NCBI GenBank assembly: GCA_965207065.1
Contig: OZ242260.1
Span: forward strand, 3,584,001-3,648,000
Direction: 5' to 3'
Origin: a bacterium
GTDB taxonomy: Bacteria > UBA8248
Length of the DNA stretch: 64,000 nt
Shown here: positions 1-64,000 of the stretch, in pieces
How positions within the stretch are numbered: position 1 is the stretch's first letter
Layout: each line of letters begins with the position of its first letter
Translations under genes and position numbers: made by a program
Notes under the pieces: generated by a model
The model's database searches: none
The model's input: only the letters and a program-made list of their open reading frames with translations
What the model was told of the DNA's origin: nothing

Positions 1-1089
1 CAGATCAGCGCCCGCAAAGCGCGGAGTTCCACGCGCTATAAGATTCAAATCGACGGTTTCATCGAGCGGCACCTTCTCCGCATGCACTTTCAAAATCGCC
101 AATCGGCCTTTTATGTCGGGCAGGGAAACCACAATCTGGCGGTCAAAGCGACCTGGCCGTAGGAGAGCCGGGTCCAACACGTCCGGGCGGTTCGTCGCCG
201 CTATCAGGATGACCCCATCATTCGATTCAAAACCATCCATCTCGACAAGAAGTTGATTCAGCGTCTGCTCACGTTCATCGTGGCCGCCACCGAGTCCGGC
301 GCCCCTATGACGCCCGACAGCATCTATCTCATCAATGAATATGATGCACGGCGCATTCGCCTTGCCCTGTTCGAACAAATCCCGAACTCTCGACGCCCCG
401 ACCCCGACAAACATCTCCACAAAACTAGAGCCGCTTATCGAGAAAAACGGCACATCCGCTTCGCCCGCAATGGCCCGCGCCAGCAGGGTTTTACCCGTGC
501 CCGGTGGGCCAACCATCAGAACACCCTTGGGAATACGTGCGCCCAGGCGTGTGAACTTTTGCGGATCGCGGAGAAAATCAACGAGTTCTTCGAGTTCTTC
601 CTTGGCTTCCTCGATGCCGGCCACATCAGCGAACGTGATTTTTTTCTTCGCGGATTCGGGCATCATTCGTGCTTTGCTTTTACCAAACGACAGAGCTTTC
701 GAACCACCCATTTGCATCTGGCGCATGAAGAAAATCCAAACGCCCAGCATCACCAGCATGGGCAGCCAACTCAACAACATATTCATATACCAGGAATTTT
801 GTTCTACTGGCTGCGCCGTGATGCGAACACCTTTGGCCCTGAGGGTGTCGATCAATTTCGGGTCCTTGGGAGCGTGGGTATGGAAGGATCTACCGCTAAG
901 GTAGCGACCCCGGATGTTGTCACCCTGGACTACAACTTCGCTCACCTGTCCTTCAGACACCGCTTGCAAAAAATCGCTATAAACAACCGTTCTATCCGTC
1001 GAGCGTGGGCTATTGAAGGCCTGGAACAAACCCACCATTATCAAGCCGATAATCAGCCAAAGCGCCAAATTCTTGTAAAATTGATTCAA
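1..1089 (-). CDS. ftsH: ATP-dependent zinc metalloprotease FtsH (5' part; runs off window start)
   Basis: Manual minus-strand translation from TTG at 1089 gives [23 protein letters not shown], with [43 protein letters not shown] and [13 protein letters not shown] further on. The + strand ORF 253..1134 is its antisense shadow. Confidence 0.95.
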
Positions 1090-1186
1090 AATGCATTCCT
1101 TCTTATTACGGGTGAGTATATCTCTAAACCCTGAAAACACGTTATCAAGATTTTTCCCATCCGTCTACGAGTTAAACTTCAAATCA

Positions 1187-2671
1187 CTAAGCCAACGAAC
1201 TTAAGAACTTACTATCTTCATTCTCTAGCAACGCTTTAAGGGTAACACCCCTCTTTTCATCCCCATCAAGCCGAAATTCCGCTGAAACCTGGTGCCCTAT
1301 GATCCATGCCACCTTATCTCCTACGGTCAGGAGTGGTATCCGACTCCTGACGGGTCTCGGTACTTTTTGTTCTATGAAGTAATCCTTGAGTTTCTTCTCT
1401 TTTGTTCGTCCCAAAGAATGGAATCGATCTCCATCGCGCCGGGTCCGGATACAAGCATCCACCCCCAGCTTTTCCAGATCAAAACGCGCCTCCCATGCCC
1501 CTTTCGTATGATGCGTGAAATCGCATGAAGCCTCTATTTCTAAACATAGTGAATGATGGACCGTCTTTCCTGGAATCCGCAGCTTTTTCTCCTCATCCAG
1601 CTTAGAGTCAATATGGGAACAACCGAAAATTAGACGGTCATATTCCCTTCTCGCTTCCAAGCCACCCGGCAAACTCAACACTGCTGAGGGCTTATCCCCC
1701 ATTGCCAGGCCTTCCAGGTCTTCAATCCATTTTCGCAGAGCACGCCTGCGGGCGTGAGCAGGCGATTCGTCCCTGAGCATGTTCAGCACCGAGCGCCAAA
1801 GCTCGGCTCTAAGCGATTGAGAGAGTTCTTGCACTTCACGTAAAGGAAAAACAATGAGCTCCCCATTATCTTCACGGATGAATTTCGCACTCAAATCCTT
1901 GGACATTTCATTTATGAAAGAGACAAGCGGGGCCGATATCTCTGCACTCTTGGCGATTCCGCTGACAGCCGCATCGCCTATATGTTCTCTTACGACTGGC
2001 ATAATTTTTTTGCGTATCCGGTTTCTAAGGCGACTCTCGTCTGCATTCGTTTCATCCTCGACCCAAGAGATGCCCTGAGCCTCCAAATATTCCAAGATCT
2101 CCTTGCGCGACACATTCAGCAAAGGCCGGATGATGTCGAACCCGTCTTCTCCTTTCGACGATAATGGGGTCCGCCACTTCATGCCTGAAATCCCTCTCAC
2201 GCCTGCTCCTTCAAATAAACGCATGAGCACGGTTTCAGCTTGATCATCTATGTTGTGGGCCAACGCGAGTGTATCGGCGCCAATCTCCTTGGCGACCGTC
2301 AGAAAAGCCAAACGTCTCGATTCGCGAGCAGCTCCTTCGAGTCCCAATTGCGCTATTCGAGACACACGAACATGCTCGCAACGAAAATCGATGTTGAATC
2401 GCAAACAGATCTGCTCGGCATGCGCAGCATCTTTTTTTGAAAGATCTCCACGGAGCCCGTGTTCTACATGAACAGCACACAAGTGTTGAGATTTCGGCAG
2501 GGTCGACTTTAAGGATAACAATAGAGCCGTGGAATCCGCGCCACCGGAAAAACCGACCAGCAAAGGGGTAGACTTGGCCTTATAAACAGATTTTTTGAGA
2601 CCCTTTCTCACCTTGGCTTCAAATGCTTTTTTGATCTTCAAAATAGTGGTTGGCGAGGCATCCGATATCAC
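1187..2671 (-). CDS. tilS: tRNA(Ile)-lysidine synthetase
   Basis: PP-loop SGGADS, HVEHGLRG, AHNIDDQAETVLMRL, DETN..RNRIR and C-terminal KKLKDYFIEQKVPR; lies upstream of ftsH. Confidence 0.95.
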   Translation of the reverse strand: MISDASPTTILKIKKAFEAKVRKGLKKSVYKAKSTPLLVGFSGGADSTALLLSLKSTLPKSQHLCAVHVEHGLRGDLSKKDAAHAEQICLRFNIDFRCEHVRVSRIAQLGLEGAARESRRLAFLTVAKEIGADTLALAHNIDDQAETVLMRLFEGAGVRGISGMKWRTPLSSKGEDGFDIIRPLLNVSRKEILEYLEAQGISWVEDETNADESRLRNRIRKKIMPVVREHIGDAAVSGIAKSAEISAPLVSFINEMSKDLSAKFIREDNGELIVFPLREVQELSQSLRAELWRSVLNMLRDESPAHARRRALRKWIEDLEGLAMGDKPSAVLSLPGGLEARREYDRLIFGCSHIDSKLDEEKKLRIPGKTVHHSLCLEIEASCDFTHHTKGAWEARFDLEKLGVDACIRTRRDGDRFHSLGRTKEKKLKDYFIEQKVPRPVRSRIPLLTVGDKVAWIIGHQVSAEFRLDGDEKRGVTLKALLENEDSKFLSSLA

Positions 2672-2702
2672 CTGAAATATCCTCCCCTAAGCGGCGAGGA
2701 AA

Positions 2703-2779
2703 TGGTAGCGGCGGAGGGACTTGAACCCCCAACACTACGGATATGAGCCGTATGCTCTAACCGGTTGAGCTACGCCGCC
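2703..2779 (-). tRNA. tRNA-Met (CAT), elongator type
   Basis: Reverse complement GGCGGCGTAGCTCAACCGGTTAGAGCATACGGCTCATATCCGTAGTGTTGGGGGTTCAAGTCCCTCCGCCGCTACCA: 77-nt cloverleaf, CAT anticodon, encoded CCA. Confidence 0.95.
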
Positions 2780-2944
2780 AGAATGCACCCCGTCAGGGAG
2801 ACTGCTTGGGTCGGAAGATGGCGAAAATAAACATGGCCGAGAGAATATAGAAAAAAACCTGTATGCCAATGTCATCCATGCGAAAGCCTACCATCAAGCA
2901 TAAATACCCCAAAAAGAGCAATATCAGAATTTCGATTTCACGCC

Positions 2945-3136
2945 TCATTTGTCATTTGCTCCCTGTTCTAGGCCTTCGGACGAAGACGGCATTTCCTTCG
3001 ATTGCGTTTGCTGTAACCTCAAGTCCGGTGAAAATTCCGGACAAAAAATCGCCCCGTTCGGTTCATTGCGATACTTCAGGCGGCAACCCTCTCGCCAAGC
3101 GCAAACAGCGCACTCACGAACTCCCTGGTAGGCCAC
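2945..3136 (-). CDS. Small Cys-rich hypothetical protein (63 aa; CxxC-x5-C...C, possible metal-binding)
   Basis: GTG start after an AAGGAGA RBS; sequence MAYQGVRECAVCAWREGCRLKY...AIFCPEFSPDL. Confidence 0.7.
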   Translation of the reverse strand: MAYQGVRECAVCAWREGCRLKYRNEPNGAIFCPEFSPDLRLQQTQSKEMPSSSEGLEQGANDK

Positions 3137-3318
3137 GCTTGAATATCTCCTTCCAAAATTCCGCCTCACTATCAGGAGCAAAATATAAATGCCTGGAACC
3201 GAAAACGTCAAGTTTTCTATTTTTTTCGGCTTTCCCTTCCCATGAACCCCAGAGCCGAACAGCACTTCATAGAAAATCCAAAAACAGCTTCAAAACAAAA
3301 ACCTGAAAACCCTGTGAA

Positions 3319-5031
3319 TTACCTGACGGATTTCATTTCTTCGGAAACCAGATTTTCCAAAAAAGATACCGACTCGCTAATCGCTACAAGTTGTGTTTCT
3401 CCCGTCCTTCTCGATTTTATCTCGATTTTACCTTCCTTGAGCCCCCGGGGTCCGATGACCGCTTTGTAAGGGAACCCGATGAGATCGGCATCCTTGAATT
3501 TCACGCCCGGGCGCTCATCCCTGTCATCAAGCGCGACATCCAGCCCTGCGGCCTCGAGCGAGTCGTAGATGTGGTTACAAACCTTCATGGTTTCATCATC
3601 CACTCTCACCGGAATGATGTCCACATGATATGGAGCGATAGGAGTCGGCCAGATGATGCCGTCCTCATCATGGTTCTGCTCTATCGCCGCCGCGACTGTC
3701 CGGCCGACGCCAATGCCATAACAGCCCATGACGATAGTGTGCGTCTCACCATTCTCGTCCTGATAGGTAGCGTCCAGGGCATCAGAATACTTGCAACCCA
3801 GCTTGAAGACATGCCCCACTTCGATGCCGCGCCTGATGCTGAGCATCGCCTCGCAATTGGGACAGGCATCTCCTTCCTGTGCAACAGTGAGGTCTGCAAA
3901 TACGCCTGCGGTGAAGTCACGACCCTCCCGAGCGCCTGTGTAGTGATAGTTCGTTTGATTCGCCCCGATAATAAGCCCTTCGCTATTTTCAATGGCGTAA
4001 TCCGCCACAAGCCGAACATCCGACAAACCCACAGGGCCTGCAAAGCCCACCTCAGAGTTTGTAAGCTTCTCTACCGTCTCGGCGTCGGCAAGCTCGATAT
4101 CCACCGCATCAAGCGCATTTTTCAGTTTGATCTCATTTAATTCCCTGTGGCCTGGAATCATAGCGGCCACCGGCTCACCATCAGCGACATATAAAAGAGT
4201 TTTTAACATGCGATATGGAGGCAACGAAAAGAATTCCGAAACTTCTTCTATCGAATGAGCGCCAGGGGTATGAACTTTTTCAAGTTCGCCACCCTCATTC
4301 TCGGGCAACTTCAAAGATACCGGCGATTTTTCCACATTCGCTGCGTACCCACACGAATCACATACGGAGATTGCCTCCTCGCCAGTATCAGCCATTACCA
4401 TGAACTCGTGCGAAAAACTCCCACCGATGGCCCCTGAATCCGCCTCCACAGCACTGAACTTCAGACCACAACGTTGAAATATTCGGGTATAGGCTTGCAC
4501 CATTTCTTCATAACTATTTTCCGCGCCCGCCTCGTCTCTATCAAAGCTGTAGCCGTCCTTCATCGTAAACTCCCGTCCACGCATCACACCGAAACGGGGC
4601 CTGATCTCGTCTCTGAATTTCGTTTGAATCTGGTAGAGATTGAGCGGCAAGTCCCGATAGCTCCTGACCTCGCGCGCCACCAGATCGGTGATTACCTCCT
4701 CATGCGTGGGACCCAGACAAAAATCACGCCCATGGCGATCTTTCAAGCGGATCAATTCTTTGCCATATACTTCCCATCGTCCAGTTTTTTGCCAAAGCTC
4801 GGCGGGATTCAGCGTAGGCATAAAAACTTCTTGCGCACCTGCGCGATTCAACTCTTCACGCAGTATCTGTTCGACTTTGCGCTGCACGCGTACGCCGAGG
4901 GGCAAGAGCGTATATACGCCAGCCGCCAATCGGCGGATCATGCCTGAGCGCACCATAAGAGTATGGCTGACGACTTCCGCTTCGGCGGGCGCTTCTTTTA
5001 ATGTGGGCAAAAACCCTCGTGAGAATCTCAT
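3319..5031 (-). CDS. proS: Proline--tRNA ligase (with editing insertion domain)
   Basis: LGPTHEE, QTKFRDEIRPRFGVMRGREFTMKD, IEVGHVFKLG, MGCYGIG. Confidence 0.98.
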   Translation of the reverse strand: MRFSRGFLPTLKEAPAEAEVVSHTLMVRSGMIRRLAAGVYTLLPLGVRVQRKVEQILREELNRAGAQEVFMPTLNPAELWQKTGRWEVYGKELIRLKDRHGRDFCLGPTHEEVITDLVAREVRSYRDLPLNLYQIQTKFRDEIRPRFGVMRGREFTMKDGYSFDRDEAGAENSYEEMVQAYTRIFQRCGLKFSAVEADSGAIGGSFSHEFMVMADTGEEAISVCDSCGYAANVEKSPVSLKLPENEGGELEKVHTPGAHSIEEVSEFFSLPPYRMLKTLLYVADGEPVAAMIPGHRELNEIKLKNALDAVDIELADAETVEKLTNSEVGFAGPVGLSDVRLVADYAIENSEGLIIGANQTNYHYTGAREGRDFTAGVFADLTVAQEGDACPNCEAMLSIRRGIEVGHVFKLGCKYSDALDATYQDENGETHTIVMGCYGIGVGRTVAAAIEQNHDEDGIIWPTPIAPYHVDIIPVRVDDETMKVCNHIYDSLEAAGLDVALDDRDERPGVKFKDADLIGFPYKAVIGPRGLKEGKIEIKSRRTGETQLVAISESVSFLENLVSEEMKSVR

Positions 5032-5044
5032 CAATCAGATTTTC

Positions 5045-6295
5045 TTAGGAGTGAGTTACTTCAAATTGACCTTTTTCGTATTGCTCCGCAAGTTGCTCTA
5101 CGCGCTCAACCAAGTTTTTCTTGATGTCCTCATAGGATACCAGGCCTGACTTTTCGCCTTTCATGAAAATCAGAGCGCGCTTATGGCCGCCGGCCACACC
5201 GATGTCGGCATCTCTCGCCTCACCAGGACCGTTCACTTCACAACCCATGACGGCCACCGTGATGGGGGCATCGATATGGGCAAGTTCCTGCTCTACTTCC
5301 ATGGTGAGCTTATCCACGTCAATTTGAACACGTCCGCACGATGGACACGCGACAACATTCACGCCCTTTTGGCGTAATTTCAGGCTCTTCAGGATTTCGT
5401 AGCCCACACGCACTTCCTCCACCGGGTCCGCCGCCAAAGAAACGCGAATGGTGTCGCCAATGCCTTCCGAGAGCAGAATTCCCAGCCCGACAGCGCTTTT
5501 TATGCTGCCCGTCTGAAGGCTTCCACTTTCCGTGATTCCCAGGTGAAGAGGGTACTCGACGCGTTTCGACATCAATCGATAGGCCTTCACCGCCCTCGCG
5601 ACATCGGAAGCCTTTAGAGAGATTTTCGTATCATAAAAGTTGCGCTTCTCCAGCATGGCGACATGACGCAAGCCACTCTCAACCATCGCCTCAGGCGTTG
5701 CGCCGCCAAAGCGATCAAGCAGATGCTTTTCCAAAGAGCCGGCGTTCACGCCAACACGAATGGGCAAGCCGTGATCCTTCGCGGCAGCGACTACTTCGCT
5801 CACCCTTTCCTCCCCATTGATGTTGCCCGGGTTAATTCGCAAACAATCGATACCCGCATCCGCCGCCATCAGGGCATAGCGATGGTCGAAATGGATATCC
5901 GCAACCAAAGGCATCTCGGTTCGTTTTCTGATTTCATAGAGCGCGTTCGCCGACTTCTCGTCAGGAACGGCCAACCGCACAATCTCGCACCCGGCAGCTT
6001 CCAGCCGTTTGATTTGGTCTACGGTTGCTTCCACATCATGCGTGAAAGTGTTGCACATCGATTGCACTACGATGGGAGCACCACCGCCAATCTTGACGCC
6101 TCGTACTTCGAGTTGAGAACTTTTTCGCCGATTCAGCGGGAACAAAGACGGATCCGCGCAAGGCAACTCCTCGCCAGTTTCATCCGCACCAACCATCGGC
6201 AGGACAGTGTTGTTCTGCTCTTTGGGAGGCAAACCGATTCCTGCTATGGGTTTCGTGTAAAACACGTCGTCTGTAAATGGCTCAAACATTGCCAA
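5045..6295 (-). CDS. ispG: (E)-4-hydroxy-3-methylbut-2-enyl-diphosphate synthase
   Basis: VQSMCNT, ADIHF, RINPGN, RVGVNAGSL, CPSCGR, MGCEVNGPGE. Confidence 0.97.
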   Translation of the reverse strand: MAMFEPFTDDVFYTKPIAGIGLPPKEQNNTVLPMVGADETGEELPCADPSLFPLNRRKSSQLEVRGVKIGGGAPIVVQSMCNTFTHDVEATVDQIKRLEAAGCEIVRLAVPDEKSANALYEIRKRTEMPLVADIHFDHRYALMAADAGIDCLRINPGNINGEERVSEVVAAAKDHGLPIRVGVNAGSLEKHLLDRFGGATPEAMVESGLRHVAMLEKRNFYDTKISLKASDVARAVKAYRLMSKRVEYPLHLGITESGSLQTGSIKSAVGLGILLSEGIGDTIRVSLAADPVEEVRVGYEILKSLKLRQKGVNVVACPSCGRVQIDVDKLTMEVEQELAHIDAPITVAVMGCEVNGPGEARDADIGVAGGHKRALIFMKGEKSGLVSYEDIKKNLVERVEQLAEQYEKGQFEVTHS

Positions 6296-6299
6296 ATCC

Positions 6300-7496
6300 C
6301 TATTTGCCTTTGGTGCTCTGAGAAGATGGTTTTGTTACGTCCTTCATTTTCCCTACTTGCTTCTCTTTTTTCGTTATCGCTGCCGGTACACTACCAAAAA
6401 GATAGTACACGCTGTCCTTATAGGTGGCAAAGATCATTAAACCGATGAGCAGAACAGTACCCACTTGCATGGCCATCTCCCGGACCCTGAGACTAATAGG
6501 TCTGCCACGCAAGCTTTCAATAAGCAAGAAAAAAATATGGCCACCATCGAGAACCGGAATCGGCAGCAAGTTCAAAATCGCCAGATTGACGCTGAGCAAA
6601 ATCGTAAACATGACAAGATAGCGAAATCCGCGCTGCGCCTGCTCTGCGGCCACCACAGAAATACGAATCGGCCCGCCAATGTCCGCAGGAATGGTCTTCG
6701 TCAGCATCGAATACAACGTAATGACCGTTAAGCTGGCGATGCGATAGTTTTGCTCAAAACCCTTTCCCAAAGACTCAAAGAAGCCGAAACGCTCGGTATA
6801 GGTGCCTTGACCGATACTGATGCCGATTCGGCCGTAACCTAAATCTTTGCCCGTCGAACTCATCGATGTCGGAACAATGGGCGTTTCAAAGGATTTGCGA
6901 CCGCGTTCCACCGTCAACACGAGTTTTTGATCGGCATTTTTTCGAACTATTTCGACAAGCTCGGACCATCTTTGAATTCTCGTCCCATCAATGGCCACGA
7001 TGTGATCGCCGGTTTCAAGGTTCGCTTTTTGCGCAGGCGTATCGGGCAAAACACCGCCTACCCACGTGCCAGGCACTGGAATACCACCAAGGTGCAATCC
7101 CCAACTGAGGAGTATCGCCAGGATGACATTAAACAAGGGTCCCGCTGAAATGACAGCCAATCGGTGACTCACAGGACGTAAATAGAAAGATTTCTCCGGC
7201 TCATCCGGCACTTTGGGCGCATCTGGATTGTCAGCTTGCGCTTCCGGGTCTTCTCCTACAAGCTTTACATAGCCACCCAAAGGGATTAGGGAAACGCGAT
7301 ATTCCGTCTCTCCCCGCTGGAAACCCCAGATACGACGACCGAAGCCCAAGGAAAATGTGGAAACGCCGATTTTGAGCCATTTCGCGACGAGATGATGGCC
7401 CAATTCATGGATAAAAATGAGTAACCCCAGAACCAGCACAGCCCAGAAAATCGTCTGCCCAAACCCCATCACCCAGTTTATGATTTGCATCGCCAT
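6300..7496 (-). CDS. rseP: RIP metalloprotease RseP (M50 + PDZ)
   Basis: HELGH, AGPLFN, NLLPIPVLDGGH and a PDZ-like middle region. Confidence 0.95.
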   Translation of the reverse strand: MAMQIINWVMGFGQTIFWAVLVLGLLIFIHELGHHLVAKWLKIGVSTFSLGFGRRIWGFQRGETEYRVSLIPLGGYVKLVGEDPEAQADNPDAPKVPDEPEKSFYLRPVSHRLAVISAGPLFNVILAILLSWGLHLGGIPVPGTWVGGVLPDTPAQKANLETGDHIVAIDGTRIQRWSELVEIVRKNADQKLVLTVERGRKSFETPIVPTSMSSTGKDLGYGRIGISIGQGTYTERFGFFESLGKGFEQNYRIASLTVITLYSMLTKTIPADIGGPIRISVVAAEQAQRGFRYLVMFTILLSVNLAILNLLPIPVLDGGHIFFLLIESLRGRPISLRVREMAMQVGTVLLIGLMIFATYKDSVYYLFGSVPAAITKKEKQVGKMKDVTKPSSQSTKGK

Positions 7497-7510
7497 TCTC
7501 GAATGATTCC

Positions 7511-8245
7511 TTATTTTTTACTGGCCGCACCGGCCGGCATTTGTAGAACTTCGACATTTGGCGGCACGATAAACTGAAATTCCTCTTTTGCGATTTTGAC
7601 GTTTTCTTTGACATTTGAAAACCGCAGGTGACTTTTGTTGCCTATGTTATCAATATAAGCCAAAGCAAGGATTCTGAAATTCTCAGGTTCCACCTCGAGC
7701 CACATCCGGCGAAACGCAGCACCCGCAGACTTCGGCTCCAAGCGAATACGATGGGGTTGACCGGCTTTCCAGATTCCTCCGCTTCGTCTGGCAACTCCAA
7801 TCTCTTCCACTGTGACATGAAAATTCTTCTTCAAATTCCCCTTGCCGGACAAAAATAACAATGGGGTGGCGCCTAATCCACTCCCCCCGTTATCGGAGAC
7901 CATAACCTGCCTGAAACGCGCAGTATAGAGCCAAAACGTACGACCATCGGAAACCATAACCTGCTTTTCAGGCTTGACATACTCCATGCGCAGTTTGCCG
8001 GGTTTCATCCACAAGAGGCTTCCGCTCGACGTCGTCGTTCGCCCAAGAGATTTCAATTCATTTTTCTGCTCGAAAGAGGCTTGCAGAGAATCGAGCACGT
8101 CATATTTTTTCTGCAGCTCACTGATTATTTTCTCCGCCTTCAGACGCGATTCTTCCGCTAGAGACGTACCAAGAGCGTATCCTTGCATGAGCGCGATAAA
8201 CAAAAAAACAACTGCCAGTCTTAAGAAGAAATCTGATTTGCGCAA
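7511..8245 (-). CDS. lolA: Outer-membrane lipoprotein carrier LolA family protein
   Basis: Signal-peptide-like N-terminus, ASFEQ, KPGKLRMEY..PEKQVMVSDG.TFWLY and C-terminal FQFIVPPNVEV. TTG start at 8245 chosen from a GAGG RBS. Confidence 0.85.
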   Translation of the reverse strand: MRKSDFFLRLAVVFLFIALMQGYALGTSLAEESRLKAEKIISELQKKYDVLDSLQASFEQKNELKSLGRTTTSSGSLLWMKPGKLRMEYVKPEKQVMVSDGRTFWLYTARFRQVMVSDNGGSGLGATPLLFLSGKGNLKKNFHVTVEEIGVARRSGGIWKAGQPHRIRLEPKSAGAAFRRMWLEVEPENFRILALAYIDNIGNKSHLRFSNVKENVKIAKEEFQFIVPPNVEVLQMPAGAASKK

Positions 8246-8270
8246 AACTTTTGTAATCCTCTTTGAATGA

Positions 8271-8924
8271 TTACTCCGAAACAGGCGAGATGAAACCGCT
8301 ACCCTCCTGATGAGCGTTCCCTGAATACTGCACAACACCATCGACGCAGTGAACACTCCCCTCGGCGATGAGCCTTACCGCCAATGGGTATATTCTGTGT
8401 TCATAACCGAGAATTCTCTCCGAAAGGGTTACTTCATCATCATGAGGTAACACCGGTACGGCGGCTTGTAAAATGATCGGCCCCGTATCCACTCCTTCGT
8501 CCACAAAGTGGACCGTGCAGCCAGTCACTGTCACACCAGCATCTAAAGCTTTTTTTTGCGCATGCAGACCAGGGAAACTCGGTAGAAGCGAGGGATGAAT
8601 GTTGATGATTTTCCCTGGAAAGCGACTTACAAACTCCGGCGGTAAAATCCGCATAAAACCAGCACAACAGATTAGATCGATTTCGCAATTTTCGATCTCA
8701 TCTCCCATCTTCAGGTAAAACCCTTCCTCTTTGGGTGCGAGATGTCTATGTCGTAATCCAGCTATAGAGGCGCGCTCAAGGGCGTACGAATTCCTTTTGT
8801 CACTCAGTACCAATACGACTTCCGCCGGAAAATCCGATTTCTGCCCGGCATCAATGAGGGCTTGCAGGTTCGACCCACGCCCAGAGGCCAAAACACCCAC
8901 TCGTAATCGTGTCCTTGCATGCAC
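8271..8924 (-). CDS. purN: Phosphoribosylglycinamide formyltransferase
   Basis: LASGRGSNLQAL, INIHPSLLPSFPG, GCTVHFVDEGVDTGPII. Confidence 0.97.
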   Translation of the reverse strand: MHARTRLRVGVLASGRGSNLQALIDAGQKSDFPAEVVLVLSDKRNSYALERASIAGLRHRHLAPKEEGFYLKMGDEIENCEIDLICCAGFMRILPPEFVSRFPGKIINIHPSLLPSFPGLHAQKKALDAGVTVTGCTVHFVDEGVDTGPIILQAAVPVLPHDDEVTLSERILGYEHRIYPLAVRLIAEGSVHCVDGVVQYSGNAHQEGSGFISPVSE

Positions 8925-8927
8925 TAT

Positions 8928-9980
8928 TTATATGCCTTCAATGACGACGGAATGACCACCTTTGGGTTTTCTGACAACTTCGCCAACAACCGTGGGGCGT
9001 TCTCCTGCAGTTTTCAAACATTCGAGCACAGATTCAACTCGCTCCGACCTCACGAGAAAGACAAAACCCAAGCCCATGTTAAAAATGTGATACATCTCCG
9101 CGCTGTCAACCGGGCCAAACTCTTGAATCAATGAGAATATCTCAGGCATCACCCATTTTTCAGGATAAAATTTAGCCTGCAATTCATCCGGCATCACACG
9201 ATTTACATTTCCCGGAATTCCACCTCCCGTGATGTGCGCGATGCCACTAATCCCCTCATCTCTCCGAATGGAAAGAACCCCTTTCGTGTAAATTCTGGTC
9301 GGCTCCAATAATACATCTTCAATGGGAACGCCTAGCCTTTGCCCCGCCACATCCCGTGTTTCTTTTGATTCAAATATTTTACGTACCAAGGAATATCCGT
9401 TGCTATGAATTCCTGAAGAAGAAAGTGCGAGTATGGCATCGCCGGTCTTGACAGGTGTCCGATTGTCCAGGGTTTTGCGTTCAACCACCCCCACAGCGAA
9501 TCCAGCAACATCATACACGCCCGGCTCATACATGTTAGGCATCTCGGCGGTTTCGCCACCGAGGAGGGCGCATCCTGCCTCCCGGCATCCCAGTGCAATC
9601 CCGGATACGACTGCCTTCAAAACATGTTGATTGATCTTGCCTGTCGCAATGTAATCAAGAAAAAAAAGCGGTTCTGCTCCCATAGTCAGTATGTCGTTGA
9701 CGCACATGGCCACCAAGTCGACCCCGATGGAATCATGGCGCCCGAACTCTTGGGCCAAGAGTAATTTCGTGCCGACGCCGTCGGCGCCTGAAACAAGTAC
9801 AGGATCTTCATATTCCCCGCCCAGACGGAACAAACCCGCAAAATCCCCCGTCCCCTTCAGGATACGGTCACTTTGACCAACATGGGTGGATTTTACGATT
9901 TGGGCGATAGCCTGAACGAAACCCTCTCCCAACTCCACATCGACGCCCGCATCGCGGTATGTCAGACGGTCCTCATTCAA
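8928..9980 (-). CDS. purM: Phosphoribosylformylglycinamidine cyclo-ligase (AIR synthetase)
   Basis: TYRDAGVD, DGVGTKL, GGETAEMP, SSGIHSNGYSLVR, HITGGG. Confidence 0.97.
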   Translation of the reverse strand: MNEDRLTYRDAGVDVELGEGFVQAIAQIVKSTHVGQSDRILKGTGDFAGLFRLGGEYEDPVLVSGADGVGTKLLLAQEFGRHDSIGVDLVAMCVNDILTMGAEPLFFLDYIATGKINQHVLKAVVSGIALGCREAGCALLGGETAEMPNMYEPGVYDVAGFAVGVVERKTLDNRTPVKTGDAILALSSSGIHSNGYSLVRKIFESKETRDVAGQRLGVPIEDVLLEPTRIYTKGVLSIRRDEGISGIAHITGGGIPGNVNRVMPDELQAKFYPEKWVMPEIFSLIQEFGPVDSAEMYHIFNMGLGFVFLVRSERVESVLECLKTAGERPTVVGEVVRKPKGGHSVVIEGI

Positions 9981-10031
9981 TAGTGATGTTCCCTGATTTA
10001 ACAGGCGGAATCGAACGGAATGTACTCAAAA

Positions 10032-12167
10032 TCAGCCATGGACTTCCATCAATTTCTTGACTAAAGCTACATTATGTCGGTGTCCACTTCTCTCAGCGGT
10101 CACTTTTCCGCGGATGGGACGACCGGTTAAATACAGATCTCCTATTACATCAAGAATTTTATGGCGAACAAATTCATTGGAGAATCGCAATTGGGTATTC
10201 ACGACTCGCGATTTGTCTACAAGAATCACATTATCCCAACGACCACCTTCGGCCAATCCCATTTTCTCAAGCGACTCGAGTTCAGAGACAAAGCCAAATG
10301 TACGGGCCGGTGCGATTTCTTCTTGAAAACTCAATGCGTTCTTATGTTCATAAAGATATGATTGTTTCCCAATCGGCTTAGGATAATCGATGAGGTATGT
10401 TACAGAAAAAGAATCCGAAGGCTCTATGCGAATGTAACCCTTCTCGTCATTCGGTTCACCTACCTCATATACCTGGTCAACCCACAATTCCTCGCGTTTT
10501 TCTTTCTGATCTTCAATGCCAGCTTCTTCAAGCAAGCGACAAAACTCCACCGCAGATCCATCCATTACTGGTACTTCTTCACTCATTTTGACGAGTATAT
10601 TGCTAATTTTGTATGCGTGCAGCGCACTCATGAGATGCTCTATCGTTCGAGCCGTCACTGCTCCATTGCGCAAGTTTGTCGCATGGTTGGTGCCATCCAC
10701 GAAATCGACATTTGCCTTCACGATATCGGGGCTTGTCAGGTTGCCAAACTGAATTCCGCTCCCCGGCGGCAAAGGTTCGATGATTAATCCTGTCTTCAAC
10801 CCTGAATGAAGCCCCCGGCCGTACAACACGACACTTTTTGAAATACTCCTTTGATTTGTTTCCCTTAGGTTCGTCGACGCCGACGTTACGGGCTCTATAT
10901 TGTATGCTTTAATTTTTCGTTTTAAAGCCGGTTTCGTCATCCCCACCGCCTGGGCGGTTTTGAGGATATCCCAACCGTGCTCCTCCAAATGGAAGGAAAG
11001 GTATTGTCTCTCCCACTGGGTTCTGGCCAAATTAAAATTAGAAGGGGCGTCGTCTTTTGATGATGTGTGCGTCGCTAAATCAGAAGCTTCGCGTATCGCG
11101 TACGGCAAGTGGCTGATGTCAATCTCCGAGCCTTGCGATGAATATGCCGCTTTGGTCACCGCGCCTTTTAATTCAGCAATATTGCCCGGCCAGTCATAGT
11201 CTTCCAGAAGCGCAATGACATCCTCTGAAAATTCCTTTTCATACCTGTCAGCTTCCATGCATTCACTCAAAAATCTGTTGGCCAGCGGCAAAATATCCTC
11301 TTTGCGCTCGCGCAAAGGTGGCAGGTGTATTACATCAGCGCCTATTTTTGAGGACAAGGCTCTTACATAGGCCTTGTCATTCAGGGCACCCATATGATCA
11401 ACGGATACCATTAAACGCATTGATCCTTTCGTATGCCCGAGGAATCTCACAAGAAATATCTCCTGCTCCGCCATGGGCAGTTGCTCCAAACCATCAAGGT
11501 ATGCCGTCCCTTGGAAGGCATCAGGCAACAGCCGTTCCAAGACATTTTCCCATTCGCTTATTTCCGTCACAGGAAACAGCGAACGGCAATGAATCGGCCT
11601 AAATCCTTCTTCTTTCCGAATACCGTTCTTGTGAATCATCCTGGCAACAAAACGCTTCCCAGTACCTCTTTCACCTGCGATTAGCAAAGGGCTTAAATCT
11701 TTCGCGGCTTTACGTATGGCCCGTCGAACCTTTTGAATATTATTGCTATTTCCGTCAAGCATTACATCAACGACATCACTTGCCTTCAGTTCTTTGGCTC
11801 TTCGCGCTTGAACGGCGGAATCGACAATACGCAAAACCGCATCAATAGAAAGGGGTTTTTCAATGAAATTAAAAGCGCCTAACTTTGTCGCAGCTACGGC
11901 GGTTTCAATATTGCCATGGCCCGACATCACGACGACTTCGATATCCGCGTTCGATTCTTTCACTGCTTGCAAAGTCTTGATGCCGTCAATTCCGGGCATC
12001 CATACATCAACCAAAACCACATCCGGTGTTTCGGTTCGAACTAATTGAAGGGCTGTTTCGCCAGATTCGGCCCGCTCAACACGATATCCTTCATCGTGCA
12101 ATACATCTTCCAAGCTCGCGAGAATTTCGCGCTCATCATCGACGATAAGCACATGTCCCTTATCCAA
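10032..12167 (-). CDS. lpxC: Fusion protein: NtrX-like response regulator (REC + degenerate sigma54-type AAA+ + Fis-like HTH) and UDP-3-O-acyl-GlcNAc deacetylase LpxC
   Basis: N-terminal VLIVDDE, DVWMPGIDG, MSGHGNIETAV, FIEKP; GERGTGK; WPGNIAEL. C-terminal domain from ~10853: QRSISKSVVLYGRGLHSG, TIEHLMSAL, EVPVMDGSA, IAPARTFGF, RHKILDVIGD, SGH. One continuous ORF. Confidence 0.92.
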   Translation of the reverse strand: MDKGHVLIVDDEREILASLEDVLHDEGYRVERAESGETALQLVRTETPDVVLVDVWMPGIDGIKTLQAVKESNADIEVVVMSGHGNIETAVAATKLGAFNFIEKPLSIDAVLRIVDSAVQARRAKELKASDVVDVMLDGNSNNIQKVRRAIRKAAKDLSPLLIAGERGTGKRFVARMIHKNGIRKEEGFRPIHCRSLFPVTEISEWENVLERLLPDAFQGTAYLDGLEQLPMAEQEIFLVRFLGHTKGSMRLMVSVDHMGALNDKAYVRALSSKIGADVIHLPPLRERKEDILPLANRFLSECMEADRYEKEFSEDVIALLEDYDWPGNIAELKGAVTKAAYSSQGSEIDISHLPYAIREASDLATHTSSKDDAPSNFNLARTQWERQYLSFHLEEHGWDILKTAQAVGMTKPALKRKIKAYNIEPVTSASTNLRETNQRSISKSVVLYGRGLHSGLKTGLIIEPLPPGSGIQFGNLTSPDIVKANVDFVDGTNHATNLRNGAVTARTIEHLMSALHAYKISNILVKMSEEVPVMDGSAVEFCRLLEEAGIEDQKEKREELWVDQVYEVGEPNDEKGYIRIEPSDSFSVTYLIDYPKPIGKQSYLYEHKNALSFQEEIAPARTFGFVSELESLEKMGLAEGGRWDNVILVDKSRVVNTQLRFSNEFVRHKILDVIGDLYLTGRPIRGKVTAERSGHRHNVALVKKLMEVHG

Positions 12168-14424
12168 TGAAAGCCGTCCTTTGTTTTTCAGGTGTGATGT
12201 CCACAGTAGGCGCCAGAGGCAACGTTACACGGAAAACAGAGCCAACAGGATGGTTATCTCGCACGCCTATTGTTCCATTGTGATCTGCCACAATGCGGTG
12301 ACATATAGCCAAACCTAACCCGGAACCTCTATCTTTTGTCGAAAAGTAAGGCGAGAATATATGTCCTTTCATATCTTCCGATATACCCTGCCCCTGGTCG
12401 GCAACTTCAACAACTATCATATTTCTATCCATATTACTCCATGCTTGCAAATCTATCTCGCCATCAACTTCATGGGATTCGAATGCGTTTTCCAATAAAT
12501 TGATGAACACACGTTGCAACTGCTCGGGATCCGCCATGACAACTGCATTCCCGGTATCAATCTGCATCGAAAATTTCACGTTCCCTTTTCTGTCACGATA
12601 TAAATTTGCAACATCCTCAATCAGTGGAACAAACTCGCAAAGCCTTAATCTCGGCTCCGGCATTCGCGCAAACCGGCTGAATTCATTCACCATTTCAATC
12701 AGACTCGTTACCTGATTAATAATGGTATCGGTACAAGATTCGAATACTTCCGCAAAATCATAGGCTTCAATTTCAAATTTCCTTCTCATTCTCTGAGCGG
12801 AGAGCTGTATTGGCGTAAGTGGATTTTTGATCTCGTGCGCGATGCCACGAGCCACTTCCTGCCATGCGGCGACTTTTTGAGCCCGAATCAAGGCCGTCAT
12901 ATCATCAAACACAATGACGGCACCAAGCCTGCCACCATCCGCGCTTTTGAGAAGGGTCAAGCTCGCGCGCAACGTCAATACACGGCCATCAATCATGACT
13001 TCCACCTGCTCCGATGCGCTTTGGTGGTCTCGGTTTCTCATAGAACGCATCAACTGACGAACAGGCTCGAGATGTGCGCTTTCAAAAATTTCGCTGAACA
13101 ATCGTCCCACGGCGTTCTGGGGTTCTATGCTCAGCAACTCCCCTGCCGCTTTGTTTAGAATAGTAACGCGCCCTCGGCGGTTGATTGATATCACACCCGC
13201 TCCAATATTTTCGAGCATCGCTTCCATATATCTGCGCCTTCTGTCGATTTCCATATTGGACCGACGCAGGATTTCAGAAGATTCTTCAATTTTCTCTTTG
13301 TTAGCCAGCAATTCTTCCGTCATGCTGTTAAACGCGTTGACCAAAATTCCCACTTCGCCATCTGCTTGCGCATCCACGCGATGTTCCAGATCGCCATCCG
13401 ATACGGCCCTGGTGGCGTCTGCTAACTTTTCGATGGGAACCGTGATCCCGCGAGCGAGGTAGAAGCCAAACCATATGGCGGCAAAGAGAATGAGCAAGGT
13501 GACAACCAAGAAAGTGATGATGTAATTAGCTTTGATGGGATTCTTGGACAGTTCCAATTCTTTATAATTCACAAAGGAATCCGATATGCCTCTGATCTTC
13601 TCCACGAGCCTATCAGACACATATTTAGATACAACGATAAACCCCACCACTTTATTTTGAATCCTCAAAGGCGCCACGCCGTAAATAACATCACCTTTTT
13701 CCCAATTCTCAATACTCGATCGTGACTCCCCATCAATTACCTGATCCACGTATCCCACCAGTGGCGAGAACATTGCGCCTCGTCCTAAGCCAGGACGCTT
13801 GACCGATACAATCTCCTTCCGCTCTCTATCGTAGAGTTGGATAAAATCTACCCCCAGGCTCTTTCTCTCGGACTCCAATATTTTTCCGACAGCCTTAGGG
13901 TTTTCCAATGAATCGGGATGCGCTTTCTCCAACATAAGAGCTAGTCGACTGGCACTGAATAGCGCGTTTCGCTCCACTTCGCGATAATAGGTTTGAGCCA
14001 CTTCAAACGACCCTTTCAATGCTCTTTCCACATTCATGTTGAACAAGGCGTTGAAACTTTGGTTAATCAAACCACTAGCCACCACAAAAAGAGCTACTAC
14101 CGGAATGAGCGTAAAACCGACAAAAGCCAACACGAGCTTCAATTGTAAGCGCGAACGACCAGCGCCCGTTCTACCTTCGTAGTAAAGACGCACCAAGTTC
14201 TTCGCCACCAATAGAATAACCACCATGAGCAGAATGATACTCAGGTTCACTAGTGCAAAAACGACGACGTTGTTCAGTAATGGAACTCCCGGCTCAAGTT
14301 CCTTGAAATAAATCCAAGCCGTGAATGAAAGAGTCGCTATGATGATCAAAGCGATGAATGACCGCAGAAGTGTTCTCCGTCGTCGCAAAGAGGTTTCCTG
14401 ATTTTTCAATTGAGCTGGATGCAC
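12160..14424 (-). CDS. ntrY: NtrY-like membrane sensor histidine kinase (TM-HAMP-PAS-HisKA-HATPase)
   Basis: AWQEVARGIAHEIKNPLTPIQLSAQR (NtrY-type H-box), HAMP and PAS segments, NLLENA, DQGQG, GSGLGLAI; overlaps the start of the regulator by 8 bp. Confidence 0.9.
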   Translation of the reverse strand: MHPAQLKNQETSLRRRRTLLRSFIALIIIATLSFTAWIYFKELEPGVPLLNNVVVFALVNLSIILLMVVILLVAKNLVRLYYEGRTGAGRSRLQLKLVLAFVGFTLIPVVALFVVASGLINQSFNALFNMNVERALKGSFEVAQTYYREVERNALFSASRLALMLEKAHPDSLENPKAVGKILESERKSLGVDFIQLYDRERKEIVSVKRPGLGRGAMFSPLVGYVDQVIDGESRSSIENWEKGDVIYGVAPLRIQNKVVGFIVVSKYVSDRLVEKIRGISDSFVNYKELELSKNPIKANYIITFLVVTLLILFAAIWFGFYLARGITVPIEKLADATRAVSDGDLEHRVDAQADGEVGILVNAFNSMTEELLANKEKIEESSEILRRSNMEIDRRRRYMEAMLENIGAGVISINRRGRVTILNKAAGELLSIEPQNAVGRLFSEIFESAHLEPVRQLMRSMRNRDHQSASEQVEVMIDGRVLTLRASLTLLKSADGGRLGAVIVFDDMTALIRAQKVAAWQEVARGIAHEIKNPLTPIQLSAQRMRRKFEIEAYDFAEVFESCTDTIINQVTSLIEMVNEFSRFARMPEPRLRLCEFVPLIEDVANLYRDRKGNVKFSMQIDTGNAVVMADPEQLQRVFINLLENAFESHEVDGEIDLQAWSNMDRNMIVVEVADQGQGISEDMKGHIFSPYFSTKDRGSGLGLAICHRIVADHNGTIGVRDNHPVGSVFRVTLPLAPTVDITPEKQRTAFIG

Positions 14425-14427
14425 AAT

Positions 14428-15033
14428 TCACATTCCTTCAGAGCTAAATGTCTGGGAATAGCTCCAATCAGACTGCTTCCCCCAAAAAGCGAGTAAGTAA
14501 TTAAAGGGAAAAACAAAATCCACATGATTCAGCCGCGCTCTGATTTTTACATAATATCGACTATTTGGGGACAAGGTCTTCCCAGTGACAATGGGCGCGC
14601 CATTCAATTCACGCATCCAGTCCGTCATCTCACCTTGGCTTTTCGTCACTTTTCTCTCGATCTCTTTTTCACCTTCTTTGAGATGAAAAGTGTAAGTTTT
14701 TTTCAAGGCGCTATATTTCACTTGATGATGTAATTGCCGCGAGGTGACTTCCAAATCATAAATCAGCTTGCGAGAGCGAAGGAGACTTACATCAAAGATG
14801 AACTTCGTCGTCACACCACTATGAATAGCTTCCAACAGTTTTGGCGTAAATGCGCCCAATAGAGAACCAAAAACAAGCAACTGTCCATTCTTGTTAATTA
14901 CAATAATATCATTTACCCGGATCCCATCTTGGTTGTCTGTTGCGGCGAGCGCCGGCGCCACCAGAGCAAAAATTATACAGACCGCCAGGACAAGTTTCCT
15001 AAGAACAAATGTTTTCCGGGTGTTAGATAACAT
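14428..15033 (-). CDS. Exported protein, DUF4390-like
   Basis: Signal peptide; LLEAIHSGVTTKFIF, QVKYSALKKTY and YYVKIRARL resemble DUF4390; sits in the usual position upstream of ntrY. Confidence 0.7.
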   Translation of the reverse strand: MLSNTRKTFVLRKLVLAVCIIFALVAPALAATDNQDGIRVNDIIVINKNGQLLVFGSLLGAFTPKLLEAIHSGVTTKFIFDVSLLRSRKLIYDLEVTSRQLHHQVKYSALKKTYTFHLKEGEKEIERKVTKSQGEMTDWMRELNGAPIVTGKTLSPNSRYYVKIRARLNHVDFVFPFNYLLAFWGKQSDWSYSQTFSSEGM

Positions 15034-15144
15034 ATGTTCCCCTCAGCCTTGAAATTCAATGTTATCGCATATGAAAAAAGCTCTCAATACATTGTATGAC
15101 TTCACTAACTTCATGCTCACGCAGCACTTCCAGATGGTGCGCTG

Positions 15145-17844
15145 TTAACTAGTCCCACTTTTGGGGTTTTCAACGTTTGCCATGACCTTCCTGAGTTCAT
15201 ACAGGGCTTCGAGAGCTTGGCGAGGTGTCATGGAATCCGGATCAATACCTTTCAACAACTTTTCAATTTGTGATTCCTGACGTAAGAATAAAGGCAATTG
15301 CCCATTCCCCCGGCGATTTTCCAAAAAGGATTTTTCCTCGCTGGAACGGGAAACTGCTTCTGTACTTTCAAACTTAGAGAGCAAAGCCTTGGCACGGTCG
15401 ATCACCTCCTCCGGAAGCCCCGCCAACCTGCCAACCTGAATACCGTAGCTTCTATCGCAACTGCCATCGGTTACTTTTCGTAAGAAAACTATTTCATCAC
15501 CCCACTCTCGGACTTCGACCGTTAAGTTTTTCACACTGGTGAGCTCTTTTGAGAGTTCGGCCAGCTCATGATAGTGGGTCGCGAACAATGTCCTCGCCCT
15601 GTGACGGATCTCATTATGAAGATACTCTACAATTGACCAAGCGATGCTCACTCCATCATATGTGCTCGTGCCTCGCCCGACCTCATCCAGCACGATGAAA
15701 CTTCTCTGTGTAGACTCTTTTAATATGGTGGCCGTTTCCACCATTTCCACCATGAAGGTGCTTTGCCCCTCTAAAAGTCGGTCATGCGCGCCAACGCGAG
15801 TGAACACCCTATCCACTAGACCGATTTTTGCGCTCTTCGCTGGTACGAAGCTGCCAATTTGCGCCATTAGAATTATAAGTGCTGATTGACGCAGGTAAGT
15901 GGATTTTCCCGCCATATTCGGCCCTGTAATGATGAGGATTCGGCGATCGTCACGGATCGATAAATCATTCGGCACAAAAGCGATGCCAGGGTTCTCCGCT
16001 TCCATGACGGGATGTCTTCCCTCAATAATTTCAAGATCTGTAGAATCCAAAATCTGGGGTCTTACATATCCATATTTGCGTGCAACAAGCGCCAAGGACA
16101 AAACGGCATCTAGAATCGCTATTCTCTCGGCGGCGGCAAGAATGCGCTTGGCTTGTTGAGATATTTGCGCTCTTAATCGTCCAAAAAGCATAAACTCGAG
16201 ATGATGGGCTTTCTCCTCTGCTCCGAGAATGTCTTCTTCCATTTTTTTTAACTCGGAAGTGATGTATCGCTCTGCAGAAACGAGGGTCTGCTTGCGCGTA
16301 TATTCCATTGGCGCCTGCTCACTGAATCGTTTGGATATCTCTAGATAATATCCAAAAACGCGATTGAACCCGATTTTCAAAGGCAGTCCCGTTCGTTCTT
16401 TTTCCCTGTTTTCATAATCCTTGAGCCACAAATCACCCTCCTGCTGCGCCTTTCGCAACCTTGCAAGTTCCTGGTCATATTCAGTGCGAAAAATTCCACC
16501 CTCTCGAATCGAAACAGGTGGCTCATCCACAATCGCTTTATTCAGTTCCAACGCTACATCCTCGAGAGAATCCCACCCCCTCAAAACGGAATGAAACAAC
16601 TCAGCGGCCATCCCTTTGATCGCCTCATAAACCTCCGGCAACATAGTCAATGAGCCGCCAAGTCCAGCTAGGTCCCGTGCATTCGCAGTTTGAGAACCTA
16701 CGCGTCCCAGGAGCCGTTCGATATCTTGAATGGGCTCAATGACGTTTTTGAGCTGATTCAGGATATCGGTATTATTCACGAGTTCTTCTATGGATTCGGC
16801 ACGAAAATCGATGGCTTGTTTTTGAATCAATGGTGAAAGGACCCATTTTTTCAGCAATCGTCCTCCCATACCTGTCTGCGTCTCATCCAACAAACCAAAC
16901 AAAGTACCTTTTTTCCCACGATCCACCGCCGAGCGAGTGAGTTCTAAATTTCGCAACGTGGCTGCATCGAGAACCATAGTGTCTGAGAGGCGGGAAAAAA
17001 GCACAGGCTTGAGATGAGGGAAATTGCCAGGCTGGTTTTCTTTGAGATACGTCAAAATACCTACGGCGGAATCAACCGCAGACGGGTTCGTCCGAACACT
17101 CGCTTCATCAGGAAATATATTATCCAGGCTATTGAAATCAAGTGGTTCCTGAAAAGTGGCTGGCGGCCTTTTTTCAACATGAATGCTTAGTTCATCAATT
17201 TTGTTTTTCAACTCATCGGGCGGGGAAAATACATCTGGCAAGATGAGTTCGCGAGGAGAGAGTCTCTCCAATTGGTTGCAAATAAGCGTCTCGGCGGCAT
17301 CTCCTTCTACCTGAGTCGCACAAAACTCACCGGTCGAACTATCTAGCCATGCCATTCCCCAAAGCGCCTCACCTTCACTGGCCGATACGGTGATACCCGC
17401 CAAATATTGAGATTCCTTGCTATCAATTAACTTGAGGTCTGCAATCGAGGTGCCCGGAGTGAGAACGCGAGTCACCTCACGCTTTACCACTCCCTTGCTT
17501 TCTCCTGTGTCTTCCACCTGCTCGCAAATGGCGACTTTAAAACCCGCTTCCAGCAATCGCCCACAATAAGTGGAAGCCGAATGACAAGGCACGCCACACA
17601 TCGGTATGGGCCCTTTGTCATCACTCTGGCGCGATGTTAATGCGAGTTCCAGTACTTTCGCCCCGAGTTTCGCGTCTTCATAAAACATTTCAAAAAAATC
17701 ACCCAACTGAAAAAACAGCATCGCATCCGGATAACGTCTTTTCATTTCCAGGTATTGGCGCATCGCAGGAGATGGACCACGGTTCCTGTTTCTCGATGTA
17801 TTTTTTCCTTTGTTTGATCGCAGTGCACCTTTGGGGGGAGACAT
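15145..17844 (-). CDS. mutS: DNA mismatch repair protein MutS
   Basis: GDFFEMFYEDA, PMCGVP, TGPNMAGKSTYLRQ, STFMVEM, DEVGRGTST, ATHYHEL, SYGIQV. Confidence 0.98.
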   Translation of the reverse strand: MSPPKGALRSNKGKNTSRNRNRGPSPAMRQYLEMKRRYPDAMLFFQLGDFFEMFYEDAKLGAKVLELALTSRQSDDKGPIPMCGVPCHSASTYCGRLLEAGFKVAICEQVEDTGESKGVVKREVTRVLTPGTSIADLKLIDSKESQYLAGITVSASEGEALWGMAWLDSSTGEFCATQVEGDAAETLICNQLERLSPRELILPDVFSPPDELKNKIDELSIHVEKRPPATFQEPLDFNSLDNIFPDEASVRTNPSAVDSAVGILTYLKENQPGNFPHLKPVLFSRLSDTMVLDAATLRNLELTRSAVDRGKKGTLFGLLDETQTGMGGRLLKKWVLSPLIQKQAIDFRAESIEELVNNTDILNQLKNVIEPIQDIERLLGRVGSQTANARDLAGLGGSLTMLPEVYEAIKGMAAELFHSVLRGWDSLEDVALELNKAIVDEPPVSIREGGIFRTEYDQELARLRKAQQEGDLWLKDYENREKERTGLPLKIGFNRVFGYYLEISKRFSEQAPMEYTRKQTLVSAERYITSELKKMEEDILGAEEKAHHLEFMLFGRLRAQISQQAKRILAAAERIAILDAVLSLALVARKYGYVRPQILDSTDLEIIEGRHPVMEAENPGIAFVPNDLSIRDDRRILIITGPNMAGKSTYLRQSALIILMAQIGSFVPAKSAKIGLVDRVFTRVGAHDRLLEGQSTFMVEMVETATILKESTQRSFIVLDEVGRGTSTYDGVSIAWSIVEYLHNEIRHRARTLFATHYHELAELSKELTSVKNLTVEVREWGDEIVFLRKVTDGSCDRSYGIQVGRLAGLPEEVIDRAKALLSKFESTEAVSRSSEEKSFLENRRGNGQLPLFLRQESQIEKLLKGIDPDSMTPRQALEALYELRKVMANVENPKSGTS

Positions 17845-17846
17845 AC

Positions 17847-18245
17847 CTAATCCAACTTCGAATCTCGGGGGGATAAGCTCATCTGAGGTTTGGAATCCGT
17901 TTGCGACGCGAGTTTATTACTTGAGGTGGCGGATTCCTCGGTTTGTGGATTTTCCATGGCAAGTAGCTTGCCGCTTTTCTCCCGCACTTCATCCAGATTA
18001 ATCTCCATCGTCTTTACTTCGCGCTTCAATTTTCCTATCTGGTTCCTGAACTTCAATCTGTCCAATGCCCCTCCAAGCCATGCAACCATGAAACCGCATG
18101 CAAACACGGCCAAAAGCACATAAAAAAGAGGCAAGTTGAAGCTGCCCTGATAATAGGCAACGGTCACCGGTTTCATGTTGATGACACCGAAGCTCGATAT
18201 CGCCAAAGCCAGAATCAAACCGATGATGAGTCGAAGACTACCCAT
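17847..18245 (-). CDS. LapA (DUF1049) family small membrane protein
   Basis: Two TM segments around a N..PV.V motif, LPLFYVLL, then a coiled-coil tail. Confidence 0.7.
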   Translation of the reverse strand: MGSLRLIIGLILALAISSFGVINMKPVTVAYYQGSFNLPLFYVLLAVFACGFMVAWLGGALDRLKFRNQIGKLKREVKTMEINLDEVREKSGKLLAMENPQTEESATSSNKLASQTDSKPQMSLSPRDSKLD

Positions 18246-18446
18246 ATCACCACCAAGTCCATAGGGTTTCAGATTTCAAAATCAGGGCGGAATTGATTGC
18301 AGACTGTCACTAACTTCAGGGTATCACCCACGCTCCACCGAGGACGAGCAACAGTTCATGATCTCTCATACGAGAAACGATGTGTAAATAACAGAAAATT
18401 TCTACGTCGTCGTGCCCACAATAATTTACTCAAGATTCTCCGGTTT

Positions 18447-18908
18447 TTATCGAGACAGCCATCCCCCGTTTAGCAGAAAGGCTATCCTTTTTTCTTCCTC
18501 ATTCATGCGTGCAGATTCAGGCTCAGTGTAATGATCATACCCCTTGAGGTGCAAAAGGCCATGCACGAGCAGACGTTCTGCCAGGATTCCGAAATCAACC
18601 GCCTCGGGCTCCGCCTGGCGAAACACCTCGTCCACGCAGATCACTATTTCTCCTAAAAATGCCTCTCCCTCTTTTGGTTCACCCACAACCGGAAAGAAGT
18701 CAGCTGGAGGAAATGCCAACACATCTGTTGTTTCGTCCTCCTTCCGATATCGAGAATTTAACGCACGCATCTCCTCGTCACGAATGAATACGACGCTGAA
18801 CCAATCATTTTCGGACCGAAGGGCTTTCCGTATGACGTCCAAACGTTTCCTCAGCGTTATGTGATCCAGCGCGAACAGCTTTTGCTCGTTTTTGATGAGG
18901 ACTTCCAT
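18447..18908 (-). CDS. ybeY: rRNA maturation endoribonuclease YbeY
   Basis: MEVLIKNEQ start, LNSRYR.EDETTDVLAFP, LGEIVI, HGLLHLKGYDH. Confidence 0.93.
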   Translation of the reverse strand: MEVLIKNEQKLFALDHITLRKRLDVIRKALRSENDWFSVVFIRDEEMRALNSRYRKEDETTDVLAFPPADFFPVVGEPKEGEAFLGEIVICVDEVFRQAEPEAVDFGILAERLLVHGLLHLKGYDHYTEPESARMNEEEKRIAFLLNGGWLSR

Positions 18909-21291
18909 TTGCGGCCCCTTTCCTAGGAGCATCTTCTTGTCCTGGATAGTGAATCCGGTGATGATGAATGCCAACCAAAACGCGCATGAAAGCGTCTTGA
19001 ATTTTGCTTAAATCCCTGAGCGTGAGACTGCAATTATCCAATTGTCCCTCGACAAAGGCACTTTGGACGATTCTATCCACCAATGCGCTGAGGCGCCCGA
19101 GAGAATGATCCGATAGCGAATGTGATGATGCCTCCACCATATCAGCCAACATCAGGATGCCCGCTTCCCTTGTCTGCGGTCTGGGTCCCGGATAGCGAAA
19201 AAACTCTTCTGTCACGCCATCCCCGTTTAGCTTCTTCGCTTTTTCATAAAAATACTGAATTAAGGATGTGCCATGATGTTGCTGAATTAAATCGATAATC
19301 TCTTTGGGTAGTTGGTGGCTTCTGGCAAGTTCCACGCCCTCTTTCACATGGCTGATCAGGATGAGCGCGCTCATGTTGGGCTTGAGTCTATCGTGGCGGT
19401 TTTCCCGCCCCTGGTTTTCTATGAAATACTCCGGCTTCATCATCTTTCCGATATCATGAAAATATGCACCCACACGGGTGAGAAGCGGATTCGCGCCTAT
19501 CGCCTCGGAAGCCTCCTCCGCCAAATTGCCCACGAGAAGGCTGTGGTGATAAGTACCTGGCGCACTAACGACCATCTTTCTCAACAACGGGTGATTTTGG
19601 TCGGCCAATTCCAGGAGGCGCATATCGGTCGTAAGTTTGAAAATCGACTCCAGCAGGGGCATGGCCCCTGCCACGATAATGACGTTTGAAAGGCCGCCGA
19701 GCATGGCGATGGGAACATCCGTCCATTGCATAATCGCGGCACTGAAACCTTCCTGCACATTAAAACCCAGGGCCAGCGCAGCACCTAGCAAACCCAGGAT
19801 GAACGCCACCACAAGCACGGAAGTCCTGCGACGATATTCTTTCCATCGAATGGCCGCCAGCACACCGCCGCCCAAGGCTACGAGGCTGAAGTTGATGTGG
19901 TTCGGCAAAATTAGACCGGTCAGAACGGCGGAGAATACTGCCATCAGAACTGCTGATGAGCGTCCCTGTAAAACGGCAGCAAGAAGAGAAGCGGAGCAAA
20001 ATGGAATAATATAGTAAAATGAATGGAGTGGAATCCCACGGAAAGTTTCATGCAGCACTTCAGAGAAGAGAATACCCATTTTCACCAAAACAGCCTGGCT
20101 CAAAAGCAGTATTACAAATAGTGTTACGTTTTTTTGTGATGCCAAAAAACTCATGTCGTATTTCTGCACACAAATCCATGCCAGGACCAGCAAAATAAAA
20201 ATCACCAAAGCTGTTCCGGTGAAGTTACCAAGCACATGGCTTTGTCGATAGATTTTCTCCAGGCTCTTAAGTTTTATTATTTGTCCTTCGCTTAACCGTT
20301 CTCCCTCGCGGGCAATCATTTCCCCTTGCTTGAGCACCTCTGAAACAGGGGGAACGGAGGCCGCAGCCTTCTCTCTGCTCTCAAGTGTCGCCCTGTTGTT
20401 GAAAGTCAGCGTCGGTTGAACCATCTTCAAGATTTGGGAGACCAGCAGACCCCGAACACGCTGAGGAATTCTGTTGGATTCCTTTCGAGCTTCTTGCTTG
20501 AGCAGTTTATCGACCTGTCGAAGCTCCAGAGGATTCATAGATGGGCTAACAGATACGCGATTCCCCGTTCTGATATCGCGTGCTGTAATGCCCTTCGCGG
20601 CATGGGTGGCGTATAATCTTTTATCGCTCACAATTTGGCTCGAATATGCCACCTTCAACAGCTTGGCGATATCCTCCTGGATCCAGTTTGCGAATCTCTC
20701 ATCTCTCAACCAACCCGATAATTTCTTTGGAACTGCGCCACCCACCAGCTTATGAAATGCGCTCTCCGCCTTAAGGAAGACAGGCGTAGCGTACAATTCC
20801 TGATAAGCTTCCGACTCGGATAAAAGTGACGGGTTCTTCTGTTTGGCGCGTATGCTCAAATGCTCGGCTTTCACCTTCTCGATCTCTTTGTCTACCGTCC
20901 GTTGTATGGATTCAAAAGCGCCTTTCAGTTTGGTGAGGATAACTTGCGAAAGTTTGGTATCGATATCGTAACGCGGCAAGACTTTGTCTCTGGATGCTTG
21001 GCGTTTCGCATTCGTGGCGATCGGATCGACAACGCGCATATCTTGTGGGGCTTTAATATCCCTGGGAACGACATCTCCTGCCTCGAAAGACACACGAGGC
21101 GCCGATAAATCGGTTGTGAGCAGAAACGAGAGTACAACGGCAAGTGTTCCGCCCAGAATCCACGGATAAGCCCTTGTGTTGGCAAACGCCAGGGCATAAC
21201 CCGCGAGCGGTCGTCCCACCGACACCAATAGACGTAAAAAAATGTTTTTGGGCTTCCCGGCAGATTTTCCGACGCCGGCTCGATGGATCAC
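18805..21291 (-). CDS. 7TM-HD family membrane phosphohydrolase (PgpH/YqfF-like)
   Basis: Large extracytoplasmic domain, 7 TM segments, APGTYHHS, YFHDIGK, FIENQ, HHGT, LADMVEA; lies between phoH and ybeY. Confidence 0.9.
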   Translation of the reverse strand: MIHRAGVGKSAGKPKNIFLRLLVSVGRPLAGYALAFANTRAYPWILGGTLAVVLSFLLTTDLSAPRVSFEAGDVVPRDIKAPQDMRVVDPIATNAKRQASRDKVLPRYDIDTKLSQVILTKLKGAFESIQRTVDKEIEKVKAEHLSIRAKQKNPSLLSESEAYQELYATPVFLKAESAFHKLVGGAVPKKLSGWLRDERFANWIQEDIAKLLKVAYSSQIVSDKRLYATHAAKGITARDIRTGNRVSVSPSMNPLELRQVDKLLKQEARKESNRIPQRVRGLLVSQILKMVQPTLTFNNRATLESREKAAASVPPVSEVLKQGEMIAREGERLSEGQIIKLKSLEKIYRQSHVLGNFTGTALVIFILLVLAWICVQKYDMSFLASQKNVTLFVILLLSQAVLVKMGILFSEVLHETFRGIPLHSFYYIIPFCSASLLAAVLQGRSSAVLMAVFSAVLTGLILPNHINFSLVALGGGVLAAIRWKEYRRRTSVLVVAFILGLLGAALALGFNVQEGFSAAIMQWTDVPIAMLGGLSNVIIVAGAMPLLESIFKLTTDMRLLELADQNHPLLRKMVVSAPGTYHHSLLVGNLAEEASEAIGANPLLTRVGAYFHDIGKMMKPEYFIENQGRENRHDRLKPNMSALILISHVKEGVELARSHQLPKEIIDLIQQHHGTSLIQYFYEKAKKLNGDGVTEEFFRYPGPRPQTREAGILMLADMVEASSHSLSDHSLGRLSALVDRIVQSAFVEGQLDNCSLTLRDLSKIQDAFMRVLVGIHHHRIHYPGQEDAPRKGAANGSPHQKRAKAVRAGSHNAEETFGRHTESPSVRK

Positions 21292-21389
21292 GCGATCAAC
21301 CTCCAGAATCCTTCAAATATGAAGGGATTGTGGACGTATCGGCTATATGTGAACGCCCTCGGCTATGCAAGTACTCTTACAGAGTTCGC

Positions 21390-22394
21390 TTATAAACTGT
21401 GGGCCTCGTATGCAGAAACGATTTTTCTCACCAAGTGTGTGCGAACCACATCTCGTTCACTGAAATAGACGAAACAAACTTCCTGTAAATCTCCCAAGAC
21501 GTCTTTTGCATGAATCAGCCCGCACCCGGAGGTTTCGGGCAAATCAATTTGGGTAATGTCCCCTGTCACGATCGCTTTGCTCCGGGTACCGAGGCGGGTG
21601 AGGAACATTTTCATCTGCTCGGGCGTCGTGTTCTGCGCTTCATCCAATATAATAAAAGAATCATTCAGCGAACGACCCCTCATATATGCGAGCGGCGCTA
21701 TCTCTATCTCACCTCTTTGAATAAACCGCTCCACCCGCTCGAATTCCACCATATCGTTCAGAGCGTCAAACAACGGCCTGAGGTACGGATTCACCTTCTC
21801 TTGTAAATCACCAGGCAAAAATCCGAGCTTCTCCCCCGCTTCCACCACGGGCCTTGTCAACACGATACGAGCGTATGCCTTCTCTAACAATCCAGAAACT
21901 GCCATCGCCATGGCCAGATAAGTTTTCCCCGTTCCGGCTGGTCCTATTCCAAATGTAATCCCTTTTTCGCGAATCGACCTTATGTAATCGCTTTGGACCG
22001 GGCCTTTGGGAATAACGTATCGTTTCTTCGATGAAACCGATATCCGATTTGCCACCAAGGAGCGGAGCGTAACGTCTTGTTCCGCTGCAACGGTCTGAGC
22101 CAGTGTCTTGACATTCAACGGGTCGAAGCGAAATCCCTCGTCCACGCATTCCGTCAACTCATCCAGGAACAGACGGGCCCTCTCGGCGGCATCAGGAAAG
22201 CCTTCAATGACGAACCCCTCTGATGCAATTCTGATCTTTACGTCAAACGCCCTCTCTACGGCTTTGAGGGATTCATCCCGATTTCCAATAATATGAACCA
22301 GCCTTTCCGGCCCAGCCAGCGGGCTTGCAGACATCCTAGTCGCCAACAGATTCAGGCTCCCCGTATCTACATGATTCGGCTTTAGAAAATCCAA
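21390..22394 (-). CDS. phoH: PhoH family protein
   Basis: GPAGTGKTYLA, LTRPVVEAGEKLGFLPGD, APLAYMRGR, LDEAQN, GDITQIDLP; start uncertain. Confidence 0.93.
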   Translation of the reverse strand: MDFLKPNHVDTGSLNLLATRMSASPLAGPERLVHIIGNRDESLKAVERAFDVKIRIASEGFVIEGFPDAAERARLFLDELTECVDEGFRFDPLNVKTLAQTVAAEQDVTLRSLVANRISVSSKKRYVIPKGPVQSDYIRSIREKGITFGIGPAGTGKTYLAMAMAVSGLLEKAYARIVLTRPVVEAGEKLGFLPGDLQEKVNPYLRPLFDALNDMVEFERVERFIQRGEIEIAPLAYMRGRSLNDSFIILDEAQNTTPEQMKMFLTRLGTRSKAIVTGDITQIDLPETSGCGLIHAKDVLGDLQEVCFVYFSERDVVRTHLVRKIVSAYEAHSL

Positions 22395-22411
22395 GGTCCA
22401 TGCGCCATTTG

Positions 22412-22440
22412 ATCGTACGCCCCATAATTTCAGGCGTCAA
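22412..22440 (-). promoter_or_regulatory. Putative sigma70 promoter for phoH-HD-ybeY
   Basis: Minus strand TTGACG-N17-TACGAT. Confidence 0.55.
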
Positions 22441-22474
22441 CAAAAGAACAGTTTTTTATTTTGCTTTTCATTTC

Positions 22475-23428
22475 CTATCCCCTCGGATGACTCTTGTCTA
22501 AAAGTCCCCGCAGTTTTTGCCTGTCCACATGCGTGTAAACCTCGGTGGTGGAAATATCCGAATGCCCAAGCATTGCCTGGATGGCCCGCAGGTCTGCCCC
22601 GTGATTAAGCAAATGAGTCGCAAAGCTGTGCCGGAATACATGGGGGCTCACGCCCTTGCCCACACCCGCTTCTTTCGCCCATTTCTTGACCCTCGCCCAG
22701 AATGCTTGACGGGTCATGGGTCCTCCCCGGCTCGTGAGAAATACATAATCCGACTTCCGGGCGCGCAGAAGGCTCAGCCGAGCGGTATCCAGATAATCCG
22801 CAATCATTTCTTTCGCTGTATCTCCTATGGGAACAAGCCGGGATTTATCTCCTTTTCCATGGACGATGCAAAATCCCGATTCAAGTTCAATTTGAATAAG
22901 CTTGAGTTGAATGATCTCGCTGACGCGCATGCCGGTGGCGTACAAAAGCTCGAACATGGCCCTGTCCCGAACCGCCTGCGGCGTTTTATCATCGGGCGCC
23001 AGCAATATCCTGGACATATCTTCTTGTGAAAGCGTCTTGGGCAAACGCTTCCATTTTGCTGGTTGAGTAATGTCCGCCGTAAAATCTTCCCTTATGTGCC
23101 CGTCGCGAACCAACAATCCGGCGAGCGCGCGAATGGACGCCAGGCGCCGCCGAAGCGTGGTATCTGATTTTCCCTTCTCCCGCATTTCCTTGAGATAATC
23201 GATAATGGTGTTTTTTGACCAATTCGCCGGCGAAGCATCCTCGTTTTCCTGCAGCCAACAGAAAAACGAATCGATGTCGCGCCCATAACTCTCCACTGTA
23301 TTCTGAGCACGACGACGCTCGATCAGGAGAAAATCCCTGAAAGTCCTTGAAATATCGACAAGGTGCGCATCAAGTGATACCCCGTTTGTTTTATTTTGAT
23401 CATCAACCGAAAACATTTCCTTCGTCAT
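22475..23428 (-). CDS. xerD: Site-specific tyrosine recombinase XerD
   Basis: RDRAMFELLYATGMRVSE, GKGDKSRLVP, MTRQAFW, SPHVFRHSFATHLL, LGHSDISTTEVY. Confidence 0.93.
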   Translation of the reverse strand: MTKEMFSVDDQNKTNGVSLDAHLVDISRTFRDFLLIERRRAQNTVESYGRDIDSFFCWLQENEDASPANWSKNTIIDYLKEMREKGKSDTTLRRRLASIRALAGLLVRDGHIREDFTADITQPAKWKRLPKTLSQEDMSRILLAPDDKTPQAVRDRAMFELLYATGMRVSEIIQLKLIQIELESGFCIVHGKGDKSRLVPIGDTAKEMIADYLDTARLSLLRARKSDYVFLTSRGGPMTRQAFWARVKKWAKEAGVGKGVSPHVFRHSFATHLLNHGADLRAIQAMLGHSDISTTEVYTHVDRQKLRGLLDKSHPRG

Positions 23429-23445
23429 CACCGGATCCTCATTGC

Positions 23446-25110
23446 TCAGGATTTTCTCCATGCGAGGCGTGTGAAACGGCACCAGGATTCATACGAGGAA
23501 GCATCAATTTTTTTCGCCATGAATGTATAAAAGCAGGCAGCCAAGGACACCTCAAGCATGAGTAGCAGCGATTTGAGGAGCGACGAACCCTGCGCATCCC
23601 ATATTTGCAAATGAAGAAAATACGTAAGCAACCCCGTCAACACTCCAAGCGCCAGAAGCCTGCTCAGAGAACGAGCCAATTCTTGTTTCGGAAAATTGCT
23701 CCACTCACGCAAAATGCCTCTCAGCAGCAACACCGCATTCAAAGCACTTGCACAAGACGTTGCGAGTGCGAGCCCGATAAACCCAAGAGGGAACATCAAA
23801 GCGACACTGAGCACTACGTTCGTGAGCACAGCGATATTGGCGCACCTCACCGGAAAGCTCGTATTCAATCGAGCATGAAACACCCCGGCCAAAAGCCTCG
23901 TAACTCCAAAAAACATCAGCCCCACAGCATAGGCCTGCAATGCGGCCGCGCTTGCCGCAGTATGGTTTTCCGTAAAAGCGCCACGCTCGAAGATGACCTC
24001 CATAATCGGATGGGCTAAAACCATCAAGCCAAATGTAGAGGGGATGGTGAGGAACAACGTCAGACGTCCCGCTTCAAGCATAGCGTTGCGCTCGGAATCT
24101 ACAGATTCGGAATTTACTCTATTTTTCGCCGCATGATCAGACAAAACCGGCAAGACCGCGGACACTACAGCGAGGCTCAATATGCCATGAGGAAGCTGTA
24201 CCAATCGGTTCGCATAATAGAGATACGAAATGGAGCCTTCGGCCAGGAACGAAGCCAACCATCGATCGACAAGAACATTAATCTGAAAAATAGCGCCCCC
24301 GATGGCAGCCGGTCCCATGAGCGCCAAACATCTGCCGACACCCTCCACTCGCCAGGGGATGGAAGGAACCGGTAATATCTGTAATTTCGCCATGAAGGGG
24401 AGTTGGAAAAAGAACTGGACCGCTCCACCGATTACAACTGCCCAGGCGAGCCACCGAATGGCTTCTGCGCTGCTTACCCAATAACCCGCCAATAAAAGGG
24501 CGACGATGATAACCACGTTCTGGAGAGCGGGCGCGAGAGCGGGCACGAAAAAACGGCGCGCCGCGTTCAACATACCTGCTGCGACCGCCCACAGACCAAT
24601 AAAAATAATGAATGGAAACATGATTCTGGTTAGTTGCGCGGCGAGATTCAATTTCTCCGGGTTGCTCGAAAAACCTGGCGCCAGTGCTCTCATCAAAGGG
24701 TCAGCGAACCAAATCCCAATCGCGCAACCCGCACTTCCCGCGAAGACGAGAAACACCAACATCCCGCCCGCGAATTTATTTGCCTCTTTGGTCCCGGATT
24801 GTTCACGCACGTCGGAGTAGACGGGAAGAAACGAGGAACTCAGAGCCCCTTCCATAAACATGCGCCTGAAAAGATTGGGAATCGCAAATGCGACGAAGAA
24901 GGCATCGGCCATCATTGCGGCGCCAAAGAATTTGGCGATGAGCAAATCCCGGAAAAAACCCGCTACACGGCTGATGAGAGTCGCCAAGCTGACGGGACCC
25001 GCAAACCTGGAAATGCTCTCCTCCGACGGGGAATCGCCATTCTCTACCGGCGCATCGGCAAAAGTATTTTCTTCACGTCCTTGATTAGAGGATTCAGGTG
25101 GCGTGGTCAC
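23446..25110 (-). CDS. murJ: Lipid II flippase MurJ (MviN)
   Basis: SRVAGFFRD, AFAIPNLFRRMFMEGA, LYYANRLVQLP, FERGAF; multi-TM. Confidence 0.95.
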   Translation of the reverse strand: MTTPPESSNQGREENTFADAPVENGDSPSEESISRFAGPVSLATLISRVAGFFRDLLIAKFFGAAMMADAFFVAFAIPNLFRRMFMEGALSSSFLPVYSDVREQSGTKEANKFAGGMLVFLVFAGSAGCAIGIWFADPLMRALAPGFSSNPEKLNLAAQLTRIMFPFIIFIGLWAVAAGMLNAARRFFVPALAPALQNVVIIVALLLAGYWVSSAEAIRWLAWAVVIGGAVQFFFQLPFMAKLQILPVPSIPWRVEGVGRCLALMGPAAIGGAIFQINVLVDRWLASFLAEGSISYLYYANRLVQLPHGILSLAVVSAVLPVLSDHAAKNRVNSESVDSERNAMLEAGRLTLFLTIPSTFGLMVLAHPIMEVIFERGAFTENHTAASAAALQAYAVGLMFFGVTRLLAGVFHARLNTSFPVRCANIAVLTNVVLSVALMFPLGFIGLALATSCASALNAVLLLRGILREWSNFPKQELARSLSRLLALGVLTGLLTYFLHLQIWDAQGSSLLKSLLLMLEVSLAACFYTFMAKKIDASSYESWCRFTRLAWRKS

Positions 25111-25137
25111 AAATTTCCTGACACCAGGGCGGTGAGC

Positions 25138-25165
25138 TTGACAACCCTTTGTTCCGTGGTATTTT
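25138..25165 (+). promoter_or_regulatory. Putative sigma70 promoter for rpsT
   Basis: TTGACA-N16-TATTTT with an extended -10 TG. Confidence 0.55.
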
Positions 25166-25228
25166 ACCGAGGCTGTGAAACAGCCTCAAGAGAAACATTT
25201 CGACTATTTTCACGGAGAATGAAACAAA

Positions 25229-25486
25229 TTGCCACATATTCGTTCGGCTAAGAAGCGCAATCGACAGAATATCGTTCGCCGCACCAGAAACCGCGCAATT
25301 CGGACGCAGTTTCGCAATACCATTAGGCAGGTCTTGGTGGATAGCGAAGAAAACCCCGAAGAACTGTTGAAAAAAGCCCAGTCGCAACTGGACCGCGCAG
25401 CCACCAAAGGAATTATCCACAAGAAAACAGCGTCGAGACGCGCGGGAAGATTGGCCAAACGAGTTCATGCGGCATCTTCGAAATAG
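25229..25486 (+). CDS. rpsT: 30S ribosomal protein S20
   Basis: MPHIRSAKKRNRQ...LDRAATKGIIHKKTASRR. Confidence 0.96.
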   Translation: MPHIRSAKKRNRQNIVRRTRNRAIRTQFRNTIRQVLVDSEENPEELLKKAQSQLDRAATKGIIHKKTASRRAGRLAKRVHAASSK

Positions 25487-26530
25487 CTAAACAACTTGGT
25501 GCGTCCCGCTTCGAGAGGAACGCACATCCACCAAAAACAGTTCCAATATCTGACGAGCGACCTTCGTGTCGCTTGTTCTCTTGAGCTTGCGATCCACTTG
25601 AAGCAGTTTCGCATACAGTTCGCGCAAATAGGCGGAACCCAGCCCCCTGACCTGTTTCTCAAGCCTTCTCCCCACAAAAGGTGGCAGACCCAACACTTGA
25701 GATATGCCCTGGGCGCCCCGGCCACTTCTTATCAAGGCCTTTGATATCGTCCAGCGCCGAATCAGATTGCGTAACAACCCGATGAACATGACGGGGTGTT
25801 CGGTTTCCATCATCCGGCGCAAGAGAACGAGGGTTCCATCCAAGCCCCCCTGGCTGATTGAATCACCCAGCTTGTAGAGCAATTCCTCTTTGGAGTGGCC
25901 GACTATTTCACGGATCTCCTCAGCGCCGGCAAGTGTTCCCGGCATTACATAAGAGGCGATCTTCTCGAGCTCGGTGCTAAGTCTCATCATGGAAGGCTTG
26001 ACCATTTCGACCAACATATCGGCGGCCTCTGGTCGCAACTCGAATCCCAACTCCACGGCGCGTCCATGAAGCCATCTCTTTAATTCTTCCCCTTCCAGGA
26101 TATCCACCCGACAATGCACGCTCGCCTTGACCAGGCGTTGGAAGAAAGTAGTGCGCATGTCGGCGCTCTCAATACAAAAAACCAAAACTGTGGATTCGGA
26201 CGGGTGATCGAGATAAGAGAGAAAGACGGATTCATCCCTCTCGGCCGGTCTGGTGAAATTGAGGATTTCGACGAGGCGCTTTTCCGCTATAAATGGCAGC
26301 GTCTGGGCAATAGTGATGATAGTGGGCGCATCGGCCTCGGCCCAGTCGAAACGATCATGGTTGAAATCTTCCGGACCATCCCCAAATACCTTGCGACGAA
26401 TAACGCGCAGGTACTCATCCCGCAAAAAGGAGTCTTTGCCTTCCAAAAGATATACAGGTTGCGTCGGTGCGTTTTGCACATCGGAGATCGCAGCGAGAGA
26501 ACTCTTCGGTTTCTTGCGACTCTTGGCCAA
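25487..26530 (-). CDS. holA: DNA polymerase III subunit delta
   Basis: PVYLLEGKD.FL, FNHDRFD, TLPFIAEKRLV, ELEKIASY; lptE-holA-rpsT synteny. Confidence 0.9.
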   Translation of the reverse strand: MAKSRKKPKSSLAAISDVQNAPTQPVYLLEGKDSFLRDEYLRVIRRKVFGDGPEDFNHDRFDWAEADAPTIITIAQTLPFIAEKRLVEILNFTRPAERDESVFLSYLDHPSESTVLVFCIESADMRTTFFQRLVKASVHCRVDILEGEELKRWLHGRAVELGFELRPEAADMLVEMVKPSMMRLSTELEKIASYVMPGTLAGAEEIREIVGHSKEELLYKLGDSISQGGLDGTLVLLRRMMETEHPVMFIGLLRNLIRRWTISKALIRSGRGAQGISQVLGLPPFVGRRLEKQVRGLGSAYLRELYAKLLQVDRKLKRTSDTKVARQILELFLVDVRSSRSGTHQVV

Positions 26531-26531
26531 G

Positions 26532-27068
26532 CTAAAAGCCCTCTAATACGAGGCTCACGACGTCTTTCGACAAAGAATCGGCCACTTGTTGATTGGCGTT
26601 CGAGCGGTTCGTGTCGCTTTGCGCTATAGATGATGAAACCGCGAATTCGGCATAGGACTCCAAGTCCTGATTGATAAGCAATTTCTTTCGCCCCTTGTCG
26701 CGCAGCCGTATTCGCGTACGCACAACGACACGGTATTCTTGAACCCTGTCGGCCCGAGTGAAGCCAATCGGAGAGAGGCGATAGTCGCGCAATACACCTT
26801 CGAGAGCGATGTCGGCATCGGGAGTGTCGGAAATCCGGAGGCGGCCGTCCCGCAAGAATCTACCTCTCATCGCTTTCGTAACGGCGCGTCCAAGGCCCGG
26901 CTCGTTCGTATGGTTCAGGAATGGTGATATCGAAATTGTCTGAACAGCTTTGAGGTTTTTGCGGCGTAAAGTTCCCTCAAGGTCGTAGCCACAACCCGCA
27001 ATCAGAAAAACGCACAGCAGGAGAGAGAAGCCGAACTTGTAATTCGTCCTCAATCGTATCCCTCTCAA
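26532..27068 (-). CDS. lptE: LPS assembly lipoprotein LptE family
   Basis: Lipobox LIAGCGY, PFLNHTNEPGL, QEYRV; upstream of holA. Confidence 0.8.
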   Translation of the reverse strand: MRGIRLRTNYKFGFSLLLCVFLIAGCGYDLEGTLRRKNLKAVQTISISPFLNHTNEPGLGRAVTKAMRGRFLRDGRLRISDTPDADIALEGVLRDYRLSPIGFTRADRVQEYRVVVRTRIRLRDKGRKKLLINQDLESYAEFAVSSSIAQSDTNRSNANQQVADSLSKDVVSLVLEGF

Positions 27069-27619
27069 ATCGAAACCTCCAGGGAAAGCTCACGATTCTT
27101 CACACTGCTAAAAGCAATTTGCTCACTCAGCATAACCAATGCGTCATATTTCTCATCATCCGGCTCACAAACAAGAATATCTACATCCCAAGGGTTTCCG
27201 ATGACGCCTCGAATGGCGCCGTTCATAATCTCCGTGGCCACTGGAGCAAAGTCATCAGGAAGCTGTGCGAAGCCGGAAACCTGCATTGACAAATTCTTCG
27301 CCGACGCTCTCATCATTCTTCCAAAAATATCCTTTGCATGCCGGTAGAGCCTTGTGAGGGTCAAGTCCTCCAAAGAACCGACCCCTGCGAACAATACATA
27401 CTCAGGCGCGAGTCGCCCCTTCGAGGCAAGCATGGCTTGCGACTCCCATGCACCGCTCAATTTGCCGCCCTCGACGAGATGGCTTACCTCGCTCTCAAGC
27501 AATTGGTCGATATGTCGCAGTCGCCCTTGAAACGGAAAATGCTCCACTGCGAACATGCAGACGGCGGCAAAACTTTTCACCTCATGCAGCCCTTGAGGAT
27601 ACAATCGAAGGCGGATCAT
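27065..27619 (-). CDS. Stand-alone leucyl aminopeptidase (M17) N-terminal-like domain protein
   Basis: PFQGRLRHIDQLL..VSHLV..GKLSG...LASKGRL...VLFAGVGS resembles Peptidase_M17_N; no catalytic domain follows. Confidence 0.55.
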   Translation of the reverse strand: MIRLRLYPQGLHEVKSFAAVCMFAVEHFPFQGRLRHIDQLLESEVSHLVEGGKLSGAWESQAMLASKGRLAPEYVLFAGVGSLEDLTLTRLYRHAKDIFGRMMRASAKNLSMQVSGFAQLPDDFAPVATEIMNGAIRGVIGNPWDVDILVCEPDDEKYDALVMLSEQIAFSSVKNRELSLEVSI

Positions 27620-27620
27620 C

Positions 27621-28037
27621 CTAGACCGCCATTTTCTCTTGATAGAGACGGTCCAGAATGCCGTTCACGAATCCGGGAGCATTCTCCGGTCCATATCGCT
27701 TGGCCAGACGTATTGCTTCATCTATCGTGACCGCGGGCGGGATATCCGTGGAAAAATACATTTCGCAAACGCCCAGACGCAGTATGCTTCTCGATACGGC
27801 GTCCATGCGCTCGAGCGACCAACTCGCACTCGCTTCTGTGAGCAAATCGTCAATCTGCCGGTTTTTTTCCAAAATGAGTGCTATCAACCTATCGGCGAAC
27901 ATTTTCGACTTTTCATCCGCCGGATGCAGCCGCCAATAACGCTCTACCTCCTCCGGAGTGAGACTTCCGATACGATCTGCATGATAGAGGATATGAAACG
28001 CAAGCTCTCGTCCAGCCTTTCTGTTTTCCACTATCAT
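27621..28037 (-). CDS. nusB: Transcription antitermination factor NusB
   Basis: [43 protein letters not shown]. Confidence 0.95.
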
Positions 28038-28534
28038 TTTCCCTCTTCGAGAACATCGTTCTCATCCTCATCCATTTTTGAAAACAAGTTGGCCATCTCC
28101 ACAGCGGCCAGAGCCCCCTCATATCCCTTATTTCCCATCTTTGTTCCCGCACGCTCGATAGCCTGCTCAATCGTATCCGTCGTGACGACGGCGAAAATGG
28201 TCGGCACCCCCGTCTGAGCACCCACTTGGGCGATGCCCTTCGTCGCCTCGGCACACACCAAATCATAGTGAGATGTCGCGCCCCGTATCACGCAACCCAA
28301 GCATACAATGGCATCGTATTTTTGCGATTTCGCCATCTTCATCGCGGCCGCTGGAAGCTCGAAAGAACCAGGCACCTGCACGTGCATAATATCGGATGTG
28401 GATACGCCGGATTGCCGCAAAGCCGTCTCGGCTCCCCGCACGAGGTGCGTCACGATAAAATCGTTAAAACGCGACGAGACGAGAGCGATCCGCAGGCTCC
28501 GCCCGTCCAAATTACCTTCCACCGGATTATCCAT
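28034..28534 (-). CDS. ribH: 6,7-dimethyl-8-ribityllumazine synthase
   Basis: [38 protein letters not shown]. Confidence 0.97.
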
Positions 28535-28554
28535 TCCCTCTCCACATACGTTTA

Positions 28555-29787
28555 TTATGGACGCTGCAAGTAGGACTCCTTGCCATCCTTCCTCTTTTTT
28601 TGCAAAGACGGCAAGGGCGGCTCCATGTCCAACGCCACCCTGTCCTCAAGTTCGAGTCCATAGCCTTCGAGCGCCACAATCCGGCGCTCATCATTCGTCA
28701 TGATCCGAATCCGGCGCAAACCCAAATCCACCAGTATCTGGGCGCCTATGCCGTAGTCACGCAAGCCTTCGAACGGCGCGCTCTTGATTCCGATTTTCTG
28801 ACCCACCTCACGCATGTCGGCAGCCACCTTTTCTATTCTCGCGGACTCCTCTCCCATTAAATCGGGTTGCAGGAAAACCAACACCCCTTTGCCCGCTTCC
28901 TGAATTTTGGCCAGCGCGTTCTTGATTCTGACCGGACAATCAGAGCGTAAGAGCGCCAGCAAATCCCAAATGGCGTTCACCGGCTGCACTCGGATGTGAG
29001 TCGGCTCATCTGGATTTAACTCACCCATCACCAAAGCGGCGTGAATCCTTCCGCTGCTCTGGTTGTGGTACGCATATACTTTGAATGTGCCGAACGCCGT
29101 GGGTATTTCGGCCTCCTCCACACGCTCCACAAGGCGATCATGACGCATACGATAGGCGATGAGATCCTTTATGGTCACAAGGGACAAATTATTTTTTTCC
29201 GCTATTTTCCGCAGGTTCGGCAGACGCGCCATCGAACCGTCTTCATTCAAGACCTCGCAAAGAACACCCGCTGGCAGGAGGCCGGCCAGACGGGCCAAAT
29301 CCACCGTGCCCTCCGTGTGGCCCGCTCGCCTGAGTACGCCCCCGGGCTGCGCCCGCAGCGGAAAAACGTGGCCGGGCGTCACCAGGTCCGACGGCCTGGC
29401 GTCTTCCTGTATAGCGGTTTGTATCGTGTGGGCCCTATCGAAAGCGCTGATGCCTGTCGTAACGCCTTCGCGCGCTTCTATGGAAACCGTAAAAGCCGTG
29501 CCGAAAGCGGAGCCGTTATCGCCGCTGGGCACCATCATGGGAAGACCCAGAGATTCCACTTTCTCGGGCGTGAGCGCGAGACAAACCAAACCGCGCGCGT
29601 GTTTCGTCATGAAGTTGATTGCCTCGGGCGTCACCCTCTCGGCTGCAAGGATAAAATCGCCCTCATTCTCGCGATCCTCGTCATCCACGAGAATGACGAT
29701 GCGCCCCTCACGAATATCGCCAATCGCCTCTTCAATCGTGGAGAAAGGGCTCTCTCCGGAATCCTTTCCCTCCATCGGCTCAGGCAT
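28555..29787 (-). CDS. ribB: 3,4-dihydroxy-2-butanone-4-phosphate synthase with degenerate GTP cyclohydrolase II domain (RibBX-like)
   Basis: [29 protein letters not shown] intact; the C-terminal domain lacks the RVHSEC..CDC zinc motif. Confidence 0.92.
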
Positions 29788-30430
29788 AGCCTTGCTCCCT
29801 TAGTTTCTCCATCGTGACGCCGCCTTGTATCCTCGATTCCGCGTGGGGAGTGAGCAACTTTTCCACGTATTTTCCGATCAAATCCGCCTCCAAGTTTACG
29901 ACAGCGCCGTCTATCTTCTCCGTAAGAGTCGTCTGTTCGCTCGTATGCGGGATGATGGAAACCGAAAAAGTTTCGTCGTCGCACGCCGCTACCGTCAAGC
30001 TGATTCCATCGACCGCAATAGAACCTTTATAAACGACATAGCGCATCACCTCCACCGGCGCCTCGAATGTGAGCCAAATCGAGTCACCTTCAGATTTTCT
30101 GCCCAAGATCCTGCCCACGCCATCCACATGGCCGCTCACGAGGTGCCCGCCCAAGCGTTCTCCCAGCGCCATGGCGCGCTCAAGATTGCAGCGGTCGCCG
30201 ACGGCCAGTTCCCCTAAATTCGTGCGCCTGAGCGTCTCGACGGATAAATCGGCCTCGAATTTTCTTTCGTCAAAATCAACCACCGTGATACAAACGCCAT
30301 TGAGGGCGATGGAATCTCCAAGCTGCACGCCATCCAATACACCTGGCGCCTCGATAGCGATTCGCGCGCCTTTGGCATCTTTATTCAGTGTACGAATTGA
30401 ACCCACTGTTTCTATAATTCCGCTGAACAC
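29780..30430 (-). CDS. ribE: Riboflavin synthase (alpha chain)
   Basis: (M)FSGII, GDSIALNGVCITV, NLERAM, GGHLVSGHVDG, KGSIAVDGISLTV. Confidence 0.96.
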   Translation of the reverse strand: MFSGIIETVGSIRTLNKDAKGARIAIEAPGVLDGVQLGDSIALNGVCITVVDFDERKFEADLSVETLRRTNLGELAVGDRCNLERAMALGERLGGHLVSGHVDGVGRILGRKSEGDSIWLTFEAPVEVMRYVVYKGSIAVDGISLTVAACDDETFSVSIIPHTSEQTTLTEKIDGAVVNLEADLIGKYVEKLLTPHAESRIQGGVTMEKLREQGYA

Positions 30431-30434
30431 CTTT

Positions 30435-31580
30435 TCAATCCTCAATATCTTGCCAGATCGGTTTATTGAAATATCCTTGAATCAACAAATCATCGCCAAC
30501 AACTTCATGTGTTACATTAAATAGCCTCGGTAAAGATTGCAATTCCTTTTCATCAAGGCCTGTGACCGCGCCCGGCGCTTCGTGATCTCCAATCACCAGG
30601 GGAGCCAGGAAATAAAGGAGCCGATCCGCCAAACCTTCCCTGATGAAGGAACCGTGAACCCGCCCCCCGCCTTCCACGAGAATATGACGAATGCCGCGGC
30701 TTCCCAATTCCTCCACCAAAGGAGCCAGCGAAACCCGGTCCTGCGGGTTTGTTTCTACGCGGATGATTTCCGCGCCCGCTTCGCGCAATGCCTCTTCCTT
30801 GTCAAGTGGAGCGGCGGCCGTGGTCGCAATGAGAGTGGAACTCCCCTTCCGAGGCGCCAGAACCCTGGCGTGAGCGGGCGTCCTGAGCCTTGAATCCAGT
30901 ACAACCCTCAGCAACGGCTTGTCCTCAACTCCATCGGGCCGGGCCGTGAGCAAGGGATCGTCTTCCAGCACCGTCTCCACACCCGCCAGGATAGCGTCTA
31001 CTCTATTCCTCAAATGATGACCCGCGTTTCGCGCCGCCTCGCCCGTTATCCACCTGCTCTGCCCGCTTCGGGTAGCAATTTTTCCGTCCAGGCTCGCGGC
31101 GGCCTTGAGGGTAAGAAAAGGCCGGCCACATCGCCACCAGTGAAAATAGGTTTCATTCTGGCGCACCGCCTCAGCGGCCATTGTCCCGACTTCCACCCGG
31201 ACGCCTTGCGCACGTAAGTGTTCGAATCCTTTGCCGGAAACTTGCGGATTCGGGTCCGAGACGGCGGCGACGACGTGAGAAACACCCGCGGCCGCCACGA
31301 AAGGCGCACAAGGGGGGGTTCTGCCCTGGTGAGAACACGGTTCCAGTGTGACAATCAAGACGCCGCCTCGCGAACACTCTCCCGCTTCCTGAAGAGCCAG
31401 AACTTCCGCGTGCGGCTCCCCCGCCTTTTTATGCCAGCCCCGGCCCACTATCTCTCCGCGAGCATCGAGAACGACAGCGCCGACGAGCGGGTTGGGGCTC
31501 GTCCGCCCCTCCGCGTGCGCCGCGAGAGAGAGGGCTTCGGCCATCAATTCGTTTTTTCGCTCTTCGGAAAGTCGCACCAT
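30435..31580 (-). CDS. ribD: Bifunctional pyrimidine deaminase/reductase RibD
   Basis: TSPNPLVG, HAE, TLEPCSHQGRTPPC, SLDGKIA, SRWITG, VEGG. Confidence 0.96.
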   Translation of the reverse strand: MVRLSEERKNELMAEALSLAAHAEGRTSPNPLVGAVVLDARGEIVGRGWHKKAGEPHAEVLALQEAGECSRGGVLIVTLEPCSHQGRTPPCAPFVAAAGVSHVVAAVSDPNPQVSGKGFEHLRAQGVRVEVGTMAAEAVRQNETYFHWWRCGRPFLTLKAAASLDGKIATRSGQSRWITGEAARNAGHHLRNRVDAILAGVETVLEDDPLLTARPDGVEDKPLLRVVLDSRLRTPAHARVLAPRKGSSTLIATTAAAPLDKEEALREAGAEIIRVETNPQDRVSLAPLVEELGSRGIRHILVEGGGRVHGSFIREGLADRLLYFLAPLVIGDHEAPGAVTGLDEKELQSLPRLFNVTHEVVGDDLLIQGYFNKPIWQDIED

Positions 31581-31596
31581 CAACGAGAAATTCCGC

Positions 31597-34245
31597 TCAA
31601 TGGATTTCGACCGTCTGGTATGAACCGTGTGTGATAGCGGCCTGGGCGGCGGCGAGCCTCGCAATCGGCGCCCGATAAGGCGCGCAGGAGACGTAATCCA
31701 TTTTCACCATGTGACAAAATTCAACCGACGTCGGCTCCCCGCCATGCTCCCCGCAAATGCCCACTTCGAGGTTCTCCCGTCTCGCACGGCCGCGTTCGAT
31801 GCCGATTTGAACCATCTCGCCCACACCCTCGCGATCGACGGCCACGAAGGGATCCCTGGGAATCAATTCCTTTTCGATGTATTTGGGCAGGAACCAGCCT
31901 GCGTCGTCGCGGCTCAAACCATAGGTCAACTGCGTGAGATCGTTCGTGCCGAAGCTGAAGAACTCCGCGCTGTCGGCAATCTCTCCCGCCAGGAGGCAAG
32001 CCCTGGGTATTTCGATCATCGTGCCTGTGAGATACCGGGGAGTGACGCCTTTCTCCTCGATCACCTTCCCGGCGATGTCGTGCACGATGTCGCGGTTGAA
32101 CTCCCATTCCCCTATGCCCGAGGTAAGAGGAATCATGATTTCAGGCAGCACGTCCAAGCCCCGCGATTTCATCTCACAGGCCGCCTCGATGATGGCGCGC
32201 ACCTGCATTTCGGCGATTTCCGGATAGGTCACAACAAGGCGGCAGCCACGGTGGCCGAGCATCGGGTTCTGCTCTTCGGTCGCTTCGGTGGCGTTGCGAA
32301 CCGCATCGAGGCCCACGCCCAACAACCTGGCCACGTGCTTCATGTCTTCTTCCGTTTTGGGTAAAAATTCATGAAGCGGCGGATCCAGCAGCCTGATAGT
32401 GACCGGTCTTTCTTTCATCACTTCGAAAATGCCGATGAAATCCTCGCGCTGCATGGGAAGGAGATGATCGAGCGCTTCCCGTCTCCCCTCCTCCGTTGCA
32501 GCCAGGATCATCGCGCGCACGTAGTCGATGCGCTCCCCTTCGAAGAACATGTGCTCCGTGCGGCACAGGCCGATACCCTCGCAGCCGAACTTGATGGCCG
32601 CCTCGCTATCCGTCACCGTATCGGCGTTGGCGCGTACGCCCAGCGTCCTGATCTCGTCCGCCCATTCCATCAATGTGGCGAAATCCCCCGAAAGCTCGGG
32701 CTGCTTGAGTTTCGCCTCGCCCAGAATCACCTCACCGGAAGTCCCGTTGAGTGAAATAAAATCGCCCTCCGATACCGTTTCGCCGTTTACGTGAATCACC
32801 TTCTCATCCGCCCTCACGTTCAAGGCGCTGCAGCCCGTGACGCAACACTTCCCCATCTGTCTCGCGACGACGGCCGCGTGTGAGGTGAGCCCGCCCCTCG
32901 CAGTGAGGATTCCCTGCGAAACGTTCATCCCGTTAATGTCTTCGGGGCTCGTTTCCTGACGCACGAGTATCACAGGCTCCCCCGCTTCGGCCCGCTCGAC
33001 CGCATCCGCCGCGGTGAAGACCACCCTGCCCACCGCGGCGCCCGGCGACGCGGCCAGACCCGTGGCCACTACTTCCAAGTCTCCCTCCGCGTCGATCATC
33101 GGATGCAGCAGTTGATCCAGGCTGTCGGGTTCCACCTTTTGCAGGGCGGCCCGCCTGTCAATGACGCCTTCCCTCACCAACTGTATGGCGATTTGCACGG
33201 CCGCTGCCGCCGTGCGCTTGCCGTTTCTCGTCTGAAGCATGAACAGGCGTCTGTTCTGAATGGTGAATTCCATGTCCTGCATATCTTTGTAATGGGCTTC
33301 GAGCTTTTCTGTAATGCTTTCAAATTCAGCGTAACACTCGGGCATTTTCTTTTTGAGGCTTTCGATGGGCTCGGGCGTTCTGATGCCCGCCACCACGTCT
33401 TCGCCCTGGGCGTTGAAGAGAATCTCCCCGTAGAGGGCATCTTCGCCGGTCGCGGGGTTTCGCGAGAAAGCAACACCGGTGCCGCAATCCTCACCCATGT
33501 TGCCGTAGACCATGCATTGCACGTTCACGGCAGTGCCCCAGTCATGGGGAATGTTGTACAGCCTGCGGTAGGTGAAAGCGCGGTCGTTGTTCCAGGAATT
33601 GAACACCGCCTCGATGGCCAGCCGGAGTTGCTCATAAGGGTCCTGGGGGAAACTCGAACCCGTTTTCTCTTTCACGAGAGCGGCGTATTCATCCACCAGT
33701 TCGACAAGGTCGTCCGCCGTGAGATCCAGGTCGGACGCGACGCCCTTGCGCTGTTTCATGGACTCGATCTTCGATTCGAAATCGTGGTGCTCCATTTCGA
33801 GAACCACGTTGCCGAACATGTTGATGAACCTGCGATAGCTGTCGTATGCGAATCGGCGGTTGCCCGATTTTTTCTCCAGGGCGGCGACAGTCTTGTCGTT
33901 CATGCCAAGATTCAGGACGGTATCCATCATGCCCGGCATCGAATCGCGCGCGCCCGAGCGCACACTCACCAAAAGCGGATTTTCATCGCCGCCGAATTGC
34001 GCTCCCATCGCGTCTTCCAGACGCGCCATCTGTTCCTTCACGTTCTCCCAGAGGCCCTCGGGAGACTTGTTCTGTTCCAGATAATCGACGCAAACCTGCG
34101 TGGTGATGGTGAAGCCCGGGGGCACCGGTATGTCCAGACTCGCCATCTCCGCCAGATTCGCGCCTTTACCACCCAGCAGGTTGCGCATGTCGGCGCTGCC
34201 GTCAGTCCGTCCGGCGCCAAAGGAATAAATCATCTTCTCCGTCAT
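31597..34245 (-). CDS. ppdK: Pyruvate, phosphate dikinase
   Basis: LLGGKGANL, SVRSGARDSMPGMMDT, GGLTSHAAVVAR, GIGLCRTEHMF, FSFGTNDLTQ, GICGEHGG. Confidence 0.98.
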   Translation of the reverse strand: MTEKMIYSFGAGRTDGSADMRNLLGGKGANLAEMASLDIPVPPGFTITTQVCVDYLEQNKSPEGLWENVKEQMARLEDAMGAQFGGDENPLLVSVRSGARDSMPGMMDTVLNLGMNDKTVAALEKKSGNRRFAYDSYRRFINMFGNVVLEMEHHDFESKIESMKQRKGVASDLDLTADDLVELVDEYAALVKEKTGSSFPQDPYEQLRLAIEAVFNSWNNDRAFTYRRLYNIPHDWGTAVNVQCMVYGNMGEDCGTGVAFSRNPATGEDALYGEILFNAQGEDVVAGIRTPEPIESLKKKMPECYAEFESITEKLEAHYKDMQDMEFTIQNRRLFMLQTRNGKRTAAAAVQIAIQLVREGVIDRRAALQKVEPDSLDQLLHPMIDAEGDLEVVATGLAASPGAAVGRVVFTAADAVERAEAGEPVILVRQETSPEDINGMNVSQGILTARGGLTSHAAVVARQMGKCCVTGCSALNVRADEKVIHVNGETVSEGDFISLNGTSGEVILGEAKLKQPELSGDFATLMEWADEIRTLGVRANADTVTDSEAAIKFGCEGIGLCRTEHMFFEGERIDYVRAMILAATEEGRREALDHLLPMQREDFIGIFEVMKERPVTIRLLDPPLHEFLPKTEEDMKHVARLLGVGLDAVRNATEATEEQNPMLGHRGCRLVVTYPEIAEMQVRAIIEAACEMKSRGLDVLPEIMIPLTSGIGEWEFNRDIVHDIAGKVIEEKGVTPRYLTGTMIEIPRACLLAGEIADSAEFFSFGTNDLTQLTYGLSRDDAGWFLPKYIEKELIPRDPFVAVDREGVGEMVQIGIERGRARRENLEVGICGEHGGEPTSVEFCHMVKMDYVSCAPYRAPIARLAAAQAAITHGSYQTVEIH

Positions 34246-34307
34246 CACCTGCATCCTCCCGCGCCTCCCGCGCGTCTGAACAAAGCGATGGGCGGCTGAA
34301 AAAGCTA

Positions 34308-36509
34308 CTATCGTTTCGTCGCCCTAAGTTGAATTTTCGTGAAATCCGCGTTCGCCGAAAACAGCGCGCCCACGCCGGCCATCAGCGCAAGGCGATTTTT
34401 TCGCAAGGCGGCGTCCTCGGCCATCACCATCACATCGTCGAAAAAATCATCCACCACCGGGCGGATTTCCGCAATGGAAGTGTTCGCCGATACATAGGCC
34501 TCCTCCAGAGAGGCGGCGTCTCCCGCCCGGACGTTCGCCAATCCATTTTTCACCGCCTCCGAAACCACGCACAGGGATGCGCTCAACCTCTTTTCGGCTT
34601 CATCTACCAGTAGTTGTGGGTCCGGCTTAGCCGCCAAATCATTTTCCCCGCCCTCGTTCGCCTGACGGATGATGTTGCTCACCCGCTTGAATGTCGTCGT
34701 GAGCGGCTCGAAAGTTTCTTCGCTCGACGCCAATCGCTCCAGCGCGCGGAGACGCGCCCGCGCATCTATCACATCGCGCCAGCCCGAGTCGTCTCCGGCC
34801 GAGAGCACTGCCTCCACCAGGTCGCCCCGCGCGCCGCCGCGCGAGAGATAGGCGGACACCCGGTTGCGCAGAAAACCCAGAATTCTTTTTGACGCCTCGG
34901 CGCCGCCGCCTTTGAACTTATCTTCAAGAGGTTCACTCGCGACCCCCACCCATTCGGGCAAGGATATCCTGAAACCCTGATCCTCCAGAATAAGTAGTAT
35001 CGCATTCGCCGCGCGTCTGAGCGCATACGGGTCCTCCGAGCCGCTGGGCAGGTAACCGAGACCCACCATACCGACAATGGTGTCCATGCGGTCGGCGAGC
35101 CCCACGATGGCGCCCGCACGGCCTTCCGGCAGGTCGTCTCCCTCGCCCCTGGGGAGATAATGCTCATATATGGCGCGGGACACCGCTTCGGCCCTGTTCT
35201 CACGCTCGGCATAGCGCCTGCCCATGACGCCCTGAAGTTCAGGGAACTCATAGACCATGCCGCTGGTCAAATCCGCTTTGCACAGAGATGCCGCCTCGTC
35301 CACGGTTTTCACCAACGCGGCGTCAGCCGGCGCGAGCTTCTCGCACAGCCACGCGCTCAGTCGCCTGAAGCGCTCCACCTTGTCCCAACTCGTGCCCAGC
35401 TTCGGGTGATAGACTACGCCCTTCAACCCTTCCGCCATATCGACGAGTGGCGTTTCGAGGTCCTGGCGCCAATAGAAATCCGCGTCTTCCAACCTGGCGC
35501 GCACGACGCGCTCGTAGCCTTTTTGCACGACACTCATATCCTTCGCTCGCGTGTTGCTCACGCCGATAAAGGATGGAATGAGCCGTTCTCCTCCCTTTTC
35601 CTTGAGCGCAAAGCACCTCTGGTGCACCTCCAGGGTGGAGATGATTACCTCGCCCGGCAGATCCAAGAACTTCTCATCAAACCCGCATGCCACAGGAAAC
35701 GGCCACTCCACCAGATGCGCCACCTTCTCGATCAAGCGTTCTACTGCATCTGCATCCGCTGCGGGTTCGCCGCCTTGGGAATCGGCTACATCAAGAACGC
35801 TTGTGCGCACCATGGGAATGCGCCCACCCCTGTTCCCGTCATCGACGATAGGTTCTACGCCATTATTATTCAATACTTGAATATATTCTTGAAAACTATT
35901 GATGTTTAATATTTTATTACTATGAAATCTATGGCCGTACGTGACCGAACCAAAGGGAGGAATCGATGCATCCTCACCAGATACGGGGCCTTCGACGCAT
36001 TCCTCGCCATAAAGGGCCAACACCCATTGCACGGGCCGCACAAAGGAAAATTTGCCCGCTCCCCAACGCATGGATTTAGGAGACGGCAACTCCTGGATCA
36101 GCTTCGTCAGCAAAGGCCCCAAAACGGCTTCGGTCTTCTCGCCGGCATCTTCTCTGAAATACATCAGGCGCGCACCCTTGGGCGTATCCATCTTCTTGAG
36201 TTCAGATACTTCGGCCCCGTTCGTCCTGGCGAAGCCGAGAGCCGCCTTTGTCGGATTCCCGTCTTCATCGAATGCGTTTTTCACGGGGGGACCCAGGATT
36301 TCCTCTTGAAGCGGCTTCTGGCGCTCGGCCAAATCGGCCACATGCAAGACGAGACGCCTGGGCGTTCCGAACGTCTCCAGACCCTCATTATCCAGGCGCT
36401 TTTCGCCAAAAGCCGTTTCCGCCCGGTCTTTCAGCGCGGCGATCATCCCCTGCAGATAGGTAGAGGGGATCTCTTCGGTTCCGATTTCAAAAATCAATTC
36501 TTTGCCCAA
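34308..36509 (-). CDS. glyS: Glycine--tRNA ligase beta subunit
   Basis: FEIGTEEIP, TPRRL, SMRWG, KADLTSGMVYEFPELQG, GSEDPYALRR, FFDDVMVM. Confidence 0.96.
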   Translation of the reverse strand: MGKELIFEIGTEEIPSTYLQGMIAALKDRAETAFGEKRLDNEGLETFGTPRRLVLHVADLAERQKPLQEEILGPPVKNAFDEDGNPTKAALGFARTNGAEVSELKKMDTPKGARLMYFREDAGEKTEAVLGPLLTKLIQELPSPKSMRWGAGKFSFVRPVQWVLALYGEECVEGPVSGEDASIPPFGSVTYGHRFHSNKILNINSFQEYIQVLNNNGVEPIVDDGNRGGRIPMVRTSVLDVADSQGGEPAADADAVERLIEKVAHLVEWPFPVACGFDEKFLDLPGEVIISTLEVHQRCFALKEKGGERLIPSFIGVSNTRAKDMSVVQKGYERVVRARLEDADFYWRQDLETPLVDMAEGLKGVVYHPKLGTSWDKVERFRRLSAWLCEKLAPADAALVKTVDEAASLCKADLTSGMVYEFPELQGVMGRRYAERENRAEAVSRAIYEHYLPRGEGDDLPEGRAGAIVGLADRMDTIVGMVGLGYLPSGSEDPYALRRAANAILLILEDQGFRISLPEWVGVASEPLEDKFKGGGAEASKRILGFLRNRVSAYLSRGGARGDLVEAVLSAGDDSGWRDVIDARARLRALERLASSEETFEPLTTTFKRVSNIIRQANEGGENDLAAKPDPQLLVDEAEKRLSASLCVVSEAVKNGLANVRAGDAASLEEAYVSANTSIAEIRPVVDDFFDDVMVMAEDAALRKNRLALMAGVGALFSANADFTKIQLRATKR

Positions 36510-36521
36510 GCCGAAACTCCC

Positions 36522-37495
<974 letters not shown>

Positions 37496-37499
<4 letters not shown>

Positions 37500-38704
37500 C
37501 CAACAAACTCCTTATGCAACACGCGCACCGAATTCTCGGAGTCCGCCTGGCGAACCACGACGGATATGGAAATCTCGGAAGTCGAGATCATCATGATGTT
37601 GATGCGGCTTCTCGCCAAAGCGGAGAAAACGCGCGCCGCCACGCCGGCCTGGCTCTTCATGCCCACGCCCACGACGGAGACTTTGGAGATATCGTCATCG
37701 CGGGAGATGGTGGCGCCGCCGAAGGTTTCATTCGATTCCACCATGATTTGCTCCGCTTGCCCGGCCATGTCGCTGTTCACCGTGATGGAAATATCGGTCA
37801 AACCGTTCTCGCTGACATTCTGAACGATCATATCCACCATGATGGATTTCTCGGCCAACTGGCCAAACAAAGAGGCGGCGATTCCGGGCCTGTCGGGCAC
37901 GGCGCTGATCGTGAGCTTCGACTGTTTCGAGTCGCAACTCACGCCGCGAACGGCGGGGGACTCGATGCCCGTCGACTCTGGAATGATCAATGTTCCCTCT
38001 CCTTCATCAAACGCGGAGCGGACGACGAGTGGAAGGTCATGCTTCGCCGCCAGATCCACAGAGCGCGCCTGCAGCACTTTCGTGCCCAGGGACGCGAGTT
38101 CCATCATCTCCTCGAAAGATATCTGCTCCATCCGCTTCGCGTCGTGGACAAGGCGCGGGTCGGCCGTGTACACCCCGTCCACATCGGTATAAATCTCACA
38201 GCGATCCGCTTCAAGCGCCGCAGCCAAAGCTACGGCAGTGAGGTCGGAACCTCCACGCCCCAGCGTCATCTCCTCATCGAACTCATCGACTCCCTGGAAG
38301 CCGGCAGCTACGACCACCTTTCCTTCTTCGAGTTCCTTGAGAATCCTCGCCGGGCGGATGGACCGCACGCGGGCGCGGGTATGGGCGCCCTCCGTCAGTA
38401 TGCCCGCCTGCCCGCCCGTCAGAGAAATGGCGGGAATTCCGGCCGCGTCGAGCGCTATGGCCAAAAGCGAACTCGCGATGCGCTCCCCGGAGGTGAGCAG
38501 TAAATCCATTTCCCGCCCTACCGGCTCGGGCGAGAGATCGTGTGCGAATCGAATGAGCTTATCGGTTTCGCCCGCCATCGCGCTCACCACGACGATAATT
38601 CGACCCCAGGAACTTCTCGCCGCCGACACCCGCTTTACCACGCTGCGGATCTTATCCAGATTCGCGACCGAGGTGCCACCGAATTTTTTTACGACAAGAC
38701 TCAT
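37496..38704 (-). CDS. lysC: Aspartate kinase
   Basis: [40 protein letters not shown] and two ACT domains. Confidence 0.96.
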
Positions 38705-38713
38705 TTTATCCCA

Positions 38714-39964
38714 TCATCCACTGAACAATCGTTTTTTCACCGTATCGAGTGAATAAACGCGCGCCGACCGCCCAAGTTCTTCGGAAAATCCTGCATTCGA
38801 ATTTTTTTGCATCCCCGAATCGCCACGAATCATCTCCCAAAGGGAAGCCAATCCGCCCGGACGCTTCGGCGGCGCGAGAGTCTCGCCATCGAAATCCGCC
38901 ATGGCGAACGGCACGGGGTCGGCAATCCATTCCTGGGATTCCACGCTGAATCCATGATCCCCCGCCACGAGAATACGGCAGGGCTCGCTCATGCCTTCCA
39001 ACAAGGGCGCCATCAACCCGGCGTCGAATTTTTCGATGGCTTCGATTTTCTCCTCCGGTTCGCGCCAGGGGGATATGTCGTCCGCATCCTCTATCAAGCA
39101 GACGAAATCATGTCGCGTAAGCGCCTCTCTCACCGTGGCGGATACCTTCTCCCCCGGCTCATATACATCCGCGCCCCCTAGTTTGGCAAAGCCTCTGGCA
39201 AGTTGTGAGTCGGTTATCAGCGCAGAATCCCTGCCTCCCGTTTTTTCCGACATCCGCACCGCCTCTTCGGTGAGGCCGCCGCCCCAAAGCCAAACGGAGT
39301 TCGCCGCGAACATGCGGGTTTGCGCCTTTTCCTGCAAACCCGCGTGGGTGGATAGCACCATCTGGGAATCGTTGACAAAATGAACGAAACGCCGCGCCGC
39401 CTCCGCCTCCGGCATATGCTCCCCGATGGACCTTCCGGTGATCGCATGCGGAGGCGCAAAGCCGTGAAAAGATTCCGGCGAGAGGCGCGCGCCTTCACGC
39501 TGATAAAAGAGAAGCGCCTCGCTTCCGCCCAGAGATTCGAACCGGAAAGATTCGCCCTCATCCGGCGGCATGTGCTGCTCCAGATAGGCGATGAGTTCGC
39601 GGTTCTCCTCGTCCGTGACACCGAAGCCCGTCGGGTCGAGCATGACGACGCTTGTGGCTCCGGGCTTCAGGCACACGAAGTTGAGGCGGAAGACCGCCTC
39701 TCCAGCTCCGGGGAGAAGGTCGGCGGCGGCGGCCAGCATCAAGCCGGAAGACAGAGAAGCGGAATAACTGAAAAACTGATTCAGAAATCCTTCCAGGGAG
39801 GGATACACGTCATCAGAGCCGGGAGCCCATACCCCGGAAAACCCCGCATCCGCCAGGCGATCCAGCGCGGGCGTACGCGCCCTTTGCAATGGCGTTTCAC
39901 CACCAAAGTCCGCCACGGGCCTGTCTGCAAGGCCGCGCATGAGAACCATCAGGATTTTCCGCAT
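38714..39964 (-). CDS. Cofactor-independent phosphoglycerate mutase (ApgM)-like protein with degenerate metal ligands
   Basis: GLADRP, TPLQRARTPALDRLA, FRLNFV, ANSVWLWGGG, KIEAIEKFD, GDH, DPVPF; lies between hom and lysC. Confidence 0.8.
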   Translation of the reverse strand: MRKILMVLMRGLADRPVADFGGETPLQRARTPALDRLADAGFSGVWAPGSDDVYPSLEGFLNQFFSYSASLSSGLMLAAAADLLPGAGEAVFRLNFVCLKPGATSVVMLDPTGFGVTDEENRELIAYLEQHMPPDEGESFRFESLGGSEALLFYQREGARLSPESFHGFAPPHAITGRSIGEHMPEAEAARRFVHFVNDSQMVLSTHAGLQEKAQTRMFAANSVWLWGGGLTEEAVRMSEKTGGRDSALITDSQLARGFAKLGGADVYEPGEKVSATVREALTRHDFVCLIEDADDISPWREPEEKIEAIEKFDAGLMAPLLEGMSEPCRILVAGDHGFSVESQEWIADPVPFAMADFDGETLAPPKRPGGLASLWEMIRGDSGMQKNSNAGFSEELGRSARVYSLDTVKKRLFSG

Positions 39965-39989
39965 CAGGGATGAACTCTTGTCTGCTCGC

Positions 39990-41318
39990 TCACATGAAAG
40001 CCATGCCGTCCGATTCCACGCGAACGAGCGCGTAAGTAGGCTGCACCACGTCGAGGCGGGAAATTTCCCCGAGCGCGTTTTGCATGTTCTCCTCCGTCGC
40101 CTTGTGGGTGAGCAACACCAGGCGGGCATAGCCGTCCTCGCCAGCGCGGCCCTTCTGGACGACGGTTTCGAGGCTGATGTCGTGTTCGCCGAAAACGCCG
40201 GAAATGCGGCTCAAAACCCCCGGCTTATCGAGAGCGGCAAATCGGACGTAGAAACGCGTCGTAATTTCCCGGGGCGCAAGGATGTCGAGGCGAGCGCGCT
40301 GGTCCGGCAAAAAAGCGGCGGCGGGAATCCGCGAGTCGCCTCCGTTTTTCAGCCATCTCGCCACCTCGATGATGTCACCAACGACGGCGGAAGCAGTCGC
40401 CTCCGAACCCGCGCCCTTGCCGATGAAAACCTGCGGCCCGGCATTCACCCCCGAGACGGCCACCGCGTTGTAGACCCCACCCACCTGCGAGAGGGGGTGG
40501 CTTTCGGGAAGCATCATCGGATGAACGCGGATGTCGAGTTTCCCCTCCCTCTCCTGCGCCATGGCGACGAGCTTGATCCGGTAGCCGAGTTCCTTGGCGA
40601 TATCGATGTCGACGGACGTGATGTGGCGTATCCCTTCGGTGTGATATTCCTCGACATCCACAGGTGTGCCATAGGCCAGGTTCGCAAGTATTGCTATCTT
40701 GTGCGACGCATCGACGCCGTCGATATCAAACGCCGGGTCGGCCTCCGCATAGCCGAGTTCCTGAGCGCTTTTCAGCGTTTCGCCGAAATCCGCGCCCATC
40801 TCCGTCATGCAGCTCAGAATGTAGTTACACGTTCCGTTCAGGATGCCGGCGAGCCTCTCGATTTTATCCGCCGCGAAAGCTTCTCGCAGGTTTCTGACTA
40901 TCGGAATGCCGCCTGCGACGGACGCCTCGAAACCCAGCGGGCAGCCCGCCTTTTCCGCTGCGGCGAATATCTCTTCCCCGTGAACGGCGAGCACCGCCTT
41001 GTTCGCGGTCACGACCGGCTTTTTTCTCTCGATCGCCCGCAGGATGTGGCGCCTCGCATCATCCGTGCCCCCGATAAGTTCCGCGATCACGTGCACCTCG
41101 GGCGCGTCGATGACGGCTTCGAAGTCCGTACCCATATTCTCGGGAGACACCCCGCGCGCCGCTTTTTTCTTGGTGAATACGCTGCGGTCCGCAATTCTGG
41201 AGACGCACACCTCAACACCCAGGCGTCTTTTGATCAATTCCCGCTGCTCATCGAGCAGATTCACCACGCCGCTTCCGACAGTACCCAAGCCCAGTATCCC
41301 GACGCAAATTTTCTTCAT
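39990..41318 (-). CDS. hom: Homoserine dehydrogenase (with ACT domain)
   Basis: GLGTVGSGV, VVTANKA, FEASVAGGIP, GILNGTCNYIL, YAEADP, DKPGVL. Confidence 0.97.
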   Translation of the reverse strand: MKKICVGILGLGTVGSGVVNLLDEQRELIKRRLGVEVCVSRIADRSVFTKKKAARGVSPENMGTDFEAVIDAPEVHVIAELIGGTDDARRHILRAIERKKPVVTANKAVLAVHGEEIFAAAEKAGCPLGFEASVAGGIPIVRNLREAFAADKIERLAGILNGTCNYILSCMTEMGADFGETLKSAQELGYAEADPAFDIDGVDASHKIAILANLAYGTPVDVEEYHTEGIRHITSVDIDIAKELGYRIKLVAMAQEREGKLDIRVHPMMLPESHPLSQVGGVYNAVAVSGVNAGPQVFIGKGAGSEATASAVVGDIIEVARWLKNGGDSRIPAAAFLPDQRARLDILAPREITTRFYVRFAALDKPGVLSRISGVFGEHDISLETVVQKGRAGEDGYARLVLLTHKATEENMQNALGEISRLDVVQPTYALVRVESDGMAFM

Positions 41319-41344
41319 ATCTCTATGGCCCGAACAATGACGAA

Positions 41345-42547
41345 CTAGCTCGCCGCTCGCTTGGGCGCTTTCTCCTGAAACAGGGGTCGCAAGTTTCTGA
41401 GCGCCTGCCGCGTGCGGTGCTCATTCTCCACGAGCGCGAAACGCACATGCCCGTCACCCAACTCGCCGAAGCCGACTCCGGGCGAGACGGCCACCTCGGC
41501 TTCGGTCAACAAGAATTTGGAAAACTCCAAAGAACCCATATCTTTAAATTCTTCGGGAATCTCCGCCCATACGAACATCGTGCCTCTTGGTTTTTGAACG
41601 GGCCAGCCGATTCTCTCCAATCCATTGCACAGCGCGTCGCGGCGACTCTGATAAATCTGGCGAATTTCTTCCACGCAATCCTGAGAACCATTGAGCGCGA
41701 TGATCGAAGCAATCTGGATAGGCTGGAACGCGCCGTAATCCAGATAGCTCTTGATGCGCCTGAGCGCGCTGATGATCTCCTTATTCCCAACGGCAAAGCC
41801 TATCCGCCACCCGGGCATGGAGTAGCTCTTGGAGAGCGAGAAAAATTCCACGCTTACATCCTTCGCGCCCTTCACCTGCAAAATGCTGGGCGGCTCATAG
41901 CCGTCGAAACCCAAGTCGGCATATGCGAAATCATGAACTACGATGAGGTTGTATTCTTTCGCGAAGGCGACGACTTTTTCGAAGAAATCCAGGTCCACGC
42001 AAACCGTGGTGGGGTTGTGCGGAAAACTTAAAACAAGGATTTTCGGCCTCGGCCATATCGGGCGGATGATGTCGGTCATGTTTTCAAAGAAATCATCCCC
42101 CTGTGAGAGCGGCACGTGAATCACGTTGCCGTTCGCCAGGACCATCGCATAGGTATGGATGGGGTATGTGGGGCTCGGCACCATGACCAAATCGCCCGGG
42201 TTCGTGATGGCCAATGCAAGGTGAGAGAGTCCCTCCTTCACGCCGATGGTGACGATGGACTCCTCTTCGGGGTCGATATTCACGTCATAGCGGCGACCGT
42301 ACCAATCGGCGATGGCCGTCCTCAGCCGGGTGATGCCGCGTGAAGCGCTGTAGCGATGATTCCTGGGGTTCGTCGCCGCCTCCACGAGTTTTTCCACGAT
42401 GTGCGGCGGGGTGGCGAGATCGGGATTTCCCATGCCGAAATCGATGATGTCGTCTCCCCGGCGGCGGGCCTCGATCTTCAACTCGTCGACTCCGGCGAAA
42501 ACGTAGGGTGGTAGGCGCGTGATGCGTTGGAACTCATACATGTTCAA
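41345..42547 (-). CDS. alaC: PLP-dependent aminotransferase class I (AlaC-like)
   Basis: [53 protein letters not shown]. Confidence 0.88.
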
Positions 42548-42553
42548 AAAACC

Positions 42554-43537
42554 TCAACTGACCGGTAACGATATCAGGCGATGGGAGGGGGCCGGGACAT
42601 TCAGCCCCGAACCATCAGAAGTCATGAAGGCGCGGGCCTCGGGATCTCCTTGCAATTTCTCCTCCCCCAAACCCCGGGAGGCGTGCAAGGCCTCCTCCGC
42701 ATTGTAGGAGCTTCTCACGAAAGGGCCGGCGAACACGTGCGCGAAACCCCTCGACTCACCCGCCAGCCGGTAGCGCGCATAGACGTCAGGATGAATATAT
42801 TCGCGAACGGGAATCGCTTTTTTTCTGGGCGCGAGATACTGGCCGATCGTCATGATCTGGCAATCGACCTTTTTATCTCTCAAATCATCCATCAAGGAGA
42901 GCACGTCCTCTTCGGTTTCACCCATGCCGACCATGACGCCGCTTTTCGTCACCATCGCCGGGTCAATCTCCCTCGCCATGCCGATGACGCGCAGCGAGCG
43001 TTCGTAATCGCCATTCGGGCGCGTGCTCTTGAACAGCCGCCTCACCGTCTCGATGTTATGATTGAAAACATCGGGCTTGGCGCGAACCACTCGCTCGACT
43101 GCTTCGAAATCGCCCATGAAATCACTCACCAAAACCTCCAGCGTTGTCCGCGGCAGCAATTCGCGAATCGCCTCAATCGTCGCCACCACATGACCGGCTG
43201 CGCCATCGGGCAAATCATCCCGATTCACCATTGTGACGACCACGTGCTTTAATCCCAAGTGTTTCGCGGCCTCCGCCACGTGCAGCGGCTCGTTTACGTC
43301 CAAAGGATCCGGCGCGCCCTTCGTGACGGCGCAATAACCGCAGGTTCTCGTGCAGACGTCGCCGCCTATCATGAAGGTGGCCGTGCTGCGTGAAAAACAC
43401 TCGAACAAATTCGGGCACCGGGCTTCCTCGCATACCGTGTGCAGATGCTTGTTGCGCATCAGCGCCTTGACTTCGTGCGAGCGGCTCGGACTCGGCAACC
43501 GCTTTACGAGCCAGGGAGGAAAGCGTCGAGAAGCCAT
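42554..43537 (-). CDS. lipA: Lipoyl synthase
   Basis: CEEARCPNLFEC, CTRTCGYC, NHNIETV, GPFVRSSY; ATG start after GGAGG. Confidence 0.96.
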   Translation of the reverse strand: MASRRFPPWLVKRLPSPSRSHEVKALMRNKHLHTVCEEARCPNLFECFSRSTATFMIGGDVCTRTCGYCAVTKGAPDPLDVNEPLHVAEAAKHLGLKHVVVTMVNRDDLPDGAAGHVVATIEAIRELLPRTTLEVLVSDFMGDFEAVERVVRAKPDVFNHNIETVRRLFKSTRPNGDYERSLRVIGMAREIDPAMVTKSGVMVGMGETEEDVLSLMDDLRDKKVDCQIMTIGQYLAPRKKAIPVREYIHPDVYARYRLAGESRGFAHVFAGPFVRSSYNAEEALHASRGLGEEKLQGDPEARAFMTSDGSGLNVPAPSHRLISLPVS

Positions 43538-43571
43538 CGAATTGCCTCCAGTCCCGGGAATCGGGAGGCTC

Positions 43572-43600
43572 ATATTAGGAATGCAAGACTCGGGTGTCAA
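43572..43600 (-). promoter_or_regulatory. Putative sigma70 promoter for the lipA-alaC-hom operon
   Basis: Minus strand TTGACA-N17-TAATAT. Confidence 0.65.
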
Positions 43601-43653
43601 GCTTAAAGTCGTTTATAGAAAACAAACTGCAAAATATTGTATTCAAATATATT

Positions 43654-44460
43654 TTACATGGTTGCAATTATAGCCTGTTGCAGCTTGATTTTCACCCGCA
43701 TGCTGGAGAGCGCTTTTTGGGCTTCCGCCCTGTCCCGATAGTGGCCCACCCGGACGCGATACCACTTGCCCCTGGCGCCGAGATCCACATTCTTGATGAA
43801 GGGCTGAAAGCCGGCATCCCTCAACTTTTGCACGACTCGAAGCGCCTCGTCGAATTTTTTTACAGAAACCACCTGAATGGTGTATCCGCTCGCCTTCGTC
43901 CAGGGTTTCGAAGCACGCGCATCCGCCTCCACCCGCTTTTGGGTATCTACGCCGGCCCCAGTCGTAATTTCTTTCTTCTCCTCGGTACTCTTCTCATCAG
44001 CTCGCTCGTCGAGAGGCTTTTCCTCCTCGGAAGGATTCTCCACCGCGGCAACAGGCGGGGGTGTTGGCTTAGGCGGTATTATTTTTTTCACCACCGGCAG
44101 TTTTATGGGCTCGATAGGCTGCTCGTTTTCCTGGTTCTCTTTGAGCAGGTCCTGATAAAATTTCGGCTTGATCGTATCTGCAGTCTTGATTGGCGCTTCT
44201 GGTTTCGGTTCGGGCATTTTTTTCTGCGCAACGACCTCGCTGCGCTCCGCCTCTTTCTTGCCGCCCTTTTTGAGAACCTTTGTCTCTGGCACGACCTCGG
44301 CCTTGGCCACCTCGTTCGATGCGCCGCGCGTTCCCCAGATGTAGCCAAGGCTGAAGGACACCGCCATTCCCACGCAGAGAATGAGCGCAATAACGCGCGC
44401 CTGCGCTTTACCGAAAACAATCCTGTAGCGTTTCGTGGATGCTCGCTGCCTGGACTTCAT
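43654..44460 (-). CDS. SPOR domain cell-division protein (FtsN/DedD-like)
   Basis: One TM segment, Pro/Lys/Glu-rich linker, C-terminal YTIQVVS...WYRVRVGHY; lies downstream of argS. Confidence 0.85.
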   Translation of the reverse strand: MKSRQRASTKRYRIVFGKAQARVIALILCVGMAVSFSLGYIWGTRGASNEVAKAEVVPETKVLKKGGKKEAERSEVVAQKKMPEPKPEAPIKTADTIKPKFYQDLLKENQENEQPIEPIKLPVVKKIIPPKPTPPPVAAVENPSEEEKPLDERADEKSTEEKKEITTGAGVDTQKRVEADARASKPWTKASGYTIQVVSVKKFDEALRVVQKLRDAGFQPFIKNVDLGARGKWYRVRVGHYRDRAEAQKALSSMRVKIKLQQAIIATM

Positions 44461-44489
44461 GGACTTCTCGTCTCGTGGGCGGATGCTGC

Positions 44490-46163
44490 CTACATCTCCT
44501 CGGGAGCGGAGACTCCCAGCAAATCCAAACCATTCTTCAAAACAACCTGCACACACTTCGCCAGGCAGAGACGTGCACGGGTGAGTTTCTCGTCCTGGCC
44601 CAGTATTCGATTGCGATTATAGTAGGCATGAAATTGTTTGGCGAGAGCGATGAGTCCGAATGTAACGTGGTGGGGCTCGAACCTCTCCGCCGCGGTCCGC
44701 ACCACGTCGGGCCATTCGAGGAGATTCTTCATGAGCTGATGCTCCTCGGCCAACACGAGCACGCCGGGCGTCGGCTCATTTAGTCCTTCGAGCAGCTTAT
44801 CGTCCTCCCCCGCCTGCCTGAACAGACTGCACACGCGCGCATGGGCGTATTGCACGTAATAGACCGGATTCTCACTGCTTTGCTCTTTCGCCAAATCGAG
44901 GTCGAACTCGAGCGCCGTGTCCGCGCTCCTCATCAGGAAAAAAAAGCGGGCCGCGTCCACGCCCACCTCATCCACCACAGCAGATAATTCCTCGAACTCA
45001 CCCGACCGCGTGCTCATCTGCACCGCCTCGCCTCCGCGGCGCAGGCTCACGAACTGAACGAAGAGAACCTCGAGCTTCTCGGTGTCATGGCCGAGCATCT
45101 CCATGGCAGCGCGCACCCGAGGCAGATACCCGTGGTGATCCGCCCCCCAGATGTTGATGTAGTGATCGAAGCCGCGCTCATACTTGAGATTGTGATAGGC
45201 GATGTCGGACGCCAGATAGGTCGGGCGGCCATCGTCACGCACGACGACGCGGTCCTTCTCATCGCCGTACGCGCTTGAGGTGAGCCACTTGGCCCCGTCT
45301 TTCTCATAGAGTTTCTCGTTCGTTTCGAGCGCGGTGATCGCCTCCTCCACCTTGTTCCCGTTATCCGTGAACAGGGAAGACTCGCTGAACCATTCATCGA
45401 AGCGAACCCGGAATTCAATGAGAGATTTTTCGATGTCCTCCAGTATCAATTCCTTGGCGATGCCGCCCGCTTGTGCGAGAAACGCCTCTTCATCCCTTAA
45501 AGCTCCGACGCACTCGCGGAACTCCGCGGATTTCACGATCTCGCGGATGTATTCTCCCTGGTAGCCGTCCTCGGGAAAAGAGACGGTCTCGCCTTTCACG
45601 TCCTGCAAATAACGCGCACAGGCGGATTTCGCCAGCGTCTCTATCTGGTTGCCCGCGTCGTTGATGTAATACTCCCGGTGCACGCGAAAGCCCGAAGCCT
45701 CCAGCACGCGCCCCAACACGTCGCCCAGCGCGGCGCCCCGGCCGTGGCCAACGTGAAGCGGCCCCGTGGGGTTCGCGCTCACGAACTCCAGGTAAACGGA
45801 TTTCCCCGCTCCCGATTCGTTTCGTCCAAAATCATCCGGTGCGGACAATATGTCCTTAAGCTTTGCGCAGAGGTAATCTCCATCGAGATACAGATTGATG
45901 AAGCCGGGCTTCTCGATCCGAACGTCTTTCACTAACCCTTCGGGCGCCTCGAAGTGTTTTACGATCTGCTCTGCAATCATCAGGGGCGCCTTGCGCTCTG
46001 CCCTGGCCAGCGTCATCGCGATGTTGCAGGAGAAATCGCCGAACGCCTCGTTCGGCGGCGTCTCGATGACGACGGCGGGCATCTCCTCGGAAGTCAAGTC
46101 ACCTGCTGCGCGCGCGCGTTCGAATGCGTTCTCGAATATGGGAACCACCAGTTCTTTCAGCAC
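44490..46163 (-). CDS. argS: Arginine--tRNA ligase
   Basis: EFVSANPTGPLHVGHGR, EYYINDAGNQ, WGADHHGY, MSTRSG, NPVYYVQYAHAR. Confidence 0.98.
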   Translation of the reverse strand: MLKELVVPIFENAFERARAAGDLTSEEMPAVVIETPPNEAFGDFSCNIAMTLARAERKAPLMIAEQIVKHFEAPEGLVKDVRIEKPGFINLYLDGDYLCAKLKDILSAPDDFGRNESGAGKSVYLEFVSANPTGPLHVGHGRGAALGDVLGRVLEASGFRVHREYYINDAGNQIETLAKSACARYLQDVKGETVSFPEDGYQGEYIREIVKSAEFRECVGALRDEEAFLAQAGGIAKELILEDIEKSLIEFRVRFDEWFSESSLFTDNGNKVEEAITALETNEKLYEKDGAKWLTSSAYGDEKDRVVVRDDGRPTYLASDIAYHNLKYERGFDHYINIWGADHHGYLPRVRAAMEMLGHDTEKLEVLFVQFVSLRRGGEAVQMSTRSGEFEELSAVVDEVGVDAARFFFLMRSADTALEFDLDLAKEQSSENPVYYVQYAHARVCSLFRQAGEDDKLLEGLNEPTPGVLVLAEEHQLMKNLLEWPDVVRTAAERFEPHHVTFGLIALAKQFHAYYNRNRILGQDEKLTRARLCLAKCVQVVLKNGLDLLGVSAPEEM

Positions 46164-46224
46164 GGAAACCTCAAAAAATAAAACGCCGAAACGAGGGAAC
46201 AAATACTCCCCTCACAAGATTCAG

Positions 46225-46977
46225 TCAACGCGAAGCGGAGGTGCGCCCCGATCGCCGGGGTAGAGTCTTCCCGCCGTGATATTGCAGAAACGCCTCCGCG
46301 CACCCGATGATCTCGGGCCCCAGGGATGCCGCGTATCGTATGGAAAAACATTTATCGGGCGGCAGGCCAAGAATTTCTCTCATCGCGGCGACGGAGCCCG
46401 CGCGCAGGCGCATCTCACGCGCAACAGGCTCCGGGCACCTCGCGCAGCGAAGCTCGCCTGTGGCGATATCAAAACGCGCCGCCTCGCTCCCCGGTTTCTT
46501 CTCGCACGCCGCACAATAATCGAAGCCCGGGCCAAGGCCCATCGTCCTGAGCAACATCAGTAAAAAGACACCCTCCATGCCGGCCGCGCCCGCACCCTTC
46601 TCCAGCGCTTCGAGCGAGGAGCGGAGCAGAAGATAATGCGCGCGCTCTCCCTCATCCACGCTCAACACCGAATCGAGTATCTTCAAGAGGCGCGACGCCA
46701 CCCGCATGGCCTCATAGTCTTTCCAGAGCCTTTGGTAGACACGGGTCGCCTCGCAGTTTCGCATGGTGCCCAAATCAGAGCCGCCGCGCCGGCTCCATTC
46801 GATATGGCTCTCGCTCGCGGGTTCGAGTCCCACGCCCACCCTCGACTTCGCCGAGCGCACGCCCTTGGCCACCAGGCGCACCTTTCCATTCTGGCTAGTC
46901 AGAAACGTCACTATCATGCTCGTGTTCGAGAATGCGCGCGCGCCCAGGACGATGGCTTCGTCGCTCAGAATGGCCAA
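46225..46977 (-). CDS. recO: DNA repair protein RecO
   Basis: [19 protein letters not shown], and a zinc finger CAAC...CARC. Confidence 0.88.
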
Positions 46978-47012
46978 GAAAACGCCTCCGACAGGTCTTC
47001 CAATTTTAGGTC

Positions 47013-47041
47013 TTGACGAAATCGGGCGGATGAGAGATAGT
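47013..47041 (+). promoter_or_regulatory. Putative sigma70 promoter for rpsU
   Basis: TTGACG-N17-GATAGT. Confidence 0.45.
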
Positions 47042-47104
47042 TTGCGACCGGAAAGTATCTATTTTCAGTCGCTTTATACCGCAAACGGGAGGAACACAAC
47101 CAAC

Positions 47105-47293
47105 ATGCCAGGAGTAAAAGTACACGAGGGTGAATCCATCGACAAGGCTTTGAAGCAATTCAAGAAACAATGCGAAAAATCAGGCATTCTCACAGAAATC
47201 AAAAAGCGCGAGTATTATGAAAAACCCAGCGTAAAGCGCAAAAGGAAGATACTCGCCGCGCACAAAAAGCGCATGCGCGCCCAGAACCGCTAA
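47105..47293 (+). CDS. rpsU: 30S ribosomal protein S21
   Basis: [44 protein letters not shown], after a GGAGG RBS. Confidence 0.96.
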
Positions 47294-47295
47294 GC

Positions 47296-48285
47296 CTAGA
47301 CATTCTCATAGCCAAGTTCGGATAGCGCGGCGTCCTTTTGCCGCCAGTTCGGCTTGATGCCCACCTTGAGACCGAGATATATCTGCTCGCCCAGTCGCAG
47401 TTCGATCTCCTTTCTCGATAGTTCTCCTATCTTCTTGATCAGGTTGCCACCCTTGCCTACCAGAATCCCCCGCTGGCTCTTTTTCTCCACGTAGATATCC
47501 GCCTCGACGTGCAGCAGGCCGGAATAATCGGCGCGTTCCATCTCCCGCACCTTCACCGCCACGGCGTATGGAATCTCCTTGTGAAGCAGGCGATACACCT
47601 GCTCGCGTACGAACTCCTCTATCAGGAGCGTTTCGCTCACGTCCGTCGTCATATCGGGAGAGAAATATCTCGGGCCCTCGGGAAGCGCCTGGATGATGTC
47701 TTCCACCAGCGGCTCCACGTTGTCTCCCTTGAGCGCCGAGATAGGATAGACGCTCTTGAACCCGTCGTCTTCAGCGTATTTCGCCAGAACGGGCAGGAGC
47801 TTCTCCTTGTCTTTCATCCGGTCCACCTTGTTGATGAGGAGAAACGCGGGCACACCCGCATCCTCGATCAGAGCAAGAGCATTCTCGTCCACCTCCCCTT
47901 CGGCGTCATCCGTCATGAACAGGGCGAGGTCGGCTCCGGAACAGGCGGCCTTCACCTCTTCGAGCAAAAAACGCCCGAGTTTCGAAGCGGGACGCTCGAG
48001 ACCGGGGGTATCGAAAAAAGCCGCCTGTGCGTCTTCCGTGTTCAACACGCCGAGAAGCCGGCGCCGCGTGGTCCCGGGCTTTCGGGTGACGATGGCGAGT
48101 TTTTCCCCGAGAATGCGGTTGAGCAGGGTGGATTTGCCCACGTTCGGGCGACCGATGATGGCGATGAAGCCGGAGCGGAATCCTTCAGGCGTCTCCTGGC
48201 GAGCGTCGCCGCTTCTCAGGATTTTTTCGAGGTCGAGCGTGCGAGCCTCTCCCTTGATCCGAGGAGCCCGCTTCCTTCGAGGCAC
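47296..48285 (-). CDS. era: GTPase Era
   Basis: GRPNVGKSTLLN, DTPG, NKVD, ISAL, EIPY and a KH domain (GKGG). Confidence 0.96.
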   Translation of the reverse strand: MPRRKRAPRIKGEARTLDLEKILRSGDARQETPEGFRSGFIAIIGRPNVGKSTLLNRILGEKLAIVTRKPGTTRRRLLGVLNTEDAQAAFFDTPGLERPASKLGRFLLEEVKAACSGADLALFMTDDAEGEVDENALALIEDAGVPAFLLINKVDRMKDKEKLLPVLAKYAEDDGFKSVYPISALKGDNVEPLVEDIIQALPEGPRYFSPDMTTDVSETLLIEEFVREQVYRLLHKEIPYAVAVKVREMERADYSGLLHVEADIYVEKKSQRGILVGKGGNLIKKIGELSRKEIELRLGEQIYLGLKVGIKPNWRQKDAALSELGYENV

Positions 48286-48294
48286 CCGGACGCC

Positions 48295-50079
48295 CTACCG
48301 AATCGCCCCGTCGATGCCCAACTCCCGGAGCTGAAGGCGCTCGACCGAAGCCGGCGCGCCCGTCATCAGGCAGGTGGCTTTCTGGGTCTTGGGAAAGGCG
48401 ATGACGTCGCGGATGGAGGGAGAGCCGGTCAGCAGCATCATAATGCGGTCCAGCCCGAACGCGATTCCCCCGTGAGGCGGCGTGCCGAACTCAAGCGCTT
48501 CCATGAAGAAGCCGAAGCGGCGCTGCGCTTCTTCTTCATCCATATCCAGGGCGGCGAACATTTTCTGCTGCACCTCGCGCTGATGGATTCTCTGGCTGCC
48601 GCCGCCGATTTCACTCCCGTTCACCACCATATCGTAAGCCTGGGCGCGGATGGCGCCGGGGTCGGAATCGAACAGCGGGGCGTCCTCGGGCACGGGCGCC
48701 GTGAAGGGGTGGTGAAGCGCATAAAATCTCTTCTCCGCCTCATCGTATTCGAGAAGCGGAAAATCCACGACCCAGCAGAAATCGAATTTCTGATCGTCGC
48801 GGGAAACGAGGCCCAGACGCGCACCGATTTCTTCACGCAAGTGCCCCAGAACCGACGCGCTCACCGCCGGCTTATCAGCCACCATCATCAGCAGATCGCC
48901 GACCTCCACGCCCGCTCGCGCGCCGATCTCCTCCAACTGGCCATCCAGAAAGAACTTGGTGATGTTCGACTCATATCCGTTTTCCGTTCGCTTCGCCCAG
49001 GCGAGACCGCCCGCGCCCAACTCCTGCGCACGCGCGATGATGTCGTCTATCTCTTTTCTCGATGACGACGCCATGCCCGGCCCCGCCATGGCGCGCGCCA
49101 CGCCTCCTTTTTCCACCGCGCCCTTGAACACCTTGAACTCGCTCGCCTGCGCCACATCGGTGATGGTCGCCAGCTTCATGCCGAAGCGCCTGTCCGGCCT
49201 GTCGGTCCCGTACTGCGCTATCGCCTCCGCATAAGGGACCCGCTCGAAAGGCGTCTCGATTTCAACACCGCCCACCTCTTTCCAAATCCTGGCCACCAGG
49301 CCCTCCATGAGGCCGAAGAAGGTTTCGCGGTTCAGGAAGGAGCATTCGACGTCGATCTGCGTGAACTCGGGCTGCCTGTCGGCGCGCAAGTCCTCGTCCC
49401 GGAAACATTTCACTATCTGGTAGTAGCGATCGAAACCCGCGACCATGAGTATCTGCTTGAACATCTGGGGACTCTGGGGGAGCGCAAAGAAACTTCCGCG
49501 CGCGAGCCGGCTCGGCACAAGATAATCCCTCGCCCCTTCGGGGGTGCTCCTGGTGAGCACCGGTGTTTCGACGTCGACGAAGTGGTTTTCCGTCAGGTAA
49601 TTTCGAATCACCTGGGTCGCCTGATGGCGCTTGATGAAATTCTCCCGCAAAGCGGATCGCCTGAGATCCAGGTAGCGGTACTGGAGGCGCAGCGCTTCGC
49701 CGGCGTCTGAATCGTCTTCTATCTCGAAGGGCGGCGTTTTCGCCTGACTCAGAACTTCGAGCTTCGTTATCCGAACCTCGATTTCGCCGGTGTCGAGATT
49801 GGTGTTCGCCATCCCCTCGGGACGTGCGATGACCACCCCCTGAACGGCGAGCACCCATTCGCCGCGCACCCGCTCGGCAAGGGCGTGGGACGCCTCGTCA
49901 TACGAGGGATCGGCCACCACCTGGGTGACGCCGTAGCGGTCGCGCAAGTCGATGAAAATCAACCCGCCGTGGTCGCGGTTCGACCCCGCCCAACCCATGA
50001 GGACAACCTCGCTGCCGACCTCGGTGGCGCGGAGCGCCCCGCAGTCGTGGGTTCTTCCTGTTTCCAGAAGCTCGCTCAA
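48295..50079 (-). CDS. aspS: Aspartate--tRNA ligase
   Basis: RTHDCG, STPEGARDYLVPSR, LPQSPQ, CFRDEDLRADRQPEFTQ, HHPFT, PPHGGIAFGLDR. Confidence 0.98.
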   Translation of the reverse strand: MSELLETGRTHDCGALRATEVGSEVVLMGWAGSNRDHGGLIFIDLRDRYGVTQVVADPSYDEASHALAERVRGEWVLAVQGVVIARPEGMANTNLDTGEIEVRITKLEVLSQAKTPPFEIEDDSDAGEALRLQYRYLDLRRSALRENFIKRHQATQVIRNYLTENHFVDVETPVLTRSTPEGARDYLVPSRLARGSFFALPQSPQMFKQILMVAGFDRYYQIVKCFRDEDLRADRQPEFTQIDVECSFLNRETFFGLMEGLVARIWKEVGGVEIETPFERVPYAEAIAQYGTDRPDRRFGMKLATITDVAQASEFKVFKGAVEKGGVARAMAGPGMASSSRKEIDDIIARAQELGAGGLAWAKRTENGYESNITKFFLDGQLEEIGARAGVEVGDLLMMVADKPAVSASVLGHLREEIGARLGLVSRDDQKFDFCWVVDFPLLEYDEAEKRFYALHHPFTAPVPEDAPLFDSDPGAIRAQAYDMVVNGSEIGGGSQRIHQREVQQKMFAALDMDEEEAQRRFGFFMEALEFGTPPHGGIAFGLDRIMMLLTGSPSIRDVIAFPKTQKATCLMTGAPASVERLQLRELGIDGAIR

Positions 50080-50164
50080 GATTTCTTATCCTTTAATCAT
50101 GTCTGCGCTTGAATTTTCGCATTTCTTCACTGGCGCGGGAGCCTATCGGCTTCGCATCAGGAAT

Positions 50165-51412
50165 TCAAGCATCCTGCGCCCGCCTCTTCAGTATACGGGA
50201 AAGCCAGACGATTCCGCCCAGTCCGATCCAGACGGCCACGCCCACCGACGCCCAGGCCGCTGTCCACTCCGTGGGCAGAACCTCGCCGCGGGATCCGGGG
50301 TTGGTAATGTCCAGAATATAGCCCACTTCGATCGAGGAAAGCGCGCCGAACAAAAAACCGAACCCGGCGAGGCAGCCCAGCGCCGTGCCCAGATGTCGTT
50401 TGGGCGCGATTTCGCTCATCACGACCAGGAATACGGACGCATCGACGGCCATGATCACCGCCCAGACCAACAACACGATCAGCAAAGCCGGGATCGGGGC
50501 ATGAAACAGAAATCCGATTCCGTACGTCATCGCGCCGCTCAGGAACAAACTACCCCCGATGCTCCGGAGGCGTCCGAACCTGTCGGCCGACCATGCGCCG
50601 ATGAAGTTCGAAAAAGCGGATATCGCGATCAAGAACGCCAGGGCCGTCGCGGCGTTATCCACTGCGTCCCCTCTCGGAAGTCCATCCGCCAAGAACGCCG
50701 AAGCCAGGAACGTGACACCCCAGCCCCTGAAGGCGAACAACTCCCAGCGGTGCATGACGTAGGAGCCGATGAGCACCCAGCATCTGAGCGGCAGGCGCGG
50801 AAAGGCGAATTTCTCACCGCTTGCCGATTCCTCCCTGCCCGGGTCGGGCACCCAGATCAGCACCATCAAGATGCCGATGATGGGGCCGAGCGAACCCGCG
50901 GCGAAGGTGAAGCGCCAGCCGAAATCGGGAAGCAGATAACCCGTCAGGAACATCGAGACCGATACGCTGAAGGTGAAGAAAAAGGCGTAGCCCGACACCA
51001 TCTTCGCCCGCAAAACCGCGGAAGAGTGCTCCGCCACGATGCGCAGACCCGGCCCGAAGACGCCCGCAAGCCCTACCCCGCAGGCGCACCGGAGAAGAGC
51101 GGCCGTCCACAAACCCTCGGCGAAGAATGGGAACATGAGGTTCGTGAAACCGAGCCAGGCTGCCGAAAAGAGATATATCGTTCTCGCGCTGAAATAATCC
51201 GTCGCCCCGGTGAGCACGGCGGAGGCGACCACGTAGCCCACGTAAAACATGAAATAGATGAAACCGGCATCCGCATTGGTGAGGGACCATTCCGCCTTCA
51301 GGATCGGGATGGCGGTCGGGTAATTGGCGTAGACCAGCATGATGGGCAGCTGGGAGAAACTGAGCACCCACAGGGCGGGTCGGCTCATGCGCGCATTGCG
51401 AGGCGTGTCCAT
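50165..51412 (-). CDS. MFS transporter
   Basis: About 12 hydrophobic segments and motif-A-like GATDYFSAR and SADRFGR. Confidence 0.85.
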   Translation of the reverse strand: MDTPRNARMSRPALWVLSFSQLPIMLVYANYPTAIPILKAEWSLTNADAGFIYFMFYVGYVVASAVLTGATDYFSARTIYLFSAAWLGFTNLMFPFFAEGLWTAALLRCACGVGLAGVFGPGLRIVAEHSSAVLRAKMVSGYAFFFTFSVSVSMFLTGYLLPDFGWRFTFAAGSLGPIIGILMVLIWVPDPGREESASGEKFAFPRLPLRCWVLIGSYVMHRWELFAFRGWGVTFLASAFLADGLPRGDAVDNAATALAFLIAISAFSNFIGAWSADRFGRLRSIGGSLFLSGAMTYGIGFLFHAPIPALLIVLLVWAVIMAVDASVFLVVMSEIAPKRHLGTALGCLAGFGFLFGALSSIEVGYILDITNPGSRGEVLPTEWTAAWASVGVAVWIGLGGIVWLSRILKRRAQDA

Positions 51413-51438
51413 GAATTCAGCGATCGGTCAGCTCTTGT

Positions 51439-52437
51439 CTAGGCGAAATCGTTTTGCCAAATTTTTCCGAGCCTCTGCATTTCATCTTCCTTCAGAGGAC
51501 CGGCGCCGACGCTGGAGAGCGCCTCCGAGAGTTGCTCCTCGCCCGAGAAACCCACCAGAGCGCAGGAAACCTCTTCGTGCATCAAGACGAAACGAAGCGC
51601 CGCCTGCGCCAAGGTGCGTCCATCCCGGACGAGGAACGCGAGTTTTTCCGCGCGCGCCACGTCATCGTCGTATTCCGAACCCATCGAGAGGACCGGCGGG
51701 CGCTCATCCAGAAAGCCCAGTAGATTCGGCTCCGCGGTGAGCGCGCCCAGCGCCAGGGCGCGAATCGCCAGCACTCCCATCCCGAGTTTCGCTGCGCGCT
51801 CGATGAGCAGGCCGTAATCCACCGCGCTGAAATTCTCGGGCACGGCGTACGCCGCGCTCGGGTTGAGCAGATTGAAATACGCCTGCACCGCGTGGAACTC
51901 GCCGCTGTCGATCATCTCTGCCAGCGCGGCGGGATGCCCGATACCGGTGAACCCGAAAAAGCGCACGAGCCCGCGGTCGCGCAATTCCCTGAAACCGTCG
52001 AGCACGCCGCCGGCGCCGAAAATATCCGATAGATCGAAAACCACCTCTCCCACCGGCCAGTCCCTCCCGGGGGCCACGTAGTTGTGGATCTGGATCAGGT
52101 CGACCCGGGGTCGGCCCAGCCGTTCGAGACTCTTCTCCACCGAGGCGACCACCGCCTCCCTGGGCGCTTCGCGCTCCTGAGCGGTGAGGCGGATCTTCGT
52201 CGTGAGGACGACCTTCGCCCCCAGCCGGTTGAGCGCAGCGCCCAGGTTGGCTTCGGACTTGCCGCTCCCGTAGCCCATCGCCGTATCGAAGAAATTCACG
52301 CCCCCGTCCAGCGCGCCGCGAACCGCGCGAAGCTGCGCCTCGTGGTCGTCGCCCACCATGAGGCGGCTGATTCCGCCCGTGCCGAAACCTATCTCGGACA
52401 CGGAGATGCCCGTATCCCCCAGGGTGCGCTCGCGCAT
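51439..52437 (-). CDS. Aldo/keto reductase
   Basis: LGDTGISVSEIGFG, FFDTAMGYGSGKSE, SLERLG..VDLIQIH, AQAALRFVL. Confidence 0.92.
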   Translation of the reverse strand: MRERTLGDTGISVSEIGFGTGGISRLMVGDDHEAQLRAVRGALDGGVNFFDTAMGYGSGKSEANLGAALNRLGAKVVLTTKIRLTAQEREAPREAVVASVEKSLERLGRPRVDLIQIHNYVAPGRDWPVGEVVFDLSDIFGAGGVLDGFRELRDRGLVRFFGFTGIGHPAALAEMIDSGEFHAVQAYFNLLNPSAAYAVPENFSAVDYGLLIERAAKLGMGVLAIRALALGALTAEPNLLGFLDERPPVLSMGSEYDDDVARAEKLAFLVRDGRTLAQAALRFVLMHEEVSCALVGFSGEEQLSEALSSVGAGPLKEDEMQRLGKIWQNDFA

Positions 52438-52569
52438 CGACATCCTCAAAAAAGTATTCATCCGTTCATCCGGGGCGAAGCCTACCACGAGCGGGCGTTC
52501 AGGCGAAGGAGAATGCGCGCCCGGCGCAATTTGATGTAAGATGGAGGATTCCCTATCAATGGAGAGAAC

Positions 52570-55095
52570 GTGCACCCCCTGCATCTGCTGGCGATTGGGT
52601 ACATAGCGGGTTTGTTGATGGGCGAGTTTTCCCTCGACTTCGAGCGGGGTGACGCCTTCTCCACCCTCGCCGCCGCGCTTATTTTGGCCTTATCCGTCCT
52701 GCTCGCCATGAGCCGCCGCATCCGGGGAAAAAGGCAAGGCTTCTTCGCGGCGCTCCTCGTGCTCGCGGGGCTCGTCGCCTCTTTCGCCGTGCCTGCGTTC
52801 CATCGTCATATGACGCCGGCGCATCATCTGCTGCGCCAGATTCCCTACGAGCGCATGAACGTCACGGGCCACCTCTCCCGGCCCGTGGAGCGAAACGACG
52901 GCGAGACGCCCCGACCGCGGATATTCATCGACGTGGAACGCGCCCTCATCCGCGGGGTCGAGGTTCCCATGACCGGCGTCGCGCGCGTCACGCTGGCTTC
53001 CAAGCTCGAAAAAACCCCCGAAGTAGGCGACAGGCTGCTCATCCAGCGCGCGCGTCTCAAACCCCCCGAGCGCTTCAAGAACCCGGGCGCGTTCGACTAC
53101 CGGGAATTCCTCCGCTTAAGAGGCGTCCACGCCGTCGGTTACAGCGGGGTGAAGAACCTTCACCAGCTTGAAGAAAAAGAGAAATGGGGCTGGCGGCGGC
53201 TATTGTTCCGCTTCCGGGATCGAATGAACGCACACATAAACGCCGTCTACCCCGAGCGCGCCGCCAGCCTCATTGCGGCGATGACCATCGGCCTGCGCGA
53301 AGGAATCGACCTGGAACTCAAAGACGCTTTCAGGAAATCGGGGGCGGCGCACCTGCTCGCCATCAGCGGCCTGCACGTGGGCTTCATCGCCGCATTTTTC
53401 TTCTTCTCTCTCCAGGGGCTACTCCGCAGGCTGCCGCCCAAGTTTTTTCCCCTGCGCCCGTTCGTACTGACGCCGTCGAAACTCGCATCGCTCGGCGTCA
53501 TCCCCCTCGTGATTCTCTTCGCGCTGCTGAGCGGCGCGCGGATATCCACAGTGCGCGCCACGATCATGATCGTCGTCTATCTCATCACCCGGCTGCTGGA
53601 GCGGCCAGGAAGCGCGATTCATTCCGTCCTGCTCGCCGCCCTGCTCATCCTTCTGGCGCAGCCGGACTTCATCCGGGATGTAGGATTTCAGCTCTCCTTC
53701 GTGGCGGTGAGCGCCATCATCCTGGCGGCGGACAGGCTCCCGCGGCCCGAAGCTAACTTAAGAATCTGGGAGAAGAAGTGGTGGTTCGCGCGGGCGCATC
53801 AACTCGCCATCATCCAGTTGGTCGTCACCGCGGCGATCACGCCGCTCACGGCGCTGCATTTTCACGAGGCGCATCCCATCGGCCTGCTCGTGAATTTTCT
53901 GCTCATTCCGCTCGCCTCGCTGCTCGTACCCCTCTCCTTCGTAGCGAGCGCTCTCGCCGCCATCAACCCGGCAGGTGCGGCCGCACTCCTGCTCCCCGCC
54001 ACATGGCTCACCGGCGCCATGGCGGAATTCATGATTTTCGTCTCGACCTATTCCTCTCAAATTCCCTGGGCCAGCATCGTCACGCCAAGTCCTGAAATCT
54101 GGCTCATCGCCTTGATCTACGCCCTCATGGCTCTCGCATTACAGTCGAGACGCGTGCGGCGGCGGAAACTCGCCTGGGCAGGCGTGGGCTGCCTGATTTT
54201 TTTCCTCCTGCTCCCCAGCACCACTTCACAGGCTGCGGGGCCTAAGCGAACTACGCTGCTTCTGCCCGACGCCGGGAACGTGGACGCCTTATTCTTGCGC
54301 CTCCCCGATGGAAAGGGCCTGGCGGTCGACGCCTCCGGCAAACGGACGGGCGGCTTCAACGCCTGGGGAAACGTGCTCGCTCCCCTGATGCGCCGGGAGA
54401 ATGAGTTGAACTGGCGCACGATGCTCAGCCTCTCCAGCTATCCCAAAGATCAACTCGCCGTGAACGAATTCGCCACCGGCATACGGGTCGAAAACCTGCT
54501 TCGCATCAAAGACTTTCGCGCTTCCGCGCCATATCGCTCCCGCTTCAGGAAACGGCACCATTCTCTCCGCGCCATCTGGCGGATGAGCGGAGGCGGCGCA
54601 CGGGTTTCGCTTCATTCGTGGAGAAAAGGCGCGATGGGTTTCGAGGTCCAAAACCCGGGTTCCCGCTGGCTGCTCATGCTGCCCTCGAAATACCCGGCGT
54701 TCGACGCCAGATGGTTTCGCGGGAAAAGATACGACCTCGTGCGCCTGCCCGAGAACCTGCTCAGAAAACGGGATGTGCTCGACTGGCTCGAAGCGCGACC
54801 GCCCCGCGCGGTCCTGGCCACTCCCCAAAGGGTGAAATGGATGCGGACAGACCTTTGGCGGGAAACGAGGAGGCGGCAGAGGAGATTGGGTGTCTATCGC
54901 CCCTGGCGCGGCGGGATGCTGCGCGTTCAGGCGGGCGGTGAGGCGGATGCGGGACACTTTTCAGTCGAGCGGTTCCGCGCGACCGAAGCCTGGCCCAAGA
55001 GCGGTACGGCGCGGTGGACCGCTTTTCGAAGGAGCCTCGCGCCCGGGTTTTCAAGCCATAAAAAGAGGAACCGGCAGACCGTCTACTCCCGATGA
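52570..55095 (+). CDS. comEC: ComEC/Rec2 competence protein (DUF4131 + competence domain + degenerate MBL-like C-terminus)
   Basis: NPGAFDY, FRKSGAAHLLAISGLHV, RATIM, GFQLSF. Confidence 0.9.
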   Translation: MHPLHLLAIGYIAGLLMGEFSLDFERGDAFSTLAAALILALSVLLAMSRRIRGKRQGFFAALLVLAGLVASFAVPAFHRHMTPAHHLLRQIPYERMNVTGHLSRPVERNDGETPRPRIFIDVERALIRGVEVPMTGVARVTLASKLEKTPEVGDRLLIQRARLKPPERFKNPGAFDYREFLRLRGVHAVGYSGVKNLHQLEEKEKWGWRRLLFRFRDRMNAHINAVYPERAASLIAAMTIGLREGIDLELKDAFRKSGAAHLLAISGLHVGFIAAFFFFSLQGLLRRLPPKFFPLRPFVLTPSKLASLGVIPLVILFALLSGARISTVRATIMIVVYLITRLLERPGSAIHSVLLAALLILLAQPDFIRDVGFQLSFVAVSAIILAADRLPRPEANLRIWEKKWWFARAHQLAIIQLVVTAAITPLTALHFHEAHPIGLLVNFLLIPLASLLVPLSFVASALAAINPAGAAALLLPATWLTGAMAEFMIFVSTYSSQIPWASIVTPSPEIWLIALIYALMALALQSRRVRRRKLAWAGVGCLIFFLLLPSTTSQAAGPKRTTLLLPDAGNVDALFLRLPDGKGLAVDASGKRTGGFNAWGNVLAPLMRRENELNWRTMLSLSSYPKDQLAVNEFATGIRVENLLRIKDFRASAPYRSRFRKRHHSLRAIWRMSGGGARVSLHSWRKGAMGFEVQNPGSRWLLMLPSKYPAFDARWFRGKRYDLVRLPENLLRKRDVLDWLEARPPRAVLATPQRVKWMRTDLWRETRRRQRRLGVYRPWRGGMLRVQAGGEADAGHFSVERFRATEAWPKSGTARWTAFRRSLAPGFSSHKKRNRQTVYSR

Positions 55096-55123
55096 ACCAA
55101 ACCCGTGCGTTTAAGGCGCAGGC

Positions 55124-56827
55124 TCAAGACTCCGCATCGGGCGGCGGCGCGGTGGCGGCTCCTCCCCGGAAGGATTTCACCGTCCGCGTCCATCTGGAGG
55201 AGAGCACCTCGCGGTCGATCGGACAGTCGATGACGTGCACGCCGCCCCCCGCCTGAGCGTCGCGAATGACGCTCCCCAACGCCTCCGCCGATTCCACGCG
55301 GTGACCATGCGCGCCGAATGCGCGCGCCAGTGCCGGGAAATCGGGATTGTTCAGCGAGGTGGCGATGTAGCGCTCACCGAACACGTGCTTTTGCGAATGC
55401 CTGAGCGCGTTGTATTCCCCATCGTTGAAGATGAGGTATGTGATCGATAAACCGAGCGCCGTCGCCGTGGCCAGTTCGCCGCAGGTCATGGTGAAGCTGC
55501 CGTCTCCCACGACCGCGCACACCGGCCTTTCGGGGGCGCCGAGCTTCGCCCCGACCGCCGCGCCTATGGCGTAGCCCATCGACTGGTAGGCTTCCGAGAG
55601 CAGGATGCTTCTCGGACGGTGAATCACGAACGCCTGCTCCATGAGCCAGCTCTGGGTGGCGGAGGAATCGGAGACGAAAATCGTATCGGGCGAAAAATTC
55701 TCGCGCAGCGTCTTCATCACGAAAAGACCGTGGAAGGGCGGCTCGGCGGGTTTCGTCGAAAACGAACGCAGCCTTTCCTCATAGCGCATTTTTCCCTCGC
55801 GCACGCGAATGTGGCCTTCCGAGAGTGCGACGTCCTTCGCATCCGAAATTCTTTTGAGCAGGCCTTCGAGTGCGGGTTTCAGGTCGCTCACCAGGCCTTT
55901 GGATGCCGGATAGTTCCGCCCGATACGATCGGGGTCGATGTCTATCTGCACGAGGCTCTTCGGCATCGGCGCCTTGAAGTAGAACGTGGCGAACTGCCCG
56001 AAGCCCGTGCCCAGCGCCAGACACAAATCCGCCTCTTCGAGCATCTCCTGACAGCCCAGGAAATGCACGAGGCCGAAAGAAAGCGGGTCGGCTTCAGACA
56101 GAATCCCCCGCCCCTTCACGGAGGTGACGACGGGCGCGCCCAGCTTGGAAGCCAGAAGCTGCACATCTCTTTCGCAACGGGCGGTCACCACACCGTTCCC
56201 CGCATATATCACCGGGCGTTTGGCCGCCAATATCGACTCCGCGATTTCATCGAGCGCGCGCTCATCGACGGGCGGCGCGGGCGGCGGCCCCTCGAACTCG
56301 GGCGCTATGATGACCCGCTCCTCTTCGGCCTGGAACAGGTTCGCCTTCATCACCACCTGCGTCGGACCGGGCCTTCCCGCCGCCGCCCAGCGGAACGCGG
56401 CCTCAACAGCGGGCGCGACCCCTGCGACCGAATCGGGCGTGAACGCCTTTTTGACGCAGCCCGCGAGCGCCTTTTCCATATCCACGTCGTGGATGGCGCT
56501 CCTGTCGCGCATGTTGTCGGCGAGCGTGGCCGTCACCGCGACGACGGGCACCGCGTCCTCATAAGCCGAACGGAGCGCGGTGGCGACGTTCGTGCCGCCG
56601 GGTCCCGGCACGGTGAACACAACGCCCGTCTTTCCCGACACCTTGGCGTAGCCGTCTGCCGCGAATCCCGCCCCCTGCTCGTGGCGCGTGACGATGGGCG
56701 TCGCACCCGCGCCGTCGATCATCGCGTCGTAGACCGGCAGCGTGAGCGTGCCCGGAATGCCGAAAATGTATTCCGCGCCGTTCGCCTGAAGCGCATCCAG
56801 CAGGACTTGCGATCCGTTTCGCGCCAC
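55124..56827 (-). CDS. Thiamine pyrophosphate-binding enzyme (acetolactate synthase-like family)
   Basis: FGIPG, RHEQGAGFAADGYA, GPGGTN and TPP motif GDGS...N; GTG start after GGAGG. Confidence 0.9.
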   Translation of the reverse strand: MARNGSQVLLDALQANGAEYIFGIPGTLTLPVYDAMIDGAGATPIVTRHEQGAGFAADGYAKVSGKTGVVFTVPGPGGTNVATALRSAYEDAVPVVAVTATLADNMRDRSAIHDVDMEKALAGCVKKAFTPDSVAGVAPAVEAAFRWAAAGRPGPTQVVMKANLFQAEEERVIIAPEFEGPPPAPPVDERALDEIAESILAAKRPVIYAGNGVVTARCERDVQLLASKLGAPVVTSVKGRGILSEADPLSFGLVHFLGCQEMLEEADLCLALGTGFGQFATFYFKAPMPKSLVQIDIDPDRIGRNYPASKGLVSDLKPALEGLLKRISDAKDVALSEGHIRVREGKMRYEERLRSFSTKPAEPPFHGLFVMKTLRENFSPDTIFVSDSSATQSWLMEQAFVIHRPRSILLSEAYQSMGYAIGAAVGAKLGAPERPVCAVVGDGSFTMTCGELATATALGLSITYLIFNDGEYNALRHSQKHVFGERYIATSLNNPDFPALARAFGAHGHRVESAEALGSVIRDAQAGGGVHVIDCPIDREVLSSRWTRTVKSFRGGAATAPPPDAES

Positions 56828-56868
56828 CTGAATCTCCTCCGTACACCTCGAAAAGAAAAAGTCCGCCA

Positions 56869-56897
56869 AAGCTAGGCGGCATCCGCGCGCGTGTCAA
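56869..56897 (-). promoter_or_regulatory. Putative sigma70 promoter for the TPP enzyme gene
   Basis: Minus strand TTGACA-N17-TAGCTT. Confidence 0.55.
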
Positions 56898-56950
56898 CTT
56901 CCAACCCCGTTTGCGCGCGGAGGGGCCAATAGTCTACTTTCTCGCCTACT

Positions 56951-57190
56951 GTTTCATATTGGCAGGCATAGTGAGGAACGGATGTAACAGCAGCCGGCAC
57001 TCGCAGCAGGCGAACTCGAAACTTTCATACTGGCAGGCATTGTGAGTAACGGATGTAACAGCAGCCGGCACTCGCAGCAGGCAAACTCGACAGTTTCATA
57101 CTGGCCGGCATTTTGAGGAACGGATGTATAAGCAGCCTGTACTCGCAGCAGACAAACTCGACAGTTTCATGCTGGCCGGCATTGTGAGGA
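56951..57190. repeat. Tandem array of 71-bp units (3 full copies + 1 partial)
   Basis: TTTCAT recurs at 56952, 57023, 57094 and 57165; approximate consensus TTTCATACTGGCMGGCATTGTGAGGAACGGATGTAACAGCAGCCGGCACTCGCAGCAGGCAAACTCGACAG. Confidence 0.93.
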
Positions 57191-57224
57191 GCACCATAAT
57201 TCGCAGCCAAGCGGTGACCGTACG

Positions 57225-57986
57225 ATGGAGAAAGCGATGTTCAGCCAACGCGCGATAGACGCACTCAATGAGGCGGAATCGGTGGTCGTCCTCACCGGGG
57301 CGGGCGTGAGCGCTGAGAGCGGCGTGCCCACCTTCCGGGGAGCGGGCGGCCTATGGCGCGAGTACAGCGCCACATCGCTGGCCACGCCCGAGGCCTTTCG
57401 CGCCGACCCAAAGCTCGTCTGGGAGTTCTACAGCTACCGCCGCGAGGTGCTCGCGCCACTGACGCCCAACCCGGGGCATTACGCCATCGCCTCGCTGGAG
57501 GAGCGCCTCAATCGCTTCACCCTCATCACCCAGAACATCGACAACCTCCACCGCGTCGCCGGGACGAGGGAGATCGTGGAGCTCCACGGCAACATCTGGC
57601 GCGTCCGCTGCACGAACCCCGGCTGTGAGCGCTACACGCTCGCGTGGGAGAACCGCGACGTTCCGGTCGACCCCCTGCCGCCCCGGTGCGAGGCGTGCGA
57701 GAGCCTGCTCCGCCCCCACGTGGTGTGGTTCGGCGAGATGCTCGACCCCGAGCAGTTGCGCCGGTCGCTTGTTGCGGTGGATGATTGCGATTACCTGATC
57801 GTGGCGGGCACGTCCGCCGTGGTGCAGCCGGCCGCCTCCATGCCCATGACGGCTTCGAGGGGCGGCGCGTTCGTGCTCGAGGTGAATCCCGAGCCGACAG
57901 ATATCAGCCCGTACATGAGCGAGGCGGTGCAGGAGCCCTCGGGCGTCGCCCTCCCCCGCCTGCTCGAAGCGGCTTTTGGAGGATAG
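57225..57986 (+). CDS. cobB: NAD-dependent protein deacylase (class III sirtuin)
   Basis: TGAGVSAESGVPTFRG, WEFYSYRR, TQNIDNLH, ELHG, four Zn Cys, RPHVVWFGE, GTSAVVQPAAS. Confidence 0.94.
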   Translation: MEKAMFSQRAIDALNEAESVVVLTGAGVSAESGVPTFRGAGGLWREYSATSLATPEAFRADPKLVWEFYSYRREVLAPLTPNPGHYAIASLEERLNRFTLITQNIDNLHRVAGTREIVELHGNIWRVRCTNPGCERYTLAWENRDVPVDPLPPRCEACESLLRPHVVWFGEMLDPEQLRRSLVAVDDCDYLIVAGTSAVVQPAASMPMTASRGGAFVLEVNPEPTDISPYMSEAVQEPSGVALPRLLEAAFGG

Positions 57987-57988
57987 CG

Positions 57989-59251
57989 ATGGCGCGGCCC
58001 AGAATCACGGCGGTGCGCGGGGTGAAAGACATTCTGCCCGAAGAATCGACAAGCTGGTATGGCGCCGAGCGACTGGCGCGCGAGATTTTCGCGCGCTACG
58101 GCTACGGGGAGATACGAGTTCCCGTATTCGAGCGCACGGAGATCTTCGCACGCGGCATCGGCGAGGAAACCGACATCGTTTCGAAGGAGATGTACACCTT
58201 CAACGACAAGGGGGGGGACTCCATTACCCTCCGGCCCGAGGCGACCGCCTCGATCTGCCGCGCCTATGTGCAGAACGGCCTGCACAACCGTCCCGGCGTC
58301 TCGAAGCTCTTCTGCATCGGCCCCATGTTCCGCTACGAGCGTCCCCAGGCGGGCCGTCTGCGGCAGTTCCACCAGATAGACGCCGAGGTATTCGGCTCGG
58401 TGGACCCGGCGGTCGACGCCGAACTCATCGTGATGCTCATGGAATTTCTGGACGCCATGGGCGTCGAGGGTCTTTCGCTCCAGATCAACAATCTGGGGGA
58501 CAGGGAATGCCGCCCGGCTTACGCCGCAGCACTCCAGGAATATCTCAGAGAAGAAACGAAGCATCTGGGCACTGAAATCGCAGAGCGCATCGAGCGCAAT
58601 CCGCTGCGCTTTCTGGACAGCAAGGACCCGGCGCACCAGGAGATCATTGCGCGCGCGCCGAGGATAGACGCATTCTGGAACGATTCATGCCGGGAACATC
58701 TGGACAGCGTATGCCGACTCATCGAGAGCGCGGACGTCACTTATGAGATTAACCCGAGGCTCGTTCGCGGTCTCGACTACTACTGCCTTACCGTGTTCGA
58801 GGTGACGAGCGAGAGCCTGGGGGCGCAGAACGCCGTGTGCGGCGGGGGGCGCTACGACGGCCTCGTGGAGGAACTGGGCGGTCCACCCACGCCGGGGATC
58901 GGCTTCGCGGTCGGCGTGGAGCGGCTCTTGCAACTGGCGGGCGAAAAGGCCCCGGCACCGAAAGAAGAAGCGCAAGTCTACATCGTCGCGCTCGGCGACG
59001 CCGCGCAGGCGCAAGTATTCGAACTCGCCACCGAATTGCGCGCCCAGGGAATCCGGACGGAACGCTCATTCGGCGGGGGCAGCATGAAAAGCCAGATGAA
59101 GCGCGCCGATCGCTCGGGCGCCACGTTCGTTCTCCTGCTGGGCGATGACGAGGCGGCCAAAGGGGTGGTGAGCGTTCGCCATATGAATGAGAGCCGCCAG
59201 ACCGAGGTGAGACGCGAGGAAGTATCGAGCTATATTAAAAGTAATTTATAG
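57989..59251 (+). CDS. hisS: Histidine--tRNA ligase
   Basis: RGVKDILP, KEMYTF, LRPEATA, FRYERPQAGRLRQFHQ, LVRGLDYY, GGRYD, GFAVGVER. Confidence 0.98.
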   Translation: MARPRITAVRGVKDILPEESTSWYGAERLAREIFARYGYGEIRVPVFERTEIFARGIGEETDIVSKEMYTFNDKGGDSITLRPEATASICRAYVQNGLHNRPGVSKLFCIGPMFRYERPQAGRLRQFHQIDAEVFGSVDPAVDAELIVMLMEFLDAMGVEGLSLQINNLGDRECRPAYAAALQEYLREETKHLGTEIAERIERNPLRFLDSKDPAHQEIIARAPRIDAFWNDSCREHLDSVCRLIESADVTYEINPRLVRGLDYYCLTVFEVTSESLGAQNAVCGGGRYDGLVEELGGPPTPGIGFAVGVERLLQLAGEKAPAPKEEAQVYIVALGDAAQAQVFELATELRAQGIRTERSFGGGSMKSQMKRADRSGATFVLLLGDDEAAKGVVSVRHMNESRQTEVRREEVSSYIKSNL

Positions 59252-59289
59252 TTCAATAACAATATTATACAAGGAATTATTAAAGTAAC

Positions 59290-60228
59290 TCAAGAACTAC
59301 TGCAGAGCCATTCATACACGCTGATGACCCCTACTTCACTGAATCCCATGCTTTGATAGAAAGCGCGTACCTGCTGATCGTCGGCGGATACGATGAGTTC
59401 GAGCGCCTCCGCGCCACAATCCCGCGCTCTTTGGGCGGAAGCCTGGATCAGCAAGCGGCCCAGTCCTCTTCTGCGGTGAGCGGGCATGACGCCAAGGTCG
59501 GGAATGTAGACGGCTTTATCGCCCGCAGCCAACCGGTTCGGGTCGACGGCCAGTATCGCCATCCCCGCCCCCTCGGGATTTCCGGATTCACCATCCAGGA
59601 ATTCGAGGATGAACGAATTATCCGGTTCCGTGTCCGGAGCGTCGTACCAGGCGGTTATCGTCTCGGGCGTATGCGGCATGAAATTCCACATATACTCGAA
59701 AATCCGGTTGAAAAGATCCGCAAGATACTGCGCGTCGCCGGGCAGGGCCGCCGCGCGAATCCCGTATCCCGCCGGCAGGCGGGGCGCTCCCAAATCATCG
59801 AGCGATTCATGCTTCAGAAAGCGGAGATCGTGAACCTTGCGGCCACCGCTCAGATATATGAACCGCCCCGGGAGCGAGACGGGGAGATACGCCCAGATGC
59901 CGCCCAGGCCGTTTTCCCTGGCATCGGCGAGGGCCGCCTCCAGCAGATGACGGGCGTAACCCGCCTTTCTCGCTTCTGTCCGCACGTAGAGTGCGTCGAT
60001 GCAGGCCCTGTCCCGCGCTCTCGCCTCCCGGTTCACCACCATCCGGCAATATCCCGCCGGAACCTCGTCGCCGCCCTCCCCCGGCCAGACCAGCCAGACT
60101 TTCGTGCCCGGCGCGCCGAAACCGGCGACCACCTCTTCGCGCGAGAGCCCGAAAGCCTCCGCCGCCAGGCCGGTCAGCGCATGGCGGTGCTGCGGGCCGA
60201 CAGGCTCCACCCTAGCCGCGGTAGACAT
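59290..60228 (-). CDS. Tandem-domain GNAT acetyltransferase
   Basis: Two acetyl-CoA motifs (LYVRTEARKAGYA and LGVMPAHRRRGLG), plus AFYQSMGF. Confidence 0.85.
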   Translation of the reverse strand: MSTAARVEPVGPQHRHALTGLAAEAFGLSREEVVAGFGAPGTKVWLVWPGEGGDEVPAGYCRMVVNREARARDRACIDALYVRTEARKAGYARHLLEAALADARENGLGGIWAYLPVSLPGRFIYLSGGRKVHDLRFLKHESLDDLGAPRLPAGYGIRAAALPGDAQYLADLFNRIFEYMWNFMPHTPETITAWYDAPDTEPDNSFILEFLDGESGNPEGAGMAILAVDPNRLAAGDKAVYIPDLGVMPAHRRRGLGRLLIQASAQRARDCGAEALELIVSADDQQVRAFYQSMGFSEVGVISVYEWLCSSS

Positions 60229-60643
60229 GCACGTTTCCCTCGTCGATCATTTTCTCGAATTTCTTCATCAGCCAGCCCCGCACCACGGCCCGAACGGCGG
60301 GCACCATGAGGGCGAAACCGGCGGCGTCCGTGAGAAGGCCGGGTGTGAGGAGCAGCACGCCGCCCACGAGCACCATCGCGCCCTCGACCATCTCGGCCCC
60401 GGGCAGCCTGCCCTCAGCCATTTCCGCCTGAATACGCGAGACCACGTAAAACCCCTGGGTTCTGGCCGCCCATGCGCCCAGCGCGCCAGTGAGGATGACG
60501 ACCCCCAGCGTCGAGGCCAGGCCGATGGAGGTTCCCAGATCGATGAGAATCATCAACTCGATGATGGGGATGAGCGTGAAGAGCAAAAACAGTTTGAATA
60601 TCAAGACACTTCTCCCTGGCAGCGTGTTGATTGATTTTAGCAT
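60212..60643 (-). CDS. fxsA: FxsA family membrane protein
   Basis: LFTLIPIIEL, ARTQG, GGVLLLTPGLLTDAAG; start uncertain. Confidence 0.9.
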   Translation of the reverse strand: MLKSINTLPGRSVLIFKLFLLFTLIPIIELMILIDLGTSIGLASTLGVVILTGALGAWAARTQGFYVVSRIQAEMAEGRLPGAEMVEGAMVLVGGVLLLTPGLLTDAAGFALMVPAVRAVVRGWLMKKFEKMIDEGNVHVYRG

Positions 60644-60750
60644 GAGTCCGCGCGGAATGGATATATGGAGGATTCGTGTAAAGCGGGGAAAATAGAGGAA
60701 ATTAAAGGAGAAGGCCCATTTCCGGAAACACCCCTTATCCGTCATGACCC

Positions 60751-60779
60751 TTGACGAATATTGTCAATTATGACAACAT
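60751..60779 (+). promoter_or_regulatory. Putative TA promoter with overlapping palindromic operators
   Basis: TTGACG -35 element; palindromes TTGAC-N7-GTCAA (60751-60767) and TTGTCA-N4-TGACAA (60761-60776) just upstream of the toxin ATG. Confidence 0.6.
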
Positions 60780-60785
60780 CTTGGA

Positions 60786-61134
60786 ATGAACGACGACACG
60801 CGTCCGATTGGCTGGATCAGGGCGGCGCGGAAAACGTACGAGACGTTCCCCCTGAGCGTTCGGGACCGCGTCAACACGGCTCTGACGATTGCCGCAGAAG
60901 GCGGCAAGGCCGACATCGCCAAACCGCTGAAAGGACTCGGTTCCGGGCGTCATGGAGATCGCGATTCGCTACCGGAGAGACGCCTACCGCGTCGTCTATG
61001 TCGCAGAGGTCGCCGGAGCCTTGTGGGTGGTCCACGCCTTTCAGAAAAAATCGAAGACGGGGATCAAGACCCTGAAGGCCGAGATCGATCTCATCCGGGC
61101 GAGACTGGAACGCCTGAGGAAGGAGTTGCAGTGA
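60786..61134 (+). pseudogene. RelE/ParE (HigB, Gp49-like) family toxin, frameshifted by one extra base
   Basis: MNDDTRPIGW...KPLKGLGSG continues in another frame as (V)MEIAIRYRRDAYRVVY...VVHAFQKKSKTGIKT; deleting one G at 60945-60947 restores the ORF. Confidence 0.85.
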
Positions 61135-61466
61135 TGAATGAAAACGATTTCGAACTGGTTCAGGGAAGCGGAAACGTTTTTCGAGATTTCGACGACCCTC
61201 ATGCGGATTTGAAGCAGGCCAAGGCGATCCTCGCCGCCAAGATCATCGCGGTGCTGGACGAACGCGACCTCACGGTGCGAAAGGCCGCGAACATGACCGG
61301 TTTCGCCGCGGCGGATTTCTCGCGCATACGCAACGCGGCTCTCGGGCGCTTCACGCTGGATCGGCTGATGAAGATGCTCGCCGCCCTGGATGCACGCATC
61401 CGGGTCACGGTCCACTTCGACTCGCGGCGAAGCGGACAAGCGGCTATTCCGGGGGCCGGCCTATAA
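61134..61466 (+). CDS. XRE-family HTH antitoxin (HigA-like)
   Basis: GSGNVFRD, LKQAKAILAAKI, ADFSRIR, FTLDRLMKML; TGATG coupling with the toxin stop codon. Confidence 0.88.
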   Translation: MNENDFELVQGSGNVFRDFDDPHADLKQAKAILAAKIIAVLDERDLTVRKAANMTGFAAADFSRIRNAALGRFTLDRLMKMLAALDARIRVTVHFDSRRSGQAAIPGAGL

Positions 61467-61585
61467 CCACCCAATCCGGGCTGCCTCTTTTCATGGCGGG
61501 TGAAAAACCTTAAAGTCCTATGACGCATTTCATACATCCACTCGATGCGGCTGGCACGCTCGATGCGACGGAAGGAGGCTACGAC

Positions 61586-62647
61586 ATGGCATCCACGATG
61601 AAAGCAATGCGGCTTCATGAGTTGGGCGGCTCGTTTCAGCTCGAGGAGGTCCCGGTGCCACAACCGGGGCCGAACGACGCGCTGGTGCGCTTAAAGGCCA
61701 CGGGCGTGGGCCTCACGCTGGTCATCATGCGCAGTACGCCGGGCCTGGTGGATGAGTACCCGAGAATCCTGGGACACGAAATAGCGGGCGAGGTCGTCGA
61801 GACCGGCTCCCACGTCACGAACGTGGGCGTGGGCGACCACGTGACGTGCCACTTCTACCTGACCTGCCACAACTGCCGCTTCTGCCGCAGCGGACGCGAG
61901 ACGCTTTGCGAGAATTTCCGGGGATACTTCGGCCTCGTCATGGACGGGGGCTATGCCGAATACACAACCGTCCCCGCCGTGAACCTGTGCCAGATTCCGG
62001 CGGGCGTGAGTTCGCTCGACGCCTGCGTGGCGGCGGACGCCATCTGCACGCCCTATCACAACTGCGTGGCCGAGGCGCAGATAAAGCCCGGCGACGTGGT
62101 GGCCATTGTGGGCGCGGGCGGCGGCGTGGCGATTCACGCGGTACAGATGGCCCAGGTGTGCGGCGGCCACGTCATCGGTATCGACGTGTCGGAGAAAAAA
62201 CTGGAGACCGTCTCCGGGCTTGGCGCCTTCGCCACCCTGAACCCGGCGCAGACCGACACGGTGGAGGAGATCCTCTCCCTCACCGACGGGCGCGGGGTGG
62301 ACGCCTACATCGACTACGTGGCCTCGCGCGAGACGCTGGAAGCCGGCGTGGCCAGTCTGGCGCGCGGGGGCAAGCTGGTGATCGTGGGCTACCGGCCGGC
62401 GCCGGCGTACAACAACGTCTCGCCGAACTTCACCGTCGACCCGCTTCAGCTTCTCACCTACGCGCAGGAGATACACGGCTCGCGCTATTGCTCGATGGAA
62501 GAACTCGGACAATCGCTCACCCTGGTTCAGCAAGGGAGGATCAAACCCATCGTCACCGAGACCTTCCCGCTCGAAGAAACGGAAACCGCCTTCCAGGCGC
62601 TCATCGAAAACCGGGTGACCGGGAGGGCCGCGGTGGTGTTCGATTAG
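61586..62647 (+). CDS. Zinc-binding medium-chain dehydrogenase/reductase (alcohol dehydrogenase-like)
   Basis: LGHEIAG, structural Zn CHNCRFC..C, DGGYAEY, GAGGGV; GGAGG RBS. Confidence 0.9.
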   Translation: MASTMKAMRLHELGGSFQLEEVPVPQPGPNDALVRLKATGVGLTLVIMRSTPGLVDEYPRILGHEIAGEVVETGSHVTNVGVGDHVTCHFYLTCHNCRFCRSGRETLCENFRGYFGLVMDGGYAEYTTVPAVNLCQIPAGVSSLDACVAADAICTPYHNCVAEAQIKPGDVVAIVGAGGGVAIHAVQMAQVCGGHVIGIDVSEKKLETVSGLGAFATLNPAQTDTVEEILSLTDGRGVDAYIDYVASRETLEAGVASLARGGKLVIVGYRPAPAYNNVSPNFTVDPLQLLTYAQEIHGSRYCSMEELGQSLTLVQQGRIKPIVTETFPLEETETAFQALIENRVTGRAAVVFD

Positions 62648-62698
62648 GTTTCATACGCGAAGACGCATTCGTTTTTCATACGATAAGGAGAAATACCG

Positions 62699-63175
62699 AT
62701 GGTGGAATCCGTAGACAAGGAAGTGATGGCCAAGCAGGAGCGCCGCGTGAGAGCCAGGCGCTCGGAAGGCTGCCGGGTGGAGTTAAAAGCGCGTAAGCAC
62801 GCCTTCGTCGCCGATGAACCGGCCCAGGGCGGCGGGACCGACACCGGCCCCACGCCGCGCGAACTGGCGCTCGGCGCGCTTTCCGCCTGCATCACGGTCA
62901 TCACGAACAAGGTGGCCGAAGGACTCGACTTCAACGTCATCGCCCAGGAGGTGGAGGTGCGCGGCACGGCCGACCCCCGGGGCGCGAAAGACCCGGACAA
63001 CGGCATCAGCCCCAACTTCGATTACGTAGAGGCGAAAATCCACCTGACCACGGATGAGCCTGACGAGCGGGTGGAGGAACTGAAACGCCAGCATCACGGG
63101 CGCTGCCCCATCTCGGCGCTCTACCGCGAGAGCGGCTGCGAACTGGTGGAGGAGTGGATCGTCAAGCGGCCCTGA
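62699..63175 (+). CDS. OsmC/Ohr family protein
   Basis: ADEP..GGTDTGPTPRE, ALSAC and RCPIS (two conserved Cys). Confidence 0.88.
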   Translation: MVESVDKEVMAKQERRVRARRSEGCRVELKARKHAFVADEPAQGGGTDTGPTPRELALGALSACITVITNKVAEGLDFNVIAQEVEVRGTADPRGAKDPDNGISPNFDYVEAKIHLTTDEPDERVEELKRQHHGRCPISALYRESGCELVEEWIVKRP

Positions 63176-63200
63176 GGGGGGATTTGGCACCCCATCGAGA

Positions 63201-63322
63201 GTGATCATCGTCATTCCGGCGAATCGGTGGGGAATAAAATGCCGCTGTTCATACACCCGCACCCGCAAATGGCCAGCTTGTCGGTTGTCACCAGAATTCG
63301 CCGGAATGACGGTAGTGATCAC
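63201..63322. repeat. Long inverted repeat built from CGTCATTCCGGCGAA arms
   Basis: GTGATCATCGTCATTCCGGCGAAT at 63201 pairs with ATTCGCCGGAATGACGGTAGTGATCAC ending at 63322. Confidence 0.85.
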
Positions 63323-63375
63323 TTCCGAGCGAAGAGGAGTTTCAGCAATTCATGAGGTTCCGAAATCCATGCCAC

Positions 63376-63459
63376 GCGCAGCCTTTATAAGGTTACCTCA
63401 TCAGAACTCCTCGCCGGTGGCCGAGGGAAAATGGATTCCGGCTTTCGCCGGAATGACGA
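63376..63459. repeat. Left ~84-bp direct repeat ending in a CGTC-type palindromic (REP-like) unit
   Basis: GCGCAGCCTTT...CCTCGCCGGTGGCCGAGGGAAAATGGATTCCGGCTTTCGCCGGAATGACGA, repeated at 63892-63976. Confidence 0.88.
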
Positions 63460-63506
63460 GCCAGGCAAAACCGAGGTCGGGGTAGCGCGAAAAGCCGGAA
63501 GGTATT

Positions 63507-63794
63507 TCAGATAATATCTTCATATAAATCACGCCACGTCGGATTACCCTCTTCGATCAATTCAAGCTTCCATATTCGCCGCCAGCTTTTGATGCTCTTC
63601 TCACGAGTAATCGCGCTCTCCATCGTTTCGTGGCTCTCATACCAAACCAACGTGTGAATGCCGTAACGCTTCGTGAAACTTTCCGCCGAGCCGTTCTTAT
63701 GTTGCCAGATCCTACGGAGAAGGTCGGACGTAACGCCGATATAGAGCGTGCCGCGACGTTCATTGGCGAGAATGTAGACGCAAGGCTGCTTCAT
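63507..63794 (-). CDS. Small GIY-YIG family endonuclease
   Basis: VYILAN..GTLYIGVTSDL.RR..QHK, FTKRY, LVWYE, AITREKSIKSW.R.WK..LIE..NP.W.DL. Confidence 0.93.
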   Translation of the reverse strand: MKQPCVYILANERRGTLYIGVTSDLLRRIWQHKNGSAESFTKRYGIHTLVWYESHETMESAITREKSIKSWRRIWKLELIEEGNPTWRDLYEDII

Positions 63795-63819
63795 TTTTCC
63801 TGTTTTCTTGGTTTTTCAC

Positions 63820-63976
63820 CGTCATTCCGGCGAAAGCCGGAATCCATTCTGACTTTTCGTCCACTCGCGCGTGGATCCTTTTTCCCGCCGTGCGCAGCCT
63901 TTCCCAGGCACTCTCCATCAGGAACCCTCGCCGATGGCCGAGGGAAAATGGATTCCGGCTTTCGCCGGAATGACGA
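63820..63976. repeat. Inverted doublet of CGTC-type palindromic repeats (REPIN-like), containing the right direct repeat
   Basis: CGTCATTCCGGCGAAAGCCGGAATCCATT (63820-63848) and its exact reverse complement (63947-63975), with small internal hairpins between them. Confidence 0.9.
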
Positions 63977-64000
63977 AACTGGCCACTTAGGATCGGGTGC

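Follow-up and report, generated by a model that had tools for sequence, protein, structure and literature searches.

Can a response regulator carry LpxC as part of its own polypeptide, and could phosphorylation then act directly on the enzyme? [quoted passage not shown] In the window, by which we mean the whole stretch of 64,000 nucleotides that was analysed, its domain lies at the C-terminus of a protein that begins as a response regulator. We find that this fusion is real and its gene anciently conserved: the sole LpxC of the genome is joined to a response regulator of the NtrC/NtrX family.

The fused gene occupies positions 10032..12167 as a single unbroken frame in the ORF list; it starts with TTG, encodes 711 amino acids and lies on the minus strand, a detail absent from the original prediction. 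Pfam and NCBIfam profile scans divide the product into a receiver (REC), a degenerate AAA+ module, a Fis-type HTH and LpxC, and so bear out the uninterrupted four-domain frame proposed initially. REC spans aa 6-114 (11826..12152, minus; Response_reg, PF00072, 104.1 bits for a cut-off of 30.2). The DD pair at 10-11, D54 within LVDVWMPG, S82 and K104-P105 are all present, and a long α5 helix extends to about aa 130 (residues 108-130 in the AF2 model). The AAA+ core follows at aa 139-285 (11313..11753, minus), with the alignment placing Walker A at GERGTGKR and Walker B at YLDGLE. It is recognized by Sigma54_activ_2 with 50.3 bits (cut-off 25), and by Sigma54_activat (PF00158) over aa 139-197 only, with 43.7 bits. 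The AAA+ lid, at aa 286-367 (11067..11312, minus; AAA_lid_14, 73.7 bits), keeps PPLRERKEDI; its sensor II reads WPGNIAEL, with Ala in place of Arg.

The Fis-type HTH lies at aa 384-422 (10902..11018, minus). Its HTH_8 score of 20.1 bits is slightly below the cut-off of 22; the Brucella NtrX HTH (5m7n) aligns to it, and the full-length AF2 model has three confident helices there, at 378-421. A joint of about 16 residues leads to the LpxC domain, complete at aa 439-707 (10047..10853, minus). PF03331 covers it from model position 1 to 267 of 268 with 281.5 bits (cut-off 27), and the lpxC family TIGR00325 scores 238.2 bits, above its cut-off of 187.25. The motifs TIEH, ARTFGF, HKILDVIGD and SGH align to solved LpxC chains; the catalytic and zinc residues are E78, H79, T191, H238, K239, D242, D246 and H265 in E. 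coli LpxC numbering. In the window fusion, these residues and those of REC phosphorylation are intact. Every motif that had been quoted beforehand (DD, the Asp of DVWMP, KP, YLDG, WPGNIAEL, a missing GAFTGA, TIEH, HKILD and SGH) was recovered in the translation; of the profiles named with them, Response_reg and LpxC score above cut-off, Sigma54_activat matches in part and HTH_8 has the borderline value given above.

The N-terminal part is laid out as in NtrX: a kinase gene of the NtrY type precedes it, and REC is followed by an AAA+ that has no GAFTGA and by a Fis HTH. Among solved structures, residues 5-422 match Brucella NtrX best (5m7n, E 4e-48), and its alignment is consistent with the earlier remark that NtrX proteins often have no GAFTGA. 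However, with NtrX NF051870, its top N-terminal NCBIfam match, the window protein scores 261.3 bits, below the equivalog cut-off of 600, so that function can be transferred from NtrX only weakly.

Two independent contigs cross the junction of regulator and enzyme: one (run X3) spans 9900-14500 with 26 substitutions and 0 gaps, the other (run X7) 10662-14500, also with 0 gaps, and neither indels nor joints were reported. The junction is further bridged, at 10715-11193, by a contig from an RNA-library run, the contigs of two metatranscriptome runs spanning parts of the stretch only. The original prediction had pointed to this junction as the place where a stop or an indel might separate two genes; neither is present, and the gap-free crossing by independent contigs excludes an assembly error. 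Chance is excluded by the homologues: LpxC is present in all 120 of those listed, 109 of which are fused over their full length (at least 690 aa), down to about 40% identity.

The source genome, a single contig estimated to be 96% complete, has one LpxC match, the fused one; the search for a second, stand-alone lpxC in it returned none. A match to LpxC occurs in 50 of 51 phylum genomes and is complete in 45. The frames that carry the complete matches measure 646-755 aa in 35 cases, 432-538 aa in nine and 356 aa in one, so that 44 of the 45 genomes have a frame of fused size; close relatives are fused, and do not have the separate genes that would have refuted the prediction. Outside the phylum, the fused copy is likewise the single LpxC match in 5/5 fusion-bearing genomes. 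LpxB and LpxK are both present in the source genome, hence a lipid A pathway exists. Among the listed homologues, the LpxC residues x-E-H are conserved in 120/120 and x-G-H in 118/120; D54 is found in 116/120 and K104 in 117/120, the rest being alignment gaps from N-terminally cut proteins. Sixteen LpxC positions are specific to the fusion; at K527 and E547, for example, the charge is the reverse of that in unfused LpxC.

An internally expressed, free LpxC is not supported. The region holds 7 sigma70-like sites, against a mean of 11.1 in shuffles, and the alignment has no conserved Met or start codon at the boundary of the LpxC domain. One sigma70-like site, at 10926-10899 (minus), lies just before that domain. 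As a separate observation, AAGGAG occurs within Q-R-S codons, and the in-frame GTG that comes next is 16 nt away.

What has become of the module between the two ends? The D-E of Walker B is found in 5/109 long fused forms, compared with 73/74 of the closest unfused relatives. The sensor II Arg occurs in 0/109 versus 73/74, and a GAFTGA-like loop in 0/109 versus 30/74. The Walker A Lys is retained in 108/109 long fused forms. The alignment places a deletion of the L1/GAFTGA loop segment in the window clade and shows a shortened second AAA+ insert in the window protein. This protein falls short of a full sigma54-interaction domain (PF00158 matched at model positions 3-61 of 168, no GAFTGA), as well as of the catalytic residues of a bEBP (YLDGLE, WPGNIAEL). 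In the source genome rpoN is still present, as are two bEBPs with full scores (242 bits for each). Judged by these residue counts, the decay of the ATPase is specific to the fusion, and the fused AAA+ is a pseudo-ATPase: the Lys of Walker A persists, while the Glu of Walker B, the Arg of sensor II and the loop that contacts sigma54 are gone. It is predicted to bind nucleotide without hydrolysing it. The fused and unfused counts thereby lend good support to the initial idea of an eroded AAA+ in a former transcription regulator tied to LpxC.

In short forms of the fusion, the AAA+ and HTH are lost, leaving REC and LpxC connected by a linker of 30-58 aa; one of them, P0053, retains a remnant of the HTH in the alignment. 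On the LpxC tree, at least four changes are needed to account for these forms, and a topology with all of them in one clade is rejected (p-AU 4.75e-07). The tree comes from a quick search with 11 unfused outgroup rows and does not prove a single origin of the fusion. All 48 short forms keep D10, D11, D54, S82 and K104, together with EH, HK..D..D and GH of LpxC. Judged by these short forms, the middle of the fusion (AAA+/HTH) is dispensable and its REC and LpxC ends are not. The mean identities within the window clade are 0.86 for REC and 0.83 for LpxC, compared with 0.60 for the AAA core, 0.68 for the lid, 0.69 for the HTH and 0.44-0.57 for the linkers. Long forms thus still show fair conservation of the HTH, which leaves room for a surviving DNA-binding role.

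The AF2 model of the full-length monomer has confident domains with no fixed geometry between them (pTM 0.45). For the short-form monomer pTM is 0.73, and linker residues 134-169 are predicted to be disordered, so no REC-LpxC interface is defined. A complex prediction of short-form LpxC with REC scored 0.02, compared with a mark of 0.32, a result that weighs neither way.

The neighbouring genes provide a plausible input. An NtrY-like membrane sensor histidine kinase of 754 aa is encoded at 12160..14424 (minus; ORF list), with NtrY_N, HAMP, PAS, HisKA and HATPase_c in Pfam, NtrY_N passing marginally (23.5 bits, cut-off 23.2). Its stop overlaps the start of the fusion by 8 nt, which suggests that the two are translated together. 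Directly upstream of the fusion, an NtrY-like gene is found in the window as well as in 11/11 phylum loci with upstream DNA, short forms included (L006-L016; 11 loci from 10 genomes, since L006 and L008 belong to one genome). Upstream of the kinase, at 14428..15033 (minus), is a gene for a DUF4390 protein of the PlrP family (201 aa, hydrophobic N-terminus; PF14334, 97.5 bits); a DUF4390 gene takes this place in 6/10 fetched phylum loci. On the other side, purM (8928..9980, minus; AIRS/AIRS_C in Pfam) is directly downstream of the fusion and is followed by purN (8271..8924, minus; Formyl_trans_N in Pfam), an order seen in the window and in 15/15 phylum loci (L002-L016). No match to a strict sigma54 promoter was found upstream of the window operon.

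Response regulators with enzymatic outputs include CheB, PleD/WspR and RpfG. The short REC-linker-LpxC form has exactly the layout of CheB-type regulators, where a receiver, a flexible linker and an enzyme follow one another and the cognate kinase is nearby. The long fusion is unlike them in having a dead AAA+ and HTH between receiver and LpxC. Moreover, the CheB-type output is a signalling enzyme, whereas here the output belongs to metabolism, as an enzyme that makes lipid A. LpxC-FabZ (NF009667) is a further case of LpxC joined in nature to another protein; there the partner is a fatty-acid dehydratase at the C-terminus, while in the window it is a signalling protein at the N-terminus. NF009667 gives 216.6 bits on the window protein, against a cut-off of 465, through the LpxC part only, and Pfam detects no FabZ family.

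Among the unfused relatives, a stand-alone lpxC is placed directly upstream of DUF4390-ntrY-ntrX in 7/73 loci, two of which (2/7) combine a strict sigma54 -24/-12 motif before lpxC with a GAFTGA-containing regulator. The same arrangement is described for S. fumaroxidans, where lpxC is directly upstream of the operon orthologous to that of D. vulgaris DVU2934, an NtrC-family regulator whose single DAP-chip target is lpxC, according to the available text of the report (Rajeev et al. 2011, PMC3333781). By its description there, DVU2934 resembles the fusion in being a two-component regulator devoted to lpxC and in belonging to the same broad family. It is, however, a separate DNA-binding transcription regulator, while the fusion combines regulator and enzyme in one polypeptide in which the activator machinery has decayed.

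In alphaproteobacteria, NtrYX has been tied both to the envelope and to the expression of lpxC, as far as the accessible portions of two sources go (PMC7240162, PMC12444477). In R. sphaeroides, deletion of ntrYX raises lpxC mRNA 8.8-fold; the authors found no NtrX site upstream of lpxC and judged the control to be indirect, in the sections available (PMC7240162). The NtrY/NtrX (PlrS/PlrR) systems with PlrP share the order DUF4390, NtrY-like kinase and REC/AAA+ without GAFTGA/Fis HTH, and PlrP acts genetically on the kinase PlrS in the part of the study at hand (PMC13001219). Contrary to NtrX or PlrR, the fusion ends in an entire LpxC and no longer has the Glu of Walker B or the Arg of sensor II; known NtrYX systems, in the texts at hand, reach lpxC through transcription only, and the fusion carries LpxC itself. 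A literature search over listed titles, abstract openings and text passages found no description of a REC-LpxC or NtrX-LpxC protein. In the available text of a 2025 review on how lipid A is regulated, the words "fused", "fusion" and "receiver" are absent and the link between NtrYX and lpxC is transcriptional.

We consider it rather probable, from the architecture and its evolution, that the fusion is a former lpxC transcription regulator turned into a phospho-switch that acts directly on LpxC. The NtrY-like kinase would phosphorylate Asp54 of the fused receiver, and its activity is probably set from the periplasm by the periplasmic, PlrP-like DUF4390 protein. The phosphorylated receiver would alter the conformation or the oligomeric state of the fusion, and thereby change LpxC output post-translationally, be it by activation or by inhibition. 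The likeliest route would pass through the α4-β5-α5 face and the long α5 helix, as in NtrC1/DctD-type receivers. In the long form, the dead AAA+ and HTH are probably kept as an oligomerisation scaffold, possibly with an autoregulatory DNA-binding part. The ancestor may have been a sigma54-type activator dedicated to lpxC, which would have been fused to the product of its target and would have lost its ATPase, the AAA+ and HTH being later shed entirely in several lineages. More tentatively, and with our estimate leaning slightly to the side of doubt, a three-part envelope sensor (periplasmic DUF4390, NtrY-type kinase and receiver) may switch the sole LpxC directly by phosphorylation, and the family may record the stepwise capture of a sigma54 activator by the product of its own target.

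Phosphorylation could instead set the amount of LpxC, the receiver exposing or hiding a degradation signal or recruiting a protease. This would be the counterpart of FtsH/LapB proteolysis in E. coli. The FtsH/LapB/YejM control of E. coli and Salmonella bears on the same step, in that it sets how much active LpxC is available for the committed reaction; in the organisms that have been studied, proteolysis is what controls LpxC, as stated in the accessible text of PMC12444477. Whereas E. coli and Salmonella LpxC undergo regulated proteolysis via a C-terminal degron, the fused LpxC stops four residues past position 267/268 of PF03331. It has therefore no proteobacterial-type C-terminal tail, and the attached receiver would be its input. 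The LapB equivalog search of the source genome gave at best 27 bits for a cut-off of 363, with an enterobacterial-type model that could miss a distant analogue. The LapB zinc-ribbon PF18073 has no match in this genome, a result of little weight because the control was positive in 10/14 genomes, Gram-positives included. If no LapB orthologue exists, another route of turnover would be needed, which the receiver might provide; the evidence from architecture fits turnover and allostery equally well. On the other hand, no degron or adaptor was identified in the fusion system, and the known receivers that have an enzyme as output usually work by changing its activity. We regard control of LpxC amount as unlikely.

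Alternatively, the protein may be bifunctional without coupling: its N-terminal part would be a DNA-binding regulator, for instance of its own operon, with LpxC attached for co-expression or stoichiometry. The alignment of the HTH with that of Brucella NtrX and its intermediate conservation agree with this, as does the LpxC-FabZ fusion, for which no signalling role is known; related unfused regulators bind DNA, in the available text of PMC3333781. However, at least four lineages dropped the HTH/AAA+ and yet kept the receiver on LpxC, with the kinase adjoining at the fetched loci, and the phosphorylation-site residues persist in every short form. A receiver with LpxC as its only output would not be maintained in the absence of coupling. 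The loss of the AAA+ catalytic residues also speaks against an uncoupled regulator, and we find this explanation quite improbable.

In a further possibility, the LpxC domain would be a ligand sensor, and the long form mainly a transcription factor reading the levels of substrate or product. Enzyme-derived sensor domains are known on regulators, and the long forms retain their HTH. Against this, the domain is the only LpxC of a genome that has LpxB and LpxK, its catalytic and zinc residues are kept throughout the listed homologues as counted above, and the short forms have no DNA-binding part to report to; such a role seems very improbable to us. Finally, that a sequencing or assembly frameshift merged neighbouring ntrX and lpxC genes finds an echo in one relative, L018, whose gene is divided between two frames, and is practically ruled out by the 109 full-length fusions, the fused-size frames across the phylum, the gap-free contigs and the RNA-run contig over the junction.

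A direct phospho-switch on LpxC, the reading that we prefer, would add a metabolic enzyme of an essential pathway to the short list of response-regulator outputs, and would supply a definite physiological output for the widespread DUF4390/NtrY-type sensors. The control of lipid A flux is largely unsettled outside Enterobacteria, and the fusion offers a case that is directly testable with purified protein. Since antibiotics are directed at LpxC, regulatory surfaces that occur on it naturally are of general interest; the organisms concerned here are environmental bacteria. The family would moreover present an unusually clear series from a transcription factor to a post-translational switch, with lpxC beside the operon, then a fusion with a decaying ATPase, then the repeated loss of AAA+ and HTH.

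The fused gene (window 10032-12167, minus strand) is a single uninterrupted ORF of 711 aa with a TTG start. Pfam recognizes Response_reg at aa 6-114 (104.1 bits, cut-off 30.2), Sigma54_activ_2 at aa 139-285 (50.3 bits, cut-off 25), Sigma54_activat at aa 139-197 (model positions 3-61 of 168; 43.7 bits, cut-off 20.2), AAA_lid_14 at aa 286-367 (73.7 bits, cut-off 27), HTH_8 at aa 384-422 (20.1 bits, slightly below the cut-off of 22) and LpxC at aa 439-707 (model 1-267 of 268; 281.5 bits, cut-off 27). The C-terminal part exceeds the NCBIfam lpxC equivalog cut-off (238.2 against 187.25) and is a full member of LpxC; the closest solved structures to aa 438-707 are several LpxC enzymes (E about 1e-46). 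For the N-terminal part the nearest NCBIfam family is NtrX, and the closest solved structure to aa 5-422 is Brucella NtrX 5m7n (E 4e-48). Its descent places the fusion in the NtrC/NtrX family, yet it falls short of the NtrX equivalog cut-off (261.3 against 600) and lacks the features that define bEBPs, namely a full sigma54 domain with GAFTGA and the catalytic residues. The ORF list, Pfam and NCBIfam together bear out the original prediction of a receiver, an AAA+ domain, a Fis-like HTH and a full LpxC in one ORF, and every motif it quoted is found in the translation or alignment. The AF2 model gives each domain a confident fold (mean pLDDT 82.9), with a canonical, five-strand AAA+ core and a long α5 helix (108-130) exiting the receiver.

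The response regulator-LpxC fusion is confirmed. Across the junction, where an assembly error had to be considered, independent contigs from two sequencing runs are gap-free, with no indel or joint reported: one, from a different study (X3), spans 9900-14500 with 26 substitutions, the other (X7) spans 10662-14500. A 490-nt contig from an RNA library spans 10715-11193, over the HTH/LpxC boundary (about 10859), which fits a single transcription unit, DNA carry-over being possible in such libraries. In a collection of 5.8 billion proteins, the LpxC family is present in all of the best 120 homologues (99% to about 40% identical): 109 are full-length fusions of at least 690 aa, 4 are short receiver-LpxC forms and 7 are cut at the N- or C-terminus. 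Their source names include Nitrospinae/Nitrospinota (85-87% identical proteins), Candidatus Tectomicrobia, Candidatus Schekmanbacteria and Thermodesulfobacteriota.

The source genome, one 4.48-Mb contig estimated as 96% complete, contains exactly one LpxC match, the fusion itself; no second, stand-alone lpxC was found there. LpxB and LpxK are also encoded, so a lipid A pathway exists. Across the phylum, 50 of 51 genomes have an LpxC match; G003 (93% complete) is the only one without any. The match is complete in 45 genomes: 35 carry the long fusion (open frame 646-755 aa), 9 a short form lacking the AAA+ domain and HTH (432-538 aa) and one, the 67%-complete assembly G011, a frame of 356 aa. 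The remaining 5 have LpxC pieces at contig ends or spread over two frames; in G028, an 8-Mb assembly, the match is split over two frames of one contig. Beyond the phylum, the fusion supplies the only LpxC match in all five genomes examined that carry it, and five genomes whose NtrX-like gene is unfused have one stand-alone lpxC each (frames of 288-364 aa).

Both ends of the fusion are intact. The receiver retains its phospho-site residues D10, D11, D54, S/T82 and K104; among the best 120 homologues D54 is present in 116 and K104 in 117, the remainder being gaps from N-terminal cuts. The LpxC x-E-H motif occurs in 120/120 and x-G-H in 118/120; we take the EH and GH motifs of the fusion to be catalytic and zinc residues. 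The AAA+ domain had been predicted to be eroded, and counts in fused and unfused proteins agree. The Walker A lysine persists in 108 of 109 long fused forms. The Walker B Asp-Glu is found in only 5/109 (0/46 in the window clade, 5/63 in distant forms) against 73/74 unfused NtrX-like ORFs (from 73 loci), the sensor II arginine in 0/109 against 73/74, and a GAFTGA-like loop in 0/109 against 30/74. In the window clade, deletions have further removed about 11 residues of the L1 loop segment and shortened a second insert by about 10. This decay is specific to the fusion. The same genome encodes two bEBPs that match the entire model at 242 bits, against 40 bits for the fusion, at positions 3-61; rpoN is present too, about 7 kb ahead of the window start. 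Mean pairwise identities in the window clade (receiver 0.86, LpxC 0.83; AAA core 0.60, lid 0.68, HTH 0.69, linkers 0.44-0.57) indicate that the middle is relaxed yet not free. Sixteen LpxC positions, including two charge reversals (K527 and E547), are common to at least 90% of 58 fused domains and to at most 1 of 11 unfused ones; with so small an outgroup, they are candidate contact sites.

The middle has been lost repeatedly. Of 174 proteins collected, 48 (420-480 aa) consist of receiver, linker (30-58 aa) and LpxC, and all 48 retain the complete receiver phospho-site and all the LpxC residues that were checked. One short form, P0053, still has a remnant of the HTH and so arose by deletion. 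A quick IQ-TREE phylogeny of the LpxC domain comprised 69 rows (58 fused, 11 unfused), leaving out L006 (same genome as L008), P0053 (almost identical to L007), L018 with its split gene, L041, which a contig end cuts, and three proteins truncated at the N-terminus. Every fused domain falls to one side of a single branch (SH-aLRT 100). Short forms require 6 changes on this tree, at least 4 of them forced by well-supported branches; grouping the 10 short forms costs 234.9 log-likelihood units (p-AU 4.75e-07), the group having been set by architecture and the test run after the tree was inspected. In every short-form locus retrieved with upstream DNA, the kinase still adjoins. Judging by these sequences, the middle is dispensable and the receiver and LpxC ends are not; a receiver with an intact phospho-site, attached to LpxC alone, would be difficult to account for if it had no effect on LpxC.

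The next gene upstream encodes an NtrY-like histidine kinase of 754 aa (NtrY_N, HAMP, PAS, HisKA, HATPase_c), and its stop overlaps the start of the fusion by 8 nt; a DUF4390 protein of 201 aa precedes the kinase gene, and purM and purN lie downstream. Within the phylum, the NtrY-like gene is immediately upstream in 11/11 loci with upstream DNA (L006-L016; 10 genomes, five of them with short forms), purM then purN follow in 15/15 (L002-L016), and DUF4390 was found in 6 of 10 loci retrieved, a contig end being reached first in 2 others. PlrP, of the DUF4390 family, was proposed from genetic evidence in 2026 as a periplasmic third component curbing the phosphatase activity of PlrS, a kinase of the NtrY family (PMC13001219). 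Around the operon, the wider window abounds in genes of envelope function: an M50 protease of RseP type with PDZ, LolA, MurJ and LptE (6300-8356 and 23446-27068, minus strand), and a LapA-domain protein. PhoH follows a large 7TM receptor that carries an HD hydrolase domain on its intracellular side (18805-21291, minus strand; 7TMR-HDED, 7TM-7TMR_HD, HD). Five ORFs of 115-192 aa (2863-3306, plus strand; 25094-25468, minus strand; 27065-28573) lack any Pfam match at E 1e-5.

The origin was surveyed in 80 species-representative loci, retrieved with distant fused forms as query. Three carry long fusions (Thermodesulfobacteriota, Desulfomonile), three short forms ("Deltaproteobacteria" genome, Syntrophobacter sp., one cut by a contig end) and 73 unfused regulators, with an NtrY-like gene immediately upstream in 67/73. 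In one Thermodesulfobacteriota MAG (L018:3173-5670) the fusion occupies two frames, a 399-aa receiver-AAA frame and a 410-aa ORF with LpxC: either a frameshift error or a genuine split or pseudogene. Three receiver-containing ORFs, one a hybrid NtrY-like kinase flanked by receiver domains, precede the Desulfomonile fusion (L022:274-6396) and replace the simple DUF4390-NtrY pair. Seven of the 73 unfused loci (L028, L030, L032, L034, L040, L052 and L056; about 1800-7400 in each), labelled Acidoferrum, Rokubacteria, Desulfobacterales, Methylomirabilota, Deltaproteobacteria and Smithellaceae, have a stand-alone lpxC immediately ahead of a co-directional DUF4390-ntrY-ntrX. Canonical GAFTGA is present in 4 of the seven regulators, and a strict sigma54 -24/-12 motif lies right before lpxC in two (L028, L056), against about 0.02 hits expected by chance on our own estimate. 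Nitrospira loci read ntrY-ntrX-purM-purN, the window order minus LpxC. Likened by description rather than sequence, this linkage agrees with published cases: lpxC is the sole DAP-chip target of the D. vulgaris NtrC-family regulator DVU2934, and in S. fumaroxidans the authors noted it right before the orthologous operon (PMC3333781). In alphaproteobacteria, NtrYX loss reportedly raises lpxC mRNA 8.8-fold (PMC7240162; summarised in PMC12444477). That a former transcription regulator with a decayed ATPase is now joined to LpxC, as originally predicted, is well supported by the AAA+ decay relative to unfused relatives and by several separate losses of the middle.

We propose that the NtrY-like kinase, modulated from the periplasm via the DUF4390 protein, would phosphorylate D54; the receiver state would then change the fusion's conformation or its assembly, and with it LpxC output, activation and inhibition both being possible. 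NtrC1/DctD-type receivers act through the α4-β5-α5 face and the α5 helix, and that face, with the long α5 helix, is probably the route here. The main rival is that phosphorylation acts on LpxC turnover instead of catalysis. No LapB orthologue was found in the source genome with the equivalog profile (top score 27 bits, cut-off 363; TPR-level matches only genome-wide), and the fused LpxC domain lacks a C-terminal tail; control of the E. coli type is therefore probably missing. The LapA-domain protein (17847-18245, minus strand; 51.7 bits) adjoins mutS, with no LapB-like gene alongside. We prefer an action on catalysis; on the evidence of sequence, phospho-gating of LpxC is plausible, somewhat better than even, and becomes rather likely with turnover control counted in. 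An LpxC made from an internal start may exist but draws no support from the sequence: the domain start (10840-10926, minus strand) holds a sigma70-like site (10926-10899) and AAGGAG within the Q-R-S codons, with no conserved start codon and sigma70-like sites no commoner than chance.

CheB is a response regulator with enzymatic output, and the fusion may be alike in its mode of working. No description of a receiver- or NtrX-LpxC fusion was found in the literature, judged, for the papers listed, on titles and abstract openings; the words "fused", "fusion" and "receiver" are absent from a 2025 review of lipid A regulation. Phospho-gating of LpxC would be directly testable on purified protein. 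The new element is a receiver with a new, physiologically central enzyme output.
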